Shown here: one piece after another, positions 1 to 64,000 of the stretch
Layout of the letters: every line of letters starts with the position of its first letter
How positions within the stretch are numbered: position 1 is the stretch's first letter
From: an uncultured Planctomycetia bacterium
Lineage (GTDB): Bacteria; Planctomycetota; UBA8108
NCBI GenBank assembly: GCA_964392615.1
Contig: CAYMRB010000001.1
Location: 7,343 to 71,342, forward strand
Reading direction: 5' to 3'
DNA: 64,000 nt
The notes under the pieces: generated by a model
What the model saw: the letters and a program-made list of their open reading frames with translations, nothing else
Told to the model about the DNA's origin: nothing
The model's database searches: none
Made by a program: the position numbers and the translations under genes

Positions 1-1618
1 GGATGATGCCGTGAATGTCCGTCTTGCCGTCCCGTCCCTTCGCGACGAAGCGTTCGGGCACGCGCGAGCCTGTCGCGACGAGTGCCGAGAAGTCGCCGCG
101 CTCGAGCACGCAGACGAGGCCGCCGTCGTCCACACGGCGCAGCTCGGTGACGGGCGCCATGTCGACACGCGAGTAAGTGTCGACGATGTAGCGGCGATTC
201 GGCGAGTACTTGATGTCGTGGGTCCCGTTGCCGTTCGTCAGCGCGAGGAGGTTCGAGCCGTCGAAATCGATGCGGCAGTAGTGGACGTAGTACGGATCCT
301 GCTCCGGGTAGATGCCGCTGGCGCGGAACCACACCTGGCGCTTGTCGTTGTCGACCCTGTCGACCTTGCGCACGACCCACTCACCGCGCGTGATCTGATT
401 CTTGACGTCGCCCGTGCGCGAATCGATGAGCCACAGGTGATTCCAGCCGTCGCGTTCCGACATCCAGATGATCTCGGACGTCGCGTCGATGCGGTGCAGA
501 AACGTCTTGAACGCGTAGTCGACGAACGTCTTGCTCTGCTCGTCGATGATCACGCCGACCTCGCCGGTCGTCGTGTCGATCGCGACGAGACGAAGGACCT
601 GATGCCCGCGCTGGTTGTAGAGGAACGTGAAGCGGCGCCCGTCGAGCTCCCACCGGTGGTGGGAGATGCGGTACGGATTCTCGAACAGCTCGTCGCTGAC
701 CGGAATCTCCTTGTGCGCAGCGACGTCGAAGAGGTGCGGCTTCGAGACCGTGACGCGGTCGCCCGGTTTCAGGTAGTTGTGCGAGTGGAGCTTCGGCTGC
801 ACCTGGTCCTTCGGCGACGACTCGACCATGTGTACGGTGTGCCTCTGCGCCGCCGCCGTGCGCAGCGCGATGATGCGCGAGGAGTCGGGCGACCAGTGGA
901 TGTGACCGAAGCCATCCTCGTGCTTGCCGTCGTTCGTGAGGCGATACTCCGCCCCGCCCTCGGTCGCCTGGATCCACAAATCGTGATCCTTGATGACCGC
1001 GGTCCACTTCCCGTCCGGCGATTTCGCGCCCGCTCGACGGGGTTCCGGATCGGGAGCGATGGCCGCGGCGCTGCCGTTCGACGACGCGACGAGAGGCGAC
1101 ACCGCCGCATCGACGGCTGCATCGACGACGACCGCACCGTTCGACTCGGTGTCAGCGTCGGGTCGGCGAGCCTCCTTCTCTGACGCCGCGTTGTCGCGAA
1201 TCTCGTACTTCTCGAGATCGCAGCGCCAGACTTTGCCGCGCGCCTTGAAGCGCAGCGTCTTGCCGTCCGCGTCGAAGTCGAGCGACTCGAGGTCGAGCTT
1301 GTCCGCCGCTGCGGGTTGCCCCGAAGCCGCCGCCAAGGCCGTCGCCAGTCGTGCGTGATCGAACGCGAGCTCCCGCTTGCCGGCAGCAGCGTTCACCAGC
1401 ACGTACTCGCGCTGACCGGGCCCCGTGTCGACGCGGTACCAGAATCGCTCGCCGTCAGCGAACCACTGCGGCTGGACGCGCGTGCGAAACACCTTGTCGC
1501 GAGTCGTGCCGCGCAGCCGGTCGGCGCGCTCGTAGTCGGCTCGCGTGCCCTGCGCGTCAACAGCGTTCGAGGAAACGAAGACGAGCACCAAGCCCGTGCC
1601 GAGAAGCGTCTTTGGACT
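1..1618 (-). CDS. S9-family (prolyl oligopeptidase / DPP-IV-like) peptidase, N-terminal beta-propeller part; the 3' end lies beyond the left window edge
   Basis: My own translation of the minus strand from the ATG (complement of cat at 1616-1618) gives MSPKTLLGTGLVLVFVSSNAVDAQG (signal peptide) ... HIHWSPDSSRIIALR ... WIQATEGGAEYRLTNDG ... ending ...ERFVAKGRDGKTDIHGII at position 1 with no stop. Third-codon positions are strongly G/C. The gene is absent from the ORF track because it runs off the edge. The overlapping ORFs 11..1183(+), 381..1007(-) and 769..1137(-) are Arg/Ala-rich wrong-frame translations. Confidence 0.55.
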
Positions 1619-1725
1619 CATGATCTCAGGGTCGAAAGAGAAGGGTCGTCAAGGTGGCGCTACCCCTACGAGTCTACCTCCCGGGCGCTCGTCGGAGCCA
1701 GCCGCGAAGAGACGGCGGATCGCCG

Positions 1726-2802
1726 CTACTTTCTTGGCAGTTTCACGGTCGTCTTCACCCAGGCAGCGTACGCCGCCTCGGTCTTCGCGGCCGTTCCGTG
1801 ACCAGCGTAGAACAGGAAGCGATAGCGGAAGGACTGCTTCGTTCCTTTCTTGATGACGAGGTCACCCGTTCCCTTCGGCTTACGCTCGAAGTTGTGGACC
1901 CCGAACGGATTCGCCGCGACGAGCCCGTAAGCGCGCGCGTGCCACCACGTCGGGTGCCGGGGATTGGTCGGGTGATCGAAGATCGCTACGCCAACGTCTT
2001 TGCCGTCGACCGTCGCGAAGTAGTCGACCCACTTGGCGCGCTTGCCCCAGATCGCACCGCCCTCGACGCCGCCGTTATTGCGAGCCTTGGCGCCCTTGTC
2101 GATGCGCAGGCCCGGGTGCGTCCGGATTCCCGCCGTGCCCTCCTTCGTGTCGCCGAAGGTGACGTCGCCGTGCGTCGCCTTGATCGTCACCGCGTAGTCG
2201 ATGGCGCGGTCGCCGCCGGGAAGAAGCACGAAGTCGATCTGTTGCTCGTCCGTGCAGACGATCGTGCCGTCGGCCTTGCGCCACTCGTTCTGGAGCGCGA
2301 CGCCGACGAAGTGCGATGTGCCATCGTTCGTCGAATGCGACCTCGAGTTGTTGACCTGCGCCTTCGTGCAGACGATACGTCCGGCGTCCTTGCCCAAGTG
2401 CCAGAAGCTGACTCCGTTCACCTCGCCGTGCGTGAACCACAGCGATTGGTGGTGCGGGTGATCGGGCTTCTCGCCCTCGACGCCCTTCTTCATCGGGAAG
2501 TGGCGCACCATGCGCACGCCGCCGGGGCCGAGGATCGGATAGACGATCGGCTTCGCGAAGCCCTTGTGGTGCAGGGACGCGAACGGCTCGCCATCGATGG
2601 TGACCGCCACGGCCTTGCCGCCGTCGACGGCGCGAAGCGGACCGGCTTGTGCGGTCGACTGGGCGGCGGCGAAACGGCTAACGAGCACGGCGCCGGCGAA
2701 AGCGGAGAGAGCCACGAGACCGCGGACCTTGCGATTCGAGAGCATGCTGCGTTTCCTCTGATCGGTTCGACCTTTGGGCGGCGGGAGCCGCCTCAGAGCC
2801 AA
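1726..2802 (-). CDS. secreted PmoA-like / DUF6807-family protein
   Basis: 358-aa ORF with a signal peptide (LVALSAFAGAVLVSRFAAAQS) and balanced composition. Motifs HHQSLWFTHGEVNGVSFWH, GKRAKWVDY and HPRHPTWWHARAYGL are typical of the PmoA/DUF6807 family. Confidence 0.7.
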   Translation of the reverse strand: MALRRLPPPKGRTDQRKRSMLSNRKVRGLVALSAFAGAVLVSRFAAAQSTAQAGPLRAVDGGKAVAVTIDGEPFASLHHKGFAKPIVYPILGPGGVRMVRHFPMKKGVEGEKPDHPHHQSLWFTHGEVNGVSFWHLGKDAGRIVCTKAQVNNSRSHSTNDGTSHFVGVALQNEWRKADGTIVCTDEQQIDFVLLPGGDRAIDYAVTIKATHGDVTFGDTKEGTAGIRTHPGLRIDKGAKARNNGGVEGGAIWGKRAKWVDYFATVDGKDVGVAIFDHPTNPRHPTWWHARAYGLVAANPFGVHNFERKPKGTGDLVIKKGTKQSFRYRFLFYAGHGTAAKTEAAYAAWVKTTVKLPRK

Positions 2803-2812
2803 TGTAGCACGG

Positions 2813-5800
2813 CTAGCGCTCCTCGACGATCACGACATCCGTCCGTCCGCGCCCGAAGGTCTCCGGGCGGTCCATCTCCTCGGCGTGCGGCGGCGGCGCG
2901 AGGAAGCGTCCGATCGTCGTGGCACGTGCGCGATAGGTGAGCTCGACGGTGCCGGCGCCGAGGCGCGTCGCGAAAGCCTCGACGCGGTCGTCGCGCAGGT
3001 TCTCGTGGACCGCCCACGACGACCAGCGCGTGCGCGCGTGCGGCCCGAGGCCTCGCTCGCTTGCAGAGATCTCGAACCCGGCCGGCAGCGGATCGACGAG
3101 GGCGACGTGCTGGCGCCGTGCCGGTGTCGTCAACACGACGCGCACGAGGACCAGCGCGCCGGCGCGGATGTTCCAACTGCCGTCCTCGAGTCGGATGACA
3201 TCGTCGCGGTCGTCATCGAGCGACTCGAACACGCGCTCCACGGCGAGGCCACGATCGAGCTCCGACACCATCGGATCGACGCGCGCGACTTCGAGGGCCA
3301 GGCGGTAGTACGCGCGCCCCGCGCCGCTGTGCTGCACGACGACTCGCCCGCCCGCCTCGCCGAACGCGGCCCTCGGCAGGAACGCCCGGTGTGTCGGCGC
3401 ATCGCGTCCGACGAGGCGTCCGTCGAGAACGCATCGATCACCGAGCCACGCGCGCGCCGTCGCGTCGGGGTGCGTCGCCTCGCGCGCTCGGAAGTAGTCC
3501 GCCAGCGCGACCAGCGCCACGCTGTTCTCCTGTGTCGTCCGCCACCGCCCGCCGCTGCGACGCGACAGCAAGCCGCGCGCGAGCTTCGCCGCGAGATCCG
3601 CGTCGGCGTCCACCGCCAGCAGTGCGGTCAGCACGAGTGCCTCGGTGCGCGCAGGCGAGTGGAACAGGAGCCGCTCGTCATCGCCGTCCCGCATCGCGAC
3701 GTGCGCGACTCCCGCCGACTCGACGACGCACTTCACGAGGCGCTCACGCAGGGTGTCGACCGTCAGGTCGTGTTCCGTGCGATCGAGAAGCGGCAGCAGC
3801 AGCGCAGCTGCCTCGATCGACAGCTTGCCGGGACCTTCCTCCCACGCGATACGATCCGCCTCGCCCGCGATGTCGAGCACGTCCAGCGGATCGGAGTGGC
3901 GAGATCGTGCGGCGAGAGCGTATGCCTCGAGCGCGGCGCGGCGGAGCGGCGAGTAGTCCGCCGGAATGTGCCGGCGATGGGTCGCGTTCAAGAACGCCAG
4001 ACAGCGCGCGATCACGTCATTCGACACACCGAGGCCCCGCGCGTCGGCGCGAAGCAGTGCATCCGCCACCAACACGCTGACGAAGGGCGGCGCCTCGTCG
4101 CGCTCCGACCACAGGCCGAACGCTCCGTTCTCACGTTGCCGTGCGACGAGCGTGGCGATGTCCGCATCGATGCGCCGCCGGATCTCGTCCTTCGACGGCA
4201 GCGCGCCGCCGAACGCGGGAAGGACGCGGCGCAGCGCGACCGCCGCGAGGAGTCGCGACGCGATCTGCTCCGAGGACTCGTAGGGATACGACGTCAGGTA
4301 GAGCGCTGCGTCGGTGAGCTCCGTCAGCGCCGTCGGCGACACCGTCAGCTCGACGCCGCCCGCGTCGCGACGTGCCCCCGCCGGCACCACGATGTCGTGC
4401 GCCACGACATCGCGGGCGACCTCGCCGTACGCCGCGTAGGTCTCCGATCTCAGGGCGGGCCGCACGGGGATATCGGTCTGCGCCGTATCGTCGAGCTCGC
4501 CCCCGACGGCGGCGATCTGCACGCGCGCCATGCTGACGTCACCGACGTCGGGAACGCGCGCCGTGAAGCGGAGCTCGGCTCGATCACCCGCGTCGACCGT
4601 GACGCGACGTCCGGTCGTGTCGATCCACTCGAGACCTCGCGCGCGCACCGCAACGTCGACGTCGAGCGCGACAGGCGAGCCGTTCTCGACGAGCACGGGC
4701 AGCTCGAAGCGATCGCCACGGCGCACGAATCGCGGCGGCGACGAGCGCAGCCTCAGCGGCGGCCGCACGATGATCGTGCGCGCATCGGTATGTCCGGCCT
4801 GCGCCGCACCGGCGACCGCGACGGCCCCGACGCGATAGTGCGTCAGGTTGTCGGGCAGATCGACCGTGACACTGGCGCGACCGTTCGCGTCGGTGCGCAC
4901 TGTCGGCACGAACAGCGCGAGCGAGTCGAAGCTCCTGCGCAACTCGAGCTGCGGGTGCTGCGCCTCGGGGCCGAGGTCGACCGCGGCGAATCGCACGCTG
5001 CGGTCAACCGGAGCATCGGGCAGCTCGGAGTAGCTCTTGGGCGCGAACCGCCATGCGATGGCGGCCGGGTCGAGGTCGACGACCGAGAATCGCGTCGCGC
5101 GCCAGGTCGCCAGCGGCGCGTGATATGCCGTCCAACTCGCGAGCGGATCGTGACGCCAGGAGGGCTCGCACAGCGCGAGCATGGCATCGTCGACGATGAC
5201 GAGGGCGGCGTCGGCGTCGGCGACCGGACGATCCAGCGCGTCGCGAACGAGGAGGTCGACGATCGTGCTTCCGCCCGGTGTCGACACGTCGTCACGCGGC
5301 ACCGCGGACACGTCAAGGCGCCGTGGCTCGTTCGACACGTACAGCGTCGCGCCCGTGTGCGCGACCACGGAGCGGCGCGGCATCGGGGCGGTTGCGTCCG
5401 CCGACTCCACACCGAAGGAGCGACGGGCCGCGCGCCCCGACAGCGTGATGTGCGCCCAGACGACGGGCGCGTGGCTCGGCTCGATCGGAATCCGCAGGAC
5501 GTGCGAGCGCTCGGTCATCCTGAATCGCCGGCTCTCGACGATGCCGCTGCGAAGAAGGCAGAGCGTGCCCTCGGCTGGCGCGAACGACGAGAGGACGAGC
5601 ACCTCGGCAACGTCGCCCGCCTCGTACTGCGGTCGATCCGTGATGGCCTCGGCGGTCTCGTCCTCGAAGTCCGGCACCGGCGTGCATTCCGGGCCGGCGA
5701 GCCAGAGCGTGCGCTCGCTCTCGGCGCGTCGTCCGGATTCGTCCTCGACGCTGACGCGGACGCGATAGATTCCCGACTTCTCGCGCGGCAGCTCGATCGT

Positions 5801-8800
5801 CACGGGCCCGTCACCCGACAGCACGTCGGTGGTCGTCAGATCGGTCTCGACGATCTCCCAATCGTCTTCCTCCGCGTCATAGAACTCGTCCTCGCTCTTC
5901 GGCCGCCGCTCGCGCTCGATCAGCTCCCACTCGATGCGCGTCGTCGCGACTCGCATCGTGCGGCCGGCCAGCGGCGCGCCGTCGAGGTCGGTGACAACGG
6001 CGTCGATGCGCAGCGGCTCTCCGGCGTACGCGTACGGACGCTCGGCTCGCAAGCCGATCTGCGCGGCGGCGGGGAACACCGTCAGCCGCGTCGCAGCCGT
6101 CCGTTCCCCGTGACTCCCGTCCGCGGCACGAGCCGTCGCCGTCAGCCGCAGAGGCCGCGGCGGCTCGATCGGTTCGAGGTCGACGCGCAGACGGTGGACG
6201 CCGTCGATGTCCGTTCGACCGACCCGATGCGATTCGTGGACGTGCGATGCGTCGTGCAACTCGAGCTGGTCGTGGTGCCACCACGGAACCCACGTGCCGA
6301 ACGTGAAGCCGGGCCACCGCGCGAGGCGGACGCTGGCCGGCACGGACCGGACCTCCCAGGCGACCTCCGTGTCCGGCAGCACCTCGCCCGTGAAGTACCG
6401 CGCCACCGCCGTCAGCTCGGCGGTGGAGCCCGCAATGCAGGACCGTGACTCGCGAGAGACGTCGACCTCGAAGCGCGGTGGGCGTTCCTCCTCGACGATG
6501 AAGCGGTGCACGTGGGTCGTGGTCACGTCGTCGAGCTTCGACGAGCTGACCGCGTTCAGCTCGAGCGAGTATTCGCCGAGCGGACCATCGGCCGGGAGAT
6601 CGAACGCGATCTCGAAGCCACCGGTCGCTGTCAGCGGAGCACGACCGCGGCAGATCTCTGCACCTGGGAAGTCGAACCGGGGGTGTGGGCGTGGAGCCCT
6701 CGCGATGTACTCGATGGACTCGAGCGCGTCGCCCGGGAGCTCGACGTCGCCGTCGGGCTGCACGCGCACGATCCGCACCCAGCCCTTGGCGCGAACCCGC
6801 TCGCCGCCGCGGTAGAACGAGCGATCGTCGATCACGTGCCAGGCGAGCTCGTCGGGAACCTCGTGCCGCTGCCAGCCGAACAGGTACCCGTCGTCGTCCT
6901 CCCCGTCGTCGAACCACTCCGAGTAAGGCAGGAAGGCGACGTCCGCACCTCGGCGCGCGACGACGATGCGCTGCTTGCCCGTCGACGGAAGCGGCAACCG
7001 AGCTTCGCCGTCGGCGTTCGTCACCGCGCTCGGCCCGTCGGGCTCGAGACTCACTTCGACGCCCGCGAGCGGGCGGCCTTCGGCGAACGACGCGACGCGC
7101 ACGATCGCCACCGTCGCGTCGGCGTGGACTTCGATGCTGAGGTCGCTGCGATGCAGCCACAGGCTCTGACCCGACGTCCAGCCGTCAGTCGTGCCGCGCG
7201 CGGGCACCTCGAGTTCGACGACGAGATGGCCATGGCCGTCATCGAAGAACGGCGCGAGGTCGACCTTGACGAGCGACTGCCGCCATCGTTCGTCACCCGG
7301 AACGTAGCAGTAGTCGTCGAGCGTGGCTCGGACGCGCACGATCTCGCGATGCAGAGGGGCCCCGAGCGACCGCGGTGCGCGCCGATAGCGACGGAACGCG
7401 GGCCAATCCGCCGGCGAGACTCGATGCACGCGATACGCGAAACGATCGAGCTCGTACGGCAGGACGGGCAGGAACGGCGGGACGTGCGGATCGAGGACCG
7501 TGAGGAGCGCGTTGATCGTCAGCAGTTCGCCCCGGTCGTGATGTCCCCGTCGCCTGCTGGTGACGAAGCTGACGGTCACCGGTGCGGCGAGCGTCTGCCC
7601 GGACGTGTCGCGCAACGTCGCGGGCAACGTGACGTCGTAGGCCGTCAGCGGCTGCCAGTCGGCGTGGAGATCGAGCGCATTGTCCCGGACGCGCGCTCTG
7701 AGGTTCTCGACTGCCGGATCGACCCGGATCGCCGTGACGTCGACGCTGGCTGGTTCGATGTCGTTCGTGAACTCGAAGTGCACGGACGAATCGAGTCCGC
7801 CATCGCTGACGAACAGGGACCGCTCGAACGTGCCGTGCGTCCGAAAGGTGAACCTCTGCGCCTCTGCGGCGCGCGGCCCCTCGACGGAACGCAGACCCGG
7901 GCCGACGTCGACCGCGACCACCTCGTCCGGCGGCAACGGATCGACGACGACGAGACCGACGCTGCGGTCGCGAGGAGAGTCCAAGCCGCGCTCGAGCTCA
8001 TCCTCGGTCGCTGCGCGCGTCCGGTGCTCGCCGGCGGGGCTCGTGACGCGAATCGACGCGCGAGCACTCGCGGCATCGATCCGCTGGTCGAGAGTGACGA
8101 CGATGACCGGTCGAAGCGTTGCAGGCGTGCTCTTCGGTGCGAAACCGACGACCTCCGGAGCGGGCGTCGCGAACTCCCACTCGACCGCCTTCTCGAGCTT
8201 CGCGCCCGCGAGCGAGGTCAGCGTCCGTGGAACGGTGACCCGAAACGTCGACGCGAGCGGGAATCGCGCCGCCGCCGACGCATTCGTGCCGCGCGCGCGG
8301 AATTCGAGCATGCGCGCGCCGGTCCATCGCCACGTGCCCTCGACGGCGGGCGCGATCACGGGCGGCGTCGCGGGTGGCGGCGCGCCGTGTGCGACCATCG
8401 GCGCGGAGAAGTTGATCGTGATCGAATCGGCCGCCGCGACCTCGCCGACGGGAGCGCGGCGCAAGATCGTCAGCGGAACGGATGGCCGCGCAGGCGGCGG
8501 AGGAGTGACATCGACGCTCGCAGGAAACGGCGCGTCGACCGTGCGGGCCTTCGGCGGCGCAGGCCGTTCGATGACGACCAGCTTGCGGCGCGGCGGGGGC
8601 GCCTCGAGCGGCGGGAGACGGCCGAGCACGGCCTGACGGCGCGCGTCGTCCAGGGGCGCGACATCGGTGTTCGTGGACGGAGAGGTCGATTGCGGCGCAG
8701 TGTCGTTCGGTGCGACGGCGCGCAATCGAAACGGTGGGGACGGGCTGTCGTCGACGGCCGGCTGCTTCGCCGGTTCGTCGGAGCGCGCAGAAAGAGGAAG

Positions 8801-8842
8801 GGCGACCGCGAGAATCGCGGCGAGCACTCGTAGAGCGGTCAT
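2813..8842 (-). CDS. large bacterial alpha-2-macroglobulin family protein (YfaS-like, thioester-less)
   Basis: 6 kb ORF. The N-terminal extension of the listed ORF (start 8983) is Arg/Gly-rich junk. The internal Met at 8842 gives a classical signal peptide, MTALRVLAAILAVALPLSARS. Ig-like MG-domain stretches are present. The C-terminal receptor-binding-type region reads HENLRDDRVEAFATRL...TYRARATTIGRFLAPPPHAEEMDRPETFGRG. The thioester position reads YESSEQ, not CxEQ. Confidence 0.85.
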   Translation of the reverse strand: MTALRVLAAILAVALPLSARSDEPAKQPAVDDSPSPPFRLRAVAPNDTAPQSTSPSTNTDVAPLDDARRQAVLGRLPPLEAPPPRRKLVVIERPAPPKARTVDAPFPASVDVTPPPPARPSVPLTILRRAPVGEVAAADSITINFSAPMVAHGAPPPATPPVIAPAVEGTWRWTGARMLEFRARGTNASAAARFPLASTFRVTVPRTLTSLAGAKLEKAVEWEFATPAPEVVGFAPKSTPATLRPVIVVTLDQRIDAASARASIRVTSPAGEHRTRAATEDELERGLDSPRDRSVGLVVVDPLPPDEVVAVDVGPGLRSVEGPRAAEAQRFTFRTHGTFERSLFVSDGGLDSSVHFEFTNDIEPASVDVTAIRVDPAVENLRARVRDNALDLHADWQPLTAYDVTLPATLRDTSGQTLAAPVTVSFVTSRRRGHHDRGELLTINALLTVLDPHVPPFLPVLPYELDRFAYRVHRVSPADWPAFRRYRRAPRSLGAPLHREIVRVRATLDDYCYVPGDERWRQSLVKVDLAPFFDDGHGHLVVELEVPARGTTDGWTSGQSLWLHRSDLSIEVHADATVAIVRVASFAEGRPLAGVEVSLEPDGPSAVTNADGEARLPLPSTGKQRIVVARRGADVAFLPYSEWFDDGEDDDGYLFGWQRHEVPDELAWHVIDDRSFYRGGERVRAKGWVRIVRVQPDGDVELPGDALESIEYIARAPRPHPRFDFPGAEICRGRAPLTATGGFEIAFDLPADGPLGEYSLELNAVSSSKLDDVTTTHVHRFIVEEERPPRFEVDVSRESRSCIAGSTAELTAVARYFTGEVLPDTEVAWEVRSVPASVRLARWPGFTFGTWVPWWHHDQLELHDASHVHESHRVGRTDIDGVHRLRVDLEPIEPPRPLRLTATARAADGSHGERTAATRLTVFPAAAQIGLRAERPYAYAGEPLRIDAVVTDLDGAPLAGRTMRVATTRIEWELIERERRPKSEDEFYDAEEDDWEIVETDLTTTDVLSGDGPVTIELPREKSGIYRVRVSVEDESGRRAESERTLWLAGPECTPVPDFEDETAEAITDRPQYEAGDVAEVLVLSSFAPAEGTLCLLRSGIVESRRFRMTERSHVLRIPIEPSHAPVVWAHITLSGRAARRSFGVESADATAPMPRRSVVAHTGATLYVSNEPRRLDVSAVPRDDVSTPGGSTIVDLLVRDALDRPVADADAALVIVDDAMLALCEPSWRHDPLASWTAYHAPLATWRATRFSVVDLDPAAIAWRFAPKSYSELPDAPVDRSVRFAAVDLGPEAQHPQLELRRSFDSLALFVPTVRTDANGRASVTVDLPDNLTHYRVGAVAVAGAAQAGHTDARTIIVRPPLRLRSSPPRFVRRGDRFELPVLVENGSPVALDVDVAVRARGLEWIDTTGRRVTVDAGDRAELRFTARVPDVGDVSMARVQIAAVGGELDDTAQTDIPVRPALRSETYAAYGEVARDVVAHDIVVPAGARRDAGGVELTVSPTALTELTDAALYLTSYPYESSEQIASRLLAAVALRRVLPAFGGALPSKDEIRRRIDADIATLVARQRENGAFGLWSERDEAPPFVSVLVADALLRADARGLGVSNDVIARCLAFLNATHRRHIPADYSPLRRAALEAYALAARSRHSDPLDVLDIAGEADRIAWEEGPGKLSIEAAALLLPLLDRTEHDLTVDTLRERLVKCVVESAGVAHVAMRDGDDERLLFHSPARTEALVLTALLAVDADADLAAKLARGLLSRRSGGRWRTTQENSVALVALADYFRAREATHPDATARAWLGDRCVLDGRLVGRDAPTHRAFLPRAAFGEAGGRVVVQHSGAGRAYYRLALEVARVDPMVSELDRGLAVERVFESLDDDRDDVIRLEDGSWNIRAGALVLVRVVLTTPARRQHVALVDPLPAGFEISASERGLGPHARTRWSSWAVHENLRDDRVEAFATRLGAGTVELTYRARATTIGRFLAPPPHAEEMDRPETFGRGRTDVVIVEER

Positions 8843-8918
8843 GGCGCCTCCGTCCGGCGGCGGGCGGTCCCCTCTCTCGACGCCAGTGTACGCGGAGACG
8901 ATCAGCGACCCAAGCGCG

Positions 8919-10103
8919 TCAGCGCGGCTTCTTCTTCCACGCCCGCACCCAATCGATCGAGTAAGTCGACGGCAGGTCGTCATCGCGCGGCAGGCCGAAC
9001 CACTTCGGCATCGTCTCGCTGTCGAAGTTCAACGTCAGCGGCTGGTGCCACGAACCGTTCGGACCGCGGCGCACGAGCTGGCCGTCGAAGTAGAACTTGA
9101 TCTCGTCCTCGTCCCACTCGAGCCCGTAGACGTGAAAGTCGTCGGCAAGGTCCTGCGGCGCGATGAACGCGCTGCCGCGACTCCAGTGGTTCTTCTTGGT
9201 CGGCGTGTGGAACACGTGCACGTTCATGTTCACCTTGCGCTCGAAGCCCTTCGCGCCGCCGCCGATCTCGAACACGTCGATCTCGGTCCACCACTCCTTG
9301 CAGGAGTCGTAGAACCAGAACGAGCTCGACCCCGCCGACCGCATCGGCCTGGCGCGCACTTCGAAGTAGCCGTACCGCACGCGCGTCTTGCTCTTCACGG
9401 CGGCGCAGGAGTACGAGTGGAAGCCCCGCTCCCGCAAGCGCTCCGGAATCGTGTCGCGGCGCATCGTGAGCTCGAGCCGGCCGTCTTTGACGCGAACGTT
9501 CTCGGGACGGAAGAGACCCGGCTGGCGCCCCTTCCACTGCGGGTTCGTCGGCCACCATCTCGCGCGATCGAGCTCGGTGCCGTTGAACTCGTCGCTGAGC
9601 GGCTCGTACCGCGCCCATCCGCCCGCGTTCTTCTGGTCGGACAGCGGGAACGCGTCCGTCGTGCGCACGGATGCGGGCGCTGCCGCGTCGGGCTTCACGT
9701 CGCGCCAGCCTTTGCGACCCGGCTCCGGCGTCGACGGCGGGCGATCGAAGATTCCCTCGAGCGCCGGAAACTCGGTGCGGCTGAACGACATCTTCTGCAG
9801 CATCGGCCGCCACACATTGTCAGCCTCGGTCGCGGGAAGGAAGGCGACCGCGTGCACGACACCGCCTCGGGGCAGCGCGAAGGGCCCGCGATAGCGGCGC
9901 GACGACTCCCAGGTCGCCGCCTTCGTCTGCAGCCAATAGCGGATCTCGACGCCGGGCTTCGACGTGAGCGAGACCTTGCCGAACGGATCCCGGCGGGCGG
10001 TCGGCGCTTCGGGGGCGTCGTCGGCACCTCGAGCGCCGGTCGACGTGATCGATAGACAGGCCACGAACGCGATGAGACGCAGGTGGGACGTGGACGTGGA
10101 CAT
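8919..10103 (-). CDS. secreted glycoside hydrolase family 16 (beta-glucanase/laminarinase-like)
   Basis: 394-aa ORF with a signal peptide (LIAFVACLSITSTGARG). It carries the GH16 catalytic signature E-I-D-V-F-E (WWTEIDVFEIGGG) and the fold is jelly-roll-like. The opposite-strand ORF 8667..10055 is compositionally junk. Confidence 0.8.
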   Translation of the reverse strand: MSTSTSHLRLIAFVACLSITSTGARGADDAPEAPTARRDPFGKVSLTSKPGVEIRYWLQTKAATWESSRRYRGPFALPRGGVVHAVAFLPATEADNVWRPMLQKMSFSRTEFPALEGIFDRPPSTPEPGRKGWRDVKPDAAAPASVRTTDAFPLSDQKNAGGWARYEPLSDEFNGTELDRARWWPTNPQWKGRQPGLFRPENVRVKDGRLELTMRRDTIPERLRERGFHSYSCAAVKSKTRVRYGYFEVRARPMRSAGSSSFWFYDSCKEWWTEIDVFEIGGGAKGFERKVNMNVHVFHTPTKKNHWSRGSAFIAPQDLADDFHVYGLEWDEDEIKFYFDGQLVRRGPNGSWHQPLTLNFDSETMPKWFGLPRDDDLPSTYSIDWVRAWKKKPR

Positions 10104-10117
10104 GGCGGCACCTTCGC

Positions 10118-11431
10118 TCAGAAGAACGCGACGAAGTACTCGATTCGTCGTTCCTCACCGTCGGGGCCTGTGAGGCCCTCGATCGTTACGAAGTATACGG
10201 CACCGGCTCGGACGGTTGCCCCCTTCGGTCGAAAGATCACCGCCGGACCGCTGCCGAGGTTCTTCTCGCAGGTGGAGAGATGATCGTTCTCCAGAGGCGG
10301 AATCCGCTGGATCTTCGCCCGGCTCGTCGTGACGCTCGGGACGCGGCGCACCGAGGCCCGTACCGCCCGCCGGTCGCCCAGATCGTATTCCGAAGGGTGG
10401 AGCGACACGTGCCACGCGTTCGTCGAGGCGAAGAGATTGGCAGGCATGTAGCCTCGGGGCGGAAACGCGATGATGTCCCACTGCGGCACGGTTTCGGCGC
10501 TCTTGTCCGTGGCCCACATCGCGACGTACTTGCCGCTGAGCCCGAAGCCTGTCTTCGCCATCGCCGGGCCCAGACACCAACGTCGGTGCCCCACGGCGTC
10601 GATGTTGGACGGACCGGAGTCCCGCATGAACCCGTCGACCGAGCTCGGCAGATTGCCGATCTGGTGGAGATTGCTCTTCTTCGCCCCTTCCTTTCCCAGC
10701 TCGAAGATGTCCTTCGGTACACCGGGATTCTTGTCGATGTGGTGCGTCATCCGTCCGAGCCTCACGAGAATCTCGGTAGCTGCGGCGCACTTCTCGTTCA
10801 TGTCGCGGTCGAGGGTGAGGTTCTCCCACGGAACGCCGGCTGCACACCGATACTCCCGGAGTCGGCGCAGCGCTCCTCGGGCGGTCTCGGGTGCACCCGC
10901 GAGATCGACCGCCGATTCCTGTGCTCTGGTCAGATCGCGGCGGATCTCGATCCTCGACCGTGGCAGAGCGAGGAAGCCTTCGACCCAGATCTCCTCCGAG
11001 ACCGTGCGCCCGAGGCGGTAGCTCCTGCGGGGGCCGTGCAGATCACCCCGGACGTACTTGCAGGTGAGAGACTGCTTGCCCCGCTCGTCGTACTCGACGT
11101 AGCTGCCGTCGAGCTTGCCGTGTCGGTACTTGGCGGCGACCTTCTTCTTGCCATTGGGCCAGTACTCCGTGTACGAGCCATGACGGTGCCCCTTGGAGTT
11201 CGTGCTGTAGACGAGCTTCTTCTTGCCGCTCGCGTACTTCTCGACCGTTCGCCCTGCCGACGCCGTGGTCGATGCGAACGCAACGATGGCCAGTGTCAAG
11301 AGCCAGTATGTCGCAGGCCTGCACCGAGGTATTCGTGATCTATGCGCGGTCGAACACGGCGTGAAGAGGGGTGACAGAATGTGGGATCGTCCCTGGTCGG
11401 GACCCAGAGTGGCGCCTGTCGACTGGTTCAT
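10118..11431 (-). CDS. secreted MORN/YwqK-like repeat protein with an uncharacterised C-terminal domain
   Basis: Repeats are YSTNSKGHRHGSYTEYWPNGKKKVAAKYRHGKLDGSYVEYDERGKQ (MORN-type). A hydrophobic signal segment (TYWLLTLAIVAFASTTASAG) lies about 40 codons after the listed ATG with no in-frame ATG just upstream of it. The true start may therefore be a TTG/CTG near 11300 and the 5' end is uncertain. Confidence 0.5.
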   Translation of the reverse strand: MNQSTGATLGPDQGRSHILSPLFTPCSTAHRSRIPRCRPATYWLLTLAIVAFASTTASAGRTVEKYASGKKKLVYSTNSKGHRHGSYTEYWPNGKKKVAAKYRHGKLDGSYVEYDERGKQSLTCKYVRGDLHGPRRSYRLGRTVSEEIWVEGFLALPRSRIEIRRDLTRAQESAVDLAGAPETARGALRRLREYRCAAGVPWENLTLDRDMNEKCAAATEILVRLGRMTHHIDKNPGVPKDIFELGKEGAKKSNLHQIGNLPSSVDGFMRDSGPSNIDAVGHRRWCLGPAMAKTGFGLSGKYVAMWATDKSAETVPQWDIIAFPPRGYMPANLFASTNAWHVSLHPSEYDLGDRRAVRASVRRVPSVTTSRAKIQRIPPLENDHLSTCEKNLGSGPAVIFRPKGATVRAGAVYFVTIEGLTGPDGEERRIEYFVAFF

Positions 11432-11824
11432 TCTCGCTTTGCCTCAACCGCTGTGGTTCGGAGGAGCTGCCCCCGTATCGTCAACCCCGGGAAACCCGCT
11501 GCCGCAGGGGATTCGTGCGGACGATACTACGCGGGATGCGCCGAAGGGGCAACGGTCGGAGAGTCCGAGTGCAAGCACTTGATGCGGGCTTCATGAGGCT
11601 GTGTTCGGGAAGCTGCTTCCGGATGTTCAGCGTCCGTGAACCGTGCCAGATACTCGTCGCGCATTCGCTGTCCCCTCTTCTTTGCGAGCTCAACGCCTTG
11701 GCGTGACAACTCTTCAGAGAGTCTCGCGAACGTCAGGCTGTGAATCAAACAGGAAGCGTCGCATGGCGCCTTCCCATCTCGCCGTCCCACGGGCAACAAT
11801 GATGCGGCACGCCCGTAGCCGCCT

Positions 11825-12961
11825 TTGAACCGAGAGATCCCGATGCACACGAGCCCTCGACAGCCCATCGGCCGACGCCGTTTCGTCCGCACGCTCGCCA
11901 GTGCCGCCGCCGCTGCCGGCGGCATTCGCGCGCTCGCCGCGGCGACGCCCGCCATTCCCGCCCGCAAGCCCGCCCGGAAGCTCGCGCTCGGCTTCGACAA
12001 CTTCAGCGTCCGCGCGCTCGGTCTGAAGGCGCCGGCGCTCGTGGACTACGCCGCGCAGCTCGAGGTCGACTCGCTGCTCCTGTCGGACCTGAAGGTCTAC
12101 GAGCGCCGCGACGACGCGTATCTCGCCGATCTGCGCAAGCGGGCCGACGATGCCGGCATCGCGCTTCAGGCCGGCACGGGCGGCATCTGCCCGACGTCGC
12201 CGCGCTGCATCAAGGACTACGGCACGCCCGAGGAGCACCTCGCGTTGGCGATCCGCATCGCGCGCGCGCTCGGCTCGTCCGTCGTGCGCTGCTTTCTGGG
12301 CGGCCGCGGCGAACGCGAGGGACCCGGCGGCATCCAGCGGCACATCGCGTCGACGGTCGAGGTCTGCAAGAAGGTGCGCTCGCTCGCGCTCGACAGCGGC
12401 GTCAAGATCGCCGTCGAGAACCACGCGGGCGACATGCAGGCGCGCGAGCTCGTCGGGCTCATCGAGGCCGCCGGCAAGGACTACGTCGGCGCGACGGTCG
12501 ACTCGGGCAACGCGACGTGGACACTCGAGGACCCGGTGCGCAACCTCGAGCTCCTCGGTCCGTACGTCGTCTCCGCCGGCATCCGCGACTCGATGGTGTG
12601 GACGGATGACAACGGCGCCGTCGCGCAATGGACCGCGCTCGGCGACGGCTGCGTCGACATGAAGAAGTACGTCGAGACGTTCGCGCGGCTGTGCCCGAAC
12701 GCGCCGTTCCAGCTCGAGATTATCTCGGGCGCGCAGCGAGCGTTCCCGTACCTGAAGCCGGACTTCTGGGGGCCGTACGAGGACGTGCGCGCGGTCGATC
12801 TCGCCGCGTTCCTCGCGTTGGCGAAGAAGGGGCGACCGATGCAGCGCTTCCAGCCGCCGAAGGGAGCCGCTCGTCAGCAAGCGATCCGCGAGTTCCAGAA
12901 GACAGAGCTCGAGCGCAGCATACGATACGCGAAGGACGTGCTCGGAGTGGGGCGGCGATGA
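11825..12961 (+). CDS. TAT-exported sugar phosphate isomerase/epimerase (xylose isomerase-like TIM barrel)
   Basis: 378-aa ORF with a twin-arginine signal (GRRRFVRTLASAAAAAGG) and TIM-barrel-like motifs (KIAVENHAG, GATVDSGNATW). Composition is well balanced. The antisense ORF 11714..12880 is Arg/Leu-rich junk. The stop overlaps the next start (ATGA at 12958-12961). Confidence 0.75.
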   Translation: MNREIPMHTSPRQPIGRRRFVRTLASAAAAAGGIRALAAATPAIPARKPARKLALGFDNFSVRALGLKAPALVDYAAQLEVDSLLLSDLKVYERRDDAYLADLRKRADDAGIALQAGTGGICPTSPRCIKDYGTPEEHLALAIRIARALGSSVVRCFLGGRGEREGPGGIQRHIASTVEVCKKVRSLALDSGVKIAVENHAGDMQARELVGLIEAAGKDYVGATVDSGNATWTLEDPVRNLELLGPYVVSAGIRDSMVWTDDNGAVAQWTALGDGCVDMKKYVETFARLCPNAPFQLEIISGAQRAFPYLKPDFWGPYEDVRAVDLAAFLALAKKGRPMQRFQPPKGAARQQAIREFQKTELERSIRYAKDVLGVGRR

Positions 12962-14205
12962 GGATGGCTGGGCACATCTATCTTGTCGCGGCCATCGCGG
13001 TGCTCGTCGCGCGAGGCGCGACCGGCGACGACAAGCCTCTCGACTCGGACGTCGACTACACCGTCCGCGTCGACACGATCAGCTCGGGCTTCGACAAGAA
13101 GACCTGCTGGGTCCATCCGCGCGCCGGCACGATCCCGCCGGCAACGCGCGACGCGAAGCCGATCGTCGTGCTGACGATGCAGAAGCTCCTCCTGACGGGA
13201 AGCGACGTCTTCTACGCGCTCAACGAGATGCGCACCGACGACCTCGGCGCGACCTGGACGGAGCCGACCGAGCACAAGGAGGCGCTCGGACGCCGCGACG
13301 AACCGGACGGCGTGATCGTCGCGACGTGCGATTTCACGCCCAAGTGGCACCGGCAGACCGGCAAGCTGCTCGGCACGGGGCAGACCGTGCGCTATCGCCG
13401 CAATCGCGTCATGGGAGTGCGTCGACGCGAGGTGTCGTATGCGGTGTACGATCCGACGCGACGCGCCTGGACGCCGTGGGCGATGCTCGAGCTCCCCGAT
13501 CGACCGGAATTCGCGAACGCGGGATCCGGCAGCGCGCAGCGCTTCGATCTCGAAAACGGCGACATCCTGCTGCCGATTTACTTCAAGAAGCCGACGGCCA
13601 AGCAGTACAGCGCAACGGTTGCGCGCTGCCGCTTCGACGGCACGACATTGCGGTACGTCGAACACGGCTCCGAGCACACGGTCGCGGTACAGCGCGGATT
13701 CGCCGAGCCGTCGATCACGCGCTTTCGCGGCCGCTTCTTCCTGACGCTGCGCAACGACGTCAAGGGCTACGTGACGTCGGGCGACGACGGCCTGCATTGG
13801 GACGATCCGCGACCGTGGACGTTCGACGACGGCAAGGAGCTCGGCAGCTACAACACGCAGCAGCACTGGGTCGCGCACGGCGACGCGTTGTTCCTCGTCT
13901 ACACGCGGCGGGGAGCGAACAACGATCACGTCTTCCGCCACCGCGCGCCCCTCTTCATCGCCCGCGTCGATCCGCAGCAACTGTGCGTCGTGCGAGCGAG
14001 CGAACGCGTGCTCGTCAAGGAGCGCGGTGCGAGGCTCGGCAACTTCGCCGTGACGGAGGTCAACCCCGACGAGACGTGGGTGACCGTCGCCGAGTGGATG
14101 CAGACGCGCGGCCCCAACCCGCACGACTTCCGCGTACCGATGAAGTACGGGTCGGACAACGCCGTGTTCGTAGCGCGAATCCGGTGGAGCCGGCCGTCTC
14201 GCTGA
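12958..14205 (+). CDS. secreted BNR/Asp-box repeat protein (sialidase-like beta-propeller glycosidase)
   Basis: The start at the internal Met, MRMAGHIYLVAAIAVLVARG (signal anchor), overlaps the upstream stop. The listed upstream extension 12628.. is Arg-rich junk. Two Asp-box motifs are present, RTDDLGATW and TSGDDGLHW. Confidence 0.65.
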   Translation: MRMAGHIYLVAAIAVLVARGATGDDKPLDSDVDYTVRVDTISSGFDKKTCWVHPRAGTIPPATRDAKPIVVLTMQKLLLTGSDVFYALNEMRTDDLGATWTEPTEHKEALGRRDEPDGVIVATCDFTPKWHRQTGKLLGTGQTVRYRRNRVMGVRRREVSYAVYDPTRRAWTPWAMLELPDRPEFANAGSGSAQRFDLENGDILLPIYFKKPTAKQYSATVARCRFDGTTLRYVEHGSEHTVAVQRGFAEPSITRFRGRFFLTLRNDVKGYVTSGDDGLHWDDPRPWTFDDGKELGSYNTQQHWVAHGDALFLVYTRRGANNDHVFRHRAPLFIARVDPQQLCVVRASERVLVKERGARLGNFAVTEVNPDETWVTVAEWMQTRGPNPHDFRVPMKYGSDNAVFVARIRWSRPSR

Positions 14206-16776
14206 TCACTCCAGCGTCGGCCGGGCGACCTCTCCGCGCAGCTGGGCCTGGCCGGGCTCCTTCTCGTACACGCCGTAGAACATCGACGTGCTGTCGAGCC
14301 ACAGCGTGATGCGGTGCATCTCCTCCTTGGAGAGCTTCACGTCGTAGTGGCCGCTCTTCAGCAGCGCGTACAGCTTCGACGCCTTGGCACCGAAGCGACC
14401 GGGCGTCGTGCGCAGGCCGTTGCCGTAGTCGTGGAAGCCGTACTTGCGCACGAGATTGTTGTACGACGTGTACCAGCGGTTGACGATCGGCTCGGCGGCC
14501 AGGCTGATCGGCTTCTTTTCGTGCGTCGCGTGACAGTCGACGCAGTGCTCATCCAGCACGGGCTGTACCAGCCGCGGATAGCTGAACGGGTTCGAGCCGT
14601 CGACGTCGGGCGCGAGCCGCGACGGAGGACGCTGCAACGCGAGCGGCGTGGCCGCGGCGGACGGCGCCCGTTGCTGAGGCTCGTGGCACCCGGCGCAGAC
14701 GAGTGTCTCGCCTTCTCGCACGTGTGTCGCCGACCGCATCGACTGCACGGCGAGGCCGTCTTCGTCGAGCGCCTGGAAGAACAGCTCCCGGTTGGCCGGC
14801 ACTGTGAAGTGAGCGCTGCCGTCCGCTTCGACCGGCGCCGTACCGAGCACCCAGCGTACCGGGACGACCGAGTCGCCCGCCGATTTCACGCGCAGGGCGG
14901 TCTCATGAGGCCGCAGCCCTCCCGACGGCACGCTCATCGGCAAGACCTGATAGACGCGCAGGGCCTTGATCTCGGTGCCCGCGGGCCACGGCTTGATGCT
15001 GTCGTAAACGTCGAGCACGGCCATCGTGCCCTCGCGCGGCTTGTCGCTCGACAGCGAGGCGGCGTTGACCGGATCGGTCTCGGGACCACCGCGGGCGATG
15101 TTCGGTGTCGCCAGAGGTTTCGGTCGCGGCACGAGCGGGATCGGGCTGAGGCACGCGATCTCCCGATCGCGGTAGATCAGCTCCTTGTTGCCGAACGCAT
15201 CGACGAGATAGATGCCGTAATTGCCCGGCTGGAAACCACGCCCCTGCATGCCGGAGCGCGGCTGCATCGCGGCATCGTAGACGCACAGGTAGTAGTCCTC
15301 GCTCAGAGCCCACGGCGTGCCGTAGACCTGCGCGCCGCCCTGGCTCTCGGGGAAGCGAATCTCCGGCGTGATGCGCTTGACGGGCGCCATCGCATCGTCG
15401 TCGGGCACGCTCGGGTCGATGAGGATCAGCGAACCATACGCCTGACCGTGGTGCGGCGCCGCCGTTCCGATGAACTTCTGTGAGCCGGGAATCGCGCGGC
15501 AGTCGAGCTCCATGTCGGGGCGAGCGCGACGCGGCGAGAAGTTGCCGTGCACGGCCCGCGGGTTGCGCCCGTCGAGCGTCGTGACCCAGGGCATGTGGGC
15601 AGTGCAACCGTGGCGATCGACATAGTCCCAACGCGTCCAGAGGATCTGTCCGTCATTGGTCACGCTGGGGTGCCACTCGTTGGTCTCATGGAAGCTCAGA
15701 CACGTGATGTCCGAACCGTCAGCCGCCATGTCGTAGAGCGTGTAGGTCGGACAGACGCGACCGCAGCGCAGGTAGCCGCCGCGCCGCTCGCTGATGAACG
15801 CAACGCGATCGTTCGGCAGGAAGCACGGGTCGAAATCGTTCCACGTGCCGTCGGTGAGCTGTCGCAGACCGCTGCCGTCGGCGTTCACCTTGAAGACGTG
15901 GAAGCAGCGGCCTTCGGCCCAGTGCCCGCGGCTGGCGTCGGTGTGGTGCCGGTGTCTCTGGTCGCCCTTGCACTCGACGTAGGCGAAGACGATCTCCTTC
16001 GCGTCATAGGACAGATCGGGCGACAGGAACGAGCCGCCCTCGGCCTCCGGCCCGTGGACATTTCCCGAGCCGTCGAATCGCAGGCGCGGCGGCGTAGTCG
16101 GACCGCCCGTGAGCTTCTGCCCTTTCAGCCGGCCGTTCTCGACGACCGAATCGGCGAGCACGTCGCGCACCGTCGGCTTGTCGCTGAAGGCGTCCTCCAG
16201 CACATACAGCCCGCCGCCCGGCGCGGCGGCCATGCCGTAGTACTGGTCGCACATGTGGTTGAAGAGCGACCGATGATGCTTGATGAACAGAATCTCGTCG
16301 AAGTCGAGCAACGGGTTCGCGAGCGCGATGGCGCGGCGCACGCGGCAGACCTTCACGTAGATCTCGAAGCGCGCCCGATCGTCGCCGATCCCGGTCGCCT
16401 CGGCCTCTGCTCGCAACGCGGCCAAGCGCTCCCGCTGTGCCGCGAGATCCGGAGCTCCGCTCATGGCCTGAACGTCCGCGAGCAAGGCCGTCGTGCGCCG
16501 CAGGACGATGTCGAGCGGATCGCGATCCGTCGCGAGAATCGAGGCCTCGGGCCGATAGATCTCGCCGGCGATTTTGTCGAGATACGACCGCTTCTTGATG
16601 TCGGCCGTCAGCGCGATGTACTGGCCCTCCAGCTCGCTCAACGGCTTGCTGCCGTCGCGCTCCCACGGCAGGCCGGGCCCTGACTTCGCGACGGGGATCG
16701 CCTCTACAGCAGGGGCCGCTCGGCAGAGAAGAGCAAGGACCAGAGCGGCGAACGTCCTGGTGAGCGTCTGACGCAT
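14206..16776 (-). CDS. secreted beta-propeller (TolB/PD40-like) protein with a C-terminal dihaem c-type domain (two CXXCH)
   Basis: A signal peptide lies at the internal Met (MRQTLTRTFAALVLALLCRAAPAVEA). The upstream 105 codons of the listed ORF are Arg/Ser junk and overlap nfnB. WD/PD40-like blades are present (DGSGLRQLTDGTWNDFDPCF, DGSDITCLSFHETNEWHPSVTNDGQILWTRWDY). Two haem-c motifs, CAGCHEP and CVDCHATH, lie near the C-terminus. Confidence 0.7.
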   Translation of the reverse strand: MRQTLTRTFAALVLALLCRAAPAVEAIPVAKSGPGLPWERDGSKPLSELEGQYIALTADIKKRSYLDKIAGEIYRPEASILATDRDPLDIVLRRTTALLADVQAMSGAPDLAAQRERLAALRAEAEATGIGDDRARFEIYVKVCRVRRAIALANPLLDFDEILFIKHHRSLFNHMCDQYYGMAAAPGGGLYVLEDAFSDKPTVRDVLADSVVENGRLKGQKLTGGPTTPPRLRFDGSGNVHGPEAEGGSFLSPDLSYDAKEIVFAYVECKGDQRHRHHTDASRGHWAEGRCFHVFKVNADGSGLRQLTDGTWNDFDPCFLPNDRVAFISERRGGYLRCGRVCPTYTLYDMAADGSDITCLSFHETNEWHPSVTNDGQILWTRWDYVDRHGCTAHMPWVTTLDGRNPRAVHGNFSPRRARPDMELDCRAIPGSQKFIGTAAPHHGQAYGSLILIDPSVPDDDAMAPVKRITPEIRFPESQGGAQVYGTPWALSEDYYLCVYDAAMQPRSGMQGRGFQPGNYGIYLVDAFGNKELIYRDREIACLSPIPLVPRPKPLATPNIARGGPETDPVNAASLSSDKPREGTMAVLDVYDSIKPWPAGTEIKALRVYQVLPMSVPSGGLRPHETALRVKSAGDSVVPVRWVLGTAPVEADGSAHFTVPANRELFFQALDEDGLAVQSMRSATHVREGETLVCAGCHEPQQRAPSAAATPLALQRPPSRLAPDVDGSNPFSYPRLVQPVLDEHCVDCHATHEKKPISLAAEPIVNRWYTSYNNLVRKYGFHDYGNGLRTTPGRFGAKASKLYALLKSGHYDVKLSKEEMHRITLWLDSTSMFYGVYEKEPGQAQLRGEVARPTLE

Positions 16777-16797
16777 AGGTAACTCCGTACGCGGATA

Positions 16798-16826
16798 GGG
16801 TCGAGGTCGAGCCTGATCTCTCGACC
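16798..16826 (-). terminator. hairpin GGTCGAG-N14-CTCGACC between nfnB and the downstream beta-propeller/dihaem gene
   Basis: 7-bp stem with a 14-nt loop in the 97-bp gap; no U-tract. It may attenuate read-through from nfnAB into the downstream gene. Confidence 0.2.
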
Positions 16827-16873
16827 GTCGATCGTAACTGTTCGCCGCCTGACGCGCAGCAGGATCTTCGGCT

Positions 16874-18307
16874 CTACCAGCTCCTGTCGCCGAGCAGGTA
16901 CGCGTCAATTTCGGCGGCCGCGTCGCGCCCGGCCCCCATCGCGAGGATGACCGTGGCGCCGCCAGTGACGATGTCGCCTCCCGCGAACACGGCCTTCTTC
17001 GAGGTGCGGAGACTGTTCTCAGACACCTTGATGTATCCCCACTTGTTCGTATCGAGATCCGGTGTCGACGACTGTACGAGCGGATTAGCACCGGTGCCGA
17101 TCGCGATAATCGCCATATCGAGCGGCGCCTCGAATTCGTCGCCCTCGATCGGCTGCGGTCGTCGCCGTCCGGAGTCGTCCGGCTCGCCGAGCTCCATGCG
17201 CTGGCAACGCACCGCGCGCAGCCAGCCGTCCTCCGTGCCGAGGAACTCGAGCGGGCTCGCCAGCGGGATCAGCTCGATGCCCTCTTGCTTGGCGTGGTGG
17301 ATCTCCTCGAGTCGCGCCGGCATCTCGGCTTCGGTGCGGCGATAGATGATCGACGCCTTGGCCGCCCCGAGCCGCAGCCCGGTGCGGATCGCATCGAGCG
17401 CCGTGTTGCCGCCGCCGAACACCGCGACGTTCTTGCCGGCGCAGTCGTACGTCGGCTGGTCGTACTCGGGGAAGCGGTACGCCTTCATCAAGTTGACGCG
17501 CGTCAGGAACTCGTTGGCCGAGTAGACCCCGTTGAGATGCTCGCCGGGCACGTTGAGGAAATACGGCAGACCGGCGCCCGTCGCGACGAAGACTGCGTCG
17601 TAGCCCTCCTCGCCGAGCAGCTCGTCGACGGTGACCGTCTTGCCGATCACGACGTCGGTCTCGAACTCGACGCCCATCTTGCGCATATTGTCGACCTCGC
17701 GCCGCACGATGTCCTTCGGCAGCCGGAACTCCGGAATGCCGTAGACCAGCACGCCGCCGATCTCGTGGAGCGCCTCGAACACGCGCACGCCGTGGCCCTT
17801 CTGGATCAGGTCGCCGGCGGCGCTCAGTCCCGCCGGCCCGCTGCCGACGATCGCCACGCGCTTGCCGGTCGCCGGCGCGATTTCGGGCAGCCCGATCTGG
17901 CCGGTCTTGATCTCCCAATCGGCGACGAAGCGCTCGAGGTTGCCGATGGCGAGCGAGTCCTTCTTCTTCGCCAGGACGCAGGTGCCCTCGCACTGGTCCT
18001 CCTGCGGACAGACGCGGCCCGTGATCGCGGGAAGGACGTTGTCCTCGCGCACCTTGGCCGCCGCTGCGAGGTAGTCGCCCTGGTGGACGAGCTCGATGAA
18101 CTCCTTGACCTTGACGCCGACGGGACAGCCGTCGACACAGACGGGATTCTTGCACGAGAGGCAGCGCAGCGCCTCTTGGACAGCGGGGTCGACGTCGAGG
18201 CCGAGATTGACCTCCTCGAAGTTGCGGCAGCGTTCGGTCGACAGCTGCTCGGGCATCTTCTGCCTGGGGATCGCGAGGCGCTCTTTGGGCTTCAGCGGAT
18301 TCGTCAT
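16874..18307 (-). CDS. nfnB: NfnB-type NADPH-dependent FAD/FeS oxidoreductase (glutamate synthase small-subunit/GltD-like; SudA-like)
   Basis: 477 aa. Two N-terminal [4Fe-4S] motifs (CLSCKNPVCVDGCP, CPQEDQCEGTC) are followed by GltD-like FAD/NAD(P) folds (RVAIVGSGPAGLSAAGDL, NVAVFGGGNTALD). It sits 4 bp (ATGA overlap) behind the PyrK-like partner. Confidence 0.85.
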   Translation of the reverse strand: MTNPLKPKERLAIPRQKMPEQLSTERCRNFEEVNLGLDVDPAVQEALRCLSCKNPVCVDGCPVGVKVKEFIELVHQGDYLAAAAKVREDNVLPAITGRVCPQEDQCEGTCVLAKKKDSLAIGNLERFVADWEIKTGQIGLPEIAPATGKRVAIVGSGPAGLSAAGDLIQKGHGVRVFEALHEIGGVLVYGIPEFRLPKDIVRREVDNMRKMGVEFETDVVIGKTVTVDELLGEEGYDAVFVATGAGLPYFLNVPGEHLNGVYSANEFLTRVNLMKAYRFPEYDQPTYDCAGKNVAVFGGGNTALDAIRTGLRLGAAKASIIYRRTEAEMPARLEEIHHAKQEGIELIPLASPLEFLGTEDGWLRAVRCQRMELGEPDDSGRRRPQPIEGDEFEAPLDMAIIAIGTGANPLVQSSTPDLDTNKWGYIKVSENSLRTSKKAVFAGGDIVTGGATVILAMGAGRDAAAEIDAYLLGDRSW

Positions 18308-19218
18308 CGGGGCAGCGCCTCCTTCCCGTCATCGACCTCCGGATGACGCGCGGCGAGCTGGCACTGCTCGCTGACGCGGGCCGCGTCGATCTCCGGATGC
18401 GCACAGTACTGTTCGAGCGACTGACGCTCGGCGCCGAGGTAGCTCTGATTGCGCCGCGCGAGCACCTCGAAGTCGACGTCGTGAGCGTCGAACTCGGGGC
18501 CGTCGACGCACGCGAACTCCGATTTGCCGCCGACGAGCACGCGACAGCCGCCGCACATGCCCGTTCCGTCGACCATGATCGAGTTCAAGCTGACGACCGT
18601 TCGAATGCCGTGCGGCTGCGTGACCTCGGCGACGGCTCGCATCATCGGAATCGGACCGATCGCGAGAACGTAATCGACGCGCTCGCCGGACGCGATGATG
18701 GCGGCAAGCTGATCGGTGACGAAGCCCTTCGTGCCGTAGCTACCGTCGTCGGTCGTGATGTGAAGCTCGTGGCTGACGGCGCAGATCTCCTCTTCGAGGA
18801 TGACGAGTTCGCGATTGCGCGCACCGACGATCGCGTGCACGCGATTGCCGGCTTCCCATAGGGCGCGCGCGGTCGGATACGCGATCGCGGTGCCGACTCC
18901 GCCACCGACGACCACGACCGTGCCGAAGTTCTCGATCTCCGATGCGGCCCCCAGCGGCCCGACGACGTCCAGGAGCGCGTCGCCGGCCTCGAGCGCGTTC
19001 ATCAGATGCGTCGTCTTGCCGATCGCCTGCACGATGACCGTGATCGTGCCGGCGTCGCGATCGACCGAAGCGATCGTCAACGGTATCCGCTCGCCGCGAT
19101 CGTGAACGCGGACGATGACGAACTGCCCTGCGGCCCATTTGCGGGCGACTCGCGGCGCCCGGATCTCGAGCCGCTTGACGGAGGGGGCCAGGCTCACCGC
19201 CTGGATGATCTCGAACAT
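18304..19218 (-). CDS. nfnA: NfnA-type small subunit (PyrK-like ferredoxin-NADP reductase fold with a [2Fe-2S] site; SudB-like)
   Basis: 304 aa. Motifs are the FAD/NAD fold GQFVIVRV...RIPLTIASVDRDAGTI and a C-terminal cluster GMCGGCRVLVGG...FACVDGPEF. It overlaps nfnB by 4 bp. The ATG lies at 19216-19218 with GGAGG upstream. Confidence 0.85.
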   Translation of the reverse strand: MFEIIQAVSLAPSVKRLEIRAPRVARKWAAGQFVIVRVHDRGERIPLTIASVDRDAGTITVIVQAIGKTTHLMNALEAGDALLDVVGPLGAASEIENFGTVVVVGGGVGTAIAYPTARALWEAGNRVHAIVGARNRELVILEEEICAVSHELHITTDDGSYGTKGFVTDQLAAIIASGERVDYVLAIGPIPMMRAVAEVTQPHGIRTVVSLNSIMVDGTGMCGGCRVLVGGKSEFACVDGPEFDAHDVDFEVLARRNQSYLGAERQSLEQYCAHPEIDAARVSEQCQLAARHPEVDDGKEALPR

Positions 19219-19341
19219 GGTGTGGACGACCTCCGATCTCCTCGAATCAACGCATCCGCAAGAGGCGACAAGACGGCGCCTCTCGACGATTCCGCGGGCC
19301 CCCCGGAAGGGACCCCTTCCCCCGGCAATCTGCGTTCCTCA

Positions 19342-19410
19342 GCGATTTTCCGTGTGCCTGCGCACGTTGTACGGATCCTGCGGGCAAAATCGCCGAAGAA
19401 TCCGCGATTT
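19342..19410. promoter_or_regulatory. repeated GCGATTT half-sites (GCGATTTT ... AAATCGC-N10-GCGATTT) in the divergent nfnAB / efflux-operon intergenic region; candidate operator
   Basis: A perfect 7-bp inverted repeat, aaatcgc (19387-19393) / gcgattt (19404-19410), plus a third copy gcgatttt at 19342-19349. A possible -35 TTGACG sits at 19477-19482 and GGAG lies 7 nt before the OMF ATG. Confidence 0.3.
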
Positions 19411-19511
19411 CGTGGACTTTTTTTCCCGTCGCGTTTCGACGCGTGCGGCTTGAAAGCGGCGCGCCGATTCCGCATGTTGACGCGAATACGCCCATGTGAG
19501 GGAGACTGGCG

Positions 19512-21011
19512 ATGAAAAGCAAGAGCGAAGCACGACGACTCGCGACGGGCCGGCTATTGACCGCGCTGGCAGCGGTCCTCGTGGTGAGCGGTTGCGTCGG
19601 GCCGAGACGCGATCGGTTCCGCTACGACCGCGTCGCCGCGACCGCCGCGGAGTGCAACGCGCGATCACCCGAACGCGACGCGGGCAGCTCGAAGATCAGC
19701 GGTGCGCCGCTCGATCTGCGCAGCGCCGTCGAGCTCGCCCGAGCGGGCAATCCGGACATTCGCATCGCCCTCGCTTCGCTTCGCCAAGCCGAGGCCGCCC
19801 GGCGCGCCGTGTCCGCGGCGTTTCTTCCCGTCCTCGCGCTCGACACCGGCTACCTGCGCGCGGATGCGCCGTCGCAGGCTCTCTTCAAGTCGATCGACGC
19901 GCGGCGCCTCGCGCCGGGGACGGACTTCAACGACCCGGGCGACTTCGAGAACTTCGAGACCGGCTTGACCGCGCGCTACAATCTCTACCGCGGCGGCCAG
20001 GACGCGCTCGACAGCTGGATCGCGCAAGCGGGAGAAGACATCTCCCGGCTCGATCTCTCCGCGGTGCGCAACGGCGTCGTCGCCGCCGTGATCGTCGCGT
20101 ACTACGACGTGCTGATGGCCGACGAGCTGATCGAGACCGCCGTCGCGTCGGTAGCGACCGTGCGCGCGCAGCTGCGCGAGTCCGAGGCGAAGTGGAAGGC
20201 CGGGAACGCGCTGAAGTCCGACGTGCTGTCGCTCGAGGTGCGAGCGGCCGAGGCCGAGGAACGACGCATCCGCGCCGAGAACGCCGCCAAGCTCGCCGTC
20301 GCCGCGCTCGCGAACCTGCTCGGCCTCGACGCGGACGCGCAGCTGGAGCTCGCCGATCCCGATGCGCCCTCCGAGACCCAGGCCGCGGTCGTGCCGGAAG
20401 CGGCGCACCTGCCCGCCACGTACGAAGACGCCCTCGCCGAAGCCTTGACGCGACGCCCGGAGCTGCACCGCGCGCGCCGCTTCGTCGAGCGCAGCGCGCT
20501 CCAGCACTCGAAGTCGCGGCGGACGTTCCTGCCGCGCGTCGATGCCGAGGCGCGAGCGTACTGGGACGACTCGCAGTTCGAGTACGACGATAACCGAACG
20601 AATTGGTTCGTCGGCGTGAACCTGTCTTGGGACCTCTTCACCGGCGGTCGCCGCACTGCGGGCGTCGAGAGGACCCGCGCGCTCCTGAACGAGATGCTCG
20701 AGGCGGATCGTCGGCAGACGCTCGCGGTGCAGCTCGACGTCAAGAGCGCGGTCTTGCGTCTCGAAGAGGCTCGCGAGCGTCTGCGCGTCAGCGACACGAG
20801 CGTCGCGCAGGCAGACGATTCGCTCGATCTCGTGCGTGAGCAATACGAGGGCGGCACGGCGGCCGTGACGCGCTATCTCGAAGCCGAGTTCGATTTGACC
20901 CGCGCACGGATGCGGCGGACGAACGCGGCGTTCGATCTCAGAAAGGCCCAGGCTGACGTCGCGCGCGGCATCGGCCGTTTCGCCGACGCAACCCCTGACA
21001 CCGAGGAGTGA
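19512..21011 (+). CDS. outer-membrane efflux lipoprotein, TolC/NodT family (OMF)
   Basis: 499 aa with a signal plus lipobox (LVVSGC). Two long coiled-coil/beta-barrel OEP repeats with conserved Gly/Asn patterns are present. GGAG lies 7 nt before the ATG. It is the first gene of an OMF-MFP-RND operon. Confidence 0.85.
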   Translation: MKSKSEARRLATGRLLTALAAVLVVSGCVGPRRDRFRYDRVAATAAECNARSPERDAGSSKISGAPLDLRSAVELARAGNPDIRIALASLRQAEAARRAVSAAFLPVLALDTGYLRADAPSQALFKSIDARRLAPGTDFNDPGDFENFETGLTARYNLYRGGQDALDSWIAQAGEDISRLDLSAVRNGVVAAVIVAYYDVLMADELIETAVASVATVRAQLRESEAKWKAGNALKSDVLSLEVRAAEAEERRIRAENAAKLAVAALANLLGLDADAQLELADPDAPSETQAAVVPEAAHLPATYEDALAEALTRRPELHRARRFVERSALQHSKSRRTFLPRVDAEARAYWDDSQFEYDDNRTNWFVGVNLSWDLFTGGRRTAGVERTRALLNEMLEADRRQTLAVQLDVKSAVLRLEEARERLRVSDTSVAQADDSLDLVREQYEGGTAAVTRYLEAEFDLTRARMRRTNAAFDLRKAQADVARGIGRFADATPDTEE

Positions 21012-21017
21012 GCTGTC

Positions 21018-22118
21018 GTGAAGGACGGACGCTTCAAGACGATCGGCACGTGGATCGCCGGACTTGTCGGCATCGCTGCGATCGTGCTCGCGATCCTGTG
21101 GATGAGCGGCGCATTCACGCCCGGACGCATCGACCCGGGAATCCTCCCGCCGCCCGCCGGCTTGCCACAGCCGAAGAGCGTCGCGACGGTCGCGTCGCAA
21201 ACCGTGCCCGAGTGGTACGAGGCGGTCGGCACCGTGCGATCGGCCGTCGAGGCGCGCATCGCGCCCCAGGTGACGGGGCGAATCATCGACATCGCCGTCG
21301 AGGAGGGCAGCGCGGTCTCGAAGGGCGACATCATCGCATCACTCGACGATGAGGCGTTCCGCGCGCGCCTCGAGCAGGCTCGCAGCGGCGTGCGATCGGC
21401 CGAGGCGACCTTCGAGCAGGCCGCGTCGAGCCATGCGCGAATCCGCCAGCTGATCGCGAAGGAAGCGGCGACGACGGAGCAGCTCGAGGCCGCCGCAGCG
21501 CTGGAGAAGCAAGCCGACGCCGCCGTCGAGTCTGCGCGCCAGAAGCTCGAGGAGGCGCGCGTCGCGCTCGGCTACACGCGCATCGCGTCGCCCCTGAGTG
21601 GCGTCGTCGCGCGGCGCGAGTCGGACTCGGGCGACCTCGCATGGCCTGGTCGCACGCTCGTCGTCGTCCACGATCCGAGCCGCTTGCGTCTCGAGGCGAG
21701 CGTACGCGAAGGGTTGATCGGCGGCGTCGCGGTCGGTCGCACGGTCGAAATCTGGATCACGGCGCTGTCGAAGACGCTGCCCGGCTCGATTGACGAGATC
21801 GTGCCGTCGGGCGATCCGGTCAGCCGTAGCTTCGTCGTCAAGGCGAGCCTGCCCGCGGAGGCCGTCGCGGACGTGTATCCGGGCATGTTCGGCAAGCTGC
21901 GACTGCGCACCGGAGAGCGGCAAGCGATGATGGTGCCGGCCGACGCGGTGACGACGGTCGGTCAGCTCGACACCCTGCTCGTCAAGCAGGGCGAGCGCTG
22001 GTTGCGGCGGTACGTGACCGTCGGCGAACGCCGTGGCGACGAGATCGAGATCCTGTCCGGGCTGTCCGGCGGCGAGACGATCGGGCTTGCAGGAGGTGAT
22101 GATCGTGTCGACGAATGA
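21018..22118 (+). CDS. RND efflux periplasmic adaptor (MFP, HlyD-like)
   Basis: The start is GTG, preceded by GAGGAG. It has an N-terminal TM anchor, a coiled-coil hairpin (EQARSGVRSAEATFEQAAS...) and beta-barrel/MP domains (GYTRIASPLSGVV). It overlaps the RND gene start. Confidence 0.85.
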   Translation: MKDGRFKTIGTWIAGLVGIAAIVLAILWMSGAFTPGRIDPGILPPPAGLPQPKSVATVASQTVPEWYEAVGTVRSAVEARIAPQVTGRIIDIAVEEGSAVSKGDIIASLDDEAFRARLEQARSGVRSAEATFEQAASSHARIRQLIAKEAATTEQLEAAAALEKQADAAVESARQKLEEARVALGYTRIASPLSGVVARRESDSGDLAWPGRTLVVVHDPSRLRLEASVREGLIGGVAVGRTVEIWITALSKTLPGSIDEIVPSGDPVSRSFVVKASLPAEAVADVYPGMFGKLRLRTGERQAMMVPADAVTTVGQLDTLLVKQGERWLRRYVTVGERRGDEIEILSGLSGGETIGLAGGDDRVDE

Positions 22119-25100
22119 CGCGCCCAAAGGCCTCATCGCACGGCTCGTCACGACGTTCCTGGAGGGCCGGCTCGCGATCCTGATGGTCGCGGCTGCGCTC
22201 GCGCTCGGCGTCGCGGCGGTGCTGTTGACGCCCCGCGAGGAAGATCCGCAGATCGTCGTGCCGCTCGCCGATATCCACGTGCGCTTTCCGGGCGCGAGCG
22301 CCGAGGAGGTCGAGAAGCTCGTCGCGACGCCGTTGGAGCGGCTCCTGTGGCAGATCGATGGCGTCGAGTACGTCTACTCCGTCTCGAGCCGCGACGCGGC
22401 GGTCGTCACGGTACGCTTCTTCGTCGGCGAAGATCGCGAGCGGTCGCTCGTCAAGCTGCACAATCGCATCGCGTCGCACATCGATCAGGCGCCTCCCGGT
22501 GTCACGGGCTGGGTGATCCGCCCGATCGAGATCGACGACGTCCCGATCGTCACGTTCACGCTCTACTCGAAGCGCTACGACGATCACGAGCTGCGCCGCA
22601 TCGGCGAGGAAACTCTCGCGCGGCTCGAGTCGGTCGAGGACATCTCGCGCACGCGGATCGTCGGCGGCCGGCGCAGCGAGGTGCGGGTCGAGCTCGACCG
22701 CGAGCGTCTCGCGTCGCGCGGACTGTCGGCGCTCGAGGTCGTGAAGGCGCTCGAGGTCGCTGACGCATCGATGACGGCCGGCAGCTTCGATCGAGGCGAC
22801 CGCCGCGTGAGAGTCGACAGCGGGCCGTTCCTGACGCGAGTCGAGGACGTCCAAGGCCTCGTCGTCGGCGCGCACGATGGCAGACCGGTGTACGTCGAAG
22901 ACGTCGCCACGATCAAGGAACGACCGGAAGAGCCGCAGAGCTACACGCGCATCGGCATCGGCCCTGCGGCGACCGATGCGGCCGGCGAGCCGGGTGAAAC
23001 GTATCGCGCGGTCACGCTCGCGGTCGCGAAGAAGAAGGGCACGAATGCGGTCGCTGTCGCAAACGCCGTCATCGCGCGCATGGAGGAGCTGCGGCGCGAT
23101 GTGATCCCGTCGGAGGTAGACGTGCGCGTCACGCGCAATCAGGGCGAGAACGCTGACGCGAAGGTGAACGAGCTCCTGTCGTCGCTCCTGTTCGCGATGG
23201 TCTCGGTCGTCGGACTCCTGCTCCTGACGCTCGGGTGGCGCGAAGGGCTGATCGTCGCGCTGGCGGTGCCGATCAGCTTCTCGCTCGCGCTGTTCGTCAA
23301 TCTGATCTTCGGGTTCACGATCAACCGCGTCACGCTGTTCGCGCTCATCCTGACGCTCGGCCTCGTCGTCGATGATCCGATCACGAACGTCGACAACATC
23401 CAGCGACACATCCTGCTGCGTCGGCGTCGGCCGCGCGCGGCGACGCTGTTCGCCGTCAGCGAGGTGCTGCCGCCGGTGATCCTGTCGACGTTGACGATCA
23501 TCGTGTCGTTCCTGCCGATGTTCTTCATCACCGGCATGATGGGGCCGTACATGGGGCCGATGGCCGTCAACGTGCCGCTGACGGTGACGTTCTCGACGGT
23601 CGCGGCGATCTGCATCGTGCCGTGGGCCGCGTATCGGCTGCTGCGCAAGAAGGGGCGCGACACGGATGCGGAGGAAGCGGGAGAACCCGACAGCGCGGAC
23701 GCGGGCAGCACGTCCGCCACGACCGGCGCGACGTCCGCAGACATGGCGGCTGCCGGCAGTCGCTCGCTGCTCGCGCGAACCTATCGCGCCATCGTCGCGC
23801 GGTTCCTCGACTCGCGCCCGATGCGATGGGGCTTGATCGGCGGCATCGTCGTGCTGCTCGGGCTGTCGGGATACCTGCCGCTCGGCCGTCATGTGCCGAT
23901 GAAGATGCTGCCGTTCGACAACAAGAGCGAGCTCGGGCTGCTCATCGACCTCGACGAGGGCACGACGCTCGAGGCGGCCGACGCGGTCGTGCGCGACTTC
24001 GAGCGCTACCTGTTCCGGGTGCCGGAGGTCGAGGACTTCGAGTCGTACGTCGGCACGTACAGTCCGATCGACTTCAACGGACTCGTGCGCCACTACTACT
24101 TCCGCACGCAGCCGCACCTCGCGGACATTCGCATCAACCTCGCACCGAAGGAGCTGCGCCGACAGCAGAGCCACGAGATCGCGTTGCGCTTGCGCAAGGA
24201 CATCGAGGCGATCGCGGCGCGACACGGCGCGGTCGTGACGATCCTCGAGACGCCGCCCGGTCCGCCGGTGTTCTCGGGCATCGTCGCCGAGCTCTACGGG
24301 CCGGCGGATCTCGGTTGGGATGGTCTCGTCGCGGAGTCGCGCGCCGTGATGGATCGCATGCGCGAGGAGCCGGGTGTCGTCGACGTCGATCGCACGGTAC
24401 CGGCGAACCACAAGAGGCTGCGCTTCGTGCTCGACAAGGAAAAGGCCGGGCTGCACGGCATCGCGACCGACAGCGTCGTCCGGACGTTGCGCGTCGTACT
24501 CGACGGGATCGATCCGGCCACGGTCCACCGTGCGGGCGAGCGCGCGCCGCTGGCGGTGCACGTCGGGCTGGCGCGTGACAAGCGATCCGGCGTCGCGGAG
24601 CTCGGACGCGTCGCGGTGAAGGGCTCGCGGGGCGAGCTCGTGCCGCTCGATGAGATCGGCGCGTTCGAGGAGGTGCCCGCCGACGTGCCGATCTACCACA
24701 AGAACCTGCGCCGCGTCGTCTTCGTCTACGGCGAGACGGCCGGGCTGCCGCCGGCGGAAGCGGTGATCGACCTCGGCGCGCACTTCCGCGAGCAGCCGCT
24801 CGCACGTGGCGTCGAGATCGACTGGGCAGGCGAAGGCGAGTGGGACATCACGCTGCGCGTCTTCCGCGACCTCGGGCTCGCGTTCGGCGCGGCGATGATC
24901 GGCATCTACATCCTGCTCGTCATCCAGACGAAGTCGTTCGTGATGCCGATGATCATCATGAGCGCCATCCCGCTGACCGCGATCGGCATCCTGCCGGGCT
25001 TCTGGCTGCTCAATCTCGTCTTCGACAACGTCTACGGGCCGGTCGGCGGCTACGCCAATCCGGTGTTCTTCACCGCGACCGCGATGATCGGCATGATCGC

Positions 25101-25398
25101 GCTCGGCGGCATCGTCGTGCGCAACTCGGTCGTGCTGATCGAGTTCATCCAGGGCGCGCTCGCAGACGGAATGCCGTTGCGCGAAGCGATCCTCGAGAGC
25201 GGCGTCGTCCGCATGCGACCGATCCTGCTGACCGCGGCGACGACGGGTCTCGGCGCGTGGCCGATCACGCTCGACCCGATCTTCTCCGGTCTCGCATGGG
25301 CGCTGATCTTCGGGCTCGTCGCGTCGACGGCGTTCACGCTGATCGTCATTCCGGTGGTGTACCGGATGGTGTACGGACGTAACGCGGAGGCAAGCTGA
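22099..25398 (+). CDS. RND family efflux transporter (AcrB/CzcA-like permease)
   Basis: About 1100 aa with 12-TM RND topology and two large periplasmic loops. Typical TM4/TM10 segments are present (LIFGFTINRVTLFALILTLGLVVDDPI, VRMRPILLTAATTGLGAWP). The real start is at ATG 22099 or GTG 22105, just after AGGAGG at 22091-22096. The listed start 22033 overlaps the MFP gene. Confidence 0.9.
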   Translation: MIVSTNDAPKGLIARLVTTFLEGRLAILMVAAALALGVAAVLLTPREEDPQIVVPLADIHVRFPGASAEEVEKLVATPLERLLWQIDGVEYVYSVSSRDAAVVTVRFFVGEDRERSLVKLHNRIASHIDQAPPGVTGWVIRPIEIDDVPIVTFTLYSKRYDDHELRRIGEETLARLESVEDISRTRIVGGRRSEVRVELDRERLASRGLSALEVVKALEVADASMTAGSFDRGDRRVRVDSGPFLTRVEDVQGLVVGAHDGRPVYVEDVATIKERPEEPQSYTRIGIGPAATDAAGEPGETYRAVTLAVAKKKGTNAVAVANAVIARMEELRRDVIPSEVDVRVTRNQGENADAKVNELLSSLLFAMVSVVGLLLLTLGWREGLIVALAVPISFSLALFVNLIFGFTINRVTLFALILTLGLVVDDPITNVDNIQRHILLRRRRPRAATLFAVSEVLPPVILSTLTIIVSFLPMFFITGMMGPYMGPMAVNVPLTVTFSTVAAICIVPWAAYRLLRKKGRDTDAEEAGEPDSADAGSTSATTGATSADMAAAGSRSLLARTYRAIVARFLDSRPMRWGLIGGIVVLLGLSGYLPLGRHVPMKMLPFDNKSELGLLIDLDEGTTLEAADAVVRDFERYLFRVPEVEDFESYVGTYSPIDFNGLVRHYYFRTQPHLADIRINLAPKELRRQQSHEIALRLRKDIEAIAARHGAVVTILETPPGPPVFSGIVAELYGPADLGWDGLVAESRAVMDRMREEPGVVDVDRTVPANHKRLRFVLDKEKAGLHGIATDSVVRTLRVVLDGIDPATVHRAGERAPLAVHVGLARDKRSGVAELGRVAVKGSRGELVPLDEIGAFEEVPADVPIYHKNLRRVVFVYGETAGLPPAEAVIDLGAHFREQPLARGVEIDWAGEGEWDITLRVFRDLGLAFGAAMIGIYILLVIQTKSFVMPMIIMSAIPLTAIGILPGFWLLNLVFDNVYGPVGGYANPVFFTATAMIGMIALGGIVVRNSVVLIEFIQGALADGMPLREAILESGVVRMRPILLTAATTGLGAWPITLDPIFSGLAWALIFGLVASTAFTLIVIPVVYRMVYGRNAEAS

Positions 25399-25422
25399 CG
25401 GGAAGACCGCGAGCTTGCGCCG

Positions 25423-26607
25423 TCACTCGCTCTCCGGTTCCAGCGTCCGTATCAGGCAATCGAGGAACTCGCGGCGGTAGGAGTCGCGACGTAGGTCGGC
25501 CTCCTTCGCCTCGCGGGCGAGGCCGCGAACCGCGTCGAAACGCTGGGCCTGGATCAGGTGGCCGGTCCAGGTTCTCAGGAGGAGGTCGCAGTCCTGCCAC
25601 TGGCCGCGGGCGTACTCGGGGTGCAGCTTCGGGTCGTTGATCGCGTCGAAGGCATCCTTCGCGAGCTCGTCGCGGCCAGCACCGGGCAGCGCAGCGCGCA
25701 GCTCGCCGATCTTCATGGCCAGGCGGTCGGCCGGCGACAGGTCCGCGTCGGCCAGCGCGACGTAACCCGCCGGCGAGAGCGTGCGGCAGAACTGCCGACG
25801 CGCGCTCTGGAGCGCCTCGTCGGCCGCGCTCGTGGACGGGAGAGCTCGACCGCCGTCGATCCGCAGGTCCTCGAGCTCGTAGACGAGCCGCTTCTTCTGC
25901 GGGCGGCTGCTCAAGAACAGGAGATAGACGCCCGGCTCGAGGCTGTCAGCGCCCTCGAGCGGGAACGATAGACTCGGGGCGTAGGCGCGCCCTGCCTCGC
26001 TCGCCGCGTGCAGATGCCAGAATAGGTGCCCGTCGCGGATGCCGGCCTCCGCCTCGTAGGTCTCGCCCACGAGGAAATCGGGGTTCTCGTCGTACTGCGT
26101 ACTGCGAGACTCCCACGAATCGGTCTCGGCTCGCCGGTATCCGATGACAGCCGAGTGGAGATGGGCGAGGCTTCCTCCGTGCTTCACCAGAGAGAAGGAG
26201 AGCAGCGTTCCGTCCGGAGGCCACGGCGCCGGAGCGCCCGGTCCGGCCGGGATGAGGTACAGAGTCACCTGACTGTCGTAGTCCGCCTTGCAGACGCAGC
26301 CGCGCCAGGTCAGCCGGAACGCGGCGGGATCGTCGATCTCGACGCGGACGCTCAACGCGATCCCCGGATGGCACGAGGACAGCTCCACCTCCTGCTGCTC
26401 CGTCGAGAGCGAGTTCCCGCGAAGGCGCACGGCGAGAGGATGGTCGATCCGCAGAGGAAGCGGCGTCGACGCAGCACGGAACGTCGACGCGGGCCGTGGC
26501 GAGCTGCCCGTACGGGGCTCGCAAGCGACGAGCACCCCGATCAGGACGCCGAGGACTCCTAAGGCGAACGGTCGAATCCGGGGTGATGGGACGCGCTCAC
26601 TCTGCAT
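25423..26607 (-). CDS. hypothetical lipoprotein (signal peptide with lipobox LVAC)
   Basis: 394 aa with N-terminus MQSERVPSPRIRPFALGVLGVLIGVLVAC and balanced composition. It overlaps the upstream kinase gene by 11 bp, so it is probably the last gene of the sigma-kinase operon. I found no recognisable domain. Confidence 0.5.
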   Translation of the reverse strand: MQSERVPSPRIRPFALGVLGVLIGVLVACEPRTGSSPRPASTFRAASTPLPLRIDHPLAVRLRGNSLSTEQQEVELSSCHPGIALSVRVEIDDPAAFRLTWRGCVCKADYDSQVTLYLIPAGPGAPAPWPPDGTLLSFSLVKHGGSLAHLHSAVIGYRRAETDSWESRSTQYDENPDFLVGETYEAEAGIRDGHLFWHLHAASEAGRAYAPSLSFPLEGADSLEPGVYLLFLSSRPQKKRLVYELEDLRIDGGRALPSTSAADEALQSARRQFCRTLSPAGYVALADADLSPADRLAMKIGELRAALPGAGRDELAKDAFDAINDPKLHPEYARGQWQDCDLLLRTWTGHLIQAQRFDAVRGLAREAKEADLRRDSYRREFLDCLIRTLEPESE

Positions 26608-29509
26608 CGATGCCGTACACCCTCACCGCGTCGCCCACGACGACGAGCTCGTCCGACCCGTCGCCGTCGAGCTCACAGAAACACGCCTCTTGCACGACCC
26701 GGGCGCCGACCAGCGGCATGCGGGCGACCCGGCCATCGCGGAGGAACACGTGCACCTCGACCCAGGAGAGCTCGCTCGACGAGCCCACCGCCGGGTGCAC
26801 TGCCAGGCAAACCGCGCGCCCAGCCACTTGCCCGGATCGGGAGAAGGCGACGCGCGTTCCGGGGACGGGCGGCGCGAGGAAACTCAGTCGCGGAGCGCTC
26901 TCGCCAGTCCTCAACAGGTACGAGCCAGGCCGGGGGCCGCGGGGCGCGTCACGGCCGAAGACCCGCGGCTCGAAGGCGTCGTCCGCACTGGCGAGAAAGA
27001 CGCCGTCGGGCACGCCGTCGAGGTCGAAGTCGATCGCGCTCGCCGCCTGGACGAAGCCGAGCGGCCGCTCCCAGATCGGAGCGTAGCGGCCGAGCCACGG
27101 ATCCCGCTCGAGAATCACCGTCCGGTACGCCTCCCACTTGCCGTAGTGGACGAGGAGCCGGGGCGACCGGTCGCCAACGGTCCGCGGCAAGACGGCGATC
27201 GCGTCGACGTCCCAGCCGCCATCGCCGCTCGCATCCTCGTGTCCTCGACCCCACAGGTGGCGCGCCTCGAGCTTTGTCGCGTCCCCGGCAAGACGACGGA
27301 AGTGCCACAGGCTGGGGTCCGTGTGATAGTTGCCGAGCAAGAGGCCCGGGCGGGGCGCGTCGTCGAGCGCACCGGGCAGCGCGACCGCGACCATCGAGCT
27401 TCGGCGCGCGGTAGCTCCCTGGACGCCCGATAGCCTGTAGGCGACGTCGACCGCTCCGGAGACATCGACTCGCAGGATCGCGACGCGGTCGTTGGCGGCG
27501 CCGTTCGGCCCCGGCACGGCGCTGTCCTCGAGGTACAGCGCCCAGGCAGCGGGTGGAGTGTCGGGGGGCTCGTCACTCGCGGCGACCATCGTCGCGATGC
27601 CGGACGCGAAGTCCTCGGTGTCTCCGTTCTCCCGAAAGATGTTCCGTGGCAGCTCGATCGGCGTCAGCTCGACCGGCGCCAGGTCGTTCGCGCCGAGGGT
27701 CTTCCCGTGCTGTCGCCGCAGCGCCTGCGGGCTCGAGAGCCCAAGGCGGAACAGCTCGTTGTCGCGAAGCAGGCTGCCGATCGCGAGCAGCAGAGTCGAC
27801 GGCTGACGGGGCGGCACAGGGCACACCGCGTAGCACTGCGTTCTCTCCGGAAGCCGAAGCTCGATCGGTACGCCGAGCGCGTCCGACACGTCCAGGAGCG
27901 CGCGCGCCTTCTCCGCGCTGTCGCCGCGCCCGGCCGCCAGGTCGGCGAGAATCTCCCGTCCCCGCTGTCGTGCGGCGCCGTCGCCGCCGGGCGCCAGACA
28001 GGCGCGCATCTCGAGGAATCTCCAGGCGCCGTCCTCGTCGTCGCTCCGTCCGGCCTCGCGGAGCAGATCGCGAGCGTCGTCGTGGTCGCCGCGTAGGGAC
28101 GCGCTCCGCGCCAGGGCTCGCAGTACGCGCGAGCGCTGCGGCCCGCGCAGTTTGGCATGCAGGCGGGAGAGATCCTCGACGGTCGACCGCGCCGCCTTGT
28201 CGGGATCGTCCGCCCGGCGATCGAGCTCATGCGCGACGACCGCGAGATCGAGCTCCTGCTGGATCAACATCTGACGATAGCGGAAGGTCAACCACCCCGC
28301 GGTCGCGACGAGGACGACAACCGCGGTGGCGAGCGACGCGACGAGCATGCGGTGACGCGCCCGCCAGCGCACGAGTCGCATCAGCAGGCTCGGCGGCCGC
28401 GCCAGGATGGGCTCGCCGCTCAGGTGTCTGCGGATGTCCGCAGCGAGCTCGGCGGCCGAGCCGTAGCGCTCGGCGGGGTCCTTCTTCAGAGTCTTCGCGA
28501 GAACGAGGTCGACGTTGCCCCGCAGCTCGCGCCGATGCTCGCTCGGCCTGGCAGGCGTTTCGTCCCGGATGATCCGCGCGGCCTCGAGGATCGCCTTGCC
28601 GTCGAGCTCGTACGGCGGCCGACCGCAGAGGAGCTCGTAGCCGATGACGCCGAGGGCGTAGACATCCGATCGCGTGTCGATCGCTGCCGGGTCGCCGCTG
28701 GCCTGCTCGGGGCTCATGTAGGCGAGCGTGCCGATGAGCTGACCGGTGCGCGTGTGCATCGACGTCGCCTGCAGATCGGAGTTCGTCGCGCGCGCGACGC
28801 CGAAATCGAGGACCTTCGGCTGACCGTCGTCCTCGACGAGGATGTTGCCGGGCTTGAGATCGCGGTGGATCACCCCGCGCTGGTGCGCGTACTGCACCGC
28901 GTCGGCGACCGCCGCGAGCAGCTCGAGGATCCGCTGCGCTCCGAGACTCCACGTCCGGACGTACTCGTCGAGCGGTACGCCCTGGACGTACTCCATCGCG
29001 AAGAACGGCCGCGGCCCGGAGTCGGTCCCGACGGCGCCCGCCTCGTAGATCTGCGCGATGCCCGAGTGCTTCAGGAGACCGAGGACCTGCGCCTCGTACT
29101 TCAGCCGTTGGACGAGCTCGTCGGAGCCGGCGCCGGGGCGGACGAGCTTCAGGGCGACGACGCGCCCGAGCCTCTCCTGCTCGGCCTCGTAGACGACGCC
29201 CATGCCGCCCTCGCCGAGGACCGAGAGCACGCGGAAGCCGGCGATCCGGTCGCCGATGGCCGGGACGGAGGCGGCAAGCTCGGCCGGAGCTTCCGGCTCG
29301 GCCCCGATCAGATCGCCCCAAGTCGGCGGCGGCGCGCCGGCGAGCTCGCCGACGCGGCTTCCCAGCTCGAGGTGCTCCTCGACTTTGCGGCGCAACGCCG
29401 TGTTCTCGCAGCACGCGTCATTCAGAAACGCTGCGCGCTTGTCAGCAGGAAGCTCGCGCGCCGCCAGGAAGAGATCGACGAAGAAGTCGGAAGACTCGCC
29501 GGTCGCCAT
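26597..29509 (-). CDS. ECF-associated Ser/Thr protein kinase with a TM segment and a large extracytoplasmic C-terminal region
   Basis: The start is at the internal Met, MATGESSDFFVDLFLAARELPADKRAAFLNDACCENTALRRKVEEHLEL. This is the conserved N-terminal sigma-partner module seen in ECF-linked kinases. Hanks kinase motifs follow (VALKLV, HRDLKPGNILV, DFGVA, SPEQ), then a TM segment (MLVASLATAVVVLVATAGWLTF) and about 580 aa of extracellular sequence with D-x-D-G-D-G (FG-GAP/VCBS-like) motifs. The upstream 81 codons of the listed ORF are Arg-rich junk that read through the sigma gene. Confidence 0.9.
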   Translation of the reverse strand: MATGESSDFFVDLFLAARELPADKRAAFLNDACCENTALRRKVEEHLELGSRVGELAGAPPPTWGDLIGAEPEAPAELAASVPAIGDRIAGFRVLSVLGEGGMGVVYEAEQERLGRVVALKLVRPGAGSDELVQRLKYEAQVLGLLKHSGIAQIYEAGAVGTDSGPRPFFAMEYVQGVPLDEYVRTWSLGAQRILELLAAVADAVQYAHQRGVIHRDLKPGNILVEDDGQPKVLDFGVARATNSDLQATSMHTRTGQLIGTLAYMSPEQASGDPAAIDTRSDVYALGVIGYELLCGRPPYELDGKAILEAARIIRDETPARPSEHRRELRGNVDLVLAKTLKKDPAERYGSAAELAADIRRHLSGEPILARPPSLLMRLVRWRARHRMLVASLATAVVVLVATAGWLTFRYRQMLIQQELDLAVVAHELDRRADDPDKAARSTVEDLSRLHAKLRGPQRSRVLRALARSASLRGDHDDARDLLREAGRSDDEDGAWRFLEMRACLAPGGDGAARQRGREILADLAAGRGDSAEKARALLDVSDALGVPIELRLPERTQCYAVCPVPPRQPSTLLLAIGSLLRDNELFRLGLSSPQALRRQHGKTLGANDLAPVELTPIELPRNIFRENGDTEDFASGIATMVAASDEPPDTPPAAWALYLEDSAVPGPNGAANDRVAILRVDVSGAVDVAYRLSGVQGATARRSSMVAVALPGALDDAPRPGLLLGNYHTDPSLWHFRRLAGDATKLEARHLWGRGHEDASGDGGWDVDAIAVLPRTVGDRSPRLLVHYGKWEAYRTVILERDPWLGRYAPIWERPLGFVQAASAIDFDLDGVPDGVFLASADDAFEPRVFGRDAPRGPRPGSYLLRTGESAPRLSFLAPPVPGTRVAFSRSGQVAGRAVCLAVHPAVGSSSELSWVEVHVFLRDGRVARMPLVGARVVQEACFCELDGDGSDELVVVGDAVRVYGIDAE

Positions 29510-29514
29510 GTTCG

Positions 29515-30084
29515 TCACTGACCCGCGCGCCGGACGCGAGCCAGGAGGACCGCCAAGCCCGCCTCGAGGTCGCGCTGCACCGTCTTCGTCGAGACGTCGA
29601 GCTGCTCGGCAATCTCGCCGTGCTTCAGCCCGCCGAAGAACTTCAGCTCGATGATCTGGCCCAACCGCCGCGATCGTTCGCCGCCGCGTTCGAGCTCCGC
29701 GAGAGCCTGGCTCACCTCGTCGGGTTCCATCTCGAGTTCGTCGCGACGCCACCCCTTGTCGCGCAGCTCATCCCTGGCCCGCGCGAAGAATCGAAAGCGC
29801 ACCTTCCGGCGCTTGGCGTGATTGATGAGAATCTGCCGCATGCGCCGCACGGCGATGGCGAAGAATTGCCGCCGGTCCTGCCATTCGATCTCGTCGCTTC
29901 CGAAGAGACGCAGGTACGTCTCGTGGACGAGATCGCGGGGGCTCAGGGTGTGGCCATCTCGCTCGTTGCGAATCAGTCGACCGGCACGAGACAGAAGCTC
30001 CTCGTAGACGAGGGACACGGCCTGTTCCCTCGAGACGGAGTCTCCGGCCGCCGCCGCTCGCAGGAGTCGCGTGATCTCTCGCAT
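29515..30084 (-). CDS. ECF sigma-70 factor, TIGR02999 (Sig70_X6)-like, the type genomically paired with Ser/Thr kinases
   Basis: The N-terminus MREITRLLRAAAAGDSVSREQAVSLVYEELLSRA...GHTLSPRDLVHETYLRL matches the characteristic family opening (EITxLL...GD...LxxLVYxELRR...GHTLQ...LVHEAYLRL). The sigma-4 HTH is LKFFGGLKHGEIAEQLDVSTKTVQRDL. The stop lies 5 bp before the kinase start. Confidence 0.85.
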   Translation of the reverse strand: MREITRLLRAAAAGDSVSREQAVSLVYEELLSRAGRLIRNERDGHTLSPRDLVHETYLRLFGSDEIEWQDRRQFFAIAVRRMRQILINHAKRRKVRFRFFARARDELRDKGWRRDELEMEPDEVSQALAELERGGERSRRLGQIIELKFFGGLKHGEIAEQLDVSTKTVQRDLEAGLAVLLARVRRAGQ

Positions 30085-30116
30085 CGTCCGCGCTGCCCTC
30101 GGGGCCCTCATCTACA

Positions 30117-30145
30117 CCGGGGACCATTGTCGGAAAAACTTGTCC
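30117..30145 (-). promoter_or_regulatory. candidate sigma70-like promoter of the ECF sigma gene (-35 TTGGAA, 17-nt spacer, -10 GACAAT) inside an AT-rich island containing the imperfect palindrome GGAAAAAC-N6-GTTTTCC
   Basis: Read on the minus strand the sequence is TTGGAAAACGGACAAGTTTTTCCGACAAT, lying 33-61 nt upstream of the sigma ATG. It is the only AT-rich stretch in the 168-bp divergent intergenic region. Two GAGGG boxes sit just before the ATG. Identified by eye only. Confidence 0.3.
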
Positions 30146-30252
30146 GTTTTCCAAGGCCTCGGTTGCCACCCCGAGCGAGGAACGGGCCCGGACCTCGCTT
30201 GTGGACTTCATGTCGATCAGTTGAACCCTGTCTCTCAGGAGTTGCCTTCACC

Positions 30253-33200
30253 ATGCATACGGTGAACCGCCCGCACCGCCGCGGTGCATTCGTGCTGCTA
30301 TATGCAGCTGTCATGACCCTGGTGTTCCCGGCCCTGCGCGCCGAAGTGTCAGTCGTGGACCTCGTTCAGGAGACACCGAATCGCGCCGTGCGGGACGTCG
30401 GCTTCTTCGAGCACGAGGGTGTCAGGTACTACTGGCAGGCCTCCGGAAAAGTCGGCGCCACCGTCTTCACGTGGAGCGAGGCTGCCGGGGCCTACGAGGA
30501 GCACCAGGATCTGCTCGCGGGCGCGGAGGTTTCCGACCTCGAACTCTTCGTCATCGACGGCGAGCTCTACATCGCATTGGCCCACGAGGCGAACGGCTCG
30601 AACACCGTCATGCCGTCGCACATCCTCCGGCTGGATCCCGTGACCGGGATCTTCGTCTCGATCCAGACCATCACGACGATGCACGCGACGCGCTGGGCGC
30701 ACTTCGAGATCGCGGGCGAGCACTTCCTCGCGGTCGCGAATGCGGTGGACGGTTCGTCATATGGAGTGATGTCGAGGGTCTATCGCTGGGACGGCGTCAC
30801 GGAGCAATTCGTCCTCCACCAGGAGATTCCCACCCAGACCGCCTCCGACTGGGAAGCCTTCCGCATCGGCAGTCGGTCCTTCCTCGCCGTTGCGAATGCG
30901 GGAATGGGGCCGCGTGGCGGTCCCGTCGTCTACGACGTCGACTCGGTCGTCTATGAGTGGAATCCGTCAGCCGGTTCGGGAGGGCTCTTCGAGGAGTATC
31001 AGCGGATCGCCACGCACGCGGGAAAGGACTGGGAACACCTCGAGCTCGACGGAGTTCCCCACCTCGCCCTGACCAACCTGGCGACCGGCGCGACCGGCTC
31101 GGCTGACTACAACGTCGACTCCAGGCTCTACCGTTGGGACGGCGACGCTCTGCCGGCAGGCGAGTTCGTCGAGATTCAGTCCTTCCCGACCCACGGGGGG
31201 CTGCGCGCTCACGCCTTCTCCGTCGGCAACGAGCGGTATCTCGCGATTGCGAACACCTACGACGGCTCGAGCTCGTACCAGGACACCGTTCTCTATCGCT
31301 GGAACGGCTACGAGTTCATCGAGGCCGAGAGGATCGCGATGGGGTCGACCCGAGGCCTCGCCACAACGCTTCTCGACGGCCGCACGCTCCTCGCACTCGG
31401 GCGATACCACACCGGCGCGAGCTACGACGGCATGCAGCCGATCTACGCGGTGCGGCAGGTGGACGAGAAGATCGTCTTCCAGCACCAGGACACCGGCGGC
31501 AATTGGGACATCTGGATCATGAACCCGGATGGCAGCGACCTGACGCGTCTGACCGACGACCCGGCGGTCGAGGAACACCCGATGATCTCGCCCGACGGGA
31601 AGACGATCGTATTCGGTCGGCGCAACGGTACGTATACGCCCCAGATTTGGACCATGGACATCGACGGAGGCAATCAGACGCAGCTGACGAACGAGTCCAC
31701 GTACGCCTACAACCCGGTCTGGAGCCCCGACGGCAAGACGGTCTACTACAGCATCAACAACTTCTACCCGCACGGTCTCATGGCGATCGCCCCCGACGGG
31801 TCGAATCACCGCGTGATTCACGCGACGGCGGGTGGCACGTATCCGATCGTCAGCCCCGACGGCAGGTACGTCCTGCACGGTTCGGTGCCGAGCTCGAACC
31901 CGAACAGCTACGACATGATCATCACGCCGGTCGACGGCGGGCCGCAGATCAACCTCAGCGCGCTGACCGGGCTTTCCGGCTACGAGCGCCAGGGATGCAA
32001 GTTCGCGTGGGGGCACGACGACATCATCCTGTTCGCCGGTCACGAGCCGTCGTGGGCCGGGTACGATTTCGACATCTACTGGGTGAAGGCCGACGGCAGC
32101 GCGTGGGGCACCATTCGCGATGACGCAGCGGGATCGTCGTATCCCTGCTGGTCGCCGGATGAGCAGCGTATGGTCTTCAACTCGTTCTCGGGCTCGACGA
32201 GCACCGAGGAGATCTACGTCATGAACCGCGACGGCACGGGGCTCTACCGGCTGACGAACCGGCCCGGCCGGGACAGCTACCCGCACTGGGGCAAGGCGGT
32301 GCGTACCTCGACCGACACGGTGCCGCCCGTCGTCGAGATCGTCTTCCCCGCGCCGGAGACGCTGCTTCCCGGGACTCAGGTGAACGTGATCGTGAACATC
32401 GTGGATGACAGTGCGACGACGATCACGTGTTCCCACGCGGGGCTCGGCGGAACGCTTCCCGCAGGCGGGGGCGAGCTCAGCGGCACGATCACGCTCGTCG
32501 AGGGAGCAAACGTCATCACGGTCAACGCGGAGGACACGGGCGGCCTCGTCGGCGGGACGAGCATCACGGTGTACGTCGACACGACGGCGCCGGGCGCCAT
32601 TGTTCTCTCGCCGGTCGACGGCGCCGCAACCGGCCAGTCTCCGGCAACGATCAGCGTCGAGGTCTCCGATGTGAACGATCTCGTTGTCGACATCGGCGGC
32701 ACCATCGTTTCGGTGCCGGCCGGGACCACCGTTGTCAGCGTGGACGTCCCTCTCGCCGAGGGCTCGAACGAGATCCCGATGACGGTCACGGACGCGGCCG
32801 GCAACTCGACGAGTCTCGTGCACACGCTGGTGCTCGACACGCAGGCGCCGATCATCGGGCCCGACACGCCGCAAGACGGTGACGTCTTCGGACCGGGCGA
32901 GTCGCCCATCGCGGTCGTGATGACCATCGACGACGACACGGCCGTCGACTACACGGTGTCGCCGTCCGGCACCTCCGGCAGCTTCCCGAGCGGCAGCGGC
33001 ACGACCGTCGACGCCGTGGACCTCGTCGAGGGCTGGAACGTCATCACCATCACGGCCACCGACGCCGCGGGCAACACGAGCCAGGCCTTCGTCACGGTGA
33101 TCTTCGACACGACGGCTTCGAACATCCTGACCGTTTCGCCGGCTGACGACGACCCGCTGCGGGACGTGATCGACTGGCACGTCGAGGCCGACGACCCGTC

Positions 33201-34308
33201 GCCGGGATCGGGCCTCGACCGCGTCGAGCTCTTCGTCGACGGCGTGCTCCATGCGACGCTCACCACCGCCCCGTTCGAGATCGCTTTCGACACGACCCTC
33301 CTCGTCGACGGACTCCACGTGCTCGAGGCCAAGGCCGTTGACGGCGTGGGCAACGAGTCGACCTCGGTCGTTTCGGTACTGGTCGACAACACGGCCCCAC
33401 AGGTCTGGATTCCGTTGCCTCTGGCCGGCGCCTACCTCGCGGGCACCTTCGCGCTCGAGGCGGAGTTCTTCGACGAGGGCGCGGGCGTCGCGTCGCTGGA
33501 GATGTCCGTGGCTGGTCTGTCCCCGACCGGAGACGGTTCGGCGACGTACGATCCGCCGCTGGCCACGGGGATCGCGACCGGCGAGGAGGACTCCACTCGC
33601 TGGCCGGACGGGCCGCTCAGTTTCTCGGTGGCGGTCGTCGATCTCGCCGGAAACACGGCGTCTGCGAACGTCATCGTCCAGATCGACAACGCCGCGCCCG
33701 TCGGCTGTATCGCCGAGCCCGCTTCGGGCAGCTCGGTCGCCGGGATGATCGACCTCAGGGCCGAGGTCGACGATCCGAACCTCGCGCAGGTCCAGATCGT
33801 GGTCGACGGAATCGTCGTTGCCGAGTCGACGACCTCGCCGCTGGTCGTTCCCTTCGACACGACGTCGCGGCTCGACGGCGCGATGGAGATCGAGGTGCTC
33901 GCGACCGACCTCGCCGGCAACACGACCTCGTGCACATCGAGCGTGACGGTCGACAACCTCGCGGTACGCTTCGTTCCGCGCACGCTGAACCTCAAGAGCA
34001 AGGGGAAGGGCTGTGCGCACGTCGACATCACCGGAGTGAACGTTGCGCTCCTGGATCCTCTGGAGGGCGCCGGCCTCGAGCTGTGGATTCCCGGTGGCAG
34101 CCCCGTGGCAGCGCGGTTCGACTGCGGGCCGCAGGGGGGCGACCCCGGAGAGCGCAAGGTCAGCTTCTCCCGGCAAGACGTGATCGCGTCGATCCGCGCG
34201 GGGATCGCGGCCGGCGAGATCTCTGGTGACACGGTGACCCTCGAGATGGTCGCGAGCGGCGGGGACGACGTGCTCGGCACCGACCGGATCCGCATTCGAG
34301 GGAACTGA
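30253..34308 (+). CDS. large secreted multi-domain protein: seven EPTP/EAR-type repeats (beta-propeller), a PD40/TolB-like beta-propeller and several Ig-like (Big/cadherin-like) domains
   Basis: The start is at the internal Met MHTVNRPHRRGAFVLLYAAVMTLVFPALRAEV. The listed upstream 210 codons are antisense junk that overlap the sigma gene. Seven units have the pattern F..Q.I....A.DWE.F.I....FLAVAN.........S.VYRW.G (approx. 30330-31450). PD40 repeats are SPDGKTIVF, WSPDGKTVYY and SPDGRYV (approx. 31480-32250). At least five Ig-like modules carry V.TDAAGN(S/T) signatures (approx. 32300-34300). Confidence 0.8.
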   Translation: MHTVNRPHRRGAFVLLYAAVMTLVFPALRAEVSVVDLVQETPNRAVRDVGFFEHEGVRYYWQASGKVGATVFTWSEAAGAYEEHQDLLAGAEVSDLELFVIDGELYIALAHEANGSNTVMPSHILRLDPVTGIFVSIQTITTMHATRWAHFEIAGEHFLAVANAVDGSSYGVMSRVYRWDGVTEQFVLHQEIPTQTASDWEAFRIGSRSFLAVANAGMGPRGGPVVYDVDSVVYEWNPSAGSGGLFEEYQRIATHAGKDWEHLELDGVPHLALTNLATGATGSADYNVDSRLYRWDGDALPAGEFVEIQSFPTHGGLRAHAFSVGNERYLAIANTYDGSSSYQDTVLYRWNGYEFIEAERIAMGSTRGLATTLLDGRTLLALGRYHTGASYDGMQPIYAVRQVDEKIVFQHQDTGGNWDIWIMNPDGSDLTRLTDDPAVEEHPMISPDGKTIVFGRRNGTYTPQIWTMDIDGGNQTQLTNESTYAYNPVWSPDGKTVYYSINNFYPHGLMAIAPDGSNHRVIHATAGGTYPIVSPDGRYVLHGSVPSSNPNSYDMIITPVDGGPQINLSALTGLSGYERQGCKFAWGHDDIILFAGHEPSWAGYDFDIYWVKADGSAWGTIRDDAAGSSYPCWSPDEQRMVFNSFSGSTSTEEIYVMNRDGTGLYRLTNRPGRDSYPHWGKAVRTSTDTVPPVVEIVFPAPETLLPGTQVNVIVNIVDDSATTITCSHAGLGGTLPAGGGELSGTITLVEGANVITVNAEDTGGLVGGTSITVYVDTTAPGAIVLSPVDGAATGQSPATISVEVSDVNDLVVDIGGTIVSVPAGTTVVSVDVPLAEGSNEIPMTVTDAAGNSTSLVHTLVLDTQAPIIGPDTPQDGDVFGPGESPIAVVMTIDDDTAVDYTVSPSGTSGSFPSGSGTTVDAVDLVEGWNVITITATDAAGNTSQAFVTVIFDTTASNILTVSPADDDPLRDVIDWHVEADDPSPGSGLDRVELFVDGVLHATLTTAPFEIAFDTTLLVDGLHVLEAKAVDGVGNESTSVVSVLVDNTAPQVWIPLPLAGAYLAGTFALEAEFFDEGAGVASLEMSVAGLSPTGDGSATYDPPLATGIATGEEDSTRWPDGPLSFSVAVVDLAGNTASANVIVQIDNAAPVGCIAEPASGSSVAGMIDLRAEVDDPNLAQVQIVVDGIVVAESTTSPLVVPFDTTSRLDGAMEIEVLATDLAGNTTSCTSSVTVDNLAVRFVPRTLNLKSKGKGCAHVDITGVNVALLDPLEGAGLELWIPGGSPVAARFDCGPQGGDPGERKVSFSRQDVIASIRAGIAAGEISGDTVTLEMVASGGDDVLGTDRIRIRGN

Positions 34309-34309
34309 C

Positions 34310-34978
34310 ATGCGTTTCTTCATCAACGGCTCGAAGACGGGCGCAACAGCGATGATCGCAGCGTGCGGGCTGGCCACCCTCGCCGTGGGAGGATGGCTGG
34401 CGCTCGCGTCCGGTGATCCTGCGAAGAAGACCGATCCGGTCACGGTGGCGCAGGCCGTCGCTGCGACCGATCTCCGAGGCGGCGGCGGTCCCACCTGCGA
34501 AGACCTCGCCTGGGACGGCATGGACCGGAGCGCCATGCAGGCCGTCCTCGAACGGACGCGGTCGGCCACGCACGCGCAGCGCGCCGAGCTCGAGGAGCTC
34601 GCCATGACCGCGCCCCGAGCCGGCGTGCGTGCGCAGGCTCTCCGCTCTCTTGGTCGACTCGGACTCGTGCGTGCGGACTCCGAAGTGGCTGCGCTGCTGA
34701 ACGATCCGAATCCACGCGTGCGTCAAGAGGTCGTGACGGCCCTGGGGCGTGGGGGCGACCCGGCGACCGTCTCCGCTCTGAAGCCGCTTCTCTCCGCTAA
34801 CGCTGATCCGACGCTGCGAGCACTGGCGATCCAGGCTCTCGGCCGGATCGGTACGAACGAGGCGGATCGGCTCGTGCGGGGAGTGCTGGAGGACTCGAGC
34901 TCGTCGCGTGTCGATCGGGCGTTCGCCCGGGGCGCACTCGCAGAGCTCACCTCGGCCAGCGCTAGCGCAGGCAGCTGA
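34310..34978 (+). CDS. HEAT-repeat (PBS-lyase HEAT-like) protein with an N-terminal hydrophobic anchor
   Basis: The ATG lies 1 nt after the upstream stop. Repeats are ...LNDPNPRVRQEVVTALGRGGDPATVSALKPLLSANADPTLRALAIQALGRIG..., which is the E-Z type HEAT signature. It is co-directional with the giant gene and probably co-transcribed. Confidence 0.7.
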   Translation: MRFFINGSKTGATAMIAACGLATLAVGGWLALASGDPAKKTDPVTVAQAVAATDLRGGGGPTCEDLAWDGMDRSAMQAVLERTRSATHAQRAELEELAMTAPRAGVRAQALRSLGRLGLVRADSEVAALLNDPNPRVRQEVVTALGRGGDPATVSALKPLLSANADPTLRALAIQALGRIGTNEADRLVRGVLEDSSSSRVDRAFARGALAELTSASASAGS

Positions 34979-34997
34979 TCGTCTCGCGACGGACGTC

Positions 34998-35022
34998 GGC
35001 CTGGTCGACAGTCGACCGGGCC
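34998..35022. terminator. GC-rich hairpin between the convergent HEAT-repeat gene and URO-D-like gene (candidate bidirectional terminator)
   Basis: ggcctggtcgac-a-gtcgaccgggcc has an 11-12 bp stem with one mismatch. It is located in the 74-bp gap between two convergent stops. There is no clear U-tract, as expected in high-GC genomes. Confidence 0.35.
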
Positions 35023-35052
35023 GGCGTCCGCTCGATCCTCTTCGCGCTCACC

Positions 35053-36249
35053 CTACCCCACGCCCGCCTCGACCATCTCCGCCAGGGTGCGAACGCGCTC
35101 GATGGAGTTGTTCGGCAGGACCATGTCCACCACGTCGAGGATGATGGGCCTGTCGCGGGCGGACTCCAGCAGACGGCGTACGTACGACTCGAACTCCCGC
35201 TCGCTCGTTCGCTCCTCCAGGAGCGGCGACGGGACGCCTCCCCAGATCGTCGGCCCGTCGCTCTCCCAGGCATCCCACGCCGCGTCCACCGTGCATGTCG
35301 TCAAGGGTGCTGGAGAGAAGGACTCGCACACGTCCAGGCCGGTCTCCGCCAACAGTGCGAGGAGGGAGGAGAGATCGCCGTCGGTGTGGCTGCCGACCTT
35401 CTTCCCCTGTCCGTGGAGAGCATCGGCGTAGCGTTGGTAGCAGGGCAAGCAATGCTCGGAGAACAACGCCGGACTCGTCAGCGCGCCGTCGATGTTGTCC
35501 AGGAACTCCACGTAGGGGACGTTGAGCTCGGCCAATCGCCGCAGAATCTCCTGTAGCTGCTCGTCGAGGACTCGCAGCAAGCGCTCCACGACGCGAGGAA
35601 AGTCGTAGAGCGCGTAGTAGAGCGGGGTCATTCCGAAGTAGTCGACCAGCAGCTGCAGGAAGGGAGTGCGTCCGAGAGACGCGACGACGAAACCGATGTC
35701 CGCCATCTCCGACTGCACGGCGTGCAGCCTCTCGAACCACGGCACGAAATCCGAGTGCTCGACGATGTACTCCAGCGTCCGACAGTTCGCTTCGTCACCG
35801 ATCGGATGCCGGCTCATGTAGGCGCGCGCTCCCGAGGCCAGCATCGGCTCGAGCATCGTGTGCTCGATGCTCAGCTTTCCGACCGGAGTGATCACCTCGG
35901 TCGTCGTCGTGCCGACTCTGCCCGCCGGCGCGAGGTAGTCGACATCCGGGAATCGCTCGACGACGGGGTCCGTCTCCCGGTAGACGACCTCTCCTTCGAA
36001 CCGGGACACCAACTCGACGCCGCGAAGCCGCAGCCCGTGGGGAGCGAGGAACTTCTGCTGCCCCATGCCGACCCGCCGGTGGATCTCGGTCAAGGACAAG
36101 CCGTCGAACTCCGCGGGCAGGTCCCCCGTGTGGACGAGCCCTTGATGCCAGAGCTCGAGGCGACCGACGAACGGAAGCCTGGGTGGTCTCTCGCCGGCGA
36201 GGACGCGCTCGACTCGCTCACTGACGGTGTCTCTCTCGATCGCTGCCAT
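35053..36249 (-). CDS. uroporphyrinogen decarboxylase (URO-D) superfamily protein (decarboxylase/methyltransferase-like TIM barrel)
   Basis: The start is at the internal Met MAAIERDTVSERVERVL (cat at 36247-36249). The N-terminal 28 codons of the listed ORF are Arg-rich. Motifs are ...PIILDVVDMVLPNNSIERVRTLAEMVE and HTDGDLSSLLALLAETGLDV, as in the URO-D/MtaA family. The assignment is tentative. Confidence 0.6.
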   Translation of the reverse strand: MAAIERDTVSERVERVLAGERPPRLPFVGRLELWHQGLVHTGDLPAEFDGLSLTEIHRRVGMGQQKFLAPHGLRLRGVELVSRFEGEVVYRETDPVVERFPDVDYLAPAGRVGTTTTEVITPVGKLSIEHTMLEPMLASGARAYMSRHPIGDEANCRTLEYIVEHSDFVPWFERLHAVQSEMADIGFVVASLGRTPFLQLLVDYFGMTPLYYALYDFPRVVERLLRVLDEQLQEILRRLAELNVPYVEFLDNIDGALTSPALFSEHCLPCYQRYADALHGQGKKVGSHTDGDLSSLLALLAETGLDVCESFSPAPLTTCTVDAAWDAWESDGPTIWGGVPSPLLEERTSEREFESYVRRLLESARDRPIILDVVDMVLPNNSIERVRTLAEMVEAGVG

Positions 36250-36451
36250 GGGGTGAAATCTCCAGCGGCCTCGCCACGCGAGCAGAGAACGGACCTCGTC
36301 CGCCAAGATCCGCGCTGACCGCCGGGAAGTCAACGCCGCTACGGAGGCATCTCGACCCTCCCGCTGACGAGGAGTTGATCTCGACGATCAGTCTCCGTCG
36401 TGCTGTGATGGCGAGAGGATGAACTGACCGGAAGAAACGGACGGAACCGCC

Positions 36452-38338
36452 ATGTCACGCCGCGCTGCCCTTCTGCCTCTCTCGACGTTGTCCTTGCTGC
36501 TCGCCCTCGCCTTCGCGAGAGTTGCGTTCGCCGCCGACCAGCCGAACTTCGTGTGGCTCCTGTCGGAGGACAACTCGAAGCACTACCTCCGCCTCTTCGA
36601 CGCGGACGGCGCCGAGACGCCGCGCATCGAGGCACTCGCGAAGCACGGGCTCGTCTTCGAGCACGCGTTCTCGAACGCGCCGGTCTGCAGCGTCGCCCGA
36701 ACGACACTGATCACCGGCTGCTACGCGCCGCGCATCGGCACGCAGTTCCACCGCAAATCAACAACCGTGCCTCTGCCCGCCGGGCTGCGCATGTTCCCCG
36801 CGTATCTGCGCGACGCCGGGTACTACACGACGAACCGGCAGAAGAAGGACTACAACGCCATCGAGGGCAAGGGCGTCTGGGACATGTCGTCCGGCAGGGC
36901 GAGCTGGCGAAACCGTCAGGCCGATCAGCCGTTCTTCCACATGCAGAGCTTCGGATCGTCGCACGAGAGCTCGCTGCACTTCCCCGCCAAGGCCATGGAG
37001 ACGCGCACCGAGACCGATCCGGAGAAGGTCCAGATCGCGCCCTACCACCCCGACACGCCGACGTTCCGCTACACGTACGCGCGCTATCACGACCGCATCC
37101 GCAGGATCGACGAGCAGATCGGCGGAATCGTCGACCAGCTCGCGGAGGACGGCCTGCTCGAGAACACCTTCATCTTCTACTTCGGCGACCATGGCGGCGT
37201 GCTGCCACGCGGCAAGGGATACGCGTACGAGAGCGGCCTCCACGTTCCGCTCGTCGTGCGCGTTCCCGAGAAGTGGCGCGGTCTGGTCGATGCGAAGCTC
37301 GGCACACGCGTCAGAGGCTTCGTCAGCTTCATCGACTTCGGACCGACCCTGCTGCACCTCGCGGGCCTCGACGTGCCGGGCGGCATGGACGGGAAGCCAT
37401 TCCTCGGCAAGGGCATCCGCATGGCCGATGTCGACCGTCGCGACGAGACATTCGGCTACGCCGATCGCTTCGACGAGAAGTGGGATCTCGTCCGCACGCT
37501 GCGCAAGGGGCGCTTCAAGTACATGCGCAGCTACCAGCCGTTCAACTTCGACGCGTTGCAGAACAACTACCGTTACAAGATGCTCGCGTACACCGAGTGG
37601 CGCGAACTGTACCGCGCGGGCAAGCTCGACGCGGTGCAGAAGCAGTTCTTCGAGCGACGCGCGGCGGAAGCGCTCTACGACATCGAGTCCGACCCGCACG
37701 AGACGAAGAACCTCGCCGACGATCCAGCGCACGCCGAGACCCTGCGCGCGTTGCGCGGCCGACTCGCGGCGATCGTCAAGGGGCTGCCGGACCTCAGCCT
37801 GTATCCCGAGAGCGAGCTCGCCGCGACCGCGTTCTCCGATCCCACCGGCTTCGGAACGTCGCACCGGGCGGGGATCGCCAAGCTCGTCGACATCGCCGAT
37901 CTCAGCTTGGTGCCGTTCGGCGAGGCGCGCGACGGCGTCGAAGCGGCGCTCGCTTCGAAAGACCCATGGCAGCGCTATTGGGGCTGGATCGTCTGCAGCA
38001 GCCACGGCGACTCCGCACGGCCGTTCGTCGAGCGTGCGAAGAAGGCGATGGCGACCGACACGGAGATCCTCGTGCGCGTGCGCGCCGCCGAGTTCGTGGG
38101 CTTGCTCGGAGCCGCCGATCCCCGACCGACGATCGCGGCGGCGTTGAAGCAGACCCGCTCGAACGTCGAGGCAGGCTTGATCCTCAACACGCTGGTCCTG
38201 CTGCGGGACGGCAAGCCGAGTTGGGACGTCTCGACGGTCGACGTAAGCCCCGCGGCGAAGGGCGGCGAGGTGCAACGACGCTTGCTCTACCTCACGCCCG
38301 GAGCGGCAGGCAAGAAGACGCGTCGGAAGCGACGCTAG
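36452..38338 (+). CDS. secreted sulfatase-family hydrolase (arylsulfatase-like)
   Basis: 628 aa with a signal peptide (LLPLSTLSLLLALAFARVAFAA). The N-terminal PNFVWLLSEDNS region and the active-site region PVCSVARTTLITG (a C-x-A-x-R variant of C-x-P-x-R) are present, as are GDHGG and the metal ligands D/N. The out-of-frame 1180-aa ORF 36553..40095 is junk across this interval. Confidence 0.85.
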   Translation: MSRRAALLPLSTLSLLLALAFARVAFAADQPNFVWLLSEDNSKHYLRLFDADGAETPRIEALAKHGLVFEHAFSNAPVCSVARTTLITGCYAPRIGTQFHRKSTTVPLPAGLRMFPAYLRDAGYYTTNRQKKDYNAIEGKGVWDMSSGRASWRNRQADQPFFHMQSFGSSHESSLHFPAKAMETRTETDPEKVQIAPYHPDTPTFRYTYARYHDRIRRIDEQIGGIVDQLAEDGLLENTFIFYFGDHGGVLPRGKGYAYESGLHVPLVVRVPEKWRGLVDAKLGTRVRGFVSFIDFGPTLLHLAGLDVPGGMDGKPFLGKGIRMADVDRRDETFGYADRFDEKWDLVRTLRKGRFKYMRSYQPFNFDALQNNYRYKMLAYTEWRELYRAGKLDAVQKQFFERRAAEALYDIESDPHETKNLADDPAHAETLRALRGRLAAIVKGLPDLSLYPESELAATAFSDPTGFGTSHRAGIAKLVDIADLSLVPFGEARDGVEAALASKDPWQRYWGWIVCSSHGDSARPFVERAKKAMATDTEILVRVRAAEFVGLLGAADPRPTIAAALKQTRSNVEAGLILNTLVLLRDGKPSWDVSTVDVSPAAKGGEVQRRLLYLTPGAAGKKTRRKRR

Positions 38339-38532
38339 CGCTGAAGCCATGCTGTATGCCCTGCTCTGGATGGCCGGCCTGGCCGCGGCGCAGTTCTGGA
38401 GCGCGTTCTGGCTCGGGCTGTCGGCGCGGATCGACCGCTGGATCGCGCGACGCGCGCTGGAAGTCGCGACGCTCGGCCCCGTGCTTGTCGCGTCGGGCAT
38501 CCTCAGCGTGTCGGCCTGGATCGGCTACTATC

Positions 38533-40095
38533 ATGGCCTTCATGGTGCGGAACTGGCTACCGTACTGCGTCGCGTGGGTGGCGGCGTGGATCGTCTCGGT
38601 GTCGTTGCTGCTCTGCCTCGGCGGGGAGCGCCGCCACTGGCGCGTCGGTCGCATCGCGACGGGTTTCGGCGGTGCGCTCGTGGCCGCGGCGATCGTCCTT
38701 TGGCTGATCGATTCCGCCGCCAGGGAACGACTCCGACCGCTCGCGACGGGAGCGCAAACGATCCTCGAGGCCGAAGTCGCCGCGGCGCTGGCACGCGGCG
38801 AAAACGCGGCGCCCTGCTACGAGGCGGCGTGGGAGTCGCTCGGCGAGGTCGACGAGTGGCCGAACGGGAACGCGACGCCGCGCGCGGTGCGAGCGTTCTT
38901 CGACGAGCATGCCGGTGCGTTGGCGCGGATGCAGACGTGTGAGGAGCTGCCGGTCTGCGTGTTCCGCACGAAGATCGAGCCGAACGATTTCATGGAGTCC
39001 TTCGGCGATGAGCTCAGCAAGCTCTTCCGTCTCCGAAGCTATCAGCTCGAGCTCGCACGCGAGAAAGCGTACGCCGGCGATCAAGACGGCGCGCTGCGTC
39101 GAATCGAGACGGCACGGCGGCTGTCCGACCAGATCGCCGGCAACCGCGGCGTCATCGTGTCCCTGATCCGCGCGAGACAGAATGCGCAAGAGATGGAGCT
39201 CGCCGAGATCTGGCTGGCGCACCGCGAGGCTGGAGAGGAACCATCGCCGCGCTGGCGGAGGCGAGAGGCGCCCGATTCCCTGGCGGCTTTTCGCAGGGCG
39301 ATGCGCGTCGAAAGCGCACAGCTGCAGCTGCTCCTCGCGACGATGCTGGCCGGCGAGTCGCTCGAGTGGATCGAGGAAGACGCGGGATACGAGCTGAGCG
39401 CGGGAGGGATCGCCGCGACGCGCCTCAATCTGCTCGCGCTCCGCGTCGTCGGAGGAGTCGAGGAGATCCTCGCGATCAAGAGGCGCTTCGACGCGTTCGA
39501 GATCCTGTATCGAGAGGGCGGAATCGACGCCCTCCGTCAACATGCCTTCCTCGGGTCCGGTGGCGATCGGCCAGCGCCGGGCACCGGGTTTCTGTGCGCG
39601 CTGACGAGCATCGCGACGGATAGCCTCTTCAGCTCGTCCGCACTCGGCCCGCTCACTGCCGACCGCCTTGTGCGCGCCGCGTTGGCCGCCCAGCGCTACC
39701 GCGACGAGACCGGCGCCTACCCCGACGACCTCGCGGCCCTGGTGCCGCGGTTTCTCGATTCCGTTCCCGACGATCCGTACGCCGGTGCACCGTTGCGCGG
39801 AGCGAGGCACGGCGACGGATTCATCGTCTTCAGCCTGGGCAGGGAGCACCACGACGAGGTCGGCGTCGACTTCGACGACACCGACCTCGACGCATGCTAC
39901 TTCGATCCCGACGTCGAGGAGCGCCTCACGAGCTGCGGCCCCGCGATCGCGCTCGGCGACGCGTACCGAGCCCGCCACGCGCGGCGCGACGAGGACCACG
40001 CCGCCAAGATTTCGATGGATGCGGAGGCGTACGAGGCGGAGGAGGCGTGGGAGGAGAGGAAGGCGGAGGAGGATGACGACGACGACGAGTTCTGA
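38533..40095 (+). CDS. hypothetical membrane protein with an acidic C-terminal tail (...EERKAEEDDDDDEF); the 5' part is possibly disrupted by a frameshift
   Basis: High GC3 and protein-like composition begin in this frame only from ATG 38533 (MAFMVRNWLPYCVAWVAAWIVSVSLLLCLGG, two TM helices). The preceding 60 codons with coding-like GC3 and two more TM helices (MLYALLWMAGLAAAQFWSAFWLGL..., from ATG 38349) sit in the -1 neighbouring frame. See the finding on the frameshift. Confidence 0.55.
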   Translation: MAFMVRNWLPYCVAWVAAWIVSVSLLLCLGGERRHWRVGRIATGFGGALVAAAIVLWLIDSAARERLRPLATGAQTILEAEVAAALARGENAAPCYEAAWESLGEVDEWPNGNATPRAVRAFFDEHAGALARMQTCEELPVCVFRTKIEPNDFMESFGDELSKLFRLRSYQLELAREKAYAGDQDGALRRIETARRLSDQIAGNRGVIVSLIRARQNAQEMELAEIWLAHREAGEEPSPRWRRREAPDSLAAFRRAMRVESAQLQLLLATMLAGESLEWIEEDAGYELSAGGIAATRLNLLALRVVGGVEEILAIKRRFDAFEILYREGGIDALRQHAFLGSGGDRPAPGTGFLCALTSIATDSLFSSSALGPLTADRLVRAALAAQRYRDETGAYPDDLAALVPRFLDSVPDDPYAGAPLRGARHGDGFIVFSLGREHHDEVGVDFDDTDLDACYFDPDVEERLTSCGPAIALGDAYRARHARRDEDHAAKISMDAEAYEAEEAWEERKAEEDDDDDEF

Positions 40096-40161
40096 GTCGA
40101 GCCCGAACGCTCCCCCGCGGACCGAGTGTCCTCGTGGTGGACGAGTGGCGCAGACTCGATA

Positions 40162-41664
40162 TCAGACGCCCGCTTCGTCGAGCACCTCATCGATGCCGCC
40201 GGGCAGGTAGTTGAGCTCGAACGCGACGTCGAGGATCGTCAGCTGGTTGCGAATGTCGCGAGCGTGCCCCAGCGCGTGACGCGCTTCGTCGCGTCGGACG
40301 CCGATCTGCGACAGCTTCGTCGGGGCTCCGACGCTCTTCAGCAGGCGTCGGATATCCTCGGGCCGCTGCATGCCGAGGGCCATGATCCCCTTGCGCAGGT
40401 GCCGCCAGCGCTCCTTCAGCATCAGAACGCGGTCGACCGCGCCGCCGTACTTGCGTCGCGCGTGCGGAATGACAGCCGCGGCGGCTGCGCCGTGCGCGGC
40501 ACGGACCGTGGGCTCGACCTGCAGCCAACGCGGCGGCTTGCGGAAGGACGGCTTGTCGAGCTTCAGCAAGCGATAGTAGAGCGCTGACGTGATGCAGGCC
40601 GCGACGCCGATGTGCGCGCCGGGGAACGTCGGCTTCCTCGTCTTGCCGAGCTCGCGCATCTGCCAGAGGCTGGCGAGCAGATGCTCGGAACCGCTGGCCG
40701 GGGCATTGCGGCCAGCGACGACCATCGACGTGCCGCTGAGGACGAGCGCGCGGCAAAGCGCCGTGTAAGCCTCCACATCGCCACTCGCAAGACCGGAAGA
40801 CCGCTCGATCGCATCGCCGATCGCGTGCTCGGTCAGTTCGCCCGGCAGGCTGCTGTACCCGTTGCTCTGAAGTCGATCACCGAGCCACCAATCGGCCAGA
40901 CTCAGCGGGCTCGCAATCAGTTCGGCGAGTCCGGCCTGCGCCAACGCGAGGGGAGCTGCGCTTACGATCGAGGTGTCGAGCACGACGGCGCGCGGCGAAC
41001 GCGCGTTCACGACCGTGTTCAGGCCACGCGAGATGATCGTCGCGCAGTCGCTCACATAGCCGTTCGTGCTCGCAGCCGTACCGACGACGACGTACGGAAT
41101 GTCGCAGCGCGACGCGGCGACCTTGACGATATCGTCGATCGTGCCGCTCCCGATCGCGACGAGCCCGCCGACGCGGTTCGGATCCTCAGCGTCGGCGTCT
41201 TCGTCGGAAGCTGCGGAGTCGCCCGTCGCGGGACGAATCGTGTCGCAGAGTCGTTCGACCGTCTCGTCGTCCGCACGGCAGCCATCGAGCAGGATGCGGT
41301 TGCGTTTAGGCTCCGCCGGGAAGCCTTGCGGCAGGAGATCCTCGACCGCCGACCACGTGGCGGCGTCAGCGACGCAGACGACGCGACCGCTCAGCAGCCG
41401 CTCGATCGTCCCCGCCAGCTCCGCGATGGCTCCCGGGCCGACGTGAACCTCTTCCGGAAGGCCGTAGGTGTTCGGCAGGGTGACCGGGCACAGCTGGCTG
41501 AGCCGCGAGTATCGCTCGCGGTCGGGGGCGCGAGCCGGCTCGAGGCGCCGCAGGACGTCGTCGTCGAGATCCAGGTTGAGCCGACGGCGACGGATGACGG
41601 GAATCACCTCCTCCGTCTCTTCTGCGGGGACCTTGGCGACCTCGACTTCAGCTGTGTATTCCAC
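40162..41664 (-). CDS. iron-containing alcohol dehydrogenase superfamily protein, glycerol dehydrogenase / sn-glycerol-1-phosphate dehydrogenase-like (DHQS-like fold)
   Basis: 500 aa. The NAD-binding glycine motif VAIGSGTIDDIVKVAASRCDIPYVVVGTAASTNGYVS is characteristic of the GldA/EgsA/AraM-like subgroup. The antisense ORF 40612..41757 is Arg-rich junk. Confidence 0.7.
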   Translation of the reverse strand: MEYTAEVEVAKVPAEETEEVIPVIRRRRLNLDLDDDVLRRLEPARAPDRERYSRLSQLCPVTLPNTYGLPEEVHVGPGAIAELAGTIERLLSGRVVCVADAATWSAVEDLLPQGFPAEPKRNRILLDGCRADDETVERLCDTIRPATGDSAASDEDADAEDPNRVGGLVAIGSGTIDDIVKVAASRCDIPYVVVGTAASTNGYVSDCATIISRGLNTVVNARSPRAVVLDTSIVSAAPLALAQAGLAELIASPLSLADWWLGDRLQSNGYSSLPGELTEHAIGDAIERSSGLASGDVEAYTALCRALVLSGTSMVVAGRNAPASGSEHLLASLWQMRELGKTRKPTFPGAHIGVAACITSALYYRLLKLDKPSFRKPPRWLQVEPTVRAAHGAAAAAVIPHARRKYGGAVDRVLMLKERWRHLRKGIMALGMQRPEDIRRLLKSVGAPTKLSQIGVRRDEARHALGHARDIRNQLTILDVAFELNYLPGGIDEVLDEAGV

Positions 41665-42049
41665 GACACCGGACCTTTGGGTTGGGATCTTGTCGGCGGG
41701 CGAGATGCCCGGAGATGTGTGCGCCGCGGGCGCGGCAGAACCATCATCGGTCGATAAGCCGCTCGGCTTCAGTGGTTACCGGTTGCGCGGACGCAGAACG
41801 GGAAGTTCGCGGTTCTTATCGGACAGCGCGATCGGAATCGTGCCGCAAAGGGACGGGGGTCGTCGCCAGCTGCGAGGATATCGGAAGGCCGTGAGGCGAT
41901 TCGCTCGTCGCGGTCAGGGCGGCGATCACCTCGGCCGTTCTGCCGGTGTCCTCGCGACCGAACATCCGGCAGAAGGGAAACTACGGCGAACCTCTCGCGA
42001 CGAGTAGACTGGTGTTCGGTCCCTCCCGCTCTTCCCCGAGGCTCGGTCC

Positions 42050-45000
42050 ATGTACTCGCACAAGCTTCTCGTCAGCCTCTGTCTCGCCGTCGTGATCCTC
42101 GGCGGGATCGTGTGGCTCGTCGTCAGTGGTCCCGGCGGATCCGAACCGGGCGACGCGGGCGGCCCTGGCGCGGGCACGGTCGCTTCGAGTGATGCGGCGA
42201 CCGAAGACGCGGCGGACGGACCGGACAAGGCGAAATCCTCCGCCGATGCCGACGCGGTCGCGTCGGAAGACAAGGCGGGAGACGCCGCGCCGCCGCCGGT
42301 TGTCGATGACCGCCCCGTGGCGATCGAGGGCAAGGTCACCGACGCGAAGGGTGCGGGCGTCCCCGACGCGGTCGTCGTGGTGCTCGACCGTTTCGTCTGG
42401 GAGAAAGAGGTGGGAACGGTTCGCCCCGAAATGAACCGCAATCCGTTCGAGGGGCTGCGCAACGTGCACGAGTCGCTCGCCGCCGCCGCCGCACGCATGC
42501 CGCGGTTCGCCACGGACGACGAGGGTGTCTACCGCGTGCGCGGCCTCGACGACGGCGACTACCGCGTCTTCGTCAGTCACGGCGACTTCCTGCCGCACCG
42601 CGAAGACCACTGGGTCGCCGTTGTCGCCGAGACGACCGCGCGGTACGACGTCGAGCTCGTTGCCGGGCACGCGATTACCGGGCAGGTGTTCGATCCGGGA
42701 GGAGATCCGCTGCCGATGGCGGCCGTTACCGTACGGCCGACCGAGATCGCCGGATTGCGCGGCATCGGCAAGATGGTGCAGACCGCGATCGAGGCCACCG
42801 GCGGCGACTCGCTCGCCGGTCGCGACGCCGTCGTCACCGGCGAGGACGGCAAGTTCCGCGTCTCGTCGCTCGAGCCTCGCGTCTACGACATCCGCGTCGA
42901 ACTCGACGGCTACGCGTGGGGCGAGGTGCGCAAGGTGCCCGCCGGCACGAACGACGTGCGTCTCGTGCTGAAGCCGGCGGCGCGCGTTTACGGACGCGTG
43001 CTCTCGCCGAAACGCGAGCCGCTGCCCCGGGTCGAAGTCGTCCTCGCACAGCCGGAGCTGGACTTCCGACGCATGCGAAACCCGATGGCGATGGCGATGG
43101 CCGATTTCGACATCCTCGGCGAAAAGACGCGGCGGACGACGACCGAGGAGGACGGGTCGTTCCACCTCGACGCCTTCCGCGACGGCAGCTACGAGTTCGT
43201 CGTCCGCGCGGATGACTATCCGACCTATCAGCAGCGCGTGAAGTTCGCGGGCGAGACAATCGACGCGGGCGATATCGTCCTCGAAAGCGCGTATCCGATC
43301 ACCGGCCGCGTGCTCGACGAGGGCGGCAGGTCGGTCGCCGGAGCGAAGGTGCGCGCGGTCGGCGCGGAGATTCGCGAGGGCGGAGCTCGCGGCGGACCGG
43401 GTGGCGCCCCGCCGGCCAACAAGGGCAGGACGGACGAGGACGTGACCGACGACGACGGTCGCTTCCGCCTCGCGCGTCTCGAAGCGGGAGCGTACAGCCT
43501 GTCCATCGACGCGGCCGGGTTCGTCCGGCTGACTACGAACGTCGAAGCCGACGACGGGCCGGTCACGCTCACTCTGAGGGTCGGCACCACGATCGCCGGT
43601 CGAGTCGTCGACAGCGAGACGCAGGAGCCCGTCGCGGGGGCCCGCGTGAAGAAGAGCTGGGAAGCACGTAATGCGTTTGAATCCGACGACGACGGTCGTT
43701 TCGAGCTCAGCGGAGTCGACCTCGGCAACGCTCCCGACGCGCGCGTGCAGCTCATCGTCGAGCACGACGAGTACGCGCGAGAGTTCTGCAATCTGCAACG
43801 CTCCGAGCTCGAGGATCTCGTCATCCGGCTGAAGGCGCGCAAGGGCATCGAGGGCGTCGTCCGAGACGATCGCGGCGAAACGGTCCGCGGCGCGCGCGTG
43901 TCGATCGAGATCCCCGGCTTCCCGACCGCGATCATGAACTTGAGCCCTCAGGGCAGCCCCGGCGAGTCGTTCACGAACGAGGCCGGCGAGTTCTTCCTGG
44001 TCGCGCCGCAGATGGGAGGCGATGCCAACTTCGAGGTCGTCGCGAAGTACCCCGGCTTCGCGACCGCGCGATTCGGCCCTCTGAAGGCGAGGGAATCGAT
44101 ACCGTTCGTCGAGATCCAGCTATCGAAGGGCAGCTCGATCGAAGGCTTCGTGACCGATCTCGACGGCAAGCCGATCGCCGGCGCCCAGGTCCGTGCGCGT
44201 CGCAACGTCGAGCTCTCCGGTGAAGCGCTGATCTTCGCCACCATGTTGCCGATGCCGATCGGCGAGGTCGCGTACTCGCGAGAGGATGGCAAGTACCGGC
44301 TCCGCGGCATCGAACCCGGAACATATCGCATCGATGCGCGCGCGATCGGATACGCGAAGAAGGCGATCTCGCCGGTTGAGGTCGGCGAGGGCCCCGCTCC
44401 ACTCGATATCACTCTCGACCCCGGTGGCGTCATCACCGGTCGCGTCGTCGATCTCGACGGCGAGCCGCTCACCGGAGTCGAGGTCGTCGCGTTCCTCCGG
44501 TTCGAGGGAAGCGACCCCACGGGTCCCGGTGCGGACATCGAGCGGCGGATGATCCAGCTCGGCGGCGTCGGCAATGCGTCGACGAAGACGGGCGACGACG
44601 GACGATTCGAGCTCACGCAGCTTCCGGAGGGCTCGTTCCGCGTCGTCGCACGCGCTCCGCGTCACGAGCCCGCGACGACGGACGATGCGCAGGCTGGCGA
44701 TGACGTGTCGGATCTGGTGTTGGCGCCCTTCTGCAGCCTCCGAGGCATCGTCATCGATGCCGCCACGGGCGCGCCGGTGCCGCGCTTCCAGGTGCGCCTG
44801 GGCGAGCGGCTCGAGGAAGGCACGGGCGACTTCCGCGAGCGCTGGGAGTTCCGGCGTCGCGTCGACGACGCGCAGGGTGTGTTCGCATACGCCGAGGTGC
44901 CGCAACGGGAGTATCGCGGCTCGGTCCGCGCCGACGCCTACATGATGGCGCGCCAGATCGTCCGCCTCGAGCCGGGCGAAGAGCGCGAGCTGCGCATCGA

Positions 45001-45643
45001 GCTGACGCCGGGGTGGCGCATCACCGGAGCGGTCACGGACGCGAACAGCGGCGCGCCGATCCAAGGCGCCAAGCTGTGGATCCACCGCCGACAGCAGGCG
45101 GGAGACGAGACTCGACAGTCCTGGTGGGAGCGGCGACGCGACCGGACCAGCGACGAGGCGGGCGAGTTCTCGTTCGGAGGGCTCGACGAGGGCAAGTACT
45201 CGGTGTCGGCGCAGCACCCGGATTGGTACTTCGACGGCAACCCCAGGACGCTCGAGTTCGAGGCGCCGTTCGACCGGCCGGTCGTCATCAACATCCCGAT
45301 GCGCCCCGCAGGCCGCCTGAGAGGACAGATCAGCAACCTTCGCGCGTTCGACTCGCGACGCTCGGGGTATCGTCTGGGGCTGAAGCGCTACTCGAACGAA
45401 GACCGCGGCGACGAGGCGGAGCCGAAGTTCAACTGGTCGACGTCGACCATGCTCCGACCCGACGGCAGCTACGAGGCCACCGGACTGCGCCCCGGGCGCT
45501 ACCGCGTCCAGCTCGCCTTCCAGGTGTGGAGGCCCGCCGAGGACAAGGGAGGAGCGGACACGCCGCCGGCCGGGCCCGACACGATCGGCGACGTCGAGAT
45601 CCGCGTCGGCGAAACGCAGAGGTTCGACGCGGCAGCGCCGTGA
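42050..45643 (+). CDS. membrane-anchored protein made of about 10 carboxypeptidase-regulatory-like (CarboxypepD_reg / transthyretin-like) beta-sandwich repeats
   Basis: N-terminal signal anchor MYSHKLLVSLCLAVVILGGIVWLVV. The recurring unit is ...G.V.D..G.P..GA.V......TD.DG.FR...L..G.Y.... (for example ITGRVLDEGGRSVAGAKVRAV...TDDDGRFRLARLEAGAYSL). The antisense ORFs 41981..43798 and 44120..48139 are junk. Confidence 0.8.
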   Translation: MYSHKLLVSLCLAVVILGGIVWLVVSGPGGSEPGDAGGPGAGTVASSDAATEDAADGPDKAKSSADADAVASEDKAGDAAPPPVVDDRPVAIEGKVTDAKGAGVPDAVVVVLDRFVWEKEVGTVRPEMNRNPFEGLRNVHESLAAAAARMPRFATDDEGVYRVRGLDDGDYRVFVSHGDFLPHREDHWVAVVAETTARYDVELVAGHAITGQVFDPGGDPLPMAAVTVRPTEIAGLRGIGKMVQTAIEATGGDSLAGRDAVVTGEDGKFRVSSLEPRVYDIRVELDGYAWGEVRKVPAGTNDVRLVLKPAARVYGRVLSPKREPLPRVEVVLAQPELDFRRMRNPMAMAMADFDILGEKTRRTTTEEDGSFHLDAFRDGSYEFVVRADDYPTYQQRVKFAGETIDAGDIVLESAYPITGRVLDEGGRSVAGAKVRAVGAEIREGGARGGPGGAPPANKGRTDEDVTDDDGRFRLARLEAGAYSLSIDAAGFVRLTTNVEADDGPVTLTLRVGTTIAGRVVDSETQEPVAGARVKKSWEARNAFESDDDGRFELSGVDLGNAPDARVQLIVEHDEYAREFCNLQRSELEDLVIRLKARKGIEGVVRDDRGETVRGARVSIEIPGFPTAIMNLSPQGSPGESFTNEAGEFFLVAPQMGGDANFEVVAKYPGFATARFGPLKARESIPFVEIQLSKGSSIEGFVTDLDGKPIAGAQVRARRNVELSGEALIFATMLPMPIGEVAYSREDGKYRLRGIEPGTYRIDARAIGYAKKAISPVEVGEGPAPLDITLDPGGVITGRVVDLDGEPLTGVEVVAFLRFEGSDPTGPGADIERRMIQLGGVGNASTKTGDDGRFELTQLPEGSFRVVARAPRHEPATTDDAQAGDDVSDLVLAPFCSLRGIVIDAATGAPVPRFQVRLGERLEEGTGDFRERWEFRRRVDDAQGVFAYAEVPQREYRGSVRADAYMMARQIVRLEPGEERELRIELTPGWRITGAVTDANSGAPIQGAKLWIHRRQQAGDETRQSWWERRRDRTSDEAGEFSFGGLDEGKYSVSAQHPDWYFDGNPRTLEFEAPFDRPVVINIPMRPAGRLRGQISNLRAFDSRRSGYRLGLKRYSNEDRGDEAEPKFNWSTSTMLRPDGSYEATGLRPGRYRVQLAFQVWRPAEDKGGADTPPAGPDTIGDVEIRVGETQRFDAAAP

Positions 45644-45664
45644 CGGACGTGATACGCTGCCGAC

Positions 45665-48646
45665 ATGATCGGCACGCGGCCCCTTCGCTGTCTCCGCAAC
45701 ACCGCCCGGTTCGTCGTCGGAGCGTTCGCTCTGCTCGCGGCCGAGCTCGTCTCGGCGCAGCCGGCCTTTCCTCCCACGCTTCCCGGTGGCCTCAGCGTCG
45801 TCCGAGATACGTCGCCGCGGTTTCTGTCGGCGCCGGACGCGATTCGAAGCGACGTCGACGTCGCGACGACACCACCGACCGTCGACTTCCTCTATCTGCC
45901 GCAGCAGACCTGCCCGGGCAACCCGTGGTCGGTCTGGGGTGACGGACTCGCGGTCGGCGATCTCTACTTCACCTCGATCGGCGACCACCGCGGACCGGAG
46001 GGCAACGCGTTCGTCTTCGAGTACGACGCCGCGAAGCGTTCGATCCGCACGCTCGTCGACCTGCGCGCCACGCTGAAGCTGCCGGCAGGCCACTACACGC
46101 CCGGGAAGATCCACGGCCGCCTCGACCTCGGCGTCGACGGCTGGCTCTACTTCTCGACGCACCGCGGCTCGACGCGCGTCACGAACGATCGCTACCACTA
46201 CCGCGGCGATTGGATTCTGCGCCACCGTCCATCGACCGGACGCACCGAGGTGGTCGCCCACGCGCCCGTCGGCAAGCAGTGCATTCCCGCGAGCGTCCTC
46301 GATTCGCAGCGGCGAATCTTCTACGGCGGCACGGCAGCCGGCGACTTCGCCGACAAGCGCGTCCTGTTCTTCGCCTGGGACGTCGGTCGACGCGAGCTCC
46401 TGTACTCGGGCTACGACGGGCCGAGCCGCTATCTGATTCTCGCGCGCTCCGGGAAGGTCTACTGGGTCGGGAACGAGAGCGGCAAGCTGCGTCGGTGGGA
46501 TCCCGACACCGGCGGCGAGCCGGTCGCGCTCGCTGGCGAGATCGGTCTGCGCGCTGCCACGCGGGAGTCGCCACAGGGCGTCGTCTACACCGTCTCGCGC
46601 GACGGCCAGCTCTACGCGTTCGACGCGCGCAGCGAGAGGGTCCGCGCGCTCGGCTCGGCGGTCGTGGGCACGCAGAGCTACATCACGTCGATCGACGTCG
46701 ATCCGACCGGACGCTGGCTGTACTACACGCCAGGTGCCCACGGCGGCGGCGAGCGTGATGGCGCGCCGGTTGTGCAATTCGACGTGACGACACGGCGCAA
46801 GAAGATCATCGCCTTCCTGCATCCGTTCTATCGCGACGCGTACGGCTACACGCCGCTGGGCACGTTCGGCTCGGCGGTCGGGCCGCGCGGTGAACGCGTA
46901 TTCATCACGTGGAACGGCAACCGAGGCGGCCCCGATCGTCGCGGACGGCTGCAGTTCGACACGTGCGCGCTCACGGTCATCCACGTCCCGACAGTCGAGC
47001 GCGGCGCCGCTGAGATCGACGAAGCGCATCGCAGGACGGCTCCGACACCATCGCGACCTCCGCTCGAGTTTCGCGACGTCTGGCCGACGCTCGAGCCGAC
47101 GCAGTTTCAGCGCGGCATGATGGGGCACGCCGCCGCGTGGGGCGATGTCGACGGTGACGGGCGGGTCGATCTTTTCGTCGGGACGTTCGCGGATCGCCCC
47201 GCGGCGGTGTACCGAGAGGGCGGCGCGGCGGGACCGGTGCCGAATCACCTCTTCCTGAACCGGGGCGACCGATTCGTGCCGGCCGGCTCCGAGACGGTCG
47301 CGTGGCACGGCCGCGCGTCGGGCTGTGTTCTCGCCGATCTCGACAACGACGGCGATGCGGACCTCTACGTGACGAACAACGGTCGCCTCGGCGCGGCGAA
47401 CCGCCTGTGGCGCAACGACGGCGGCCGCTTCACCGACGTCACCGATCGGGCCGGAGCGCCGATCTCGGAGCCGGAGTTCGCGCGCAGCGCGACGGCGGCG
47501 GACTTCGATGGCGACGGAGTGCTCGACCTGGTCGTCGTCGCGACGGTCGGGAAGAGCGAGACTCGGTTCTTTCGCGGTCGCGGCGACCTGCGCTACGAAG
47601 CGTCGAACGCGATTCCGGGAGACGCCTGCGGCCTCGGCGTCGCCGCAGCGGATCTCACGGACGATACGTGGCCGGATCTCCTCGTCGCCGGATCGAATCG
47701 GCTCTTCGTCAATCGCGGCGACGGGAGCTTTCGCGAAGCGGAGGAGTTCGGCTTCCGCGAGCAGCTCGTCGCGGAAGACCGCGCGCGTTCGTGCGGTGTC
47801 GCGATCGGCGACTTCGATCGCGACGGACACCAGGACATCGTCATCGGTCACCACACGAAGCGACCGTGGGCCGAACCGGTCGCGGTGCGTCTGCTGCGCA
47901 ACGCAGGGTCGACACGTGCTCGAGTGCGGTTCGACGACGTGACCGAACGCGTCGGCATCGGCGCGATTCCGATGCGCGCGCCGCACGTCGAGCTGCGCGA
48001 TTTCGACAACGACGGCTGGCCCGACGTGTGGGCGTCGGCCGCGACGTTCCGGGACGGCCGCATCCATCCGGCGATCTGGCGCAGCACGGGTGCGACGCGC
48101 GGTCGCCTGCCGCGTTTCGAGGATACGGCCTTCGTCCACCGTCGCGACTTCCCCGACGCCGACGACTATCGCGCCGGCGAACGGACGGCCAGCTTCTACG
48201 AGCGCCTGGTCGCCAAGCGCAAAGCGATGTACTGGGCGCCGGGCCCGTCAGCGGACTTCGACGGCGACGGACGGCTCGACCTGTACCTCGCGAGCTGGTG
48301 GTCGAAGCTGCCATCGTTCCTCTTGCGCAACGAGACACGGGTCGATCGCACGCACCATTGGCTCGCCGTGCGCGTCACCGCGACGCGGCGCGGCGCGAAT
48401 CGGTCCGGCATCGGCAGCGTCGTTCGAGCCTATCGCGTCGGCGAAGCCGGCGACGCGCGCGCGCTCCTCGCGTCGGAGGCGATCGCGACGGCCGAGGGCT
48501 ACACGTCCGCTCGGCCGGCCATCGCTCACCTCGGGCTCGCGGGACATGCGCGCTGCGATATCGTGGTCACGCTGCCTTGCGGGAAAGGGAAGGTCGTGCG
48601 GTCGGATGTCGCGGTCGACCGCGTGCTCGAGGTCGTCGTCGACTGA
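45665..48646 (+). CDS. CRTAC1-family protein: N-terminal beta-propeller plus FG-GAP repeats plus a C-terminal ASPIC/UnbV domain
   Basis: Signal peptide FVVGAFALLAAELVSAQP. FG-GAP/VCBS motifs are present (GDVDGDGRVDLFVG, ADLDNDGDADLYVTNNG, ADFDGDGVLDLVVV, GDFDRDGHQDIVIG, ADFDGDGRLDLYLASWW). The UnbV_ASPIC-type C-terminus is RSGIGSVVRAY...ARPAIAHLGLAGHARCDIVVTLPCG. It starts 21 bp after the upstream gene. Confidence 0.85.
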   Translation: MIGTRPLRCLRNTARFVVGAFALLAAELVSAQPAFPPTLPGGLSVVRDTSPRFLSAPDAIRSDVDVATTPPTVDFLYLPQQTCPGNPWSVWGDGLAVGDLYFTSIGDHRGPEGNAFVFEYDAAKRSIRTLVDLRATLKLPAGHYTPGKIHGRLDLGVDGWLYFSTHRGSTRVTNDRYHYRGDWILRHRPSTGRTEVVAHAPVGKQCIPASVLDSQRRIFYGGTAAGDFADKRVLFFAWDVGRRELLYSGYDGPSRYLILARSGKVYWVGNESGKLRRWDPDTGGEPVALAGEIGLRAATRESPQGVVYTVSRDGQLYAFDARSERVRALGSAVVGTQSYITSIDVDPTGRWLYYTPGAHGGGERDGAPVVQFDVTTRRKKIIAFLHPFYRDAYGYTPLGTFGSAVGPRGERVFITWNGNRGGPDRRGRLQFDTCALTVIHVPTVERGAAEIDEAHRRTAPTPSRPPLEFRDVWPTLEPTQFQRGMMGHAAAWGDVDGDGRVDLFVGTFADRPAAVYREGGAAGPVPNHLFLNRGDRFVPAGSETVAWHGRASGCVLADLDNDGDADLYVTNNGRLGAANRLWRNDGGRFTDVTDRAGAPISEPEFARSATAADFDGDGVLDLVVVATVGKSETRFFRGRGDLRYEASNAIPGDACGLGVAAADLTDDTWPDLLVAGSNRLFVNRGDGSFREAEEFGFREQLVAEDRARSCGVAIGDFDRDGHQDIVIGHHTKRPWAEPVAVRLLRNAGSTRARVRFDDVTERVGIGAIPMRAPHVELRDFDNDGWPDVWASAATFRDGRIHPAIWRSTGATRGRLPRFEDTAFVHRRDFPDADDYRAGERTASFYERLVAKRKAMYWAPGPSADFDGDGRLDLYLASWWSKLPSFLLRNETRVDRTHHWLAVRVTATRRGANRSGIGSVVRAYRVGEAGDARALLASEAIATAEGYTSARPAIAHLGLAGHARCDIVVTLPCGKGKVVRSDVAVDRVLEVVVD

Positions 48647-48750
48647 GAGCTGCCGACCCCGCGCACGACCGACCACTTCATCTCCGGTCCCCGTCGGGAT
48701 AGAACTGAGGTGCGGTCGATGCTCTCGCTCGCTACGCGAGTGCACTCGAC

Positions 48751-50064
48751 GTGCGTACGCCCACCAAGTCGTACAGGAGCACCGCCATGCTGCTCGACCG
48801 AGTCACCGCCGCGATCACCGTTCTCGCTATCACGGGGGCCGCGGCCGGCCCCGGACGCGACCTTCGCGCGGCTCAAGAGAATCCTCTCTCCAAGCCGTCC
48901 GGCTCCGCCGCGGAGCGTACAGTCGAATCCTACCCCGGGCTCTATGAGGGACGAGAGATCACCGTCCGGCTCCAGCTGGCGGGCGGGGAGTTCCGGGGCG
49001 CTCTCATCTTCCGCGGACAGAGCTATCCCCTCGAGGCGAGTCGCGCGTCCGACGGCGTCGTCGGGACCTTCCGGGTCGACGATCGATCGTTCGGCTTTCG
49101 GGCCGCCATCGACGGCAAGGCGATGACGCTCGAGAGCGGTGGATCGACCTACGAGCTCGAGAAGAAAGGGGCCGACCGCGACGGTGCGGGCAAGACGATC
49201 GCCAAGTCGAAGGGCAATCCGCTGTTCAGGAGCGGCAAGGTCTACAAGCACCGCTTGGGATTCACGTTCCGCTACCCGCGCGATTGGTCGGTTCGCGAGG
49301 AGGCGGCTGTCGGCGGCGTCCTGCTGACGCCACCCGGACAGGCGATGGGGCTTCAGGGTCCCGAGGAGTACTACATCCTGGGCGGAACGCCCGCGCCGGG
49401 AATCGAGCGCAGTGACGATCCTCAGGTCGTTCAGCACATCGACACGTTCGCCGCCAGCATGCTGCCCTTCCTGCGCAGAACAGGCAAACCGCAGGCGATC
49501 GCGTCCGGTCGCGGTCGCGGCAGCCTGCTGATCTACGACGGCAGGAGCCCGGAGGGCCACGACGCTCGCGCCCGCGTGAGCGTCTGCCTGATCGAGGGCT
49601 ACGGCATCACGTTCACGGCACTCGGGGTCAAGAAGCACGTCGAGAAGCGAAAGAAGACCGTCCAGCAGATGTTCGAGACCTTCGGCTTCGCCGAGGCCGA
49701 GAAGGACCCGAAGCTCGTGGGGATCTGGTTCTCCGAGTCGTTCTCTTCCGCCAAGGCAGGGAAGAGCTCTCTCAACACGACGACGAAGATGACCATGGTG
49801 CTGCGCAAGGACGGCCAGTTCGCCCGCATCAGTCGCTTCCTCGCTTCCGGCGAGACGCAGCACGGAACCTACTCGATCGACACGGGCGCCGAGAACTTCA
49901 AGAGCGACGGCCGCTGGTGTGCGAAGAACGGTTCCCTCTCGCTGATTTGGAACGACGGCGACTTCAGCGAGTACAAGTATCACGTCCAGGGAACACCGGG
50001 GAGTCGGGATCTGCTCCTGACGTGGGGAGACGGCAACAAGGAGCTCTGGCAGGATCAGAGGTAG
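48751..50064 (+). CDS. hypothetical secreted protein
   Basis: The Lys-containing, balanced composition contrasts with the antisense ORF 48526..50166. The probable real start is the Met at 48787 (MLLDRVTAAITVLAITGAAAG, signal peptide). No recognisable domain. Confidence 0.5.
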   Translation: MRTPTKSYRSTAMLLDRVTAAITVLAITGAAAGPGRDLRAAQENPLSKPSGSAAERTVESYPGLYEGREITVRLQLAGGEFRGALIFRGQSYPLEASRASDGVVGTFRVDDRSFGFRAAIDGKAMTLESGGSTYELEKKGADRDGAGKTIAKSKGNPLFRSGKVYKHRLGFTFRYPRDWSVREEAAVGGVLLTPPGQAMGLQGPEEYYILGGTPAPGIERSDDPQVVQHIDTFAASMLPFLRRTGKPQAIASGRGRGSLLIYDGRSPEGHDARARVSVCLIEGYGITFTALGVKKHVEKRKKTVQQMFETFGFAEAEKDPKLVGIWFSESFSSAKAGKSSLNTTTKMTMVLRKDGQFARISRFLASGETQHGTYSIDTGAENFKSDGRWCAKNGSLSLIWNDGDFSEYKYHVQGTPGSRDLLLTWGDGNKELWQDQR

Positions 50065-50128
50065 GCGATCGGTTCGCGGCGCGTTCCGCGAGTCATCGGC
50101 AACCAGCGGGCGAAACGAGGAATAGACG

Positions 50129-51490
50129 ATGAAGCGACGCATCCGCCGACGGAATTGGCTGCGCATGGTGGGGCTGTCGGGCGCAGCGGCGGCTCTCGGG
50201 CTCGTTCGGCCTCAGGGGGCCCGTGCCCAGGACTCGAGCGGGTTCGAGAGCTCGATCATCGCCGACCGCGAAGTGCAGGCGAATCGCGCCAGTCCGGTGC
50301 TCGTCGACGGCAAGGTCGTCCAGCCTCAATGCCAGCTTCCCGTCTTGCACACGACGGACGTCCTGGTCGTCGGAGGTGGACCCGCTGGTGTGTGCGCCGC
50401 GATCGCCGCGAAACGAGCCGGCGCCGATGTCACGATCGTCGAGAGATACGGCCACTTCGGCGGCCTGTGGACCGGCGGCCTGGTCCTGCTCGTCATCGGG
50501 CACATCGTCAAGGGAGGCAAGCAGGTCTGTCAGGGCATCGGCGAAGAGATGATGCGGCGCCTCGACAAGCTCGACGGCGCGATCATCGATCGTCGGCCCG
50601 GCGTCGCACCGACGGTCGACGCCGAGGCGGTCAAGTATCTGATGGTCGAAATGGTCGAGGAGGCCGGCATCAAGGTCTTCCTGCACTGCTGGGGGGCTGA
50701 CGCGATCGTCAACGGCAACGCCGTGGAAGGAGCCGTTTTCGAGAGCAAGTCGGGACGCCTGGCGATACTCGCGAAGAACGTCATCGACGCGACCGGCGAC
50801 GGCGACGTGTTCGCAGCGGCCGGGGCCGAGTACCAACGCCGCTCGCACAACGTGGGGCTGGTGACGCGTATCGGCAACCTCGACCGTGTCGATCGGCAGG
50901 CGGCCAGCAAGGCGGACCGCAAGCCGCGGCACCTCGGCAGGCGAACGCCCGTGCCCGGCGTCAACTGGGTCAACATGCACGGCCCCGAAGTCGACGGACT
51001 GGACGTCGAGGTGCTGACGCGCATGGAGATGAACCACCGCAAGTTCATCTGGCGCAATATGCAGAAGACGCGCAGCGCGCCGGGCTACGACAAGGTCTAC
51101 CTGATGGAGACCGCACCGCAATTGGGCGTGCGCATCACGCGAGTCCTGCAGGGCTTGGCCACCGTGACGTCGAAGGACCTGAAGGCGAATCGGACGTTCC
51201 CGGATGTGATCGGCGTGGGCGGCGCGTCCGCAGGGCAGCACCAGGAGTGGCAGATACCGTACGGCGCTCTCGTGCCGGAGAAGGTCGATCGACTGCTCGT
51301 TGCCGGCCGGTGCATCAGCGCGGAGATGCGCATGGCGGATCTCGTGCGGCTGATCCCGAACTGCTTCGTGACCGGACAGGCTGCGGGCGTCGCCGCAGCG
51401 GTGGCGACGCGGGCCGGTTGTCTGCCCCGGCAAGTCGAGGTGCCCGAGGTGCAGAAGATTCTGCGCCAGCAGGAGGCGTACCTCGGTTGA
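50129..51490 (+). CDS. TAT-exported FAD-dependent oxidoreductase (FAD_oxidored/PF12831-like)
   Basis: Twin-arginine leader MKRRIRRRNWLRMVGLSGAAAALG...AQD. The dinucleotide fold is DVLVVGGGPAGVCAAIAAKRAGADVTIVERYGHFGGLWTGG. The antisense ORF 50093..51433 is junk. Confidence 0.8.
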   Translation: MKRRIRRRNWLRMVGLSGAAAALGLVRPQGARAQDSSGFESSIIADREVQANRASPVLVDGKVVQPQCQLPVLHTTDVLVVGGGPAGVCAAIAAKRAGADVTIVERYGHFGGLWTGGLVLLVIGHIVKGGKQVCQGIGEEMMRRLDKLDGAIIDRRPGVAPTVDAEAVKYLMVEMVEEAGIKVFLHCWGADAIVNGNAVEGAVFESKSGRLAILAKNVIDATGDGDVFAAAGAEYQRRSHNVGLVTRIGNLDRVDRQAASKADRKPRHLGRRTPVPGVNWVNMHGPEVDGLDVEVLTRMEMNHRKFIWRNMQKTRSAPGYDKVYLMETAPQLGVRITRVLQGLATVTSKDLKANRTFPDVIGVGGASAGQHQEWQIPYGALVPEKVDRLLVAGRCISAEMRMADLVRLIPNCFVTGQAAGVAAAVATRAGCLPRQVEVPEVQKILRQQEAYLG

Positions 51491-52761
51491 GCGCGTCTGC
51501 CGTCGATCCGGCTCCTGAGTCGCGACCCGAGTCGTCCCCGTCCGGCGAACGGCGCCGCCGATCGACGCAGCGCTACTTGCATGGCGTCCTCCTCGTCGCG
51601 GCGGTGTTGCTGCTGGTGCCGCTACCGAACGCGGAGGAGCTCCTCGTCGTCGTCCCCGCGCTGAGCCCGTTCGTCGCGACGGCGTCGATTCTCGCCACGC
51701 ATTCGCTGCAACTCGCGACCTGGATCGGGCTGACGGTCGGCGTGATCACGCTCGCGCGCCACCGCTGGTTCTGTCGCTGGATCTGTCCGACGGGCACTTG
51801 CGCGGACTACGCGATGAAGCTCGGCATCCGGATGCGTCGCCCGCGTTCGCGGTTGCCGCCCATCGGACAGTGGATCGCGATCATGACGCTGGTCGGAGCC
51901 ATCCTCGGCTATCCACTGCTCTTGTGGCTCGATCCACTCGCGTTGCTCAGCGCGGCCGTCGGTCTGCCGAGGATCGCGACGAGCCCGGAGGTCGGCTTCG
52001 GCGCCACGGGGTTCGCGGCGGTCCTGCTCCTGAGCTTCGCGTGGCCGGGCGCATGGTGCCACCGCGTGTGTCCGCTCGGCGCGTTTCAGGATCTGCTCTT
52101 CCGATTCGTGCGAGCGATTCGAAGGCTCTTCCGCTCGAATCGGCGCGCGGGAAGCGCGACGCCACATGGCTGGACGCGGCGCGTCGTGTTGGGGGCGGCG
52201 TTCGGCGGTGCGTGGGCCGCGCTGACGAAATCGCTATGCCACTCGGCACCGACTCCCTTGCGCCCGCCCGGGGCCGTCGACGAGATCCGCTTCCGCGGGC
52301 TCTGCATCCGCTGCGGCAGTTGTCAGCGTGCCTGCCCGACCGACATCATCCGGCCGGATACCGGCGGACACGGAGTGTCGAGCCTGCTGACGCCGCGGCT
52401 CGAGTTCGACGAGAGCTACTGCCGCGAGGACTGCGTGCAATGCACGGACGTCTGCCCGAGCGGCGCCCTGACGCCCGTCGCCGTCGCGGCGAAGCAACAC
52501 GCCGCGATCGGATGGCCACACGTCGACATGGATCTCTGCCTCCTCGGCGACGATCGCGACTGCCGCGTGTGCCGCAATAGCTGTCCGTTCGAGGCGATCC
52601 GGCTCGTGTTCTCCGAGGAGGAGTACACGCTGACGCCGCAGATCGACCCTGAGCGCTGTCCGGGGTGTGGAGCGTGTGAGATCGCCTGTCCGACCGAACC
52701 GACGAAGGCGATCTTGATTCGCCCGGTGAGCGTCGAGCCCCCGTCCGAGCCGTCTGCGTAG
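51487..52761 (+). CDS. NapH/MauN/NosR-like membrane polyferredoxin (integral-membrane CxxCP motifs plus a C-terminal 4x[4Fe-4S] ferredoxin domain)
   Basis: The membrane part carries RHRWFCRWICPTG and WCHRVCPLG (NapH-type CxxCP). The ferredoxin part carries CIRCGSCQRACP, CVQCTDVCP, CRVCRNSCP and CPGCGACEIACP. The start is uncertain. There is no in-frame ATG before the first TM, so I propose TTG 51487, overlapping the upstream stop as TTGA, or TTG 51577. The listed ORF start 51247 lies inside the FAD-oxidoreductase gene. Confidence 0.65.
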   Translation: MSASAVDPAPESRPESSPSGERRRRSTQRYLHGVLLVAAVLLLVPLPNAEELLVVVPALSPFVATASILATHSLQLATWIGLTVGVITLARHRWFCRWICPTGTCADYAMKLGIRMRRPRSRLPPIGQWIAIMTLVGAILGYPLLLWLDPLALLSAAVGLPRIATSPEVGFGATGFAAVLLLSFAWPGAWCHRVCPLGAFQDLLFRFVRAIRRLFRSNRRAGSATPHGWTRRVVLGAAFGGAWAALTKSLCHSAPTPLRPPGAVDEIRFRGLCIRCGSCQRACPTDIIRPDTGGHGVSSLLTPRLEFDESYCREDCVQCTDVCPSGALTPVAVAAKQHAAIGWPHVDMDLCLLGDDRDCRVCRNSCPFEAIRLVFSEEEYTLTPQIDPERCPGCGACEIACPTEPTKAILIRPVSVEPPSEPSA

Positions 52762-52845
52762 CAGCAATCGGGATTCGCCACCGGCCCGCGGATCGGGGAG
52801 GGTGCGCTGCCAGCTCGTGGGCGGATTGCGTGAGATGCGGCAGCG

Positions 52846-52868
52846 CTGGATGTCGCCTCCCCATCCAG
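52846..52868 (+). terminator. hairpin CTGGATG-N9-CATCCAG downstream of the polyferredoxin gene
   Basis: 7-bp perfect stem, 85 nt after the stop at 52761 and 155 nt before the cohesin gene. No U-tract. Confidence 0.2.
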
Positions 52869-53013
52869 AACGGCGTGACGGCAGGTGAGAGCCATCGCGG
52901 CCTCGGTGCCGGTGTCCGGCGGCGAGGGCTTCCGAGCCCTGCTGGCGACATCGGCCGGCGTCCGTCCGGTGTGCACCCGAGCGCGACGTCGGACGGTGGG
53001 CTCCGCGCCCGCA

Positions 53014-53026
53014 AGGAGGAACCATG
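53014..53026 (+). promoter_or_regulatory. strong Shine-Dalgarno (AGGAGG) plus ATG of the first cohesin/dockerin gene
   Basis: gcaaggaggaaccATGg. AGGAGG lies at 53014-53019 with a 4-nt spacer before the ATG. Confidence 0.4.
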
Positions 53027-54268
53027 GGACGAAGATGCTGTCAGGCGCTCCTGTTGGCGCTTTTCCCGAGCTTGCCACTTCTGTCCCAGGACGCCTCGCT
53101 GCAACTCGGGACCGATCAGGGTGGGTTCGGCGAACGAGTCGAGATCCCCCTCAGGATCTCCGCGGATGACTCGATCGACGGCTTCACGATCGCCGTCGAC
53201 TGGAGCGAGGGCACCGGGATCGAGCTGCGCGATCTCGCCGTGGAGGCGGACGACCCGGACATCCTGGTGTTCGAGCACGTCGCAGAGGTGACGGACCACC
53301 GCATGATCTACGCGGTCGCGGGGCTCGACGTGCTGCAGCCGGGAGAGGACATCCTGCTCGCGACGCTGGTGATCGAATGCCAGCCGGGACCCACGGCGAC
53401 GAGGACGGAGCTCGTCTTCCGGGACGACGTCTACTCGATCGTGCCGGGCGCTCCACCGATCGCGAACACCGTCCTGCTCGCCGACGGCTCTGAGCTCACC
53501 CGAGGCGCGGGGCTCGAGCTCGTCAACGGCGAGGTCATCAGCGTCGGACCAGAGGCCTGCGACGACGGCGCCGACAACGACCTGGACGGCCTGACCGACT
53601 GCGACGACCCGGACTGCGCACCCAGCTGTCCGGAGACGGCCTGCGACGACTGCGAGGTCGGTACTCTGGAATGCGGCGGCTCTGTCGAGGGTGAGCTCAC
53701 TCCCGAGGATTGCCAGCTCGCAGACGAAACCTACGTCGACGTCTACCGACTCGAGGTGTCCACTCCGGGCCCCGTGCGGATCGAGATGCACGCCCAAGGG
53801 CTCACTGACACCGTCCTCGCGCTCGCGGATGCGAGCTGCGAGACGATCGCGCAGAACGACGACTGCGAGCCCGACAATCTGCAGCGCTCCTGCATCCGTC
53901 TGCCCGAGCTCGCACCCGGGACGTACTACGTCATCGCGTCGAGCGTCGAGCCGGAGCAGGGTGGATACCGCATCGACGTGCGGTGCCCCATCCCCTTCCG
54001 CCGTGCCGACACCAACGCGAACGGCGTCTTGGACATCTCCGACGCGGTGCTGTTCCTGGGATACCTGTTCCTGGGATCCCCTACCGAGCTGCCCTGCCTG
54101 GACGCCGTCGATACCGACGACAGCGGCATCCTGAATCTCTCCGACGCCATCCTGCCTCTGAACTTCCTGTTTCTCGGGGGTGACCCGCCGCGGCCGCCCT
54201 TTCCCGATTGCGGGCCGGACTTGACTGAAGACGCACTGGGTTGTGACGCCTTCGAGGTCTGCTCATGA
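53024..54268 (+). CDS. secreted cohesin-like + PPC (pre-peptidase C-terminal) + type-I dockerin protein
   Basis: AGGAGG lies 4 nt before the ATG, followed by the signal peptide MGRRCCQALLLALFPSLPLLSQ. The cohesin-like beta-sandwich is ERVEIPLRISADDSIDGFTIAVDWSEG...LATLVIECQ. The PPC domain is YVDVYRLEVSTPGPVRIEMHAQGLTDTVLALADASC...GTYYVIASS. The dockerin Ca-loop pair is DTNANGVLDISDAVLFLGYLF ... DTDDSGILNLSDAILPLNFLF. Confidence 0.75.
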   Translation: MGRRCCQALLLALFPSLPLLSQDASLQLGTDQGGFGERVEIPLRISADDSIDGFTIAVDWSEGTGIELRDLAVEADDPDILVFEHVAEVTDHRMIYAVAGLDVLQPGEDILLATLVIECQPGPTATRTELVFRDDVYSIVPGAPPIANTVLLADGSELTRGAGLELVNGEVISVGPEACDDGADNDLDGLTDCDDPDCAPSCPETACDDCEVGTLECGGSVEGELTPEDCQLADETYVDVYRLEVSTPGPVRIEMHAQGLTDTVLALADASCETIAQNDDCEPDNLQRSCIRLPELAPGTYYVIASSVEPEQGGYRIDVRCPIPFRRADTNANGVLDISDAVLFLGYLFLGSPTELPCLDAVDTDDSGILNLSDAILPLNFLFLGGDPPRPPFPDCGPDLTEDALGCDAFEVCS

Positions 54269-57200
54269 CCGCGAGCAGCTTCGAGCCGATCGAGCCGCGT
54301 TCAGCACAGCGAACAAGGGACGTGAAAACCATGGTAGCCAGAAGCTCACCGACGAGCAGCGCACTGCTTTCCTGTGCCGTCCTTCTGGTCCTGACGGCCG
54401 GCTCCCGTCTCGCGGCGGAGCTGCCTCTCCCGGACGCCGTCTTCTACGGAACGATCCGGTTGAACTGCTCCGACGTGGAGTCCGGAGACCTCCGCGCTGT
54501 CGTGGAGCGTGGCGGCGTGCCCGTCACCGAGCCCGTCGCGGACTTCGGGCTCTTCGAAGGAACGCCCGTCTACGCGCTGAGGGTCCCGATGGAGACGAAT
54601 ATCGGGGCTCCCGGCGATGTGCCGAACGCAGCGCAACCCGGGGATGCTCTGGTCGCGCTCGTTCTGGACGGCACACCCGTCTGGACCGGGGAGGAGGTCT
54701 TGGCCTGGGGCAGCCTGACCGAGCTCTCCCTCGACGTCGGCTCGTGTGGAGTGACGTTCCTGCGGGGCGATGCCAACGGTACGGGCACGGTGAGCTTCGC
54801 CGACGGGATCTTCATCCTCCGCTGGGTCTTCCGTGGCGGAGCGACACCGCTCTGCCTCGACGCCGCGGACGCCAACGACAACGGAGCCGTCAATTTCGCG
54901 GACGGAATCTACCTCCTGCGCTGGGTCTTCCGCGGTGGGCCGATGCCGCCGCCGCCATTCGGAGCATCGATCGAGTCCGGTTGTGGCTTCGATCCGACGC
55001 TCGACGACCTGGCCTGCGAGAGCTCGGCCTGCTCGGACGCGGGCGAGGGAGACGGCGGCATCGCGGATGCTGGCGACGCGGGCGGTGGCGCTGACGGCCG
55101 CGCTGTGACGCGCACCGACCGCTACGTCACCGTCGTGAATCTGCGAGGCGACGCGCCCGCAGAACCGCCTCTTCCTGGAGACTTCCTGCGCCACGGACAG
55201 CGCCGGGATGCACGCGGCCTCACCGCATCGGGGCGGCTGCTCGAGCTCACGCCCGATGCGCTTCGCCTCGGCGCGATTCCGGTCAGCGGCATCGAGAGGA
55301 GCGTGGTCATCGCCAATCGATCCGAACACGGCCAGGCTCTCGCCCTGCGCAGTCTTTCCCCGCTCTTCGATGTGCGCCCGAGTTCGTTCGAGATCCCTCC
55401 CGCGGGGACGTTCACGGTCTGGGTCCGGGCCGACGCGAACGGGACGCTCGAGGACGGCGACCCGGGCGATCCGTTCATCGAGGTCACCGCAGGCGGCGAC
55501 CTCGTGGCCCGCGTTCCCGTCGAGTACGAGATCGAGGCGTCCGACGTAGCGATCGAGGCGGGCAGCGTGACGGTCCGCGACGGGACGGACGAGACCATCG
55601 CCGTGCCGGTCGTCGTGCGCAGCGCGGTCGACATCCGGGCCGTCCGGTTCAGCCTCGAGTACGACGACGCGGTCTTTGCCGGCGCGGTCTTCGTCTCTCC
55701 GCTCGCGAAGGACAAGCCGCGTTCCGCGAGCTCCGGCAGGATGCTCGACGTCGGCCTGCCGGGCTCGTTCGCTGCCGGCACCGAAGGCGTGATCGGCCAC
55801 GCCCTCCTGACGCCTCGCACCTGGCTGGATCCGGGCGTTCACCCCGTGCTCGTGCGCGCTCCGCGTGCCGACCTTGCGGATGCAGAGGCCGACGCACGCA
55901 CGATCCTGGCCGCTGCGACGCACGGGGAAGTGTGCTGCCGGACGCCGTGGCTGGACCTCGACGGCGACGGCAGGGTCACCGCTGGCTACGAGGGCGTCCT
56001 CGCCCGGCGCCACGCGCTCGGCGAGGCGGAGCTCTACCCGGCCCATTGGCGCATGTCCCCCTCCGATCCGCCCGCCCTCACCGTGGCGGAATTGCTTCGG
56101 AAGCGCGCGCCGTATCTGGACGTCGACGCGTCGGGCGATGTGGACGACGCCGATTTCGACGCGATCACCCTCGGGCTGTGCGATCGGACGCGTCCAGGCG
56201 AGGACACCCTGGCGCGCGTGCGCAACCTCCACCTGCCGGAGACTCTGGCGACGGTGCAGCTCGGGACGGCGAGATTCCCGGTCGCGCTGCGATGGCAAAC
56301 GCTCACCGTCGGCGAACGGGTTCGCGTCCCCGTTCTTCTCGATCTCGATCGACCGCTTCACGAGCTCGATCTGATCGTCGCGAGTGACCCGGATCGCGTC
56401 GAGATCCACGGATTCGAGGCCGGCGCTCGGCTGCTGAGCGAGGTGGAGCAGCGGCGGGAGCAGCCCGGCGCGCTGCGAATCGTGGCGCCGGCTCGCAAGC
56501 AGAGCCTCGTCACGACCGGCTGCGGTGCTATCGGCTACGTCACGGTCGAGGTCGTCAACACCGGTGACGCGAACTCCGTGCCCCTCGCTCTCGAGACTTC
56601 GACGACCTCATTGGCGGGCTCGAAGATCGAGGTAGGCGTCGCCGAAGCTGACGCGCCAGGCCTCGAGCTGGACATCTGCGCGGGCCAAGCGAGGAGCGGG
56701 GCCGAGGGCTGGGAGCTCGCGCTATACCTGAACCCGGTGGCTCCCGACGCGAACTTGCTGCGCTTCGAGCTGGAGTATCCCGAGGTGATTCGCGCACTCG
56801 CGGCGCGCGGCGTGAGCCGCGACTCGAAGCGAGCGATCGAGGTGCACGTCGAGGACGCGGCCGAACGCGGTGCAGCGTCGGTCCTCGTCTACCAGCCCCG
56901 CGGCGTGCCTCTGCGCGTCGCCGCGGGAGGCGAAGCGGTCGCGAGGATCGCGCTGGCGCCCGACGGCGTCGGCGTCTCGTCTTCGCGGCTGGAGTTCGCG
57001 GGGCGAGTGACTCACGCAGCGCTCGGAGCGGAGAGCTCGTCCATCGCGTCAGGCCATCTCCGCGTCGACCGACGCGAGCTCGAGTCCTGCGGTCCCGCCG
57101 GCGAGGACTGCGAGGTGGCGTTGAAGTCTCCCGACCTGGGGCAGGCGCTGGAGCTGCTGGGTTTCCTGTTCGAGGGACGAACCGAACCGGCATGCCTGCG

Positions 57201-57279
57201 CGCGCACGACCTCGACGGCGACGGCGCCGTGGCCGCTCGCGACGCGCTCGAGATGATTCGACGGCTGGTGCTGCGCTGA
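54265..57279 (+). CDS. scaffoldin-like protein with several dockerin-like Ca-binding repeat pairs and at least two cohesin-like modules
   Basis: It overlaps the upstream stop (ATGA at 54265-54268). A signal peptide lies at the internal Met 54331 (MVARSSPTSSALLSCAVLLVLTAGS), so the start could be either. Dockerin pairs are GDANGTGTVSFADGIFILRWVFRGG / DANDNGAVNFADGIYLLRWVFRGG and LDLDGDGRVT.../LDVDASGDVDDADFDAITLGL, and a C-terminal DLDGDGAVAARDALEMIRRLV. Cohesin-like segments include IAVPVVVRSAVDIRAVRFSLEYDDAVF and SVPLALETS...LRFELEYPEV. Confidence 0.75.
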   Translation: MTASSFEPIEPRSAQRTRDVKTMVARSSPTSSALLSCAVLLVLTAGSRLAAELPLPDAVFYGTIRLNCSDVESGDLRAVVERGGVPVTEPVADFGLFEGTPVYALRVPMETNIGAPGDVPNAAQPGDALVALVLDGTPVWTGEEVLAWGSLTELSLDVGSCGVTFLRGDANGTGTVSFADGIFILRWVFRGGATPLCLDAADANDNGAVNFADGIYLLRWVFRGGPMPPPPFGASIESGCGFDPTLDDLACESSACSDAGEGDGGIADAGDAGGGADGRAVTRTDRYVTVVNLRGDAPAEPPLPGDFLRHGQRRDARGLTASGRLLELTPDALRLGAIPVSGIERSVVIANRSEHGQALALRSLSPLFDVRPSSFEIPPAGTFTVWVRADANGTLEDGDPGDPFIEVTAGGDLVARVPVEYEIEASDVAIEAGSVTVRDGTDETIAVPVVVRSAVDIRAVRFSLEYDDAVFAGAVFVSPLAKDKPRSASSGRMLDVGLPGSFAAGTEGVIGHALLTPRTWLDPGVHPVLVRAPRADLADAEADARTILAAATHGEVCCRTPWLDLDGDGRVTAGYEGVLARRHALGEAELYPAHWRMSPSDPPALTVAELLRKRAPYLDVDASGDVDDADFDAITLGLCDRTRPGEDTLARVRNLHLPETLATVQLGTARFPVALRWQTLTVGERVRVPVLLDLDRPLHELDLIVASDPDRVEIHGFEAGARLLSEVEQRREQPGALRIVAPARKQSLVTTGCGAIGYVTVEVVNTGDANSVPLALETSTTSLAGSKIEVGVAEADAPGLELDICAGQARSGAEGWELALYLNPVAPDANLLRFELEYPEVIRALAARGVSRDSKRAIEVHVEDAAERGAASVLVYQPRGVPLRVAAGGEAVARIALAPDGVGVSSSRLEFAGRVTHAALGAESSSIASGHLRVDRRELESCGPAGEDCEVALKSPDLGQALELLGFLFEGRTEPACLRAHDLDGDGAVAARDALEMIRRLVLR
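54763..54940 (+). repeat. tandem duplicated dockerin half-sites, near-identical at nucleotide level
   Basis: gggatcttcatcctccgctgggtcttccgtggcgga (approx. 54801-54836) versus ggaatctacctcctgcgctgggtcttccgcggtggg (approx. 54904-54939). These encode FADGIFILRWVFRGG / FADGIYLLRWVFRGG after the Ca loops DANGTGTVS / DANDNGAVN. Confidence 0.5.
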
Positions 57280-57288
57280 GGGCGACCG

Positions 57289-64000: not shown

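What the first reader, a model, noticed from the sequence alone, without database searches (positions are those of the whole stretch)
14206..16776. Secreted beta-propeller protein with a C-terminal dihaem domain is encoded immediately downstream of nfnAB on the same strand
The protein combines a signal peptide, PD40/TolB-like blades and two CXXCH motifs (CAGCHEP, CVDCHATH) 46 residues apart at the C-terminus. This propeller-plus-dihaem architecture is shared with periplasmic redox enzymes such as the hydrazine synthase alpha subunit and other propeller-cytochrome fusions. There is no other evidence here for any particular chemistry. Its position 97 bp after the cytoplasmic flavoprotein pair NfnAB, separated only by a weak hairpin, is odd and could be coincidental.
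Basis: partly seen in the sequence, partly recalled or inferred. Interest (0 to 1): 0.55.

Follow-up and report, generated by a model that had tools for sequence, protein, structure and literature searches.

The report
Orphan hydrazine-synthase-alpha-like dihaem propeller protein
This gene encodes an exported two-haem beta-propeller protein that is a true but distant relative of the alpha subunit of anammox hydrazine synthase; it lacks that enzyme's special catalytic residues and partner subunits, belongs to a very large uncharacterised family of planctomycete and verrucomicrobial proteins that looks tied to sugar and glycan use, and sits next to nfnAB only by accident.

Summary
Window 14206-16776 (-) encodes an 856-aa protein with a signal-peptide-like N-terminus, a TolB-like six-bladed propeller and two CXXCH motifs (aa 694 and 745). 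It lies 97 bp after an NfnAB-type gene pair.

The link to HzsA is real homology:
- Pfam HZS_alpha: E 6e-23.
- Family profile against PDB 5c2v_A: E 5e-29.
- AlphaFold model (pLDDT 86) against 5c2v_A by Foldseek: E 5e-27 over about 830 columns.

It is not a hydrazine synthase:
- The NCBIfam equivalog scores 48 bits against a cutoff of 800.
- The Tyr591 and Cys303 equivalents are absent.
- No beta/gamma-like gene lies in the 64 kb window.
- The residue aligned to the distal His of haem alphaII is kept (H810).

Both CXXCH motifs are invariant across a family of about 1500 50%-identity clusters (E<=1e-30).

nfnAB adjacency is coincidental: 0 of 87 family loci carry nfnAB, and 0 of 63 nfnAB loci carry this gene.

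Two lines point to glycan or sugar processing, but the chemistry is unknown. First, 91 of the 120 nearest homologues carry N-terminal discoidin or NPCBM modules. Second, neighbours recur: sulfatases, TAT-exported Gfo/Idh/MocA oxidoreductases and a RhaT/kinase/aldolase/SDR cluster.

It is a new member of a known but uncharacterised kind, of moderate interest.

The parts
14206..16776 (-). Gene for the 856-aa HzsA-like dihaem propeller protein (stop codon 14206-14208)
   Evidence: It is 100% identical to database protein P0001.
16699..16776 (-). Signal-peptide-like N-terminus (aa 1-26, MRQTLTRTFAALVLALLCRAAPAVEA)
   Evidence: In the model, helix 2-17 is followed by a disordered linker. The cleavage site is inferred, not predicted by a dedicated tool.
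16312..16644 (-). N-terminal helical domain (about aa 45-155). In most close homologues a discoidin or NPCBM module precedes this region; here the module is absent.
   Evidence: Helices 48-151 with pLDDT above 95. Comparison with P0002 and P0004.
15157..16299 (-). TolB-like beta-propeller (about aa 160-540). It carries family-specific invariant polar motifs: HMCDQ 174-178, ERRGGYLRC 330-338, HETNEW 363-368, TRWDYVDR 381-388, HGN 410-412 and PHHGQ 441-445.
   Evidence: Secondary structure. Foldseek TolB and HzsA matches. Invariant columns. These motifs are not shared by HzsA, except GN of HGN.
14680..14973 (-). HZS_alpha middle domain (Pfam PF18582, aa 602-699), a beta-sandwich ending in the first haem motif
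   Evidence: E 6.2e-23, 81.6 bits, cutoff 26.6. 42 of 42 diverged family members match.
14683..14697 (-). CXXCH 1 (CAGCH, aa 694-698), equivalent to the HzsA haem alphaI site. It is followed by near-invariant Glu699, with no Tyr591 equivalent.
14530..14544 (-). CXXCH 2 (CVDCH, aa 745-749), equivalent to the HzsA haem alphaII site
14347..14349 (-). His810 codon. It aligns with HzsA His772, the distal ligand of the bis-His haem alphaII.
   Evidence: The alignment pairs chain H745 (His772, offset 27) with the profile His. The residue is invariant in 120 close homologues and at least 90% conserved in diverged ones. Codon checked.
14209..14649 (-). C-terminal helical cytochrome-c-like domain (about aa 710-856), ending in the conserved ...RPTLE-COOH
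16777..16873 (-). 97-bp spacer between the nfnB stop and the start codon. GGAG lies 7-10 nt before the ATG. No terminator or promoter consensus was found.
16874..19218 (-). Upstream NfnAB-type pair (nfnB 16874-18307, nfnA 18304-19218). These are neighbours only and are not part of the system.
   Evidence: The adjacency is absent from all relatives.

Best explanation
The gene encodes a Sec-exported, periplasmic or cell-surface c-type dihaem protein of the HzsA (hydrazine synthase alpha) superfamily, and it stands alone.

Anatomy (shown): signal peptide; helical N-domain; TolB-like propeller; HZS_alpha beta-sandwich, whose last strand leads into haem motif 1; and a helical C-terminal domain carrying haem motif 2.

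How it most likely works (inferred):
- Haem 2 is a bis-His (His749/His810) low-spin relay haem, as in HzsA.
- Haem 1 is His698-ligated and canonical, unlike the Tyr-ligated, Zn-associated haem alphaI of HzsA. By homology with HzsA it should sit against the propeller, although the coordinates could not be inspected. There a family-specific set of invariant Arg, Asp, Glu, His and Cys residues would form the substrate site.
- Electrons pass between that site and an external periplasmic redox partner through the two haems.

It does not make hydrazine. It has no functional link to the cytoplasmic NfnAB encoded upstream.

The substrate is most likely a glycan- or sugar-derived compound. The basis is that most close relatives carry discoidin or NPCBM binding modules, and that family genes recurrently sit beside sulfatases, TAT-exported Gfo/Idh/MocA oxidoreductases, DUF1080 genes and a RhaT/FGGY-kinase/aldolase/SDR sugar-catabolic cluster. 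The window itself places the gene beside exported BNR-like, xylose-isomerase-like and porphyranase-like GH16 genes. The actual reaction is not known.

Confidence by part:
- Family identity: about 0.95.
- Not a hydrazine synthase: about 0.9.
- nfnAB adjacency coincidental: about 0.9.
- Glycan or sugar link: about 0.45.
For: Homology to HzsA:
- Pfam HZS_alpha E 6.2e-23.
- phmmer against 5c2v_A E 1.6e-7, with both CXXCH motifs aligned.
- Family profile against 5c2v_A E 4.9e-29 in four stretches.
- Model with pLDDT 86.3 and pTM 0.88. Its best PDB match is 5c2v_A: E 4.9e-27, 827 columns, TM 0.55/0.61.

Not HzsA:
- NF052339 scores 47.8 bits against a cutoff of 800.
- Tyr591 aligns to a variable Gln702, and Cys303 aligns to Phe413.
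- No CCP/MauG-type or second-propeller partner was found among the window's long ORFs or by tblastn.
- A beta/gamma-like neighbour occurs in only 2 of 87 family loci.
- PMC12758564 reaches the same conclusion for other non-anammox homologues.

Haem sites:
- Both motifs are invariant.
- His810 aligns with His772.

Family size and constraint:
- 8450 50%-identity clusters at E<=1e-3 and 1517 at E<=1e-30.
- At least 592 stretches in species-representative genomes across Planctomycetota, Verrucomicrobiota, Kiritimatiellia and Lentisphaerae.
- 60-83% identity across those lineages.

nfnAB:
- 0 of 87 family loci have NfnA or NfnB within 10 kb.
- 0 of 63 nfnAB loci with downstream sequence have this gene.

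Glycan link:
- 42 discoidin plus 49 NPCBM among the 120 nearest clusters.
- Laminin_G_3, PA14, CBM_4_9 and F5/8C in diverged members.
- Recurrent neighbours.
- 12 of 85 family loci against 0 of 80 control nfnAB loci carry two or more sugar-catabolic families.
- Window neighbours are a GH16 close to porphyranases, a TAT-signal TIM barrel and a BNR-like protein.
Against: - No neighbour family occurs in more than 14 of 85 loci, so there is no obligate partner. The window's own neighbours (BNR-like, TIM barrel, GH16) are not found next to relatives.
- PVC genomes are rich in sulfatases and Gfo/Idh/MocA genes. The control set (nfnAB flanks) is taxonomically unmatched, and the query representatives came from the family loci themselves. 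The enrichment is therefore only indicative.
- The window protein itself has no carbohydrate-binding module.
- Haem binding, haem ligation and the position of haem 1 relative to the propeller are inferred from homology. Model coordinates could not be inspected.
- Met680 is invariant. It might be a sixth ligand of haem 1, which would make both haems pure relays.
- The family occurs in both aerobic and strictly anaerobic lineages, which constrains any O2-dependent chemistry.
Confidence: 0.6

Rival explanations
1. It performs HZS-like nitrogen chemistry, that is N-oxide, hydroxylamine or ammonia conversion at haem 1, using a beta/gamma-type or other partner encoded elsewhere in the genome.
For: It is a full-length homologue of HzsA, with both haem sites and the distal His of haem II retained. 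A few family members are fused to, or adjacent to, CCP/MauG-type dihaem plus propeller modules. PMC10732223 suggests that HZS-like enzymes act on alternative substrates.
Against: Tyr591 and Cys303 are absent. The propeller residues that are invariant in this family are not those of HzsA. There is no partner in 64 kb, and only 2 of 87 loci have one. No nitrogen-cycle gene recurs in the neighbourhoods.
Confidence: 0.12
2. The propeller is a non-redox glycan-active catalyst (a lyase or hydrolase like the beta-propeller polysaccharide lyases), or simply a binding platform. The haems would then be structural, or inherited relics that serve only as an electron conduit.
For: The propeller matches TolB binding platforms best, and also matches oligogalacturonate lyase PL22 (E about 1e-7). 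Carbohydrate-binding modules are frequent. Met680 is invariant and could make haem 1 six-coordinate.
Against: Both haem motifs and the distal His are under near-absolute conservation across about 1500 clusters. That is hard to explain for a relic. The PL22 match is a generic six-blade similarity with no sequence signal.
Confidence: 0.2
3. It is functionally coupled to NfnAB: co-transcribed with it and part of one redox module.
For: Same strand, a 97-bp gap, and no recognisable terminator or promoter between the genes.
Against: NfnAB is a cytoplasmic flavoprotein pair, while this protein is exported. The adjacency occurs in 0 of 87 family loci and 0 of 63 nfnAB loci.
Confidence: 0.03

Closest known systems
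Hydrazine synthase alpha subunit HzsA (Kuenenia stuttgartiensis kuste2861; PDB 5C2V/5C2W)
   Same: The domain order is the same: N-domain, six-bladed propeller, HZS_alpha middle domain with the first CXXCH, and a C-terminal domain with the second CXXCH. The whole-length structural match has E 4.9e-27. The GN loop at the Cys303 position and the distal His of haem alphaII are retained.
   Different: Only about 17% identity. The NCBIfam equivalog scores 48 of the 800 bits needed. There is no Tyr591 axial ligand and no Cys303. The propeller residues that are invariant in this family differ from the HzsA residues aligned to them. No hzsB or hzsC partner genes are present. The organism is a heterotrophic Pirellulaceae-like planctomycete, not an anammox bacterium.
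Non-anammox HzsA homologues co-located with fused beta-gamma homologues (clades I-IV of Hagglund et al. 2025, PMC12758564; Phycisphaerae UBA1845 hzs-like genes, PMC10732223)
   Same: These are HZS_alpha-domain dihaem propeller proteins in Planctomycetota and other phyla. They lack Tyr591 and Cys303, and their function is unknown.
   Different: Those were defined by an adjacent beta-gamma-like gene, and the clade I proteins are reported to lack the His772 equivalent. This protein and its tight family are nearly always stand-alone (85 of 87 loci), keep the His772 equivalent, and usually carry discoidin or NPCBM modules.
TolB / PD40 beta-propeller proteins
   Same: The six-bladed PD40-type propeller is the best non-HzsA structural match (E about 1e-11).
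   Different: There is no TolB N-terminal domain. TIGR02800 scores 25 bits against a cutoff of 343. The protein has two added haem-c domains.
Quinohaemoprotein dehydrogenases and propeller-plus-cytochrome sugar dehydrogenases
   Same: The logic is shared: an exported propeller catalytic domain joined to a c-type cytochrome relay, sometimes with carbohydrate-binding modules. This comparison rests on general knowledge of those enzymes.
   Different: There is no PQQ-type propeller signature or Pfam PQQ hit. The blade number and fold lineage differ. There is no evidence for any organic cofactor.

Membership tests
Hydrazine synthase alpha subunit (HzsA, NCBIfam NF052339 equivalog) | Whole-protein score above the curated equivalog cutoff (800 bits) | tested here: not met
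   47.8 bits, E 5e-13, local match only
Hydrazine synthase alpha subunit (HzsA) | Three-part architecture (propeller, middle domain with haem alphaI, C-terminal domain with haem alphaII) | tested here: met
   Foldseek 5c2v_A E 4.9e-27 over 827 columns. Profile match in four stretches.
Hydrazine synthase alpha subunit (HzsA) | Haem alphaI ligated by Tyr591, with His587 and Cys303 diverted to a zinc ion | tested here: not met
   CSGCHYGSY in HzsA against CAGCHEPQQ here. YGNC in HzsA against HGNF here. Positions 700-703 are variable in the family.
Hydrazine synthase alpha subunit (HzsA) | Bis-His haem alphaII with distal His772 | tested here: met
   His810 aligns with chain H745, which is His772. 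It is invariant in close homologues. Actual ligation cannot be tested here.
Hydrazine synthase alpha subunit (HzsA) | Encoded with hzsB and hzsC (or fused hzsBC) and assembled into an alpha-beta-gamma complex | tested here: not met
   No CCP/MauG-type or partner-propeller gene in the window. Only 2 of 87 family loci have one.
Hydrazine synthase alpha subunit (HzsA) | Hydrazine synthesis from NO or hydroxylamine plus ammonium | not testable with these tools
   Needs biochemistry
HZS_alpha domain-containing proteins (Pfam PF18582) | Domain match above the Pfam gathering score | tested here: met
   81.6 bits against a cutoff of 26.6, covering profile positions 2-98 of 98
c-type cytochromes | CXXCH motifs in an exported protein, conserved in homologues | tested here: met
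   Covalent haem attachment itself was not tested.
TolB (TIGR02800) | Score above the equivalog cutoff, plus the TolB N-terminal domain | tested here: not met
   25.3 bits against 343
PQQ quinohaemoprotein dehydrogenases / cytochrome cd1 nitrite reductase | PQQ-type or d1-type eight-bladed propeller signature | tested here: not met
   No PQQ or Cytochrom_D1 hit at E<=1 for this protein. No such PDB match among the top 50.
NfnAB-type flavoprotein pair (upstream neighbours) | Large subunit passes TIGR01316, small subunit passes NF004862, and the genes are adjacent | tested here: met
   559 bits (cutoff 472) and 405 bits (cutoff 220). The pair is conserved in 74 of 80 loci. The specific Nfn activity was not tested.

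The most novel reading that the evidence does not exclude
The tight, PVC-wide family to which this protein belongs may be an unrecognised class of haem-c-dependent, exported carbohydrate-active enzymes. These would be propeller active sites wired to the periplasmic electron pool through two haems, and usually targeted by discoidin or NPCBM modules. The family would also represent the heterotrophic stock from which the alpha subunit of anammox hydrazine synthase was recruited.
Probability: 0.3. Interest if true: 0.8.

Novelty: new member of a known kind. Interest (0 to 1): 0.42.

Why it matters
Hydrazine synthase was long regarded as unique to anammox bacteria, and its origin is debated. This locus belongs to a very large group of full-length HzsA homologues (about 1500 50%-identity clusters at E<=1e-30). 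Members share 60-83% identity across several PVC lineages, which is unusually high. They live in ordinary heterotrophs, mostly without beta/gamma partners.

If the link to carbohydrate-binding modules and sugar-catabolic loci holds, two things follow:
- A new haem-dependent activity in glycan turnover by Planctomycetota and Verrucomicrobiota.
- A concrete ancestral function for HzsA.

There is also a practical point for annotation. An 'HZS_alpha' hit here must not be read as anammox potential, and the neighbouring nfnAB should not be read as part of one system.

Tried and rejected
- Model coordinates are not exposed. Haem-pocket geometry, including the role of Met680 and contacts between the propeller and haem 1, could not be checked.
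- Literature searches returned no functional study of stand-alone HzsA-like proteins. They returned only the two comparative-genomic papers I went on to read and one spectroscopy paper on HZS itself.
- PDB sequence searches for the BNR-like and TIM-barrel neighbours gave nothing. NCBIfam gave nothing for them or for the 437-aa ORF.
- The window's neighbours (BNR-like, TIM, GH16, 437-aa ORF) were sought next to 87 relatives and not found. The local gene order is therefore not conserved.
- No second copy of the gene lies in the window. There is only a weak propeller match at 31420-31821, inside an EPTP/PD40 giant protein.
- Rejected readings: anammox potential, a quinohaemoprotein or cd1-type enzyme, an nfnAB-linked operon function, and the longer GTG-17091 start.
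Full report
**Observation**

The minus-strand ORF ending at 14206 is real. From the ATG at 16776 it encodes 856 residues. The mechanical ORF reaches a GTG at 17091, but that extension overlaps the end of the upstream gene and matches no homologue. A 100% identical database protein of 856 aa starts at the same ATG.

The N-terminus, MRQTLTRTFAALVLALLCRAAPAVEA, has the n/h/c layout of a Sec signal. Twelve homologues sampled across the close family, all with an intact N-terminus, also start with signal-like sequences.

CAGCH lies at aa 694-698 and CVDCH at aa 745-749. A shuffled protein of this composition is expected to carry 0.0096 CXXCH motifs, so two motifs have P of about 5e-5.

The upstream pair passes the curated thresholds of TIGR01316 and NF004862, the families that hold NfnB/SudA-type and NfnA/SudB-type subunits. 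The gap to it is 97 bp. That spacer folds no better than shuffled sequence (z -0.18). It holds no terminator-like or sigma-70-like site. A GGAG lies 7-10 nt before the ATG.

**What it is**

- Pfam finds the HZS_alpha middle domain (PF18582) at E 6.2e-23, covering profile positions 2-98 of 98 and ending exactly at the first CXXCH.
- The only solved structure found by sequence is HzsA, 5c2v_A (E 1.6e-7), with both CXXCH motifs in register.
- A profile of 42 diverged family members raises this to E 4.9e-29 in four stretches spanning propeller, middle and C-terminal domains.
- An AlphaFold2 model built on 120 homologues is confident (mean pLDDT 86.3, pTM 0.88).
- The model's best PDB match is again HzsA: E 4.9e-27, 827 aligned columns, TM 0.55/0.61, 17% identity. 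TolB propellers follow at about 1e-11, then generic six-bladed propellers.

The protein is therefore a full-length homologue of the hydrazine synthase alpha subunit, not merely a look-alike.

**Why it is not hydrazine synthase**

The NCBIfam equivalog for HzsA scores 47.8 bits against a cutoff of 800.

PDB chain numbering is 27 lower than the published numbering (chain H560 is His587). With that offset, the alignments give three results:

- The HzsA motif CSGCH-YGSY(591) corresponds to CAGCH-EPQQ here.
- YGNC(303) in HzsA corresponds to HGNF here.
- Positions 700-703 are variable across the family, while Glu699 is nearly invariant.

The Tyr-ligated, zinc-associated haem alphaI that defines HzsA (PMC12758564; PMC12607021) is thus replaced by an ordinary His-ligated site. 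By contrast, His810 aligns with His772, the distal ligand of the bis-His haem alphaII. It is invariant in the 120 close homologues.

The polar propeller motifs that are invariant in this family are not shared by HzsA, apart from the GN of HGN. These motifs are ERRGG, HETNEW, TRWDYVDR and PHHGQ.

No CCP/MauG-type dihaem or partner-propeller gene turned up among the window's long ORFs. I also took the beta-gamma-like portions of rare fused family members as queries. Such a partner appeared next to only 2 of 87 family loci (L062, L068), and none appeared in the window.

**The family**

- The word-indexed search returned 5460 hits. The 120 best were 62-83% identical over about 95% of the query.
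- The exhaustive search over 50%-identity representatives found 8450 clusters at E<=1e-3, 3514 at E<=1e-10 and 1517 at E<=1e-30.
- In species-representative genomes, at least 592 stretches encode relatives. They come from Pirellulales, Thermoguttaceae, Tepidisphaerales, Sedimentisphaerales, Phycisphaerales, Victivallales, Lentisphaerae, Kiritimatiellae and Verrucomicrobiota. A few contigs are binned to other phyla. Some MAGs contribute two loci.
- Both CXXCH motifs are present at fixed distances from the C-terminus in 120 of 120 close homologues, and in essentially every full-length diverged representative.
- Across 107 representatives only 18 columns are invariant. Seven of them are the two haem motifs and Gly696. 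The others include Arg607 and Met680.

Two comparative papers have noted non-anammox HzsA-like genes and concluded that they are unlikely to make hydrazine (PMC12758564; PMC10732223). Neither assigns a function, and both concentrate on copies adjacent to beta-gamma-like genes.

**The nfnAB question**

None of 87 family loci contains an NfnA or NfnB relative within 10 kb. Starting from NfnB instead, 80 related loci keep nfnA adjacent in 74 cases. None of the 63 with at least 1.5 kb of downstream sequence carries an HzsA-like gene. The closest homologue (83% identity) is preceded by a PAS sensor gene and a 203-aa gene, and is followed by a sulfatase.

The adjacency is specific to this genome. 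NfnAB is cytoplasmic and this protein is exported, so a functional link is very unlikely. Read-through transcription cannot be excluded from sequence alone.

**Clues to function**

1. *Fusions.* Of the 120 nearest clusters, 42 carry an N-terminal discoidin (F5/8 type C) domain, 49 carry an NPCBM domain, and 29, including this one, carry neither (counted). Diverged members add Laminin_G_3, PA14, CBM_4_9, fn3/PKD and once FGE-sulfatase. A few are fused to CCP/MauG or RoxA-like cytochromes with a second propeller.
2. *Neighbourhoods.* No partner is obligate: the most frequent neighbour family occurs in 14 of 85 loci. Still, a consistent theme appears:
   - TAT-signal Gfo/Idh/MocA oxidoreductases and sulfatases.
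   - Diverged paralogues in tandem.
   - In about 12 loci from Planctomycetia, Phycisphaerae and Kiritimatiellae, a cluster with an SDR immediately downstream on the same strand. The cluster also holds a RhaT-family symporter, an FGGY kinase, a class II ketose-bisphosphate aldolase, DeoC, a Zn-dependent dehydrogenase, a 2-hydroxyacid dehydrogenase, an MtaA/URO-D-like protein, an SMP30-like protein and DUF1080.
3. *Rough control.* The same family representatives were searched in the 6-kb flanks of 80 nfnAB loci. They hit almost nothing. Two or more sugar-catabolic families occurred in 12 of 85 family loci and in 0 of 80 control loci. The control is taxonomically unmatched and the queries came from the family loci, so this is only indicative.
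4. *The window itself.* The gene converges on an operon of two exported proteins: a TAT-signal xylose-isomerase-like TIM barrel and a BNR-like protein. Further on lies a GH16 whose nearest solved relatives include beta-porphyranases.

**Mechanism**

Shown: the architecture, conservation of both haem motifs, retention of the distal-His equivalent, and absence of the HzsA-specific ligands and partners.

Inferred:
- Haem 2 is a bis-His relay.
- Haem 1 is canonical His-ligated. By homology with HzsA it should sit against the propeller, where the family-specific invariant residues would form the substrate site.
- Electrons move between that site and an external periplasmic carrier.
- The substrate is glycan- or sugar-derived.

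The invariant Met680 could instead be a sixth ligand of haem 1. In that case both haems are relays and catalysis is entirely in the propeller.

The family's presence in strict anaerobes as well as aerobes argues against an obligately O2-dependent reaction.

**Verdict**

The protein is a new member of a catalogued but uncharacterised family (HZS_alpha domain proteins). It is not a hydrazine synthase and not an NfnAB partner.

The interest lies at family level: its size, its unusually strong conservation across PVC lineages, its carbohydrate-binding modules and its sugar-locus context. Together these make it a testable candidate for a haem-dependent glycan-processing activity and for the ancestry of HzsA.

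Noticed in passing
window 14203-14208: The stop codons of the target gene and of the convergent BNR-like gene abut with no spacer, forming the palindrome TGATCA. There is no room for a terminator between the two convergent genes.
   Followed up: partly
window 11825-14205 (+): A TAT-signal (RRRFV) xylose-isomerase-like TIM-barrel gene and a signal-peptide BNR-like gene overlap by ATGA at 12958-12961. They are probably a two-gene operon for exported proteins. Neither has a solved-structure relative by sequence or an NCBIfam name.
   Followed up: partly
window 8919-10103 (-): A GH16 glycoside hydrolase with a long N-terminal extension. Its nearest solved relatives are GH16 8ep4 (1e-57) and beta-porphyranases (1e-25 to 1e-23), which suggests a galactan-type substrate.
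   Followed up: partly
window 45665-48646 (+): An FG-GAP_3 repeat protein (993 aa). The 2025 GBE paper reports FG-GAP/CRTAC1-family genes flanking HzsA-like and beta-gamma-like genes in other taxa. Here it lies 29 kb away, and locus L001 has one 8 kb from the homologue.
   Followed up: no
window 35053-36333 (-): A URO-D-like protein. URO-D/MtaA-like genes recur within 7 kb of family members in 6 other loci.
   Followed up: no
window 29620-34308 (+): A 1562-aa secreted-type protein with EPTP repeats, PD40 repeats, Glucodextran_B and Ig-like domains. It is the only other weak tblastn match to the target's propeller in the window (25% identity, E 2e-7).
   Followed up: no
window 2813-8983 (-): A 2056-aa bacterial alpha-2-macroglobulin (MG2, bait region, A2M and bMG10 domains).
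   Followed up: no
window 19512-25398 (+): A TolC-like/HlyD/AcrB tripartite RND efflux operon, divergently oriented from nfnAB.
   Followed up: no
target protein aa 852-856 and 275-279; homologues P0002-P0120: All close homologues end in the same ...RPTLE-COOH, and diverged ones keep a similar P-x-L-E/Q end. This is unusual conservation for an extreme C-terminus. A His-rich loop (RHRHH, with Cys269 and Cys291) is conserved only in the close subfamily and could be a metal site.
   Followed up: no
L062 8217-10040 and L068 4697-6445: In these two loci only, a beta-gamma-like gene (propeller plus CCP/MauG-type dihaem) lies next to a close family member. Proteins P0141, P0169 and P0197 fuse such modules to the HzsA-like core. 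These are possible evolutionary intermediates between the stand-alone proteins and HZS-type complexes.
   Followed up: partly
L013, L019, L024, L043, L052, L059, L068, L072, L079, L086: Diverged paralogues of the same family sit in tandem with the close homologue, for example a 993-aa protein in L024 with a third CXXCH. Two MAGs contribute two close copies each. The family therefore behaves like an expanded, multi-copy enzyme family.
   Followed up: partly

What the first reader, a model, noticed from the sequence alone, without database searches (positions are those of the whole stretch)
26597..34978. An ECF sigma (TIGR02999-type), Ser/Thr kinase and lipoprotein operon sits divergently next to a 1350-aa EPTP/PD40/Ig surface protein and a HEAT-repeat protein
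The sigma factor has the family-specific EITRLL...GHTL...LVHETYLRL opening. The kinase carries the conserved N-terminal sigma-partner module (FxxLFLxARELPxxxRAAFLxxACxxxxALRxxVEEHL) in place of an anti-sigma factor, and it has a single TM segment with a ~580-aa extracytoplasmic domain. A lipoprotein gene overlaps the kinase stop by 11 bp. A giant secreted beta-propeller/Ig protein gene starts 168 bp away on the other strand, with a HEAT protein gene 1 nt behind it. This pairing suggests the kinase-sigma module senses or controls production of the surface protein. The signalling logic of kinase-linked ECF sigma factors (phosphorylation in place of anti-sigma sequestration) is still poorly characterised.
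Basis: partly seen in the sequence, partly recalled or inferred. Interest (0 to 1): 0.7.

Follow-up and report, generated by a model that had tools for sequence, protein, structure and literature searches.

The report
Sigma-kinase-lipoprotein module beside surface protein
A planctomycete gene cluster pairs a kinase-controlled alternative sigma factor and a lipoprotein co-sensor with a large cell-surface protein; this is a variant of a known signalling type, and one distant relative keeps the same five genes together, so they probably work as a unit.

Summary
An ECF sigma (TIGR02999/PF07638), a Hanks Ser/Thr kinase and a lipoprotein form a tight minus-strand operon. It lies 168 bp from a divergent EPTP/PD40/Ig secreted protein gene, which is followed 1 nt later by a HEAT gene.

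This is the known ECF43-like sigma/kinase kind (EcfP/PknT, EcfK/PknS), which is hugely expanded in Planctomycetota, so it is not new in kind.

1. The kinase ectodomain (helical repeats plus a 7-bladed beta-propeller) is nearly an orphan, with six remote relatives. In all five relatives whose contig shows the downstream gene, the lipoprotein homologue follows, and in one it is fused to the kinase.
2. One relative (L089) also carries orthologues of the surface protein (40% identity over 957 aa) and the HEAT protein, rearranged onto the same strand. This supports a five-gene functional unit.
3. Those relatives use a different sigma family and a different kinase N-terminal module. In 77 other loci the N-module tracks the TIGR02999-type sigma (p = 8e-8).
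4. This sigma alone, among 44 aligned, lacks the canonical phospho-threonine (SPRD instead of QPTA).

No ECF-type promoter could be shown for the surface gene. The sigma operon has a housekeeping-type promoter.

The parts
29515..30084 (-). ECF sigma factor, 189 aa, TIGR02999/PF07638 type (ECF43-like)
   Evidence: TIGR02999 132.2 bits (cut-off 126.15) and PF07638 109 bits. It is only 31-44% identical to the 43 family sigmas found next to related kinases.
29932..29943 (-). Sigma region 2.2 motif S48-P-R-D51, at the position of the ECF43 phospho-Thr motif (QPTA, STTA, QATE)
   Evidence: In an alignment of 44 sigmas, all 43 others have Thr at position 3. The window has Arg there and Asp at position 4. 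The linker KRGG motif is also replaced by RFRFF, and the linker has no Ser/Thr.
26597..29509 (-). Hanks-type Ser/Thr receptor kinase, 970 aa
   Evidence: Pkinase 150 bits with all catalytic motifs and a single TM segment. An identical protein, P0001, occurs in NCBI/JGI metagenome data.
29360..29497 (-). Kinase N-terminal module (residues 5-50, FxxLFLxAxELPxxxRxxFLxxxCxxxxxLRxxVExxL), the candidate sigma-docking module
   Evidence: It is conserved in homologues. It co-occurs with an adjacent TIGR02999-type sigma in 34/47 loci against 3/30 without it. It has no Pfam family.
28457..29233 (-). Kinase catalytic domain (residues 93-351)
   Evidence: Pfam PF00069. Best PDB matches are PknB at 1e-56 and PknS 9eed at 2e-40.
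28283..28354 (-). Transmembrane segment (residues 386-409), preceded by an Arg-rich stretch on the cytoplasmic side
   Evidence: Hydropathy scan.
27875..28204 (-). Ectodomain helical-repeat (TPR-like) part, kinase residues about 436-545
   Evidence: AF2 model, pLDDT 73, pTM 0.79. Weak TPR_12/TPR_4 hits.
26615..27865 (-). Ectodomain 7-bladed beta-propeller, kinase residues about 549-965. This is a near-orphan sensor domain
25423..26607 (-). Lipoprotein, 394 aa (lipobox LVAC, Cys29), overlapping the kinase stop by 11 nt. Candidate co-sensor
   Evidence: Homologues with lipoboxes lie directly after, and overlap, the kinase gene in L086, L087, L089 and L090. In P0242 (L085) the homologue is fused to the kinase.
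30126..30154 (-). Housekeeping-type promoter candidate for the sigma operon: -35 TTGGAA (30154..30149), 17-nt spacer, -10 GACAAT (30131..30126)
   Evidence: An NANAAT element lies upstream of 20 of 41 family sigma genes, against 7.4 +/- 2.3 in shuffles. This is inference, with no transcript data.
30085..30252 (.). 168-bp divergent intergenic region. It includes an imperfect palindrome at 30169-30204 and the AGGAG ribosome-binding site at 30237-30241
   Evidence: There is no sigma-70 consensus hit by the tool, no Rfam hit and no conservation with the L089 upstream region.
30253..34308 (+). Secreted multidomain protein, 1351 aa: signal peptide, EPTP propeller (about residues 30-404), PD40 propeller, Ig-like domains, and a conserved Cys-containing C-terminal domain
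   Evidence: Pfam. Residues 405-1351 are 40-41% identical and collinear with L089 4892-8593.
34310..34978 (+). HEAT-repeat protein, 222 aa, with an N-terminal hydrophobic segment
   Evidence: HEAT_2 64 bits. It is 43% identical to the HEAT gene that follows the surface orthologue in L089.

Best explanation
This is a five-gene envelope signalling and surface module of a planctomycete.

**Proposed mechanism**
1. The sigma-kinase-lipoprotein operon is probably transcribed by the housekeeping sigma.
2. The membrane kinase senses an extracytoplasmic cue with its helical-repeat plus beta-propeller ectodomain. It acts together with the translationally coupled lipoprotein.
3. The kinase engages the cognate ECF sigma through its N-terminal cytoplasmic module and controls the sigma by phosphorylation.
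4. The activated sigma redirects RNA polymerase to target promoters. The neighbouring surface-protein/HEAT operon is the best candidate target.

**Shown**
- Gene content, gene junctions and domain composition.
- Intact kinase catalytic motifs.
- Conservation of the kinase sensor with the lipoprotein.
- Conservation of all five genes in one distant relative.
- Covariation of the N-terminal module with the sigma family.

**Inferred**
- Physical sensor-lipoprotein and kinase-sigma contacts.
- Phosphorylation of the sigma. If it happens, it is on a site other than the canonical Thr, such as Ser48, or the charge is supplied by Asp51.
- That the surface operon is transcribed by this sigma.
For: - **Family assignments and junctions:**
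- **Near-orphan sensor:** the sensor domain occurs in only six remote relatives.
- **Lipoprotein linkage:** in each relative whose contig shows the downstream gene, a lipobox-bearing homologue follows. It overlaps the kinase stop by 4-14 nt (L086, L087, L089, L090) or is fused to the kinase (P0242 in L085).
- **Five-gene conservation:** L089 carries sigma, kinase, lipoprotein, a PD40/Ig protein (40% identity over 957 aa) and a HEAT protein (43% identity) in a row. The flanking genes, gene orientation and sigma family all differ from the window.
- **N-module and sigma adjacency:** 34/47 against 3/30, Fisher p = 8e-8. Relatives with a TIGR02984-like sigma carry a different N-module.
- **Housekeeping promoter:** housekeeping-type -10 elements are enriched upstream of family sigma genes, including this one. 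This fits a sigma that is made constitutively and switched on after translation, as published for EcfP/PknT and EcfK/PknS (PMC8999054, PMC13147305).
- **Divergent secreted neighbours:** large secreted neighbours are enriched next to family operons.
Against: - No ECF-type promoter was found upstream of the surface gene, and there is no sequence conservation with the L089 upstream region.
- Only one additional locus shares the surface/HEAT pair. L086 and L087/L088, which have the same sensor and lipoprotein, have other neighbours.
- The window itself is rich in large secreted proteins, so chance adjacency is not rare.
- The enrichment against kinases without an adjacent sigma is not significant, p = 0.13.
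- The sigma lacks the canonical phospho-Thr and the linker Ser/Thr, so the phosphorylation step is less certain than in EcfP or EcfK.
- The organism is uncultured and there are no expression data.
Confidence: 0.5

Rival explanations
1. The sigma/kinase/lipoprotein operon is a self-contained signalling module whose regulon lies elsewhere. The surface/HEAT operon is a neighbour only by chance or by inherited synteny, and is transcribed from its own housekeeping or other promoter.
For: - No ECF promoter motif was found, and the upstream region is not conserved with L089.
- L086 and L087 have the same sensor but lack the pair.
- About a quarter of the genes in this window encode large secreted proteins.
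- None of the three nearest EPTP proteins has a sigma/kinase pair next to it.
Against: L089 retains all five genes despite 30-43% protein identity, different flanks, changed orientation and a different sigma/kinase cassette. Divergent secreted neighbours are enriched across the family.
Confidence: 0.25
2. The surface protein and HEAT protein are not, or not only, the output. They are part of the sensory apparatus. The kinase propeller and the lipoprotein would monitor the presence, folding or ligand state of the PD40/Ig surface protein. This would be feedback control, as in other envelope stress systems.
For: - All four partners are predicted to be extracytoplasmic or membrane-anchored.
- The linkage is conserved on the sensor side, while the cytoplasmic sigma/kinase cassette was exchanged.
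- The kinase-lipoprotein fusion in P0242 shows that periplasmic complex formation is plausible.
Against: There is no direct evidence of interaction. L086 and L087 have the sensor and lipoprotein without this surface protein. There is no sequence similarity between the sensor propeller and the EPTP propeller.
Confidence: 0.15
3. This sigma no longer depends on phosphorylation. Asp51 restores the acidic region 2.2 contact to RNA polymerase. The kinase then controls the sigma by binding or tethering it through the N-terminal module, like an anti-sigma factor, or the kinase has other substrates.
For: - The motif is SPRD instead of QPTA, and this is the only sigma of 44 without the Thr.
- There is no Ser/Thr in the linker.
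- The sensor-sharing relatives use sigmas with an acidic xPED/DPVD region 2.2.
- A close kinase homologue (P0037) carries a zf-HC2 anti-sigma-type motif at the same end.
- The literature notes that non-ECF43 kinase-linked groups keep acidic motifs and may work differently (PMC8999054).
Against: - The kinase catalytic motifs are fully intact.
- Ser48, Thr46 and Thr56 remain available as acceptors.
- EcfK (QATE) keeps an acidic residue yet is still phospho-regulated at several sites (PMC13147305).
- Arg50 next to Asp51 may cancel the charge.
Confidence: 0.1

Closest known systems
EcfP/PknT of Vibrio parahaemolyticus (ECF43; Iyer et al. 2020, as summarised in PMC8999054 and PMC8103513)
   Same: An ECF sigma of the PF07638/TIGR02999 type is encoded next to a membrane Hanks kinase with no anti-sigma factor. 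The sigma is made inactive and is switched on by the kinase.
   Different: EcfP has STTA in region 2.2 and its second Thr is phosphorylated. Here the motif is SPRD, with no Thr and an Asp present. The sensor domain, lipoprotein partner and neighbouring genes also differ. I could not align EcfP directly because its sequence is not held.
EcfK/PknS of Xanthomonas citri (ECF43; PMC13147305)
   Same: PknS is a receptor kinase with an approximately 83-aa N-terminal segment of unknown role ahead of the kinase domain, and a periplasmic TPR region. PknS(1-364), PDB 9eed, matches the window kinase over residues 13-363 (E = 2e-40). EcfK keeps an acidic residue (QATE) and uses additional linker phosphosites. 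Its target genes (T6SS) are encoded nearby.
   Different: On its own, the N-terminal similarity to PknS is not significant. The window sigma has neither the T51 equivalent nor a linker Ser/Thr. The ectodomain adds a beta-propeller and a dedicated lipoprotein. The neighbouring genes encode a surface protein and a HEAT protein, not a T6SS.
Other kinase-linked planctomycete ECF groups (ECF59, 61, 62, 217; PMC7826278, PMC8999054)
   Same: The sensor-sharing relatives (L085-L089) pair their kinases with TIGR02984-like sigmas that keep an acidic region 2.2. This fits the published description of these groups.
   Different: The window sigma is not of this type. It has no blastp hit to those sigmas and scores only 18.5 bits on TIGR02984. 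I did not assign the relatives to a numbered ECF group.
Envelope stress systems with a lipoprotein co-sensor (RcsF, NlpE-Cpx; from general knowledge)
   Same: A lipoprotein is genetically coupled to a membrane signal transducer as part of the sensing step.
   Different: There is no homology. The transducer here is a Ser/Thr kinase with an ECF sigma output. The comparison is an analogy only.
LGI1 EPTP and TolB-type PD40 beta-propellers

Membership tests
ECF43-type (TIGR02999/PF07638) kinase-linked ECF sigma | [quoted passage not shown] | tested here: met
   TIGR02999 132.2 bits against a cut-off of 126.15, only just above it. PF07638 109 bits, aligned end to end.
ECF43-type (TIGR02999/PF07638) kinase-linked ECF sigma | Hanks-type Ser/Thr kinase gene adjacent to the sigma gene | tested here: met
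   The kinase ATG lies 5 nt after the sigma stop.
ECF43-type (TIGR02999/PF07638) kinase-linked ECF sigma | No co-encoded anti-sigma factor | tested here: met
   None of the five genes, and none of the flanking genes I scanned, matches an anti-sigma domain.
ECF43-type (TIGR02999/PF07638) kinase-linked ECF sigma | Uncharged region 2.2 motif with the conserved phospho-acceptor Thr (QTTA, STTA, QPTA) | tested here: not met
   The window has S-P-R-D. All 43 other aligned family sigmas have Thr at position 3. The literature gives Thr in 88% of ECF43 members and an acidic residue at position 4 in 15.8% (PMC13147305).
ECF43-type (TIGR02999/PF07638) kinase-linked ECF sigma | Sigma is phosphorylated by the cognate kinase and thereby gains affinity for RNA polymerase | not testable with these tools
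   This needs a kinase assay or phosphoproteomics.
Hanks-type receptor Ser/Thr kinase | Gly-rich loop, VAxK Lys, HRDxKxxN, DFG and SPE/APE motifs, with a TM segment and an ectodomain | tested here: met
   GEGGMG at residue 99, ALK at 119, HRDLKP at 215, DFG at 235, SPE at 266, and one TM segment at 386-409. Pkinase 150 bits.
Bacterial lipoprotein | Signal peptide ending in a lipobox with an invariant Cys | tested here: met
   The sequence is ...GVLIGVLVAC29. The Cys is invariant in the four separate lipoprotein homologues, whose lipoboxes are LSAC, GAGC, LAC and SAC. No dedicated predictor was run.
EPTP / PD40 / bacterial Ig-like multidomain secreted protein | Pfam domain matches above the gathering score, plus a signal peptide | tested here: met
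   EPTP 164 bits, PD40 58.6, Big_7 59.5, Big_13 58.5, Glucodextran_B 72.5. N-terminal hydrophobic segment at residues 10-32.
Sigma-dependent target operon (surface/HEAT transcribed by this sigma) | ECF-type -35/-10 promoter upstream of 30253 that matches the sigma's specificity | tested here: inconclusive
   No motif for this group was available to me. There is no conserved block shared with L089 (local alignment score 16 against 16.7 +/- 2.5 in shuffles). The GGAAC at 30179 is unconfirmed.

The most novel reading that the evidence does not exclude
The extracytoplasmic half of the system forms a conserved sensory and surface unit. That half is the propeller sensor, the lipoprotein, the PD40/Ig surface protein and the HEAT protein. 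During evolution it has been plugged into two different cytoplasmic output cassettes, each made of a kinase N-terminal docking module and its matching ECF sigma family. The N-terminal ~50 residues of these kinases would then be the long-sought sigma-specificity determinant. In this locus the sigma has additionally replaced the phospho-Thr by Arg-Asp, so control would be by docking or release, or by a non-canonical site, rather than by the EcfP-type charge switch.
Probability: 0.2. Interest if true: 0.6.

Novelty: new variant of a known kind. Interest (0 to 1): 0.4.

Why it matters
Kinase-linked ECF sigma factors are among the most abundant but least understood regulators in Planctomycetota. 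Only two pairs, EcfP/PknT and EcfK/PknS, have been studied.

This locus offers three testable points:
1. **A role for the N-terminal kinase segment.** The PknS study left the function of this segment open. Here it covaries with the sigma family rather than with the sensor.
2. **A natural sigma variant.** This sigma lacks the canonical phospho-threonine, which tests how general the charge-switch model is.
3. **A defined candidate input and output set.** The lipoprotein co-sensor and the surface/HEAT operon are conserved across a cassette swap.

None of this is a new kind of system. The organism is an uncultured metagenome lineage, so the value lies in sharpening hypotheses rather than in revealing a new mechanism.

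Tried and rejected
- **Orthologue search with the word-index protein search.** The kinase C-terminus found only itself. The surface protein found only partial domain hits. This search missed the 40%-identical L089 orthologue, so its negatives are weak.
- **Nearest EPTP proteins (P0122, P0123, P0137).** None has a sigma/kinase pair next to it.
- **Metagenome scan with the surface alignment.** The patterns fell in the PD40 repeat and returned only generic PD40 proteins. None had the Ig region, HEAT, lipoprotein or sensor.
- **Promoter search.** The consensus scan found nothing. A GGAAC/GTTGAA resemblance between the window and L089 upstream regions was rejected, because the local alignment score equals that of shuffles. 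There was no Rfam hit.
- **PknS N-terminus.** Sequence similarity of the kinase N-module alone to the PknS N-terminus is not significant.
- **Lipoprotein structure.** The model had pLDDT 44 and was not used.
- **Compositional island.** GC and GC3 of the five genes are ordinary for the window.
Full report
**1. Checking the observation**

- **Sigma factor (29515-30084, minus strand, 189 aa).** It scores 132.2 bits on TIGR02999 (cut-off 126.15) and 109 bits on PF07638. Both alignments start at model position 1. This supports the MREITRLL start over the shorter JGI call for the identical metagenome contig.
- **Kinase (26597-29509, 970 aa).** Its ATG lies 5 nt downstream of the sigma stop. It has a complete Hanks catalytic core (GEGGMG, VALK, HRDLKP, DFG, SPE), one transmembrane segment at residues 386-409, and a 561-aa ectodomain.
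- **Lipoprotein (25423-26607, 394 aa).** Its ATG lies inside the last kinase codons, giving an 11-nt overlap. The product starts with a signal peptide and the lipobox LVAC.
- **Surface protein (30253-34308, plus strand, 1351 aa).** It starts 168 bp from the sigma ATG and has a signal peptide. It carries EPTP (164 bits), PD40, and the Ig-like families Big_7, Big_13 and Glucodextran_B.
- **HEAT protein (34310-34978).** It starts 1 nt after the surface gene's stop.

The only correction is that the ectodomain is about 560 aa, not 580.

**2. Setting**

The flanking genes are an RND efflux operon (19500-25398, convergent on the lipoprotein gene), a URO-D-like gene and a sulfatase. The named kinase homologues come from Planctomycetota or Phycisphaerae MAGs. 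The window holds many other large secreted repeat proteins. This raises the chance of a coincidental neighbour.

**3. The kinase family and its N-terminal module**

A full-length search found 7959 related proteins. Apart from the identical P0001, they cover only about 40% of the query. That part is the N-terminal module plus the kinase domain, at about 50% identity. It is followed by unrelated TPR, WD40 or FGE-sulfatase C-termini. This is a large paralogous family with interchangeable sensors.

I scanned 185,579 species-representative genomes with an alignment of the cytoplasmic part. This returned 80 loci, mostly Phycisphaerae.
- An HMM of residues 5-50 detects the module in 47 of the 77 loci that have enough upstream flank.
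- A TIGR02999-like sigma lies directly upstream in 34 of those 47, but in only 3 of the 30 without the module. Fisher p = 8e-8.
- The loci are not phylogenetically independent, so the p-value is only indicative.

The module has no Pfam family. The PknS study describes an 83-aa N-terminal segment of unknown role in an ECF43-cognate kinase (PMC13147305). PknS (PDB 9eed) matches the window kinase over residues 13-363, but the N-terminal part alone is not significantly similar.

**4. The sigma is an outlier**

I aligned the window sigma with 43 sigmas from those loci. Every other sequence has L-Q-[P/A]-T-A-LVHEAY, which is the ECF43 motif whose Thr is phosphorylated in EcfP and EcfK. The window sigma has L-S-P-R-D-LVHETY. 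Its linker also lacks the conserved KRGG motif and has no Ser or Thr.

The literature reports the Thr in 88% of ECF43 members and an acidic residue at the next position in 15.8% (PMC13147305). The variant is therefore not unprecedented, but it fails one defining feature of the charge-switch model. Ser48, Thr46 and Thr56 remain possible acceptors.

**5. The sensor side**

*Relatives of the sensor.* The word-index search found no relative of the ectodomain. An exhaustive HMMER search of 1.84 billion representatives found six. They share 29-35% identity over the last ~260 residues, and five of them are kinases of about 940 aa.

*The lipoprotein travels with the sensor.* Their genomic contexts were informative. 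In L086, L087/L088, L089 and L090, the gene that follows and overlaps the kinase gene encodes a homologue of the window lipoprotein. These share 25-29% identity with E-values from 1e-3 to 1e-18, and each has its own lipobox. In P0242 (L085) the homologous region is fused to the kinase C-terminus without a signal peptide (E = 6e-16). The sensor and the lipoprotein therefore travel together and very probably act together.

**6. The link to the surface protein**

L089 is a Logan contig with 70% G+C. After sigma, kinase and lipoprotein it carries two further genes on the same strand:
- a 1233-aa PD40/Glucodextran_B/Big_7/Big_13 protein, 40-41% identical and collinear with window residues 405-1351 (596 bits);
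- a HEAT protein 4 nt further on, 43% identical to the window HEAT protein.

The flanking genes differ, and the orientation relative to the sigma operon differs. The N-terminal domain of the surface protein also differs: the EPTP propeller is absent from L089. Keeping five genes together across this much divergence argues for a functional unit.

Against this, L086 has small unknown and dockerin proteins upstream. L087/L088 place the sigma in a divergent operon with a 912-aa CarboxypepD_reg/Ig protein. The specific surface/HEAT partner is therefore not universal.

At the family level, TIGR02999-type sigma-kinase operons have a divergent neighbour of at least 500 aa with a signal peptide, within 600 bp, in 10 of 32 loci. 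The background is 41 of 386 genes in the same loci (odds ratio 3.8, p = 0.0024). Against kinases without an adjacent sigma (4 of 31) the difference is not significant (p = 0.13). These neighbours are non-homologous FG-GAP, BNR, Kelch/Ig/dockerin, subtilase/Ig and DUF11 proteins. The gene calling behind these counts was crude.

**7. Cassette swap**

The sigmas of L085-L089 are not TIGR02999-like.
- Their best model is TIGR02984 (85-127 bits, below its cut-off), and they give no blastp hit to the window sigma.
- They keep an acidic region 2.2 (xPED, DPVD).
- Their kinases are only 35-39% identical in the catalytic domain. They carry a different N-terminal module (GEILDELIAALHDG..PLP..EELRARFPDLA).

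The N-terminal module therefore follows the sigma family, not the sensor. This is the strongest evidence here that it is the sigma-specific part of the kinase. One close kinase homologue (P0037) has a zf-HC2 anti-sigma-type motif at the same end (24.3 bits, cut-off 22.2). No TIGR02999 sigma lies next to it.

**8. Promoters**

An NANAAT -10-like element lies upstream of 20 of 41 family sigma genes, against 7.4 +/- 2.3 in shuffles and 11 on the opposite strand. It is often preceded by TTG about 17 nt upstream. The window has TTGGAA-17 nt-GACAAT (30154..30126, minus strand). This fits constitutive, housekeeping transcription of a sigma that is controlled after translation.

For the surface gene I found no convincing promoter.
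- The consensus scan found nothing.
- There is no Rfam element.
- There is no conservation with L089.
- The palindrome at 30169-30204 is unexplained.

The group's target motif was not available to me, because Iyer et al. 2020 is not held. The central claim, that the sigma drives the surface gene, remains untested.

**9. Verdict**

This is a member of the known ECF sigma/Ser-Thr kinase kind with three variant features:
- no canonical phospho-Thr;
- a dedicated lipoprotein co-sensor with a near-orphan propeller sensor;
- a conserved but rearranged link to a PD40/Ig surface protein and a HEAT protein.

The statement that the mechanism is poorly characterised is outdated.

Interest is moderate at 0.4. 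The find is ordinary in kind, but it gives a concrete, testable handle on how these kinases recognise their sigma factors.

Noticed in passing
window 30340-31464: The EPTP (epitempin/EAR) beta-propeller, a domain known mainly from vertebrate LGI/TSPEAR proteins, forms the N-terminal part of the surface protein. It is absent from the L089 orthologue, which has an unrelated 284-aa N-terminus. The propeller therefore looks like a lineage-specific domain addition.
   Followed up: partly
L085 2021-5986 (P0242): A kinase with the same sensor domain is fused at its C-terminus to a homologue of the window lipoprotein and has no intervening signal peptide. This is a Rosetta-stone-type fusion.
   Followed up: yes
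L085-L089 sigma genes and kinase N-termini: The sensor-sharing relatives pair a TIGR02984-like sigma, with an acidic region 2.2, with a different kinase N-terminal module (GEILDELIAALHDG..PLP..EELRARFPDLA). This second module was not found in any of the 80 loci of the first family.
   Followed up: partly
P0037 residues 8-36; P0002 residues 11-36: Two close kinase homologues carry an HxxxCxxC zinc-finger motif of the anti-sigma type (zf-HC2) at the N-terminus. In P0037 it sits ahead of the usual N-module, and no TIGR02999 sigma is adjacent in L171.
   Followed up: partly
window 30169-30204: An imperfect 21-nt-arm palindrome (CCCCGAGCGAGGAACGGGCCCGGACCTCGCTTGTGG) lies between the putative sigma promoter and the surface gene. 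It could be an operator or a 5'-UTR hairpin. It remains unexplained.
   Followed up: no
window 2813-9028, 42008-45643, 45653-48646, 54247-57279, 57280-63999: The window encodes many other very large secreted repeat proteins: an alpha-2-macroglobulin, nine CarboxypepD_reg repeats, FG-GAP, cohesin/dockerin, and beta-helix/TSP3. None has its own sigma/kinase pair in the window.
   Followed up: partly
window 14209-17268 (-): A 1020-aa protein whose only Pfam hit is the hydrazine synthase alpha-subunit middle domain (HZS_alpha, 81 bits). It lies next to ferredoxin/pyridine-nucleotide oxidoreductase genes.
   Followed up: no
L001 (JGI Ga0118727_1006818) against the window: The public gene calls for the identical contig start the sigma, surface and lipoprotein genes later (167, 1331 and 335 aa). 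This removes the family N-terminus of the sigma and both signal peptides.
   Followed up: yes
L089 8598-9224 and 4892-8593: The L089 HEAT protein starts with a twin-arginine-like motif (TRRTAFLG), and the L089 surface protein has RR ahead of its hydrophobic segment. The window homologues have no RR.
   Followed up: no
method note: The word-index homology search for the surface protein did not return the 40%-identical, 957-aa-long L089 orthologue. Negative results from that tool for this locus are therefore not reliable.
   Followed up: yes

What the first reader, a model, noticed from the sequence alone, without database searches (positions are those of the whole stretch)
30330..31450. Seven EPTP/EAR-type repeats (known from metazoan LGI1/ADGRV1) occur in a bacterial secreted protein, fused to a PD40 propeller
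Seven consecutive ~45-50 aa units fit F..Q.[IL]....A.DWE.F.I.....FLAVAN...........S.VYRW.G. This is the spacing and motif of the epitempin/EAR seven-bladed propeller, which is essentially described from animal proteins. Examples are FVLHQEIPTQTASDWEAFRIGSRSFLAVANAGMGP...VYEWN and FVEIQSFPTHGGLRAHAFSVGNERYLAIANTYDGSSSYQDTVLYRWNG. Finding it upstream of a TolB-like propeller and Ig-like domains in a bacterium is unusual and may inform the origin of the EAR domain.
Basis: partly seen in the sequence, partly recalled or inferred. Interest (0 to 1): 0.6.

Follow-up and report, generated by a model that had tools for sequence, protein, structure and literature searches.

The report
Bacterial EPTP/EAR seven-bladed propeller protein
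A secreted protein of an uncultured bacterium starts with a genuine seven-bladed propeller of the type known from the human epilepsy protein LGI1, but thousands of mostly bacterial relatives already sit unnamed in sequence databases, so it is a correct but not exceptional find.

Summary
Window 30253..34308 (+) encodes a 1351-aa protein. Residues 35-402 (DNA 30355-31458) are seven tandem 45-60 aa EPTP/EAR repeats.

- **Domain identity:** Pfam EPTP scores 164 bits against a cutoff of 21, and no other propeller family matches this segment. LGI1 is the only solved structure found by sequence. An AlphaFold model (pLDDT 95) has 28 strands and matches the LGI1 EPTP domain (TM 0.77/0.87), far ahead of Kelch or WD40.
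- **Rest of the protein:** a Sec signal peptide, a PD40/TolB-like propeller, about 550 aa of bacterial Ig-like domains, and an unclassified C-terminal domain.
- **Origin:** the flanking genes are bacterial and codon GC3 matches the neighbours, so this is neither contamination nor a recent transfer from an animal.
- **"Unusual in bacteria" is only partly right:** a profile search found 4182 cluster representatives. Most top hits look bacterial (lipoproteins, T9SS, dockerin or PKD partners). Named carriers include Krumholzibacteriota, Moraniibacteriota, Streptomyces, Kutzneria and Amycolatopsis, and IMG already uses the name "EPTP domain-containing protein".
- **Literature:** the searchable papers give only one passing mention of a prokaryotic (archaeal) EPTP domain.
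- **Most likely role:** a non-enzymatic extracellular binding head. This is inferred, not shown.

It is a divergent new member of a known domain family, in a lineage-specific architecture.

The parts
30253..34308 (+). Whole gene: 1351-aa secreted multi-domain protein plus stop codon
   Evidence: ORF and translation. An identical 1351-aa gene call is on ENA contig SUTE22-1 scaffold_22611. The same protein is held by NCBI and ENA on a 99.5-kb contig, and its 90% cluster has two more members, from JGI and ENA assemblies. AGGAG lies 11 nt upstream of the ATG.
30253..30342 (+). Sec-type signal peptide, aa 1-30 (MHTVNRPHRRG / AFVLLYAAVMTLVFPAL / RA|EV)
   Evidence: Basic n-region followed by the only strongly hydrophobic segment in the protein (Kyte-Doolittle maximum at aa 10-30) and an A-x-A-like cleavage site. 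This is by inspection; no signal-peptide predictor was available.
30355..30489 (+). EPTP repeat 1 (aa 35-79), degenerate
   Evidence: In register in the repeat alignment. Covered by the full-propeller profile and by strands of the AF2 model. Not individually significant.
30490..30651 (+). EPTP repeat 2 (aa 80-133), carries D-L-E at the LGI1 Ca2+-ligand position
   Evidence: Single-blade HMM iE 2.7e-8. Repeat alignment. Motif mapping.
30652..30807 (+). EPTP repeat 3 (aa 134-185)
   Evidence: Single-blade HMM iE 1.9e-21.
30808..30987 (+). EPTP repeat 4 (aa 186-245), D-W-E motif, long C-D loop
   Evidence: Best Pfam EPTP stretch, aa 185-237. Single-blade HMM iE 2.5e-17.
30988..31164 (+). EPTP repeat 5 (aa 246-304), D-W-E motif
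   Evidence: Single-blade HMM iE 5.1e-16.
31165..31308 (+). EPTP repeat 6 (aa 305-352)
   Evidence: Single-blade HMM iE 5.7e-16.
31309..31458 (+). EPTP repeat 7 (aa 353-402), degenerate
   Evidence: In register in the repeat alignment. Four further strands in the AF2 model. Not individually significant.
31459..32307 (+). PD40 / TolB-like / Tricorn-like beta-propeller (aa 403-685)
   Evidence: Pfam PD40 E 2.8e-20 with 3 stretches, and DUF5050. NCBIfam TolB TIGR02800 E 6e-32 but 111 bits against a cutoff of 343. Precomputed Tricorn_N and Tricorn_2nd hits.
32308..33951 (+). Stalk of bacterial Ig-like beta-sandwich domains (aa 686-1233)
   Evidence: Pfam Glucodextran_B E 3e-20 (4 stretches), Big_13 (5 stretches), Big_7 (3 stretches), Big_3_2 and Big_3_3. 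NCBIfam OmpL47-type barrel.
33952..34305 (+). C-terminal domain of unknown type (aa 1234-1351); no transmembrane segment or known sorting signal
   Evidence: No Pfam hit at E<=0.1. No NCBIfam hit. Single-sequence AF2 failed with pLDDT 33.
29515..30111 (-). Divergently transcribed ECF sigma factor (198 aa); possible regulator, association unproven
   Evidence: Pfam Sigma70_ECF PF07638 E 4e-31. The sigma2.2 region reads SPRD rather than the acidic DAED motif. Context from PMC8999054.
26597..29509 (-). Ser/Thr protein kinase (970 aa from ATG 29509) in an operon with the sigma factor
   Evidence: Pfam Pkinase E 1e-43. The start lies 6 nt after the sigma stop.
34310..34978 (+). HEAT-repeat protein (222 aa) starting 1 nt after the stop codon; probably co-transcribed
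   Evidence: Pfam HEAT_2 E 1.4e-17. Same arrangement on the independent contig L001. Junction sequence TGA C ATG.

Best explanation
Residues 35-402 form a genuine seven-bladed EPTP/EAR-type beta-propeller, homologous to those of animal TSPEAR and LGI1-4. It sits at the mature N-terminus of a Sec-exported bacterial protein. It is followed by a second, PD40/TolB-like propeller, a stalk of bacterial Ig-like domains and an unclassified C-terminal domain. The protein is native to an uncultured diderm bacterium and belongs to a large, mostly bacterial family of extracellular EPTP-propeller proteins with very variable partner domains. The most likely mechanism is non-enzymatic. The propeller would be a rigid binding head, probably stabilised by Ca2+ held in the central channel by the D-x-E motifs of adjacent blades 4 and 5, as in LGI1. 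Together with the PD40 propeller it would be held away from the cell on the Ig-like stalk to bind a protein or glycan ligand. Expression may depend on the divergent ECF sigma / Ser-Thr kinase pair. Shown here: domain identity, fold, repeat number, architecture, bacterial context and family size. Inferred: export beyond the cytoplasm, Ca2+ binding, ligand binding and regulation.
For: Domain identity:
- Pfam EPTP scores 164-177 bits against a cutoff of 21 and is the only family on this segment.
- LGI1 is the only PDB sequence match, at E 1.7e-7 with the single sequence and E 5.5e-31 with a family profile.
- The AF2 model has pLDDT 94.9, pTM 0.93 and 28 strands.
- Foldseek ranks seven LGI1 EPTP chains first (E 2e-18, TM 0.77/0.87, rmsd 2.6 A). 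The next fold, Kelch, is at E 5e-9 with TM about 0.5.
- A blade HMM built only from bacterial proteins finds 5 blades here and all 7 blades of bat TSPEAR.

Native bacterial gene:
- Neighbours are an ECF sigma factor, a Ser/Thr kinase, AcrB/HlyD/TolC, bacterial alpha-2-macroglobulin, a sulfatase and DUF6807.
- GC3 of the EPTP segment is 0.855, against a mean of 0.856 for 26 window genes.
- The identical protein is on two differently named contigs (ENA 6.4 kb; NCBI/ENA 99.5 kb), and its 90% cluster holds two more members from JGI and ENA.

Extracellular binding role:
- Signal peptide and no other hydrophobic segment.
- Ig-like domains.
- Family partners are PKD, DUF11, Por_Secre_tail, dockerin, TSP_3, LamG_3, Peptidase_M28 and PEP-CTERM. 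Homologues include lipoproteins (L002).
- LGI1's EPTP domain binds ADAM22 through a pocket on the propeller (PMC5906670).

Ca2+ site:
- LGI1 ligands D334/E336 and D381/E383 align with the family 'DWE' position. The window protein has DLE in repeat 2 and DWE in repeats 4 and 5.
Against: - No ligand, localisation or expression data exist.
- Export is inferred from inspection of the N-terminus only.
- The protein has no recognised outer-membrane or cell-wall anchor or secretion-system tag, so it may stay in the periplasm.
- The Ca2+ site is a sequence-motif argument. I had no model coordinates to check the geometry, and only 3 of 7 blades keep D-x-E.
- The association with the ECF sigma / kinase pair is not seen at the other EPTP loci I inspected (L002, L004, L006).
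- Actinobacterial family members lack signal peptides, so the fold is not tied to an extracellular role.
- The phylum of the host was not resolved.
Confidence: 0.7

Rival explanations
1. The repeats are a generic beta-propeller (FG-GAP, YVTN, Kelch or WD40-like) that only superficially resembles EPTP.
For: All propeller families share a four-stranded blade. LGI1's EPTP domain is itself described as WD40-related (PMC5906670). Kelch domains appear lower in the Foldseek list. Repeats 1 and 7 are not individually recognisable.
Against: No other propeller family is reported on aa 1-406 even at E<=10. LGI1 is the only PDB hit by sequence. LGI1 leads Kelch by nine orders of magnitude in E-value and by 0.27-0.37 in TM-score. 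All 99 sequence homologues carry PF03736.
Confidence: 0.02
2. The EPTP segment is eukaryotic DNA: assembly contamination, a chimera, or a very recent transfer from an animal host.
For: The domain is described in the literature only from animals, and as a 'eukaryote-like protein' domain in a sponge symbiont. GC content of window 30-32 kb is slightly lower (0.644) than that of the flanks.
Against: The segment lies in one uninterrupted ORF with bacterial PD40 and Ig-like domains and a bacterial signal peptide. The identical protein is on two differently named contigs, and two further cluster members at 90% identity or more come from JGI and ENA assemblies. GC3 is identical to the neighbours. Identity to any animal protein is only about 30%. 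In a rough NJ tree the window protein lies among bacterial groups, outside the animal clade.
Confidence: 0.02
3. The protein stays in the periplasm and works in envelope maintenance, like TolB or Tricorn-type PD40 proteins. The EPTP propeller would then be a second docking platform for envelope proteins or peptides rather than a surface adhesin.
For: The best NCBIfam match for the second propeller is TolB (E 6e-32). No outer-membrane anchor or secretion tag was found. The PD40 relatives are 'Tol biopolymer transport system component' proteins, many of them fused to kinases as periplasmic sensor domains. An adjacent ECF sigma factor is typical of envelope-stress regulons.
Against: The TolB equivalog cutoff is missed by a wide margin (111 against 343 bits) and the TolB N-terminal domain is absent. 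About 550 aa of Ig-like stalk domains are typical of surface or secreted proteins. EPTP relatives carry T9SS, dockerin and PEP-CTERM tags.
Confidence: 0.2
4. The propeller is an enzyme, for example a lactonase- or hydrolase-type propeller, or a substrate gate for an attached peptidase, as in prolyl oligopeptidase or DPP-IV.
For: One family member gives a Pfam Lactonase hit just above its gathering score (23.5 against 21.7 bits, P0058). Some relatives are fused to Peptidase_M28. There are weak DPPIV_N and Peptidase_S9_N matches in the PD40 part.
Against: This protein has no catalytic domain. The conserved family residues are structural (FLAVAN, S-x-IY-W) or match the LGI1 Ca2+ ligands. No characterised EPTP protein is an enzyme.
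Confidence: 0.05

Closest known systems
LGI1 EPTP domain (human; PDB 5Y2Z, 5Y31, 9KZC)
   Same: Seven EPTP repeats forming a seven-bladed, four-strand-per-blade propeller. It is the only solved structure hit by sequence and the top structural match (TM 0.77/0.87). Both proteins are secreted. The D-x-E motif that supplies LGI1's Ca2+ ligands sits at the same repeat position.
   Different: Only 17-18% identity in the structural alignment. There is no LRR domain. The Cys260-Cys286 disulfide is absent, because aa 30-406 contain no cysteine. The known ligands ADAM22/23 are animal proteins, and conservation of the binding pocket was not tested.
[quoted passage not shown]
   Same: The closest animal relatives by sequence, at 28-36% identity and E down to 5e-60. 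A bacterial single-blade HMM recovers all seven TSPEAR blades.
   Different: TSPEAR has an N-terminal TSPN/Laminin-G domain and nothing after the propeller. The window protein has the propeller first, then PD40 and Ig-like domains. TSPEAR forms a separate clade in the rough tree.
Uncharacterised bacterial EPTP-propeller proteins, e.g. the Krumholzibacteriota lipoprotein (L002), 'Proteobacteria bacterium' MAG.37 (P0002, L004), the Moraniibacteriota 'EPTP domain-containing protein' (P0109) and the Streptomyces, Kutzneria and Amycolatopsis proteins (P0088, P0060, P0086)
   Same: The same domain in bacteria, 31-40% identical to the window protein. Most have signal peptides or lipoboxes and extracellular partner domains.
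   Different: The window copy is much more degenerate: 164 bits against 294-327 bits on the Pfam model, and 27% against 51-55% identity between blades. Its EPTP + PD40 + Ig architecture has no full-length orthologue outside its own 90% cluster. Only one other EPTP+PD40 fusion (P0264) was seen.
TolB / PD40 propeller proteins (Tol-Pal system)
   Same: The second propeller matches PD40 repeats and the TolB C-terminal propeller.
   Different: It scores far below the TolB equivalog cutoff, has no TolB N-terminal domain and is not in a tol-pal operon.

Membership tests
EPTP/EAR repeat propeller (Pfam PF03736; LGI1-4, TSPEAR, ADGRV1) | Sequence match to the EPTP repeat model above the curated threshold | tested here: met
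   164.3 bits (whole protein) and 176.6 bits (N-terminal 406 aa) against a cutoff of 21, with 5 separate stretches.
EPTP/EAR repeat propeller (Pfam PF03736; LGI1-4, TSPEAR, ADGRV1) | Seven tandem repeats of about 45-50 aa | tested here: met
   Seven units in register over aa 35-402. Five are individually significant. The two terminal units are supported by the full-length profile and the model.
EPTP/EAR repeat propeller (Pfam PF03736; LGI1-4, TSPEAR, ADGRV1) | Seven-bladed beta-propeller with four antiparallel strands per blade (PMC5906670) | tested here: met
   Predicted, not experimental. AF2 gives pLDDT 94.9, pTM 0.93 and 28 strands. Foldseek's top hits are LGI1 EPTP chains with TM 0.77/0.87 and rmsd 2.6 A.
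EPTP/EAR repeat propeller (Pfam PF03736; LGI1-4, TSPEAR, ADGRV1) | Ring closure by the N-terminal strand joining the last three strands in blade 7 (PMC5906670) | not testable with these tools
   The tool returned secondary structure but no coordinates. 28 strands, with one strand (aa 35-44) ahead of the first full repeat core, fit this arrangement but do not prove it.
EPTP/EAR repeat propeller (Pfam PF03736; LGI1-4, TSPEAR, ADGRV1) | Central-channel Ca2+ site made by D-x-E motifs of two adjacent blades (LGI1 D334/E336 and D381/E383) | tested here: inconclusive
   The profile alignment places the LGI1 ligands on the family 'DWE' position. The window protein has DWE in the adjacent repeats 4 and 5 and DLE in repeat 2. 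Geometry and metal binding were not testable.
EPTP/EAR repeat propeller (Pfam PF03736; LGI1-4, TSPEAR, ADGRV1) | Extracellular or secreted location | tested here: inconclusive
   The N-terminal signal peptide was judged by inspection and a hydropathy plot, and there is no other hydrophobic segment. No predictor or experiment was available.
LGI / TSPEAR / ADGRV1 orthologue groups (animal EPTP proteins) | Characteristic partner domains (LRR; TSPN/Laminin G; Calx-beta plus 7TM) | tested here: not met
   The partners here are PD40 and bacterial Ig-like domains. No LRR, Laminin_G, Calx-beta or 7TM was found. The protein is not an orthologue of any animal EPTP protein.
LGI / TSPEAR / ADGRV1 orthologue groups (animal EPTP proteins) | LGI1 blade 1-2 disulfide (Cys260-Cys286) and the ADAM22-binding hydrophobic pocket | tested here: not met
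   There is no cysteine anywhere in aa 30-406, so the disulfide is absent. The pocket residues were not mapped (not tested).
TolB (NCBIfam TIGR02800 equivalog) | Full-length match above the equivalog cutoff, including the TolB N-terminal domain | tested here: not met
   111 bits against a cutoff of 343. Only profile positions 255-387 of the propeller part match.
PD40 repeat propeller (Pfam PF07676) | Repeated PD40 motifs above the threshold | tested here: met
   58.6 to 72.2 bits against a cutoff of 20.9, with 3 stretches, in aa 403-685.
Other propeller repeat families (FG-GAP, Kelch, WD40, YVTN/NHL-type) | A Pfam match in aa 30-402 | tested here: not met
   No such family is listed for the N-terminal 406 aa at E<=10 (protein 2). 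Kelch structures are distant second-tier Foldseek hits with TM about 0.5.

The most novel reading that the evidence does not exclude
The animal EAR/EPTP propeller (LGI1-4, TSPEAR, ADGRV1) may descend from an old and diverse bacterial family of extracellular Ca2+-stabilised propellers, acquired by an early eukaryote or animal ancestor, rather than being an animal invention. On this reading, proteins such as this one, and especially the more regular bacterial lipoprotein forms, are the ancestral type. They could also serve as easily expressed models for the LGI1 fold, given that the LGI1 EPTP domain alone expressed too poorly for crystallisation (PMC5906670). In support: the sampled top family hits are mostly bacterial-looking, with many different architectures. 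Animal TSPEAR forms a single clade in a rough tree. A blade model built only from bacterial proteins recovers every TSPEAR blade. The direction of transfer, the rooting and the position of the protist members (Symbiodinium 'Tspear', an EukProt transcript, the L005 group) are unresolved.
Probability: 0.3. Interest if true: 0.55.

Novelty: new member of a known kind. Interest (0 to 1): 0.3.

Why it matters
The EPTP/EAR domain is studied almost only because of human disease: LGI1 in epilepsy and limbic encephalitis, TSPEAR in ectodermal dysplasia and ADGRV1 in Usher syndrome. The papers I could search treat it as an animal domain. This gene is a securely identified bacterial example, and following it up shows that the family is large and mostly bacterial-looking. 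That matters in three modest ways.

- It corrects the assumption that the domain is restricted to animals. Labelling prokaryotic copies as 'eukaryote-like proteins' may therefore be misleading.
- It supplies many simple one-domain bacterial propellers that could serve as tractable structural and biophysical models of the fold and its Ca2+ site.
- It opens the question of where the animal domain came from.

The window gene itself is a divergent member with a lineage-specific architecture and no known function, so its individual importance is limited.

Tried and rejected
- **Genome-wide taxonomic survey.** The third used very narrow peptide patterns and returned only 3 loci, so there is no systematic phylum count.
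- **Host organism.** A conserved glutamate-synthase small-subunit gene gave near-equal best named hits in a Planctomycetes MAG (75%), Vicinamibacteria (74%) and Verrucomicrobiae (73%), so the phylum is unresolved. Gene content looks PVC/Planctomycetota-like, but that is only an impression.
- **C-terminal 118-aa domain.** No Pfam or NCBIfam hit, and single-sequence AF2 failed with pLDDT 33.
- **Promoter and terminator scan around the gene.** No sigma-70-type promoter, and only one terminator-like site, inside the gene and no more than the shuffled controls give.
- **Phylogeny.** I made only an unbootstrapped, midpoint-rooted NJ tree. Blade-register slippage in highly regular repeats makes whole-propeller trees unreliable, so I draw no conclusion on direction of transfer.
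- **Other copies in the window.** A six-frame scan found no second EPTP locus.
- **Rejected ideas.** Generic propeller, eukaryotic contamination and recent transfer from an animal are all rejected; see the rival explanations.
Full report
**What is there.** The finding lies inside one long + strand ORF. The mechanical ORF runs from 29620 to 34308. The real start is ATG 30253. It has an AGGAG 11 nt upstream, the encoded signal peptide begins at once, and any longer version would overlap the sigma-factor gene on the other strand. An independent ENA assembly carries exactly this 1351-aa gene call. The same protein is also on a 99.5-kb NCBI/ENA contig, and its 90% cluster holds two more members, from JGI and ENA assemblies. 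The fused architecture is therefore not an assembly artefact.

**Checking the observation.** Cutting the N-terminal region at the F-x-x-x-Q starts gives seven units: aa 35-79, 80-133, 134-185, 186-245, 246-304, 305-352 and 353-402.
- Pfam EPTP (PF03736) scores 164 bits (E 6e-49) on the whole protein and 177 bits on the first 406 aa, against a cutoff of 21. On that segment it is the only family reported even at E<=10.
- Pfam finds five separate stretches. A single-blade HMM that I built only from the blades of two other bacterial proteins also finds five, repeats 2-6, with iE from 3e-8 to 2e-21.
- Repeats 1 and 7 are degenerate. They are covered by a full-propeller profile (envelope aa 30-403) and by the structure model.
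- A six-frame scan finds no other EPTP locus in the window.

**Fold.** I made an AlphaFold2 model of aa 30-406 with a 57-sequence alignment. It has mean pLDDT 94.9, pTM 0.93 and 28 beta-strands, that is seven four-stranded blades. Foldseek against the PDB ranks seven LGI1 EPTP chains first, with E 2e-18 to 3e-17, TM 0.75-0.77 on the query and 0.87 on the isolated EPTP domain, and rmsd 2.5-3.0 A. The next fold class is designed and natural Kelch propellers, at E 5e-9 with TM about 0.5. By sequence, LGI1 is the only solved protein matched, at E 1.7e-7 with the single sequence and E 5.5e-31 with the family profile.

**Comparison with LGI1's defining features.** The LGI1 structure paper (PMC5906670) lists these features:
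- seven blades of four strands;
- ring closure by the N-terminal strand joining blade 7;
- a Cys260-Cys286 disulfide;
- a Ca2+ ion in the central channel, bound by Asp334, Glu336 and Asp381, with Glu383 contributing through a water molecule.

In the profile alignment, LGI1 'NDIETF' and 'TDVEYL' fall on the family's 'DWE-x-F' position. My residue count from the printed alignment reproduces the paper's numbering. The window protein has DWE in the adjacent repeats 4 and 5 and DLE in repeat 2, and the motif is lost in repeats 3, 6 and 7. An LGI1-like Ca2+ site between blades 4 and 5 is therefore plausible but unproven. The disulfide is absent, since aa 30-406 contain no cysteine. Ring closure could not be checked because no coordinates were returned.

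**The rest of the protein.**
- **aa 1-30:** a typical Sec signal peptide by inspection, and the only strongly hydrophobic stretch in the protein.
- **aa 403-685:** matches PD40 repeats (E 3e-20), DUF5050 and the propeller part of TolB. The TolB match is 111 bits against a cutoff of 343, so this is a PD40 propeller but not TolB.
- **aa 686-1233:** matches several bacterial Ig-like families, namely Glucodextran_B, Big_13, Big_7, Big_3_2, Big_3_3 and OmpL47-type.
- **aa 1234-1351:** matches nothing, and a single-sequence AF2 run failed with pLDDT 33.

No membrane anchor or known sorting tag was found.

**Genomic setting.** The neighbours are clearly bacterial and point to a diderm cell.
- A divergent ECF sigma factor (PF07638) sits upstream, followed 6 nt later by a 970-aa Ser/Thr kinase.
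- A HEAT-repeat gene starts 1 nt after the stop codon.
- Further out are TolC/HlyD/AcrB, a 2056-aa alpha-2-macroglobulin, a GH16, a sulfatase, DUF6807, and large dockerin-, FG-GAP- and beta-helix-containing proteins.
- GC3 of the EPTP segment is 0.855, equal to the mean of 26 window genes (0.856, sd 0.03). There is no compositional sign of recent acquisition.
- The host phylum is not resolved. A conserved glutamate-synthase subunit is 73-75% identical to proteins from a Planctomycetes MAG, Vicinamibacteria and Verrucomicrobiae alike.

ECF sigma factors encoded next to Ser/Thr kinases are thought to be activated by phosphorylation, and the ECF43 group lacks the acidic DAED motif in region 2.2 (PMC8999054). 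Here that position reads SPRD. Control of the divergently transcribed EPTP gene by this pair is possible. However, it is not supported by conserved synteny at the other EPTP loci I inspected.

- The first homology search returned 99 proteins, all carrying PF03736. About half are animal TSPEAR proteins, at 28-36% identity and E down to 5e-60.
- The rest include a 'Proteobacteria bacterium' MAG protein, proteins from Kutzneria, Amycolatopsis and Streptomyces, and many metagenomic proteins with bacterial signal peptides or lipoboxes.
- A profile search of 1.84 billion cluster representatives found 4182 proteins at E<=1e-3 and 1013 at E<=1e-30. Some are up to 5.8 kaa long and contain several tandem propellers.
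- Of the 88 top hits no longer than 800 aa, all 88 match PF03736. Their partner domains are PKD, DUF11, the T9SS sorting domain, dockerin, TSP_3, LamG_3, Peptidase_M28, Calx-beta and PEP-CTERM. Only two have the Laminin_G_2 domain typical of TSPEAR.
- Named carriers include a Krumholzibacteriota MAG, whose 383-aa lipoprotein has 7 of 7 EPTP stretches and scores 298 bits. Another is a Moraniibacteriota MAG protein that IMG already names 'EPTP domain-containing protein'.
- Some non-animal eukaryotic entries also exist: 'Tspear' in Symbiodinium, an EukProt transcript, and a group on gene-poor, eukaryote-like contigs.

The searchable literature treats the domain as an animal one. The only prokaryotic mention I found is a single line on a sponge-symbiont thaumarchaeon, where it is listed as a 'eukaryote-like' domain.

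**Where this copy sits in the family.** It is a divergent member.
- **Pfam score:** 164 bits, against 294-327 bits for other bacterial proteins.
- **Identity between its own blades:** 27%, against 51-55% in regular bacterial members, 35% in bat TSPEAR and 68% in the Symbiodinium protein.
- **Orthologues:** none at full length outside its own 90% cluster. Only one other EPTP+PD40 fusion (P0264, in a bacterial context) turned up among 409 hits.
- **Tree position:** in a rough, unbootstrapped NJ tree it sits on a long branch among bacterial groups, and animal TSPEAR proteins form their own clade. Because the repeats are so regular that alignments slip by whole blades, I do not infer a direction of transfer.

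**Likely mechanism.** I commit to a non-enzymatic binding role. After Sec export, the two N-terminal propellers act as ligand-binding heads carried on a stalk of Ig-like domains. The EPTP propeller is stabilised by Ca2+ at the DWE motifs of blades 4 and 5. I put the probability of this role at about 0.6, and that of the domain identity at 0.95 or more. The support is indirect:
- every characterised EPTP protein is an extracellular protein-interaction module;
- there is no catalytic domain;
- the bacterial family overwhelmingly carries secretion signals and surface-protein partner domains.

The main rival, at about 0.2, is a periplasmic envelope-associated role suggested by the TolB-like propeller, the lack of a surface anchor and the adjacent ECF sigma factor. 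An enzymatic role is unlikely, at about 0.05.

**Verdict.** The observation and the domain call are right. The 'unusual in bacteria' framing is only partly right, because databases already hold thousands of such proteins, even though papers do not discuss them. I class this as a new, divergent member of a known domain family in a lineage-specific architecture, with interest 0.3. The more interesting question concerns the family as a whole: whether the animal EAR domain has a bacterial origin. That question remains open.

Noticed in passing
window 26597-30111 (- strand): An ECF sigma factor (PF07638) is followed 6 nt later by a 970-aa Ser/Thr kinase. Sigma region 2.2 reads SPRD instead of the acidic DAED motif, as described for phosphorylation-activated ECF sigma factors. 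The roughly 500-aa C-terminal part of the kinase has no Pfam match but contains DGDG/VCBS-like motifs that suggest a propeller-type sensor domain.
   Followed up: partly
window 34310-34978 (+): A HEAT_2-repeat protein (222 aa) with a hydrophobic N-terminus starts 1 nt after the EPTP gene's stop codon. The same arrangement is on the independent contig L001. It is probably co-transcribed; its function is unknown.
   Followed up: partly
window 33952-34305 (+), aa 1234-1351 of the protein: A C-terminal domain of about 118 aa (begins DNLAVRFVPRTLNLKSKGKG...) has no Pfam or NCBIfam match, and single-sequence AlphaFold failed. It could be an unrecognised sorting or anchoring domain.
   Followed up: partly
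P0088, P0060, P0086, P0063 and relatives (Streptomyces, Kutzneria, Amycolatopsis): Actinobacterial EPTP propellers are about 365-aa stand-alone proteins that start directly at repeat 1 with no signal peptide, so they are probably cytoplasmic. The Streptomyces cluster has 55 member sequences. This is a different setting from every other EPTP protein known.
   Followed up: no
P0100 (3096 aa), P0101 (1666 aa), P0112 (5766 aa); Giant bacterial-looking proteins contain several tandem EPTP propellers; my profile gives 8 overlapping domain hits in P0100. The blades are so regular that profile alignments slip by whole blades, which suggests recent blade amplification or concerted evolution.
   Followed up: partly
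L005 8001-9101 (P0019 group; also P0040, P0045, P0058 on 0.3-1.3 Mb ENA contigs): A large cluster of 310-370-aa single-domain EPTP proteins lies on long contigs that have almost no prokaryotic gene calls around them. They are probably from an unidentified eukaryote. Together with 'Tspear' in Symbiodinium (P0263) and an EukProt transcript (P0028), this suggests the domain is also present in non-animal eukaryotes.
   Followed up: partly
window 2813-8983 (- strand): A 2056-aa bacterial alpha-2-macroglobulin (A2M, bait region, MG2 and bMG10 domains) with additional Big_5 Ig-like domains.
   Followed up: no
window 14206-17091 (- strand): A 961-aa protein with a hydrazine-synthase alpha-subunit middle domain (PF18582, E 8e-23), next to genes for a glutamate-synthase small-subunit-like protein and an Fe-S protein. 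The PD40 region of the EPTP protein also weakly matches NCBIfam hydrazine_alpha (E 1.6e-8).
   Followed up: no
window 42050-63999 (+ strand): A run of very large secreted-type proteins: 1197 aa with nine CarboxypepD_reg stretches, 993 aa with FG-GAP repeats, 1004 aa ending in a dockerin, and an open-ended protein of more than 2240 aa with beta-helix and TSP_3 domains that runs off the window. The region is rich in extracellular proteins.
   Followed up: no
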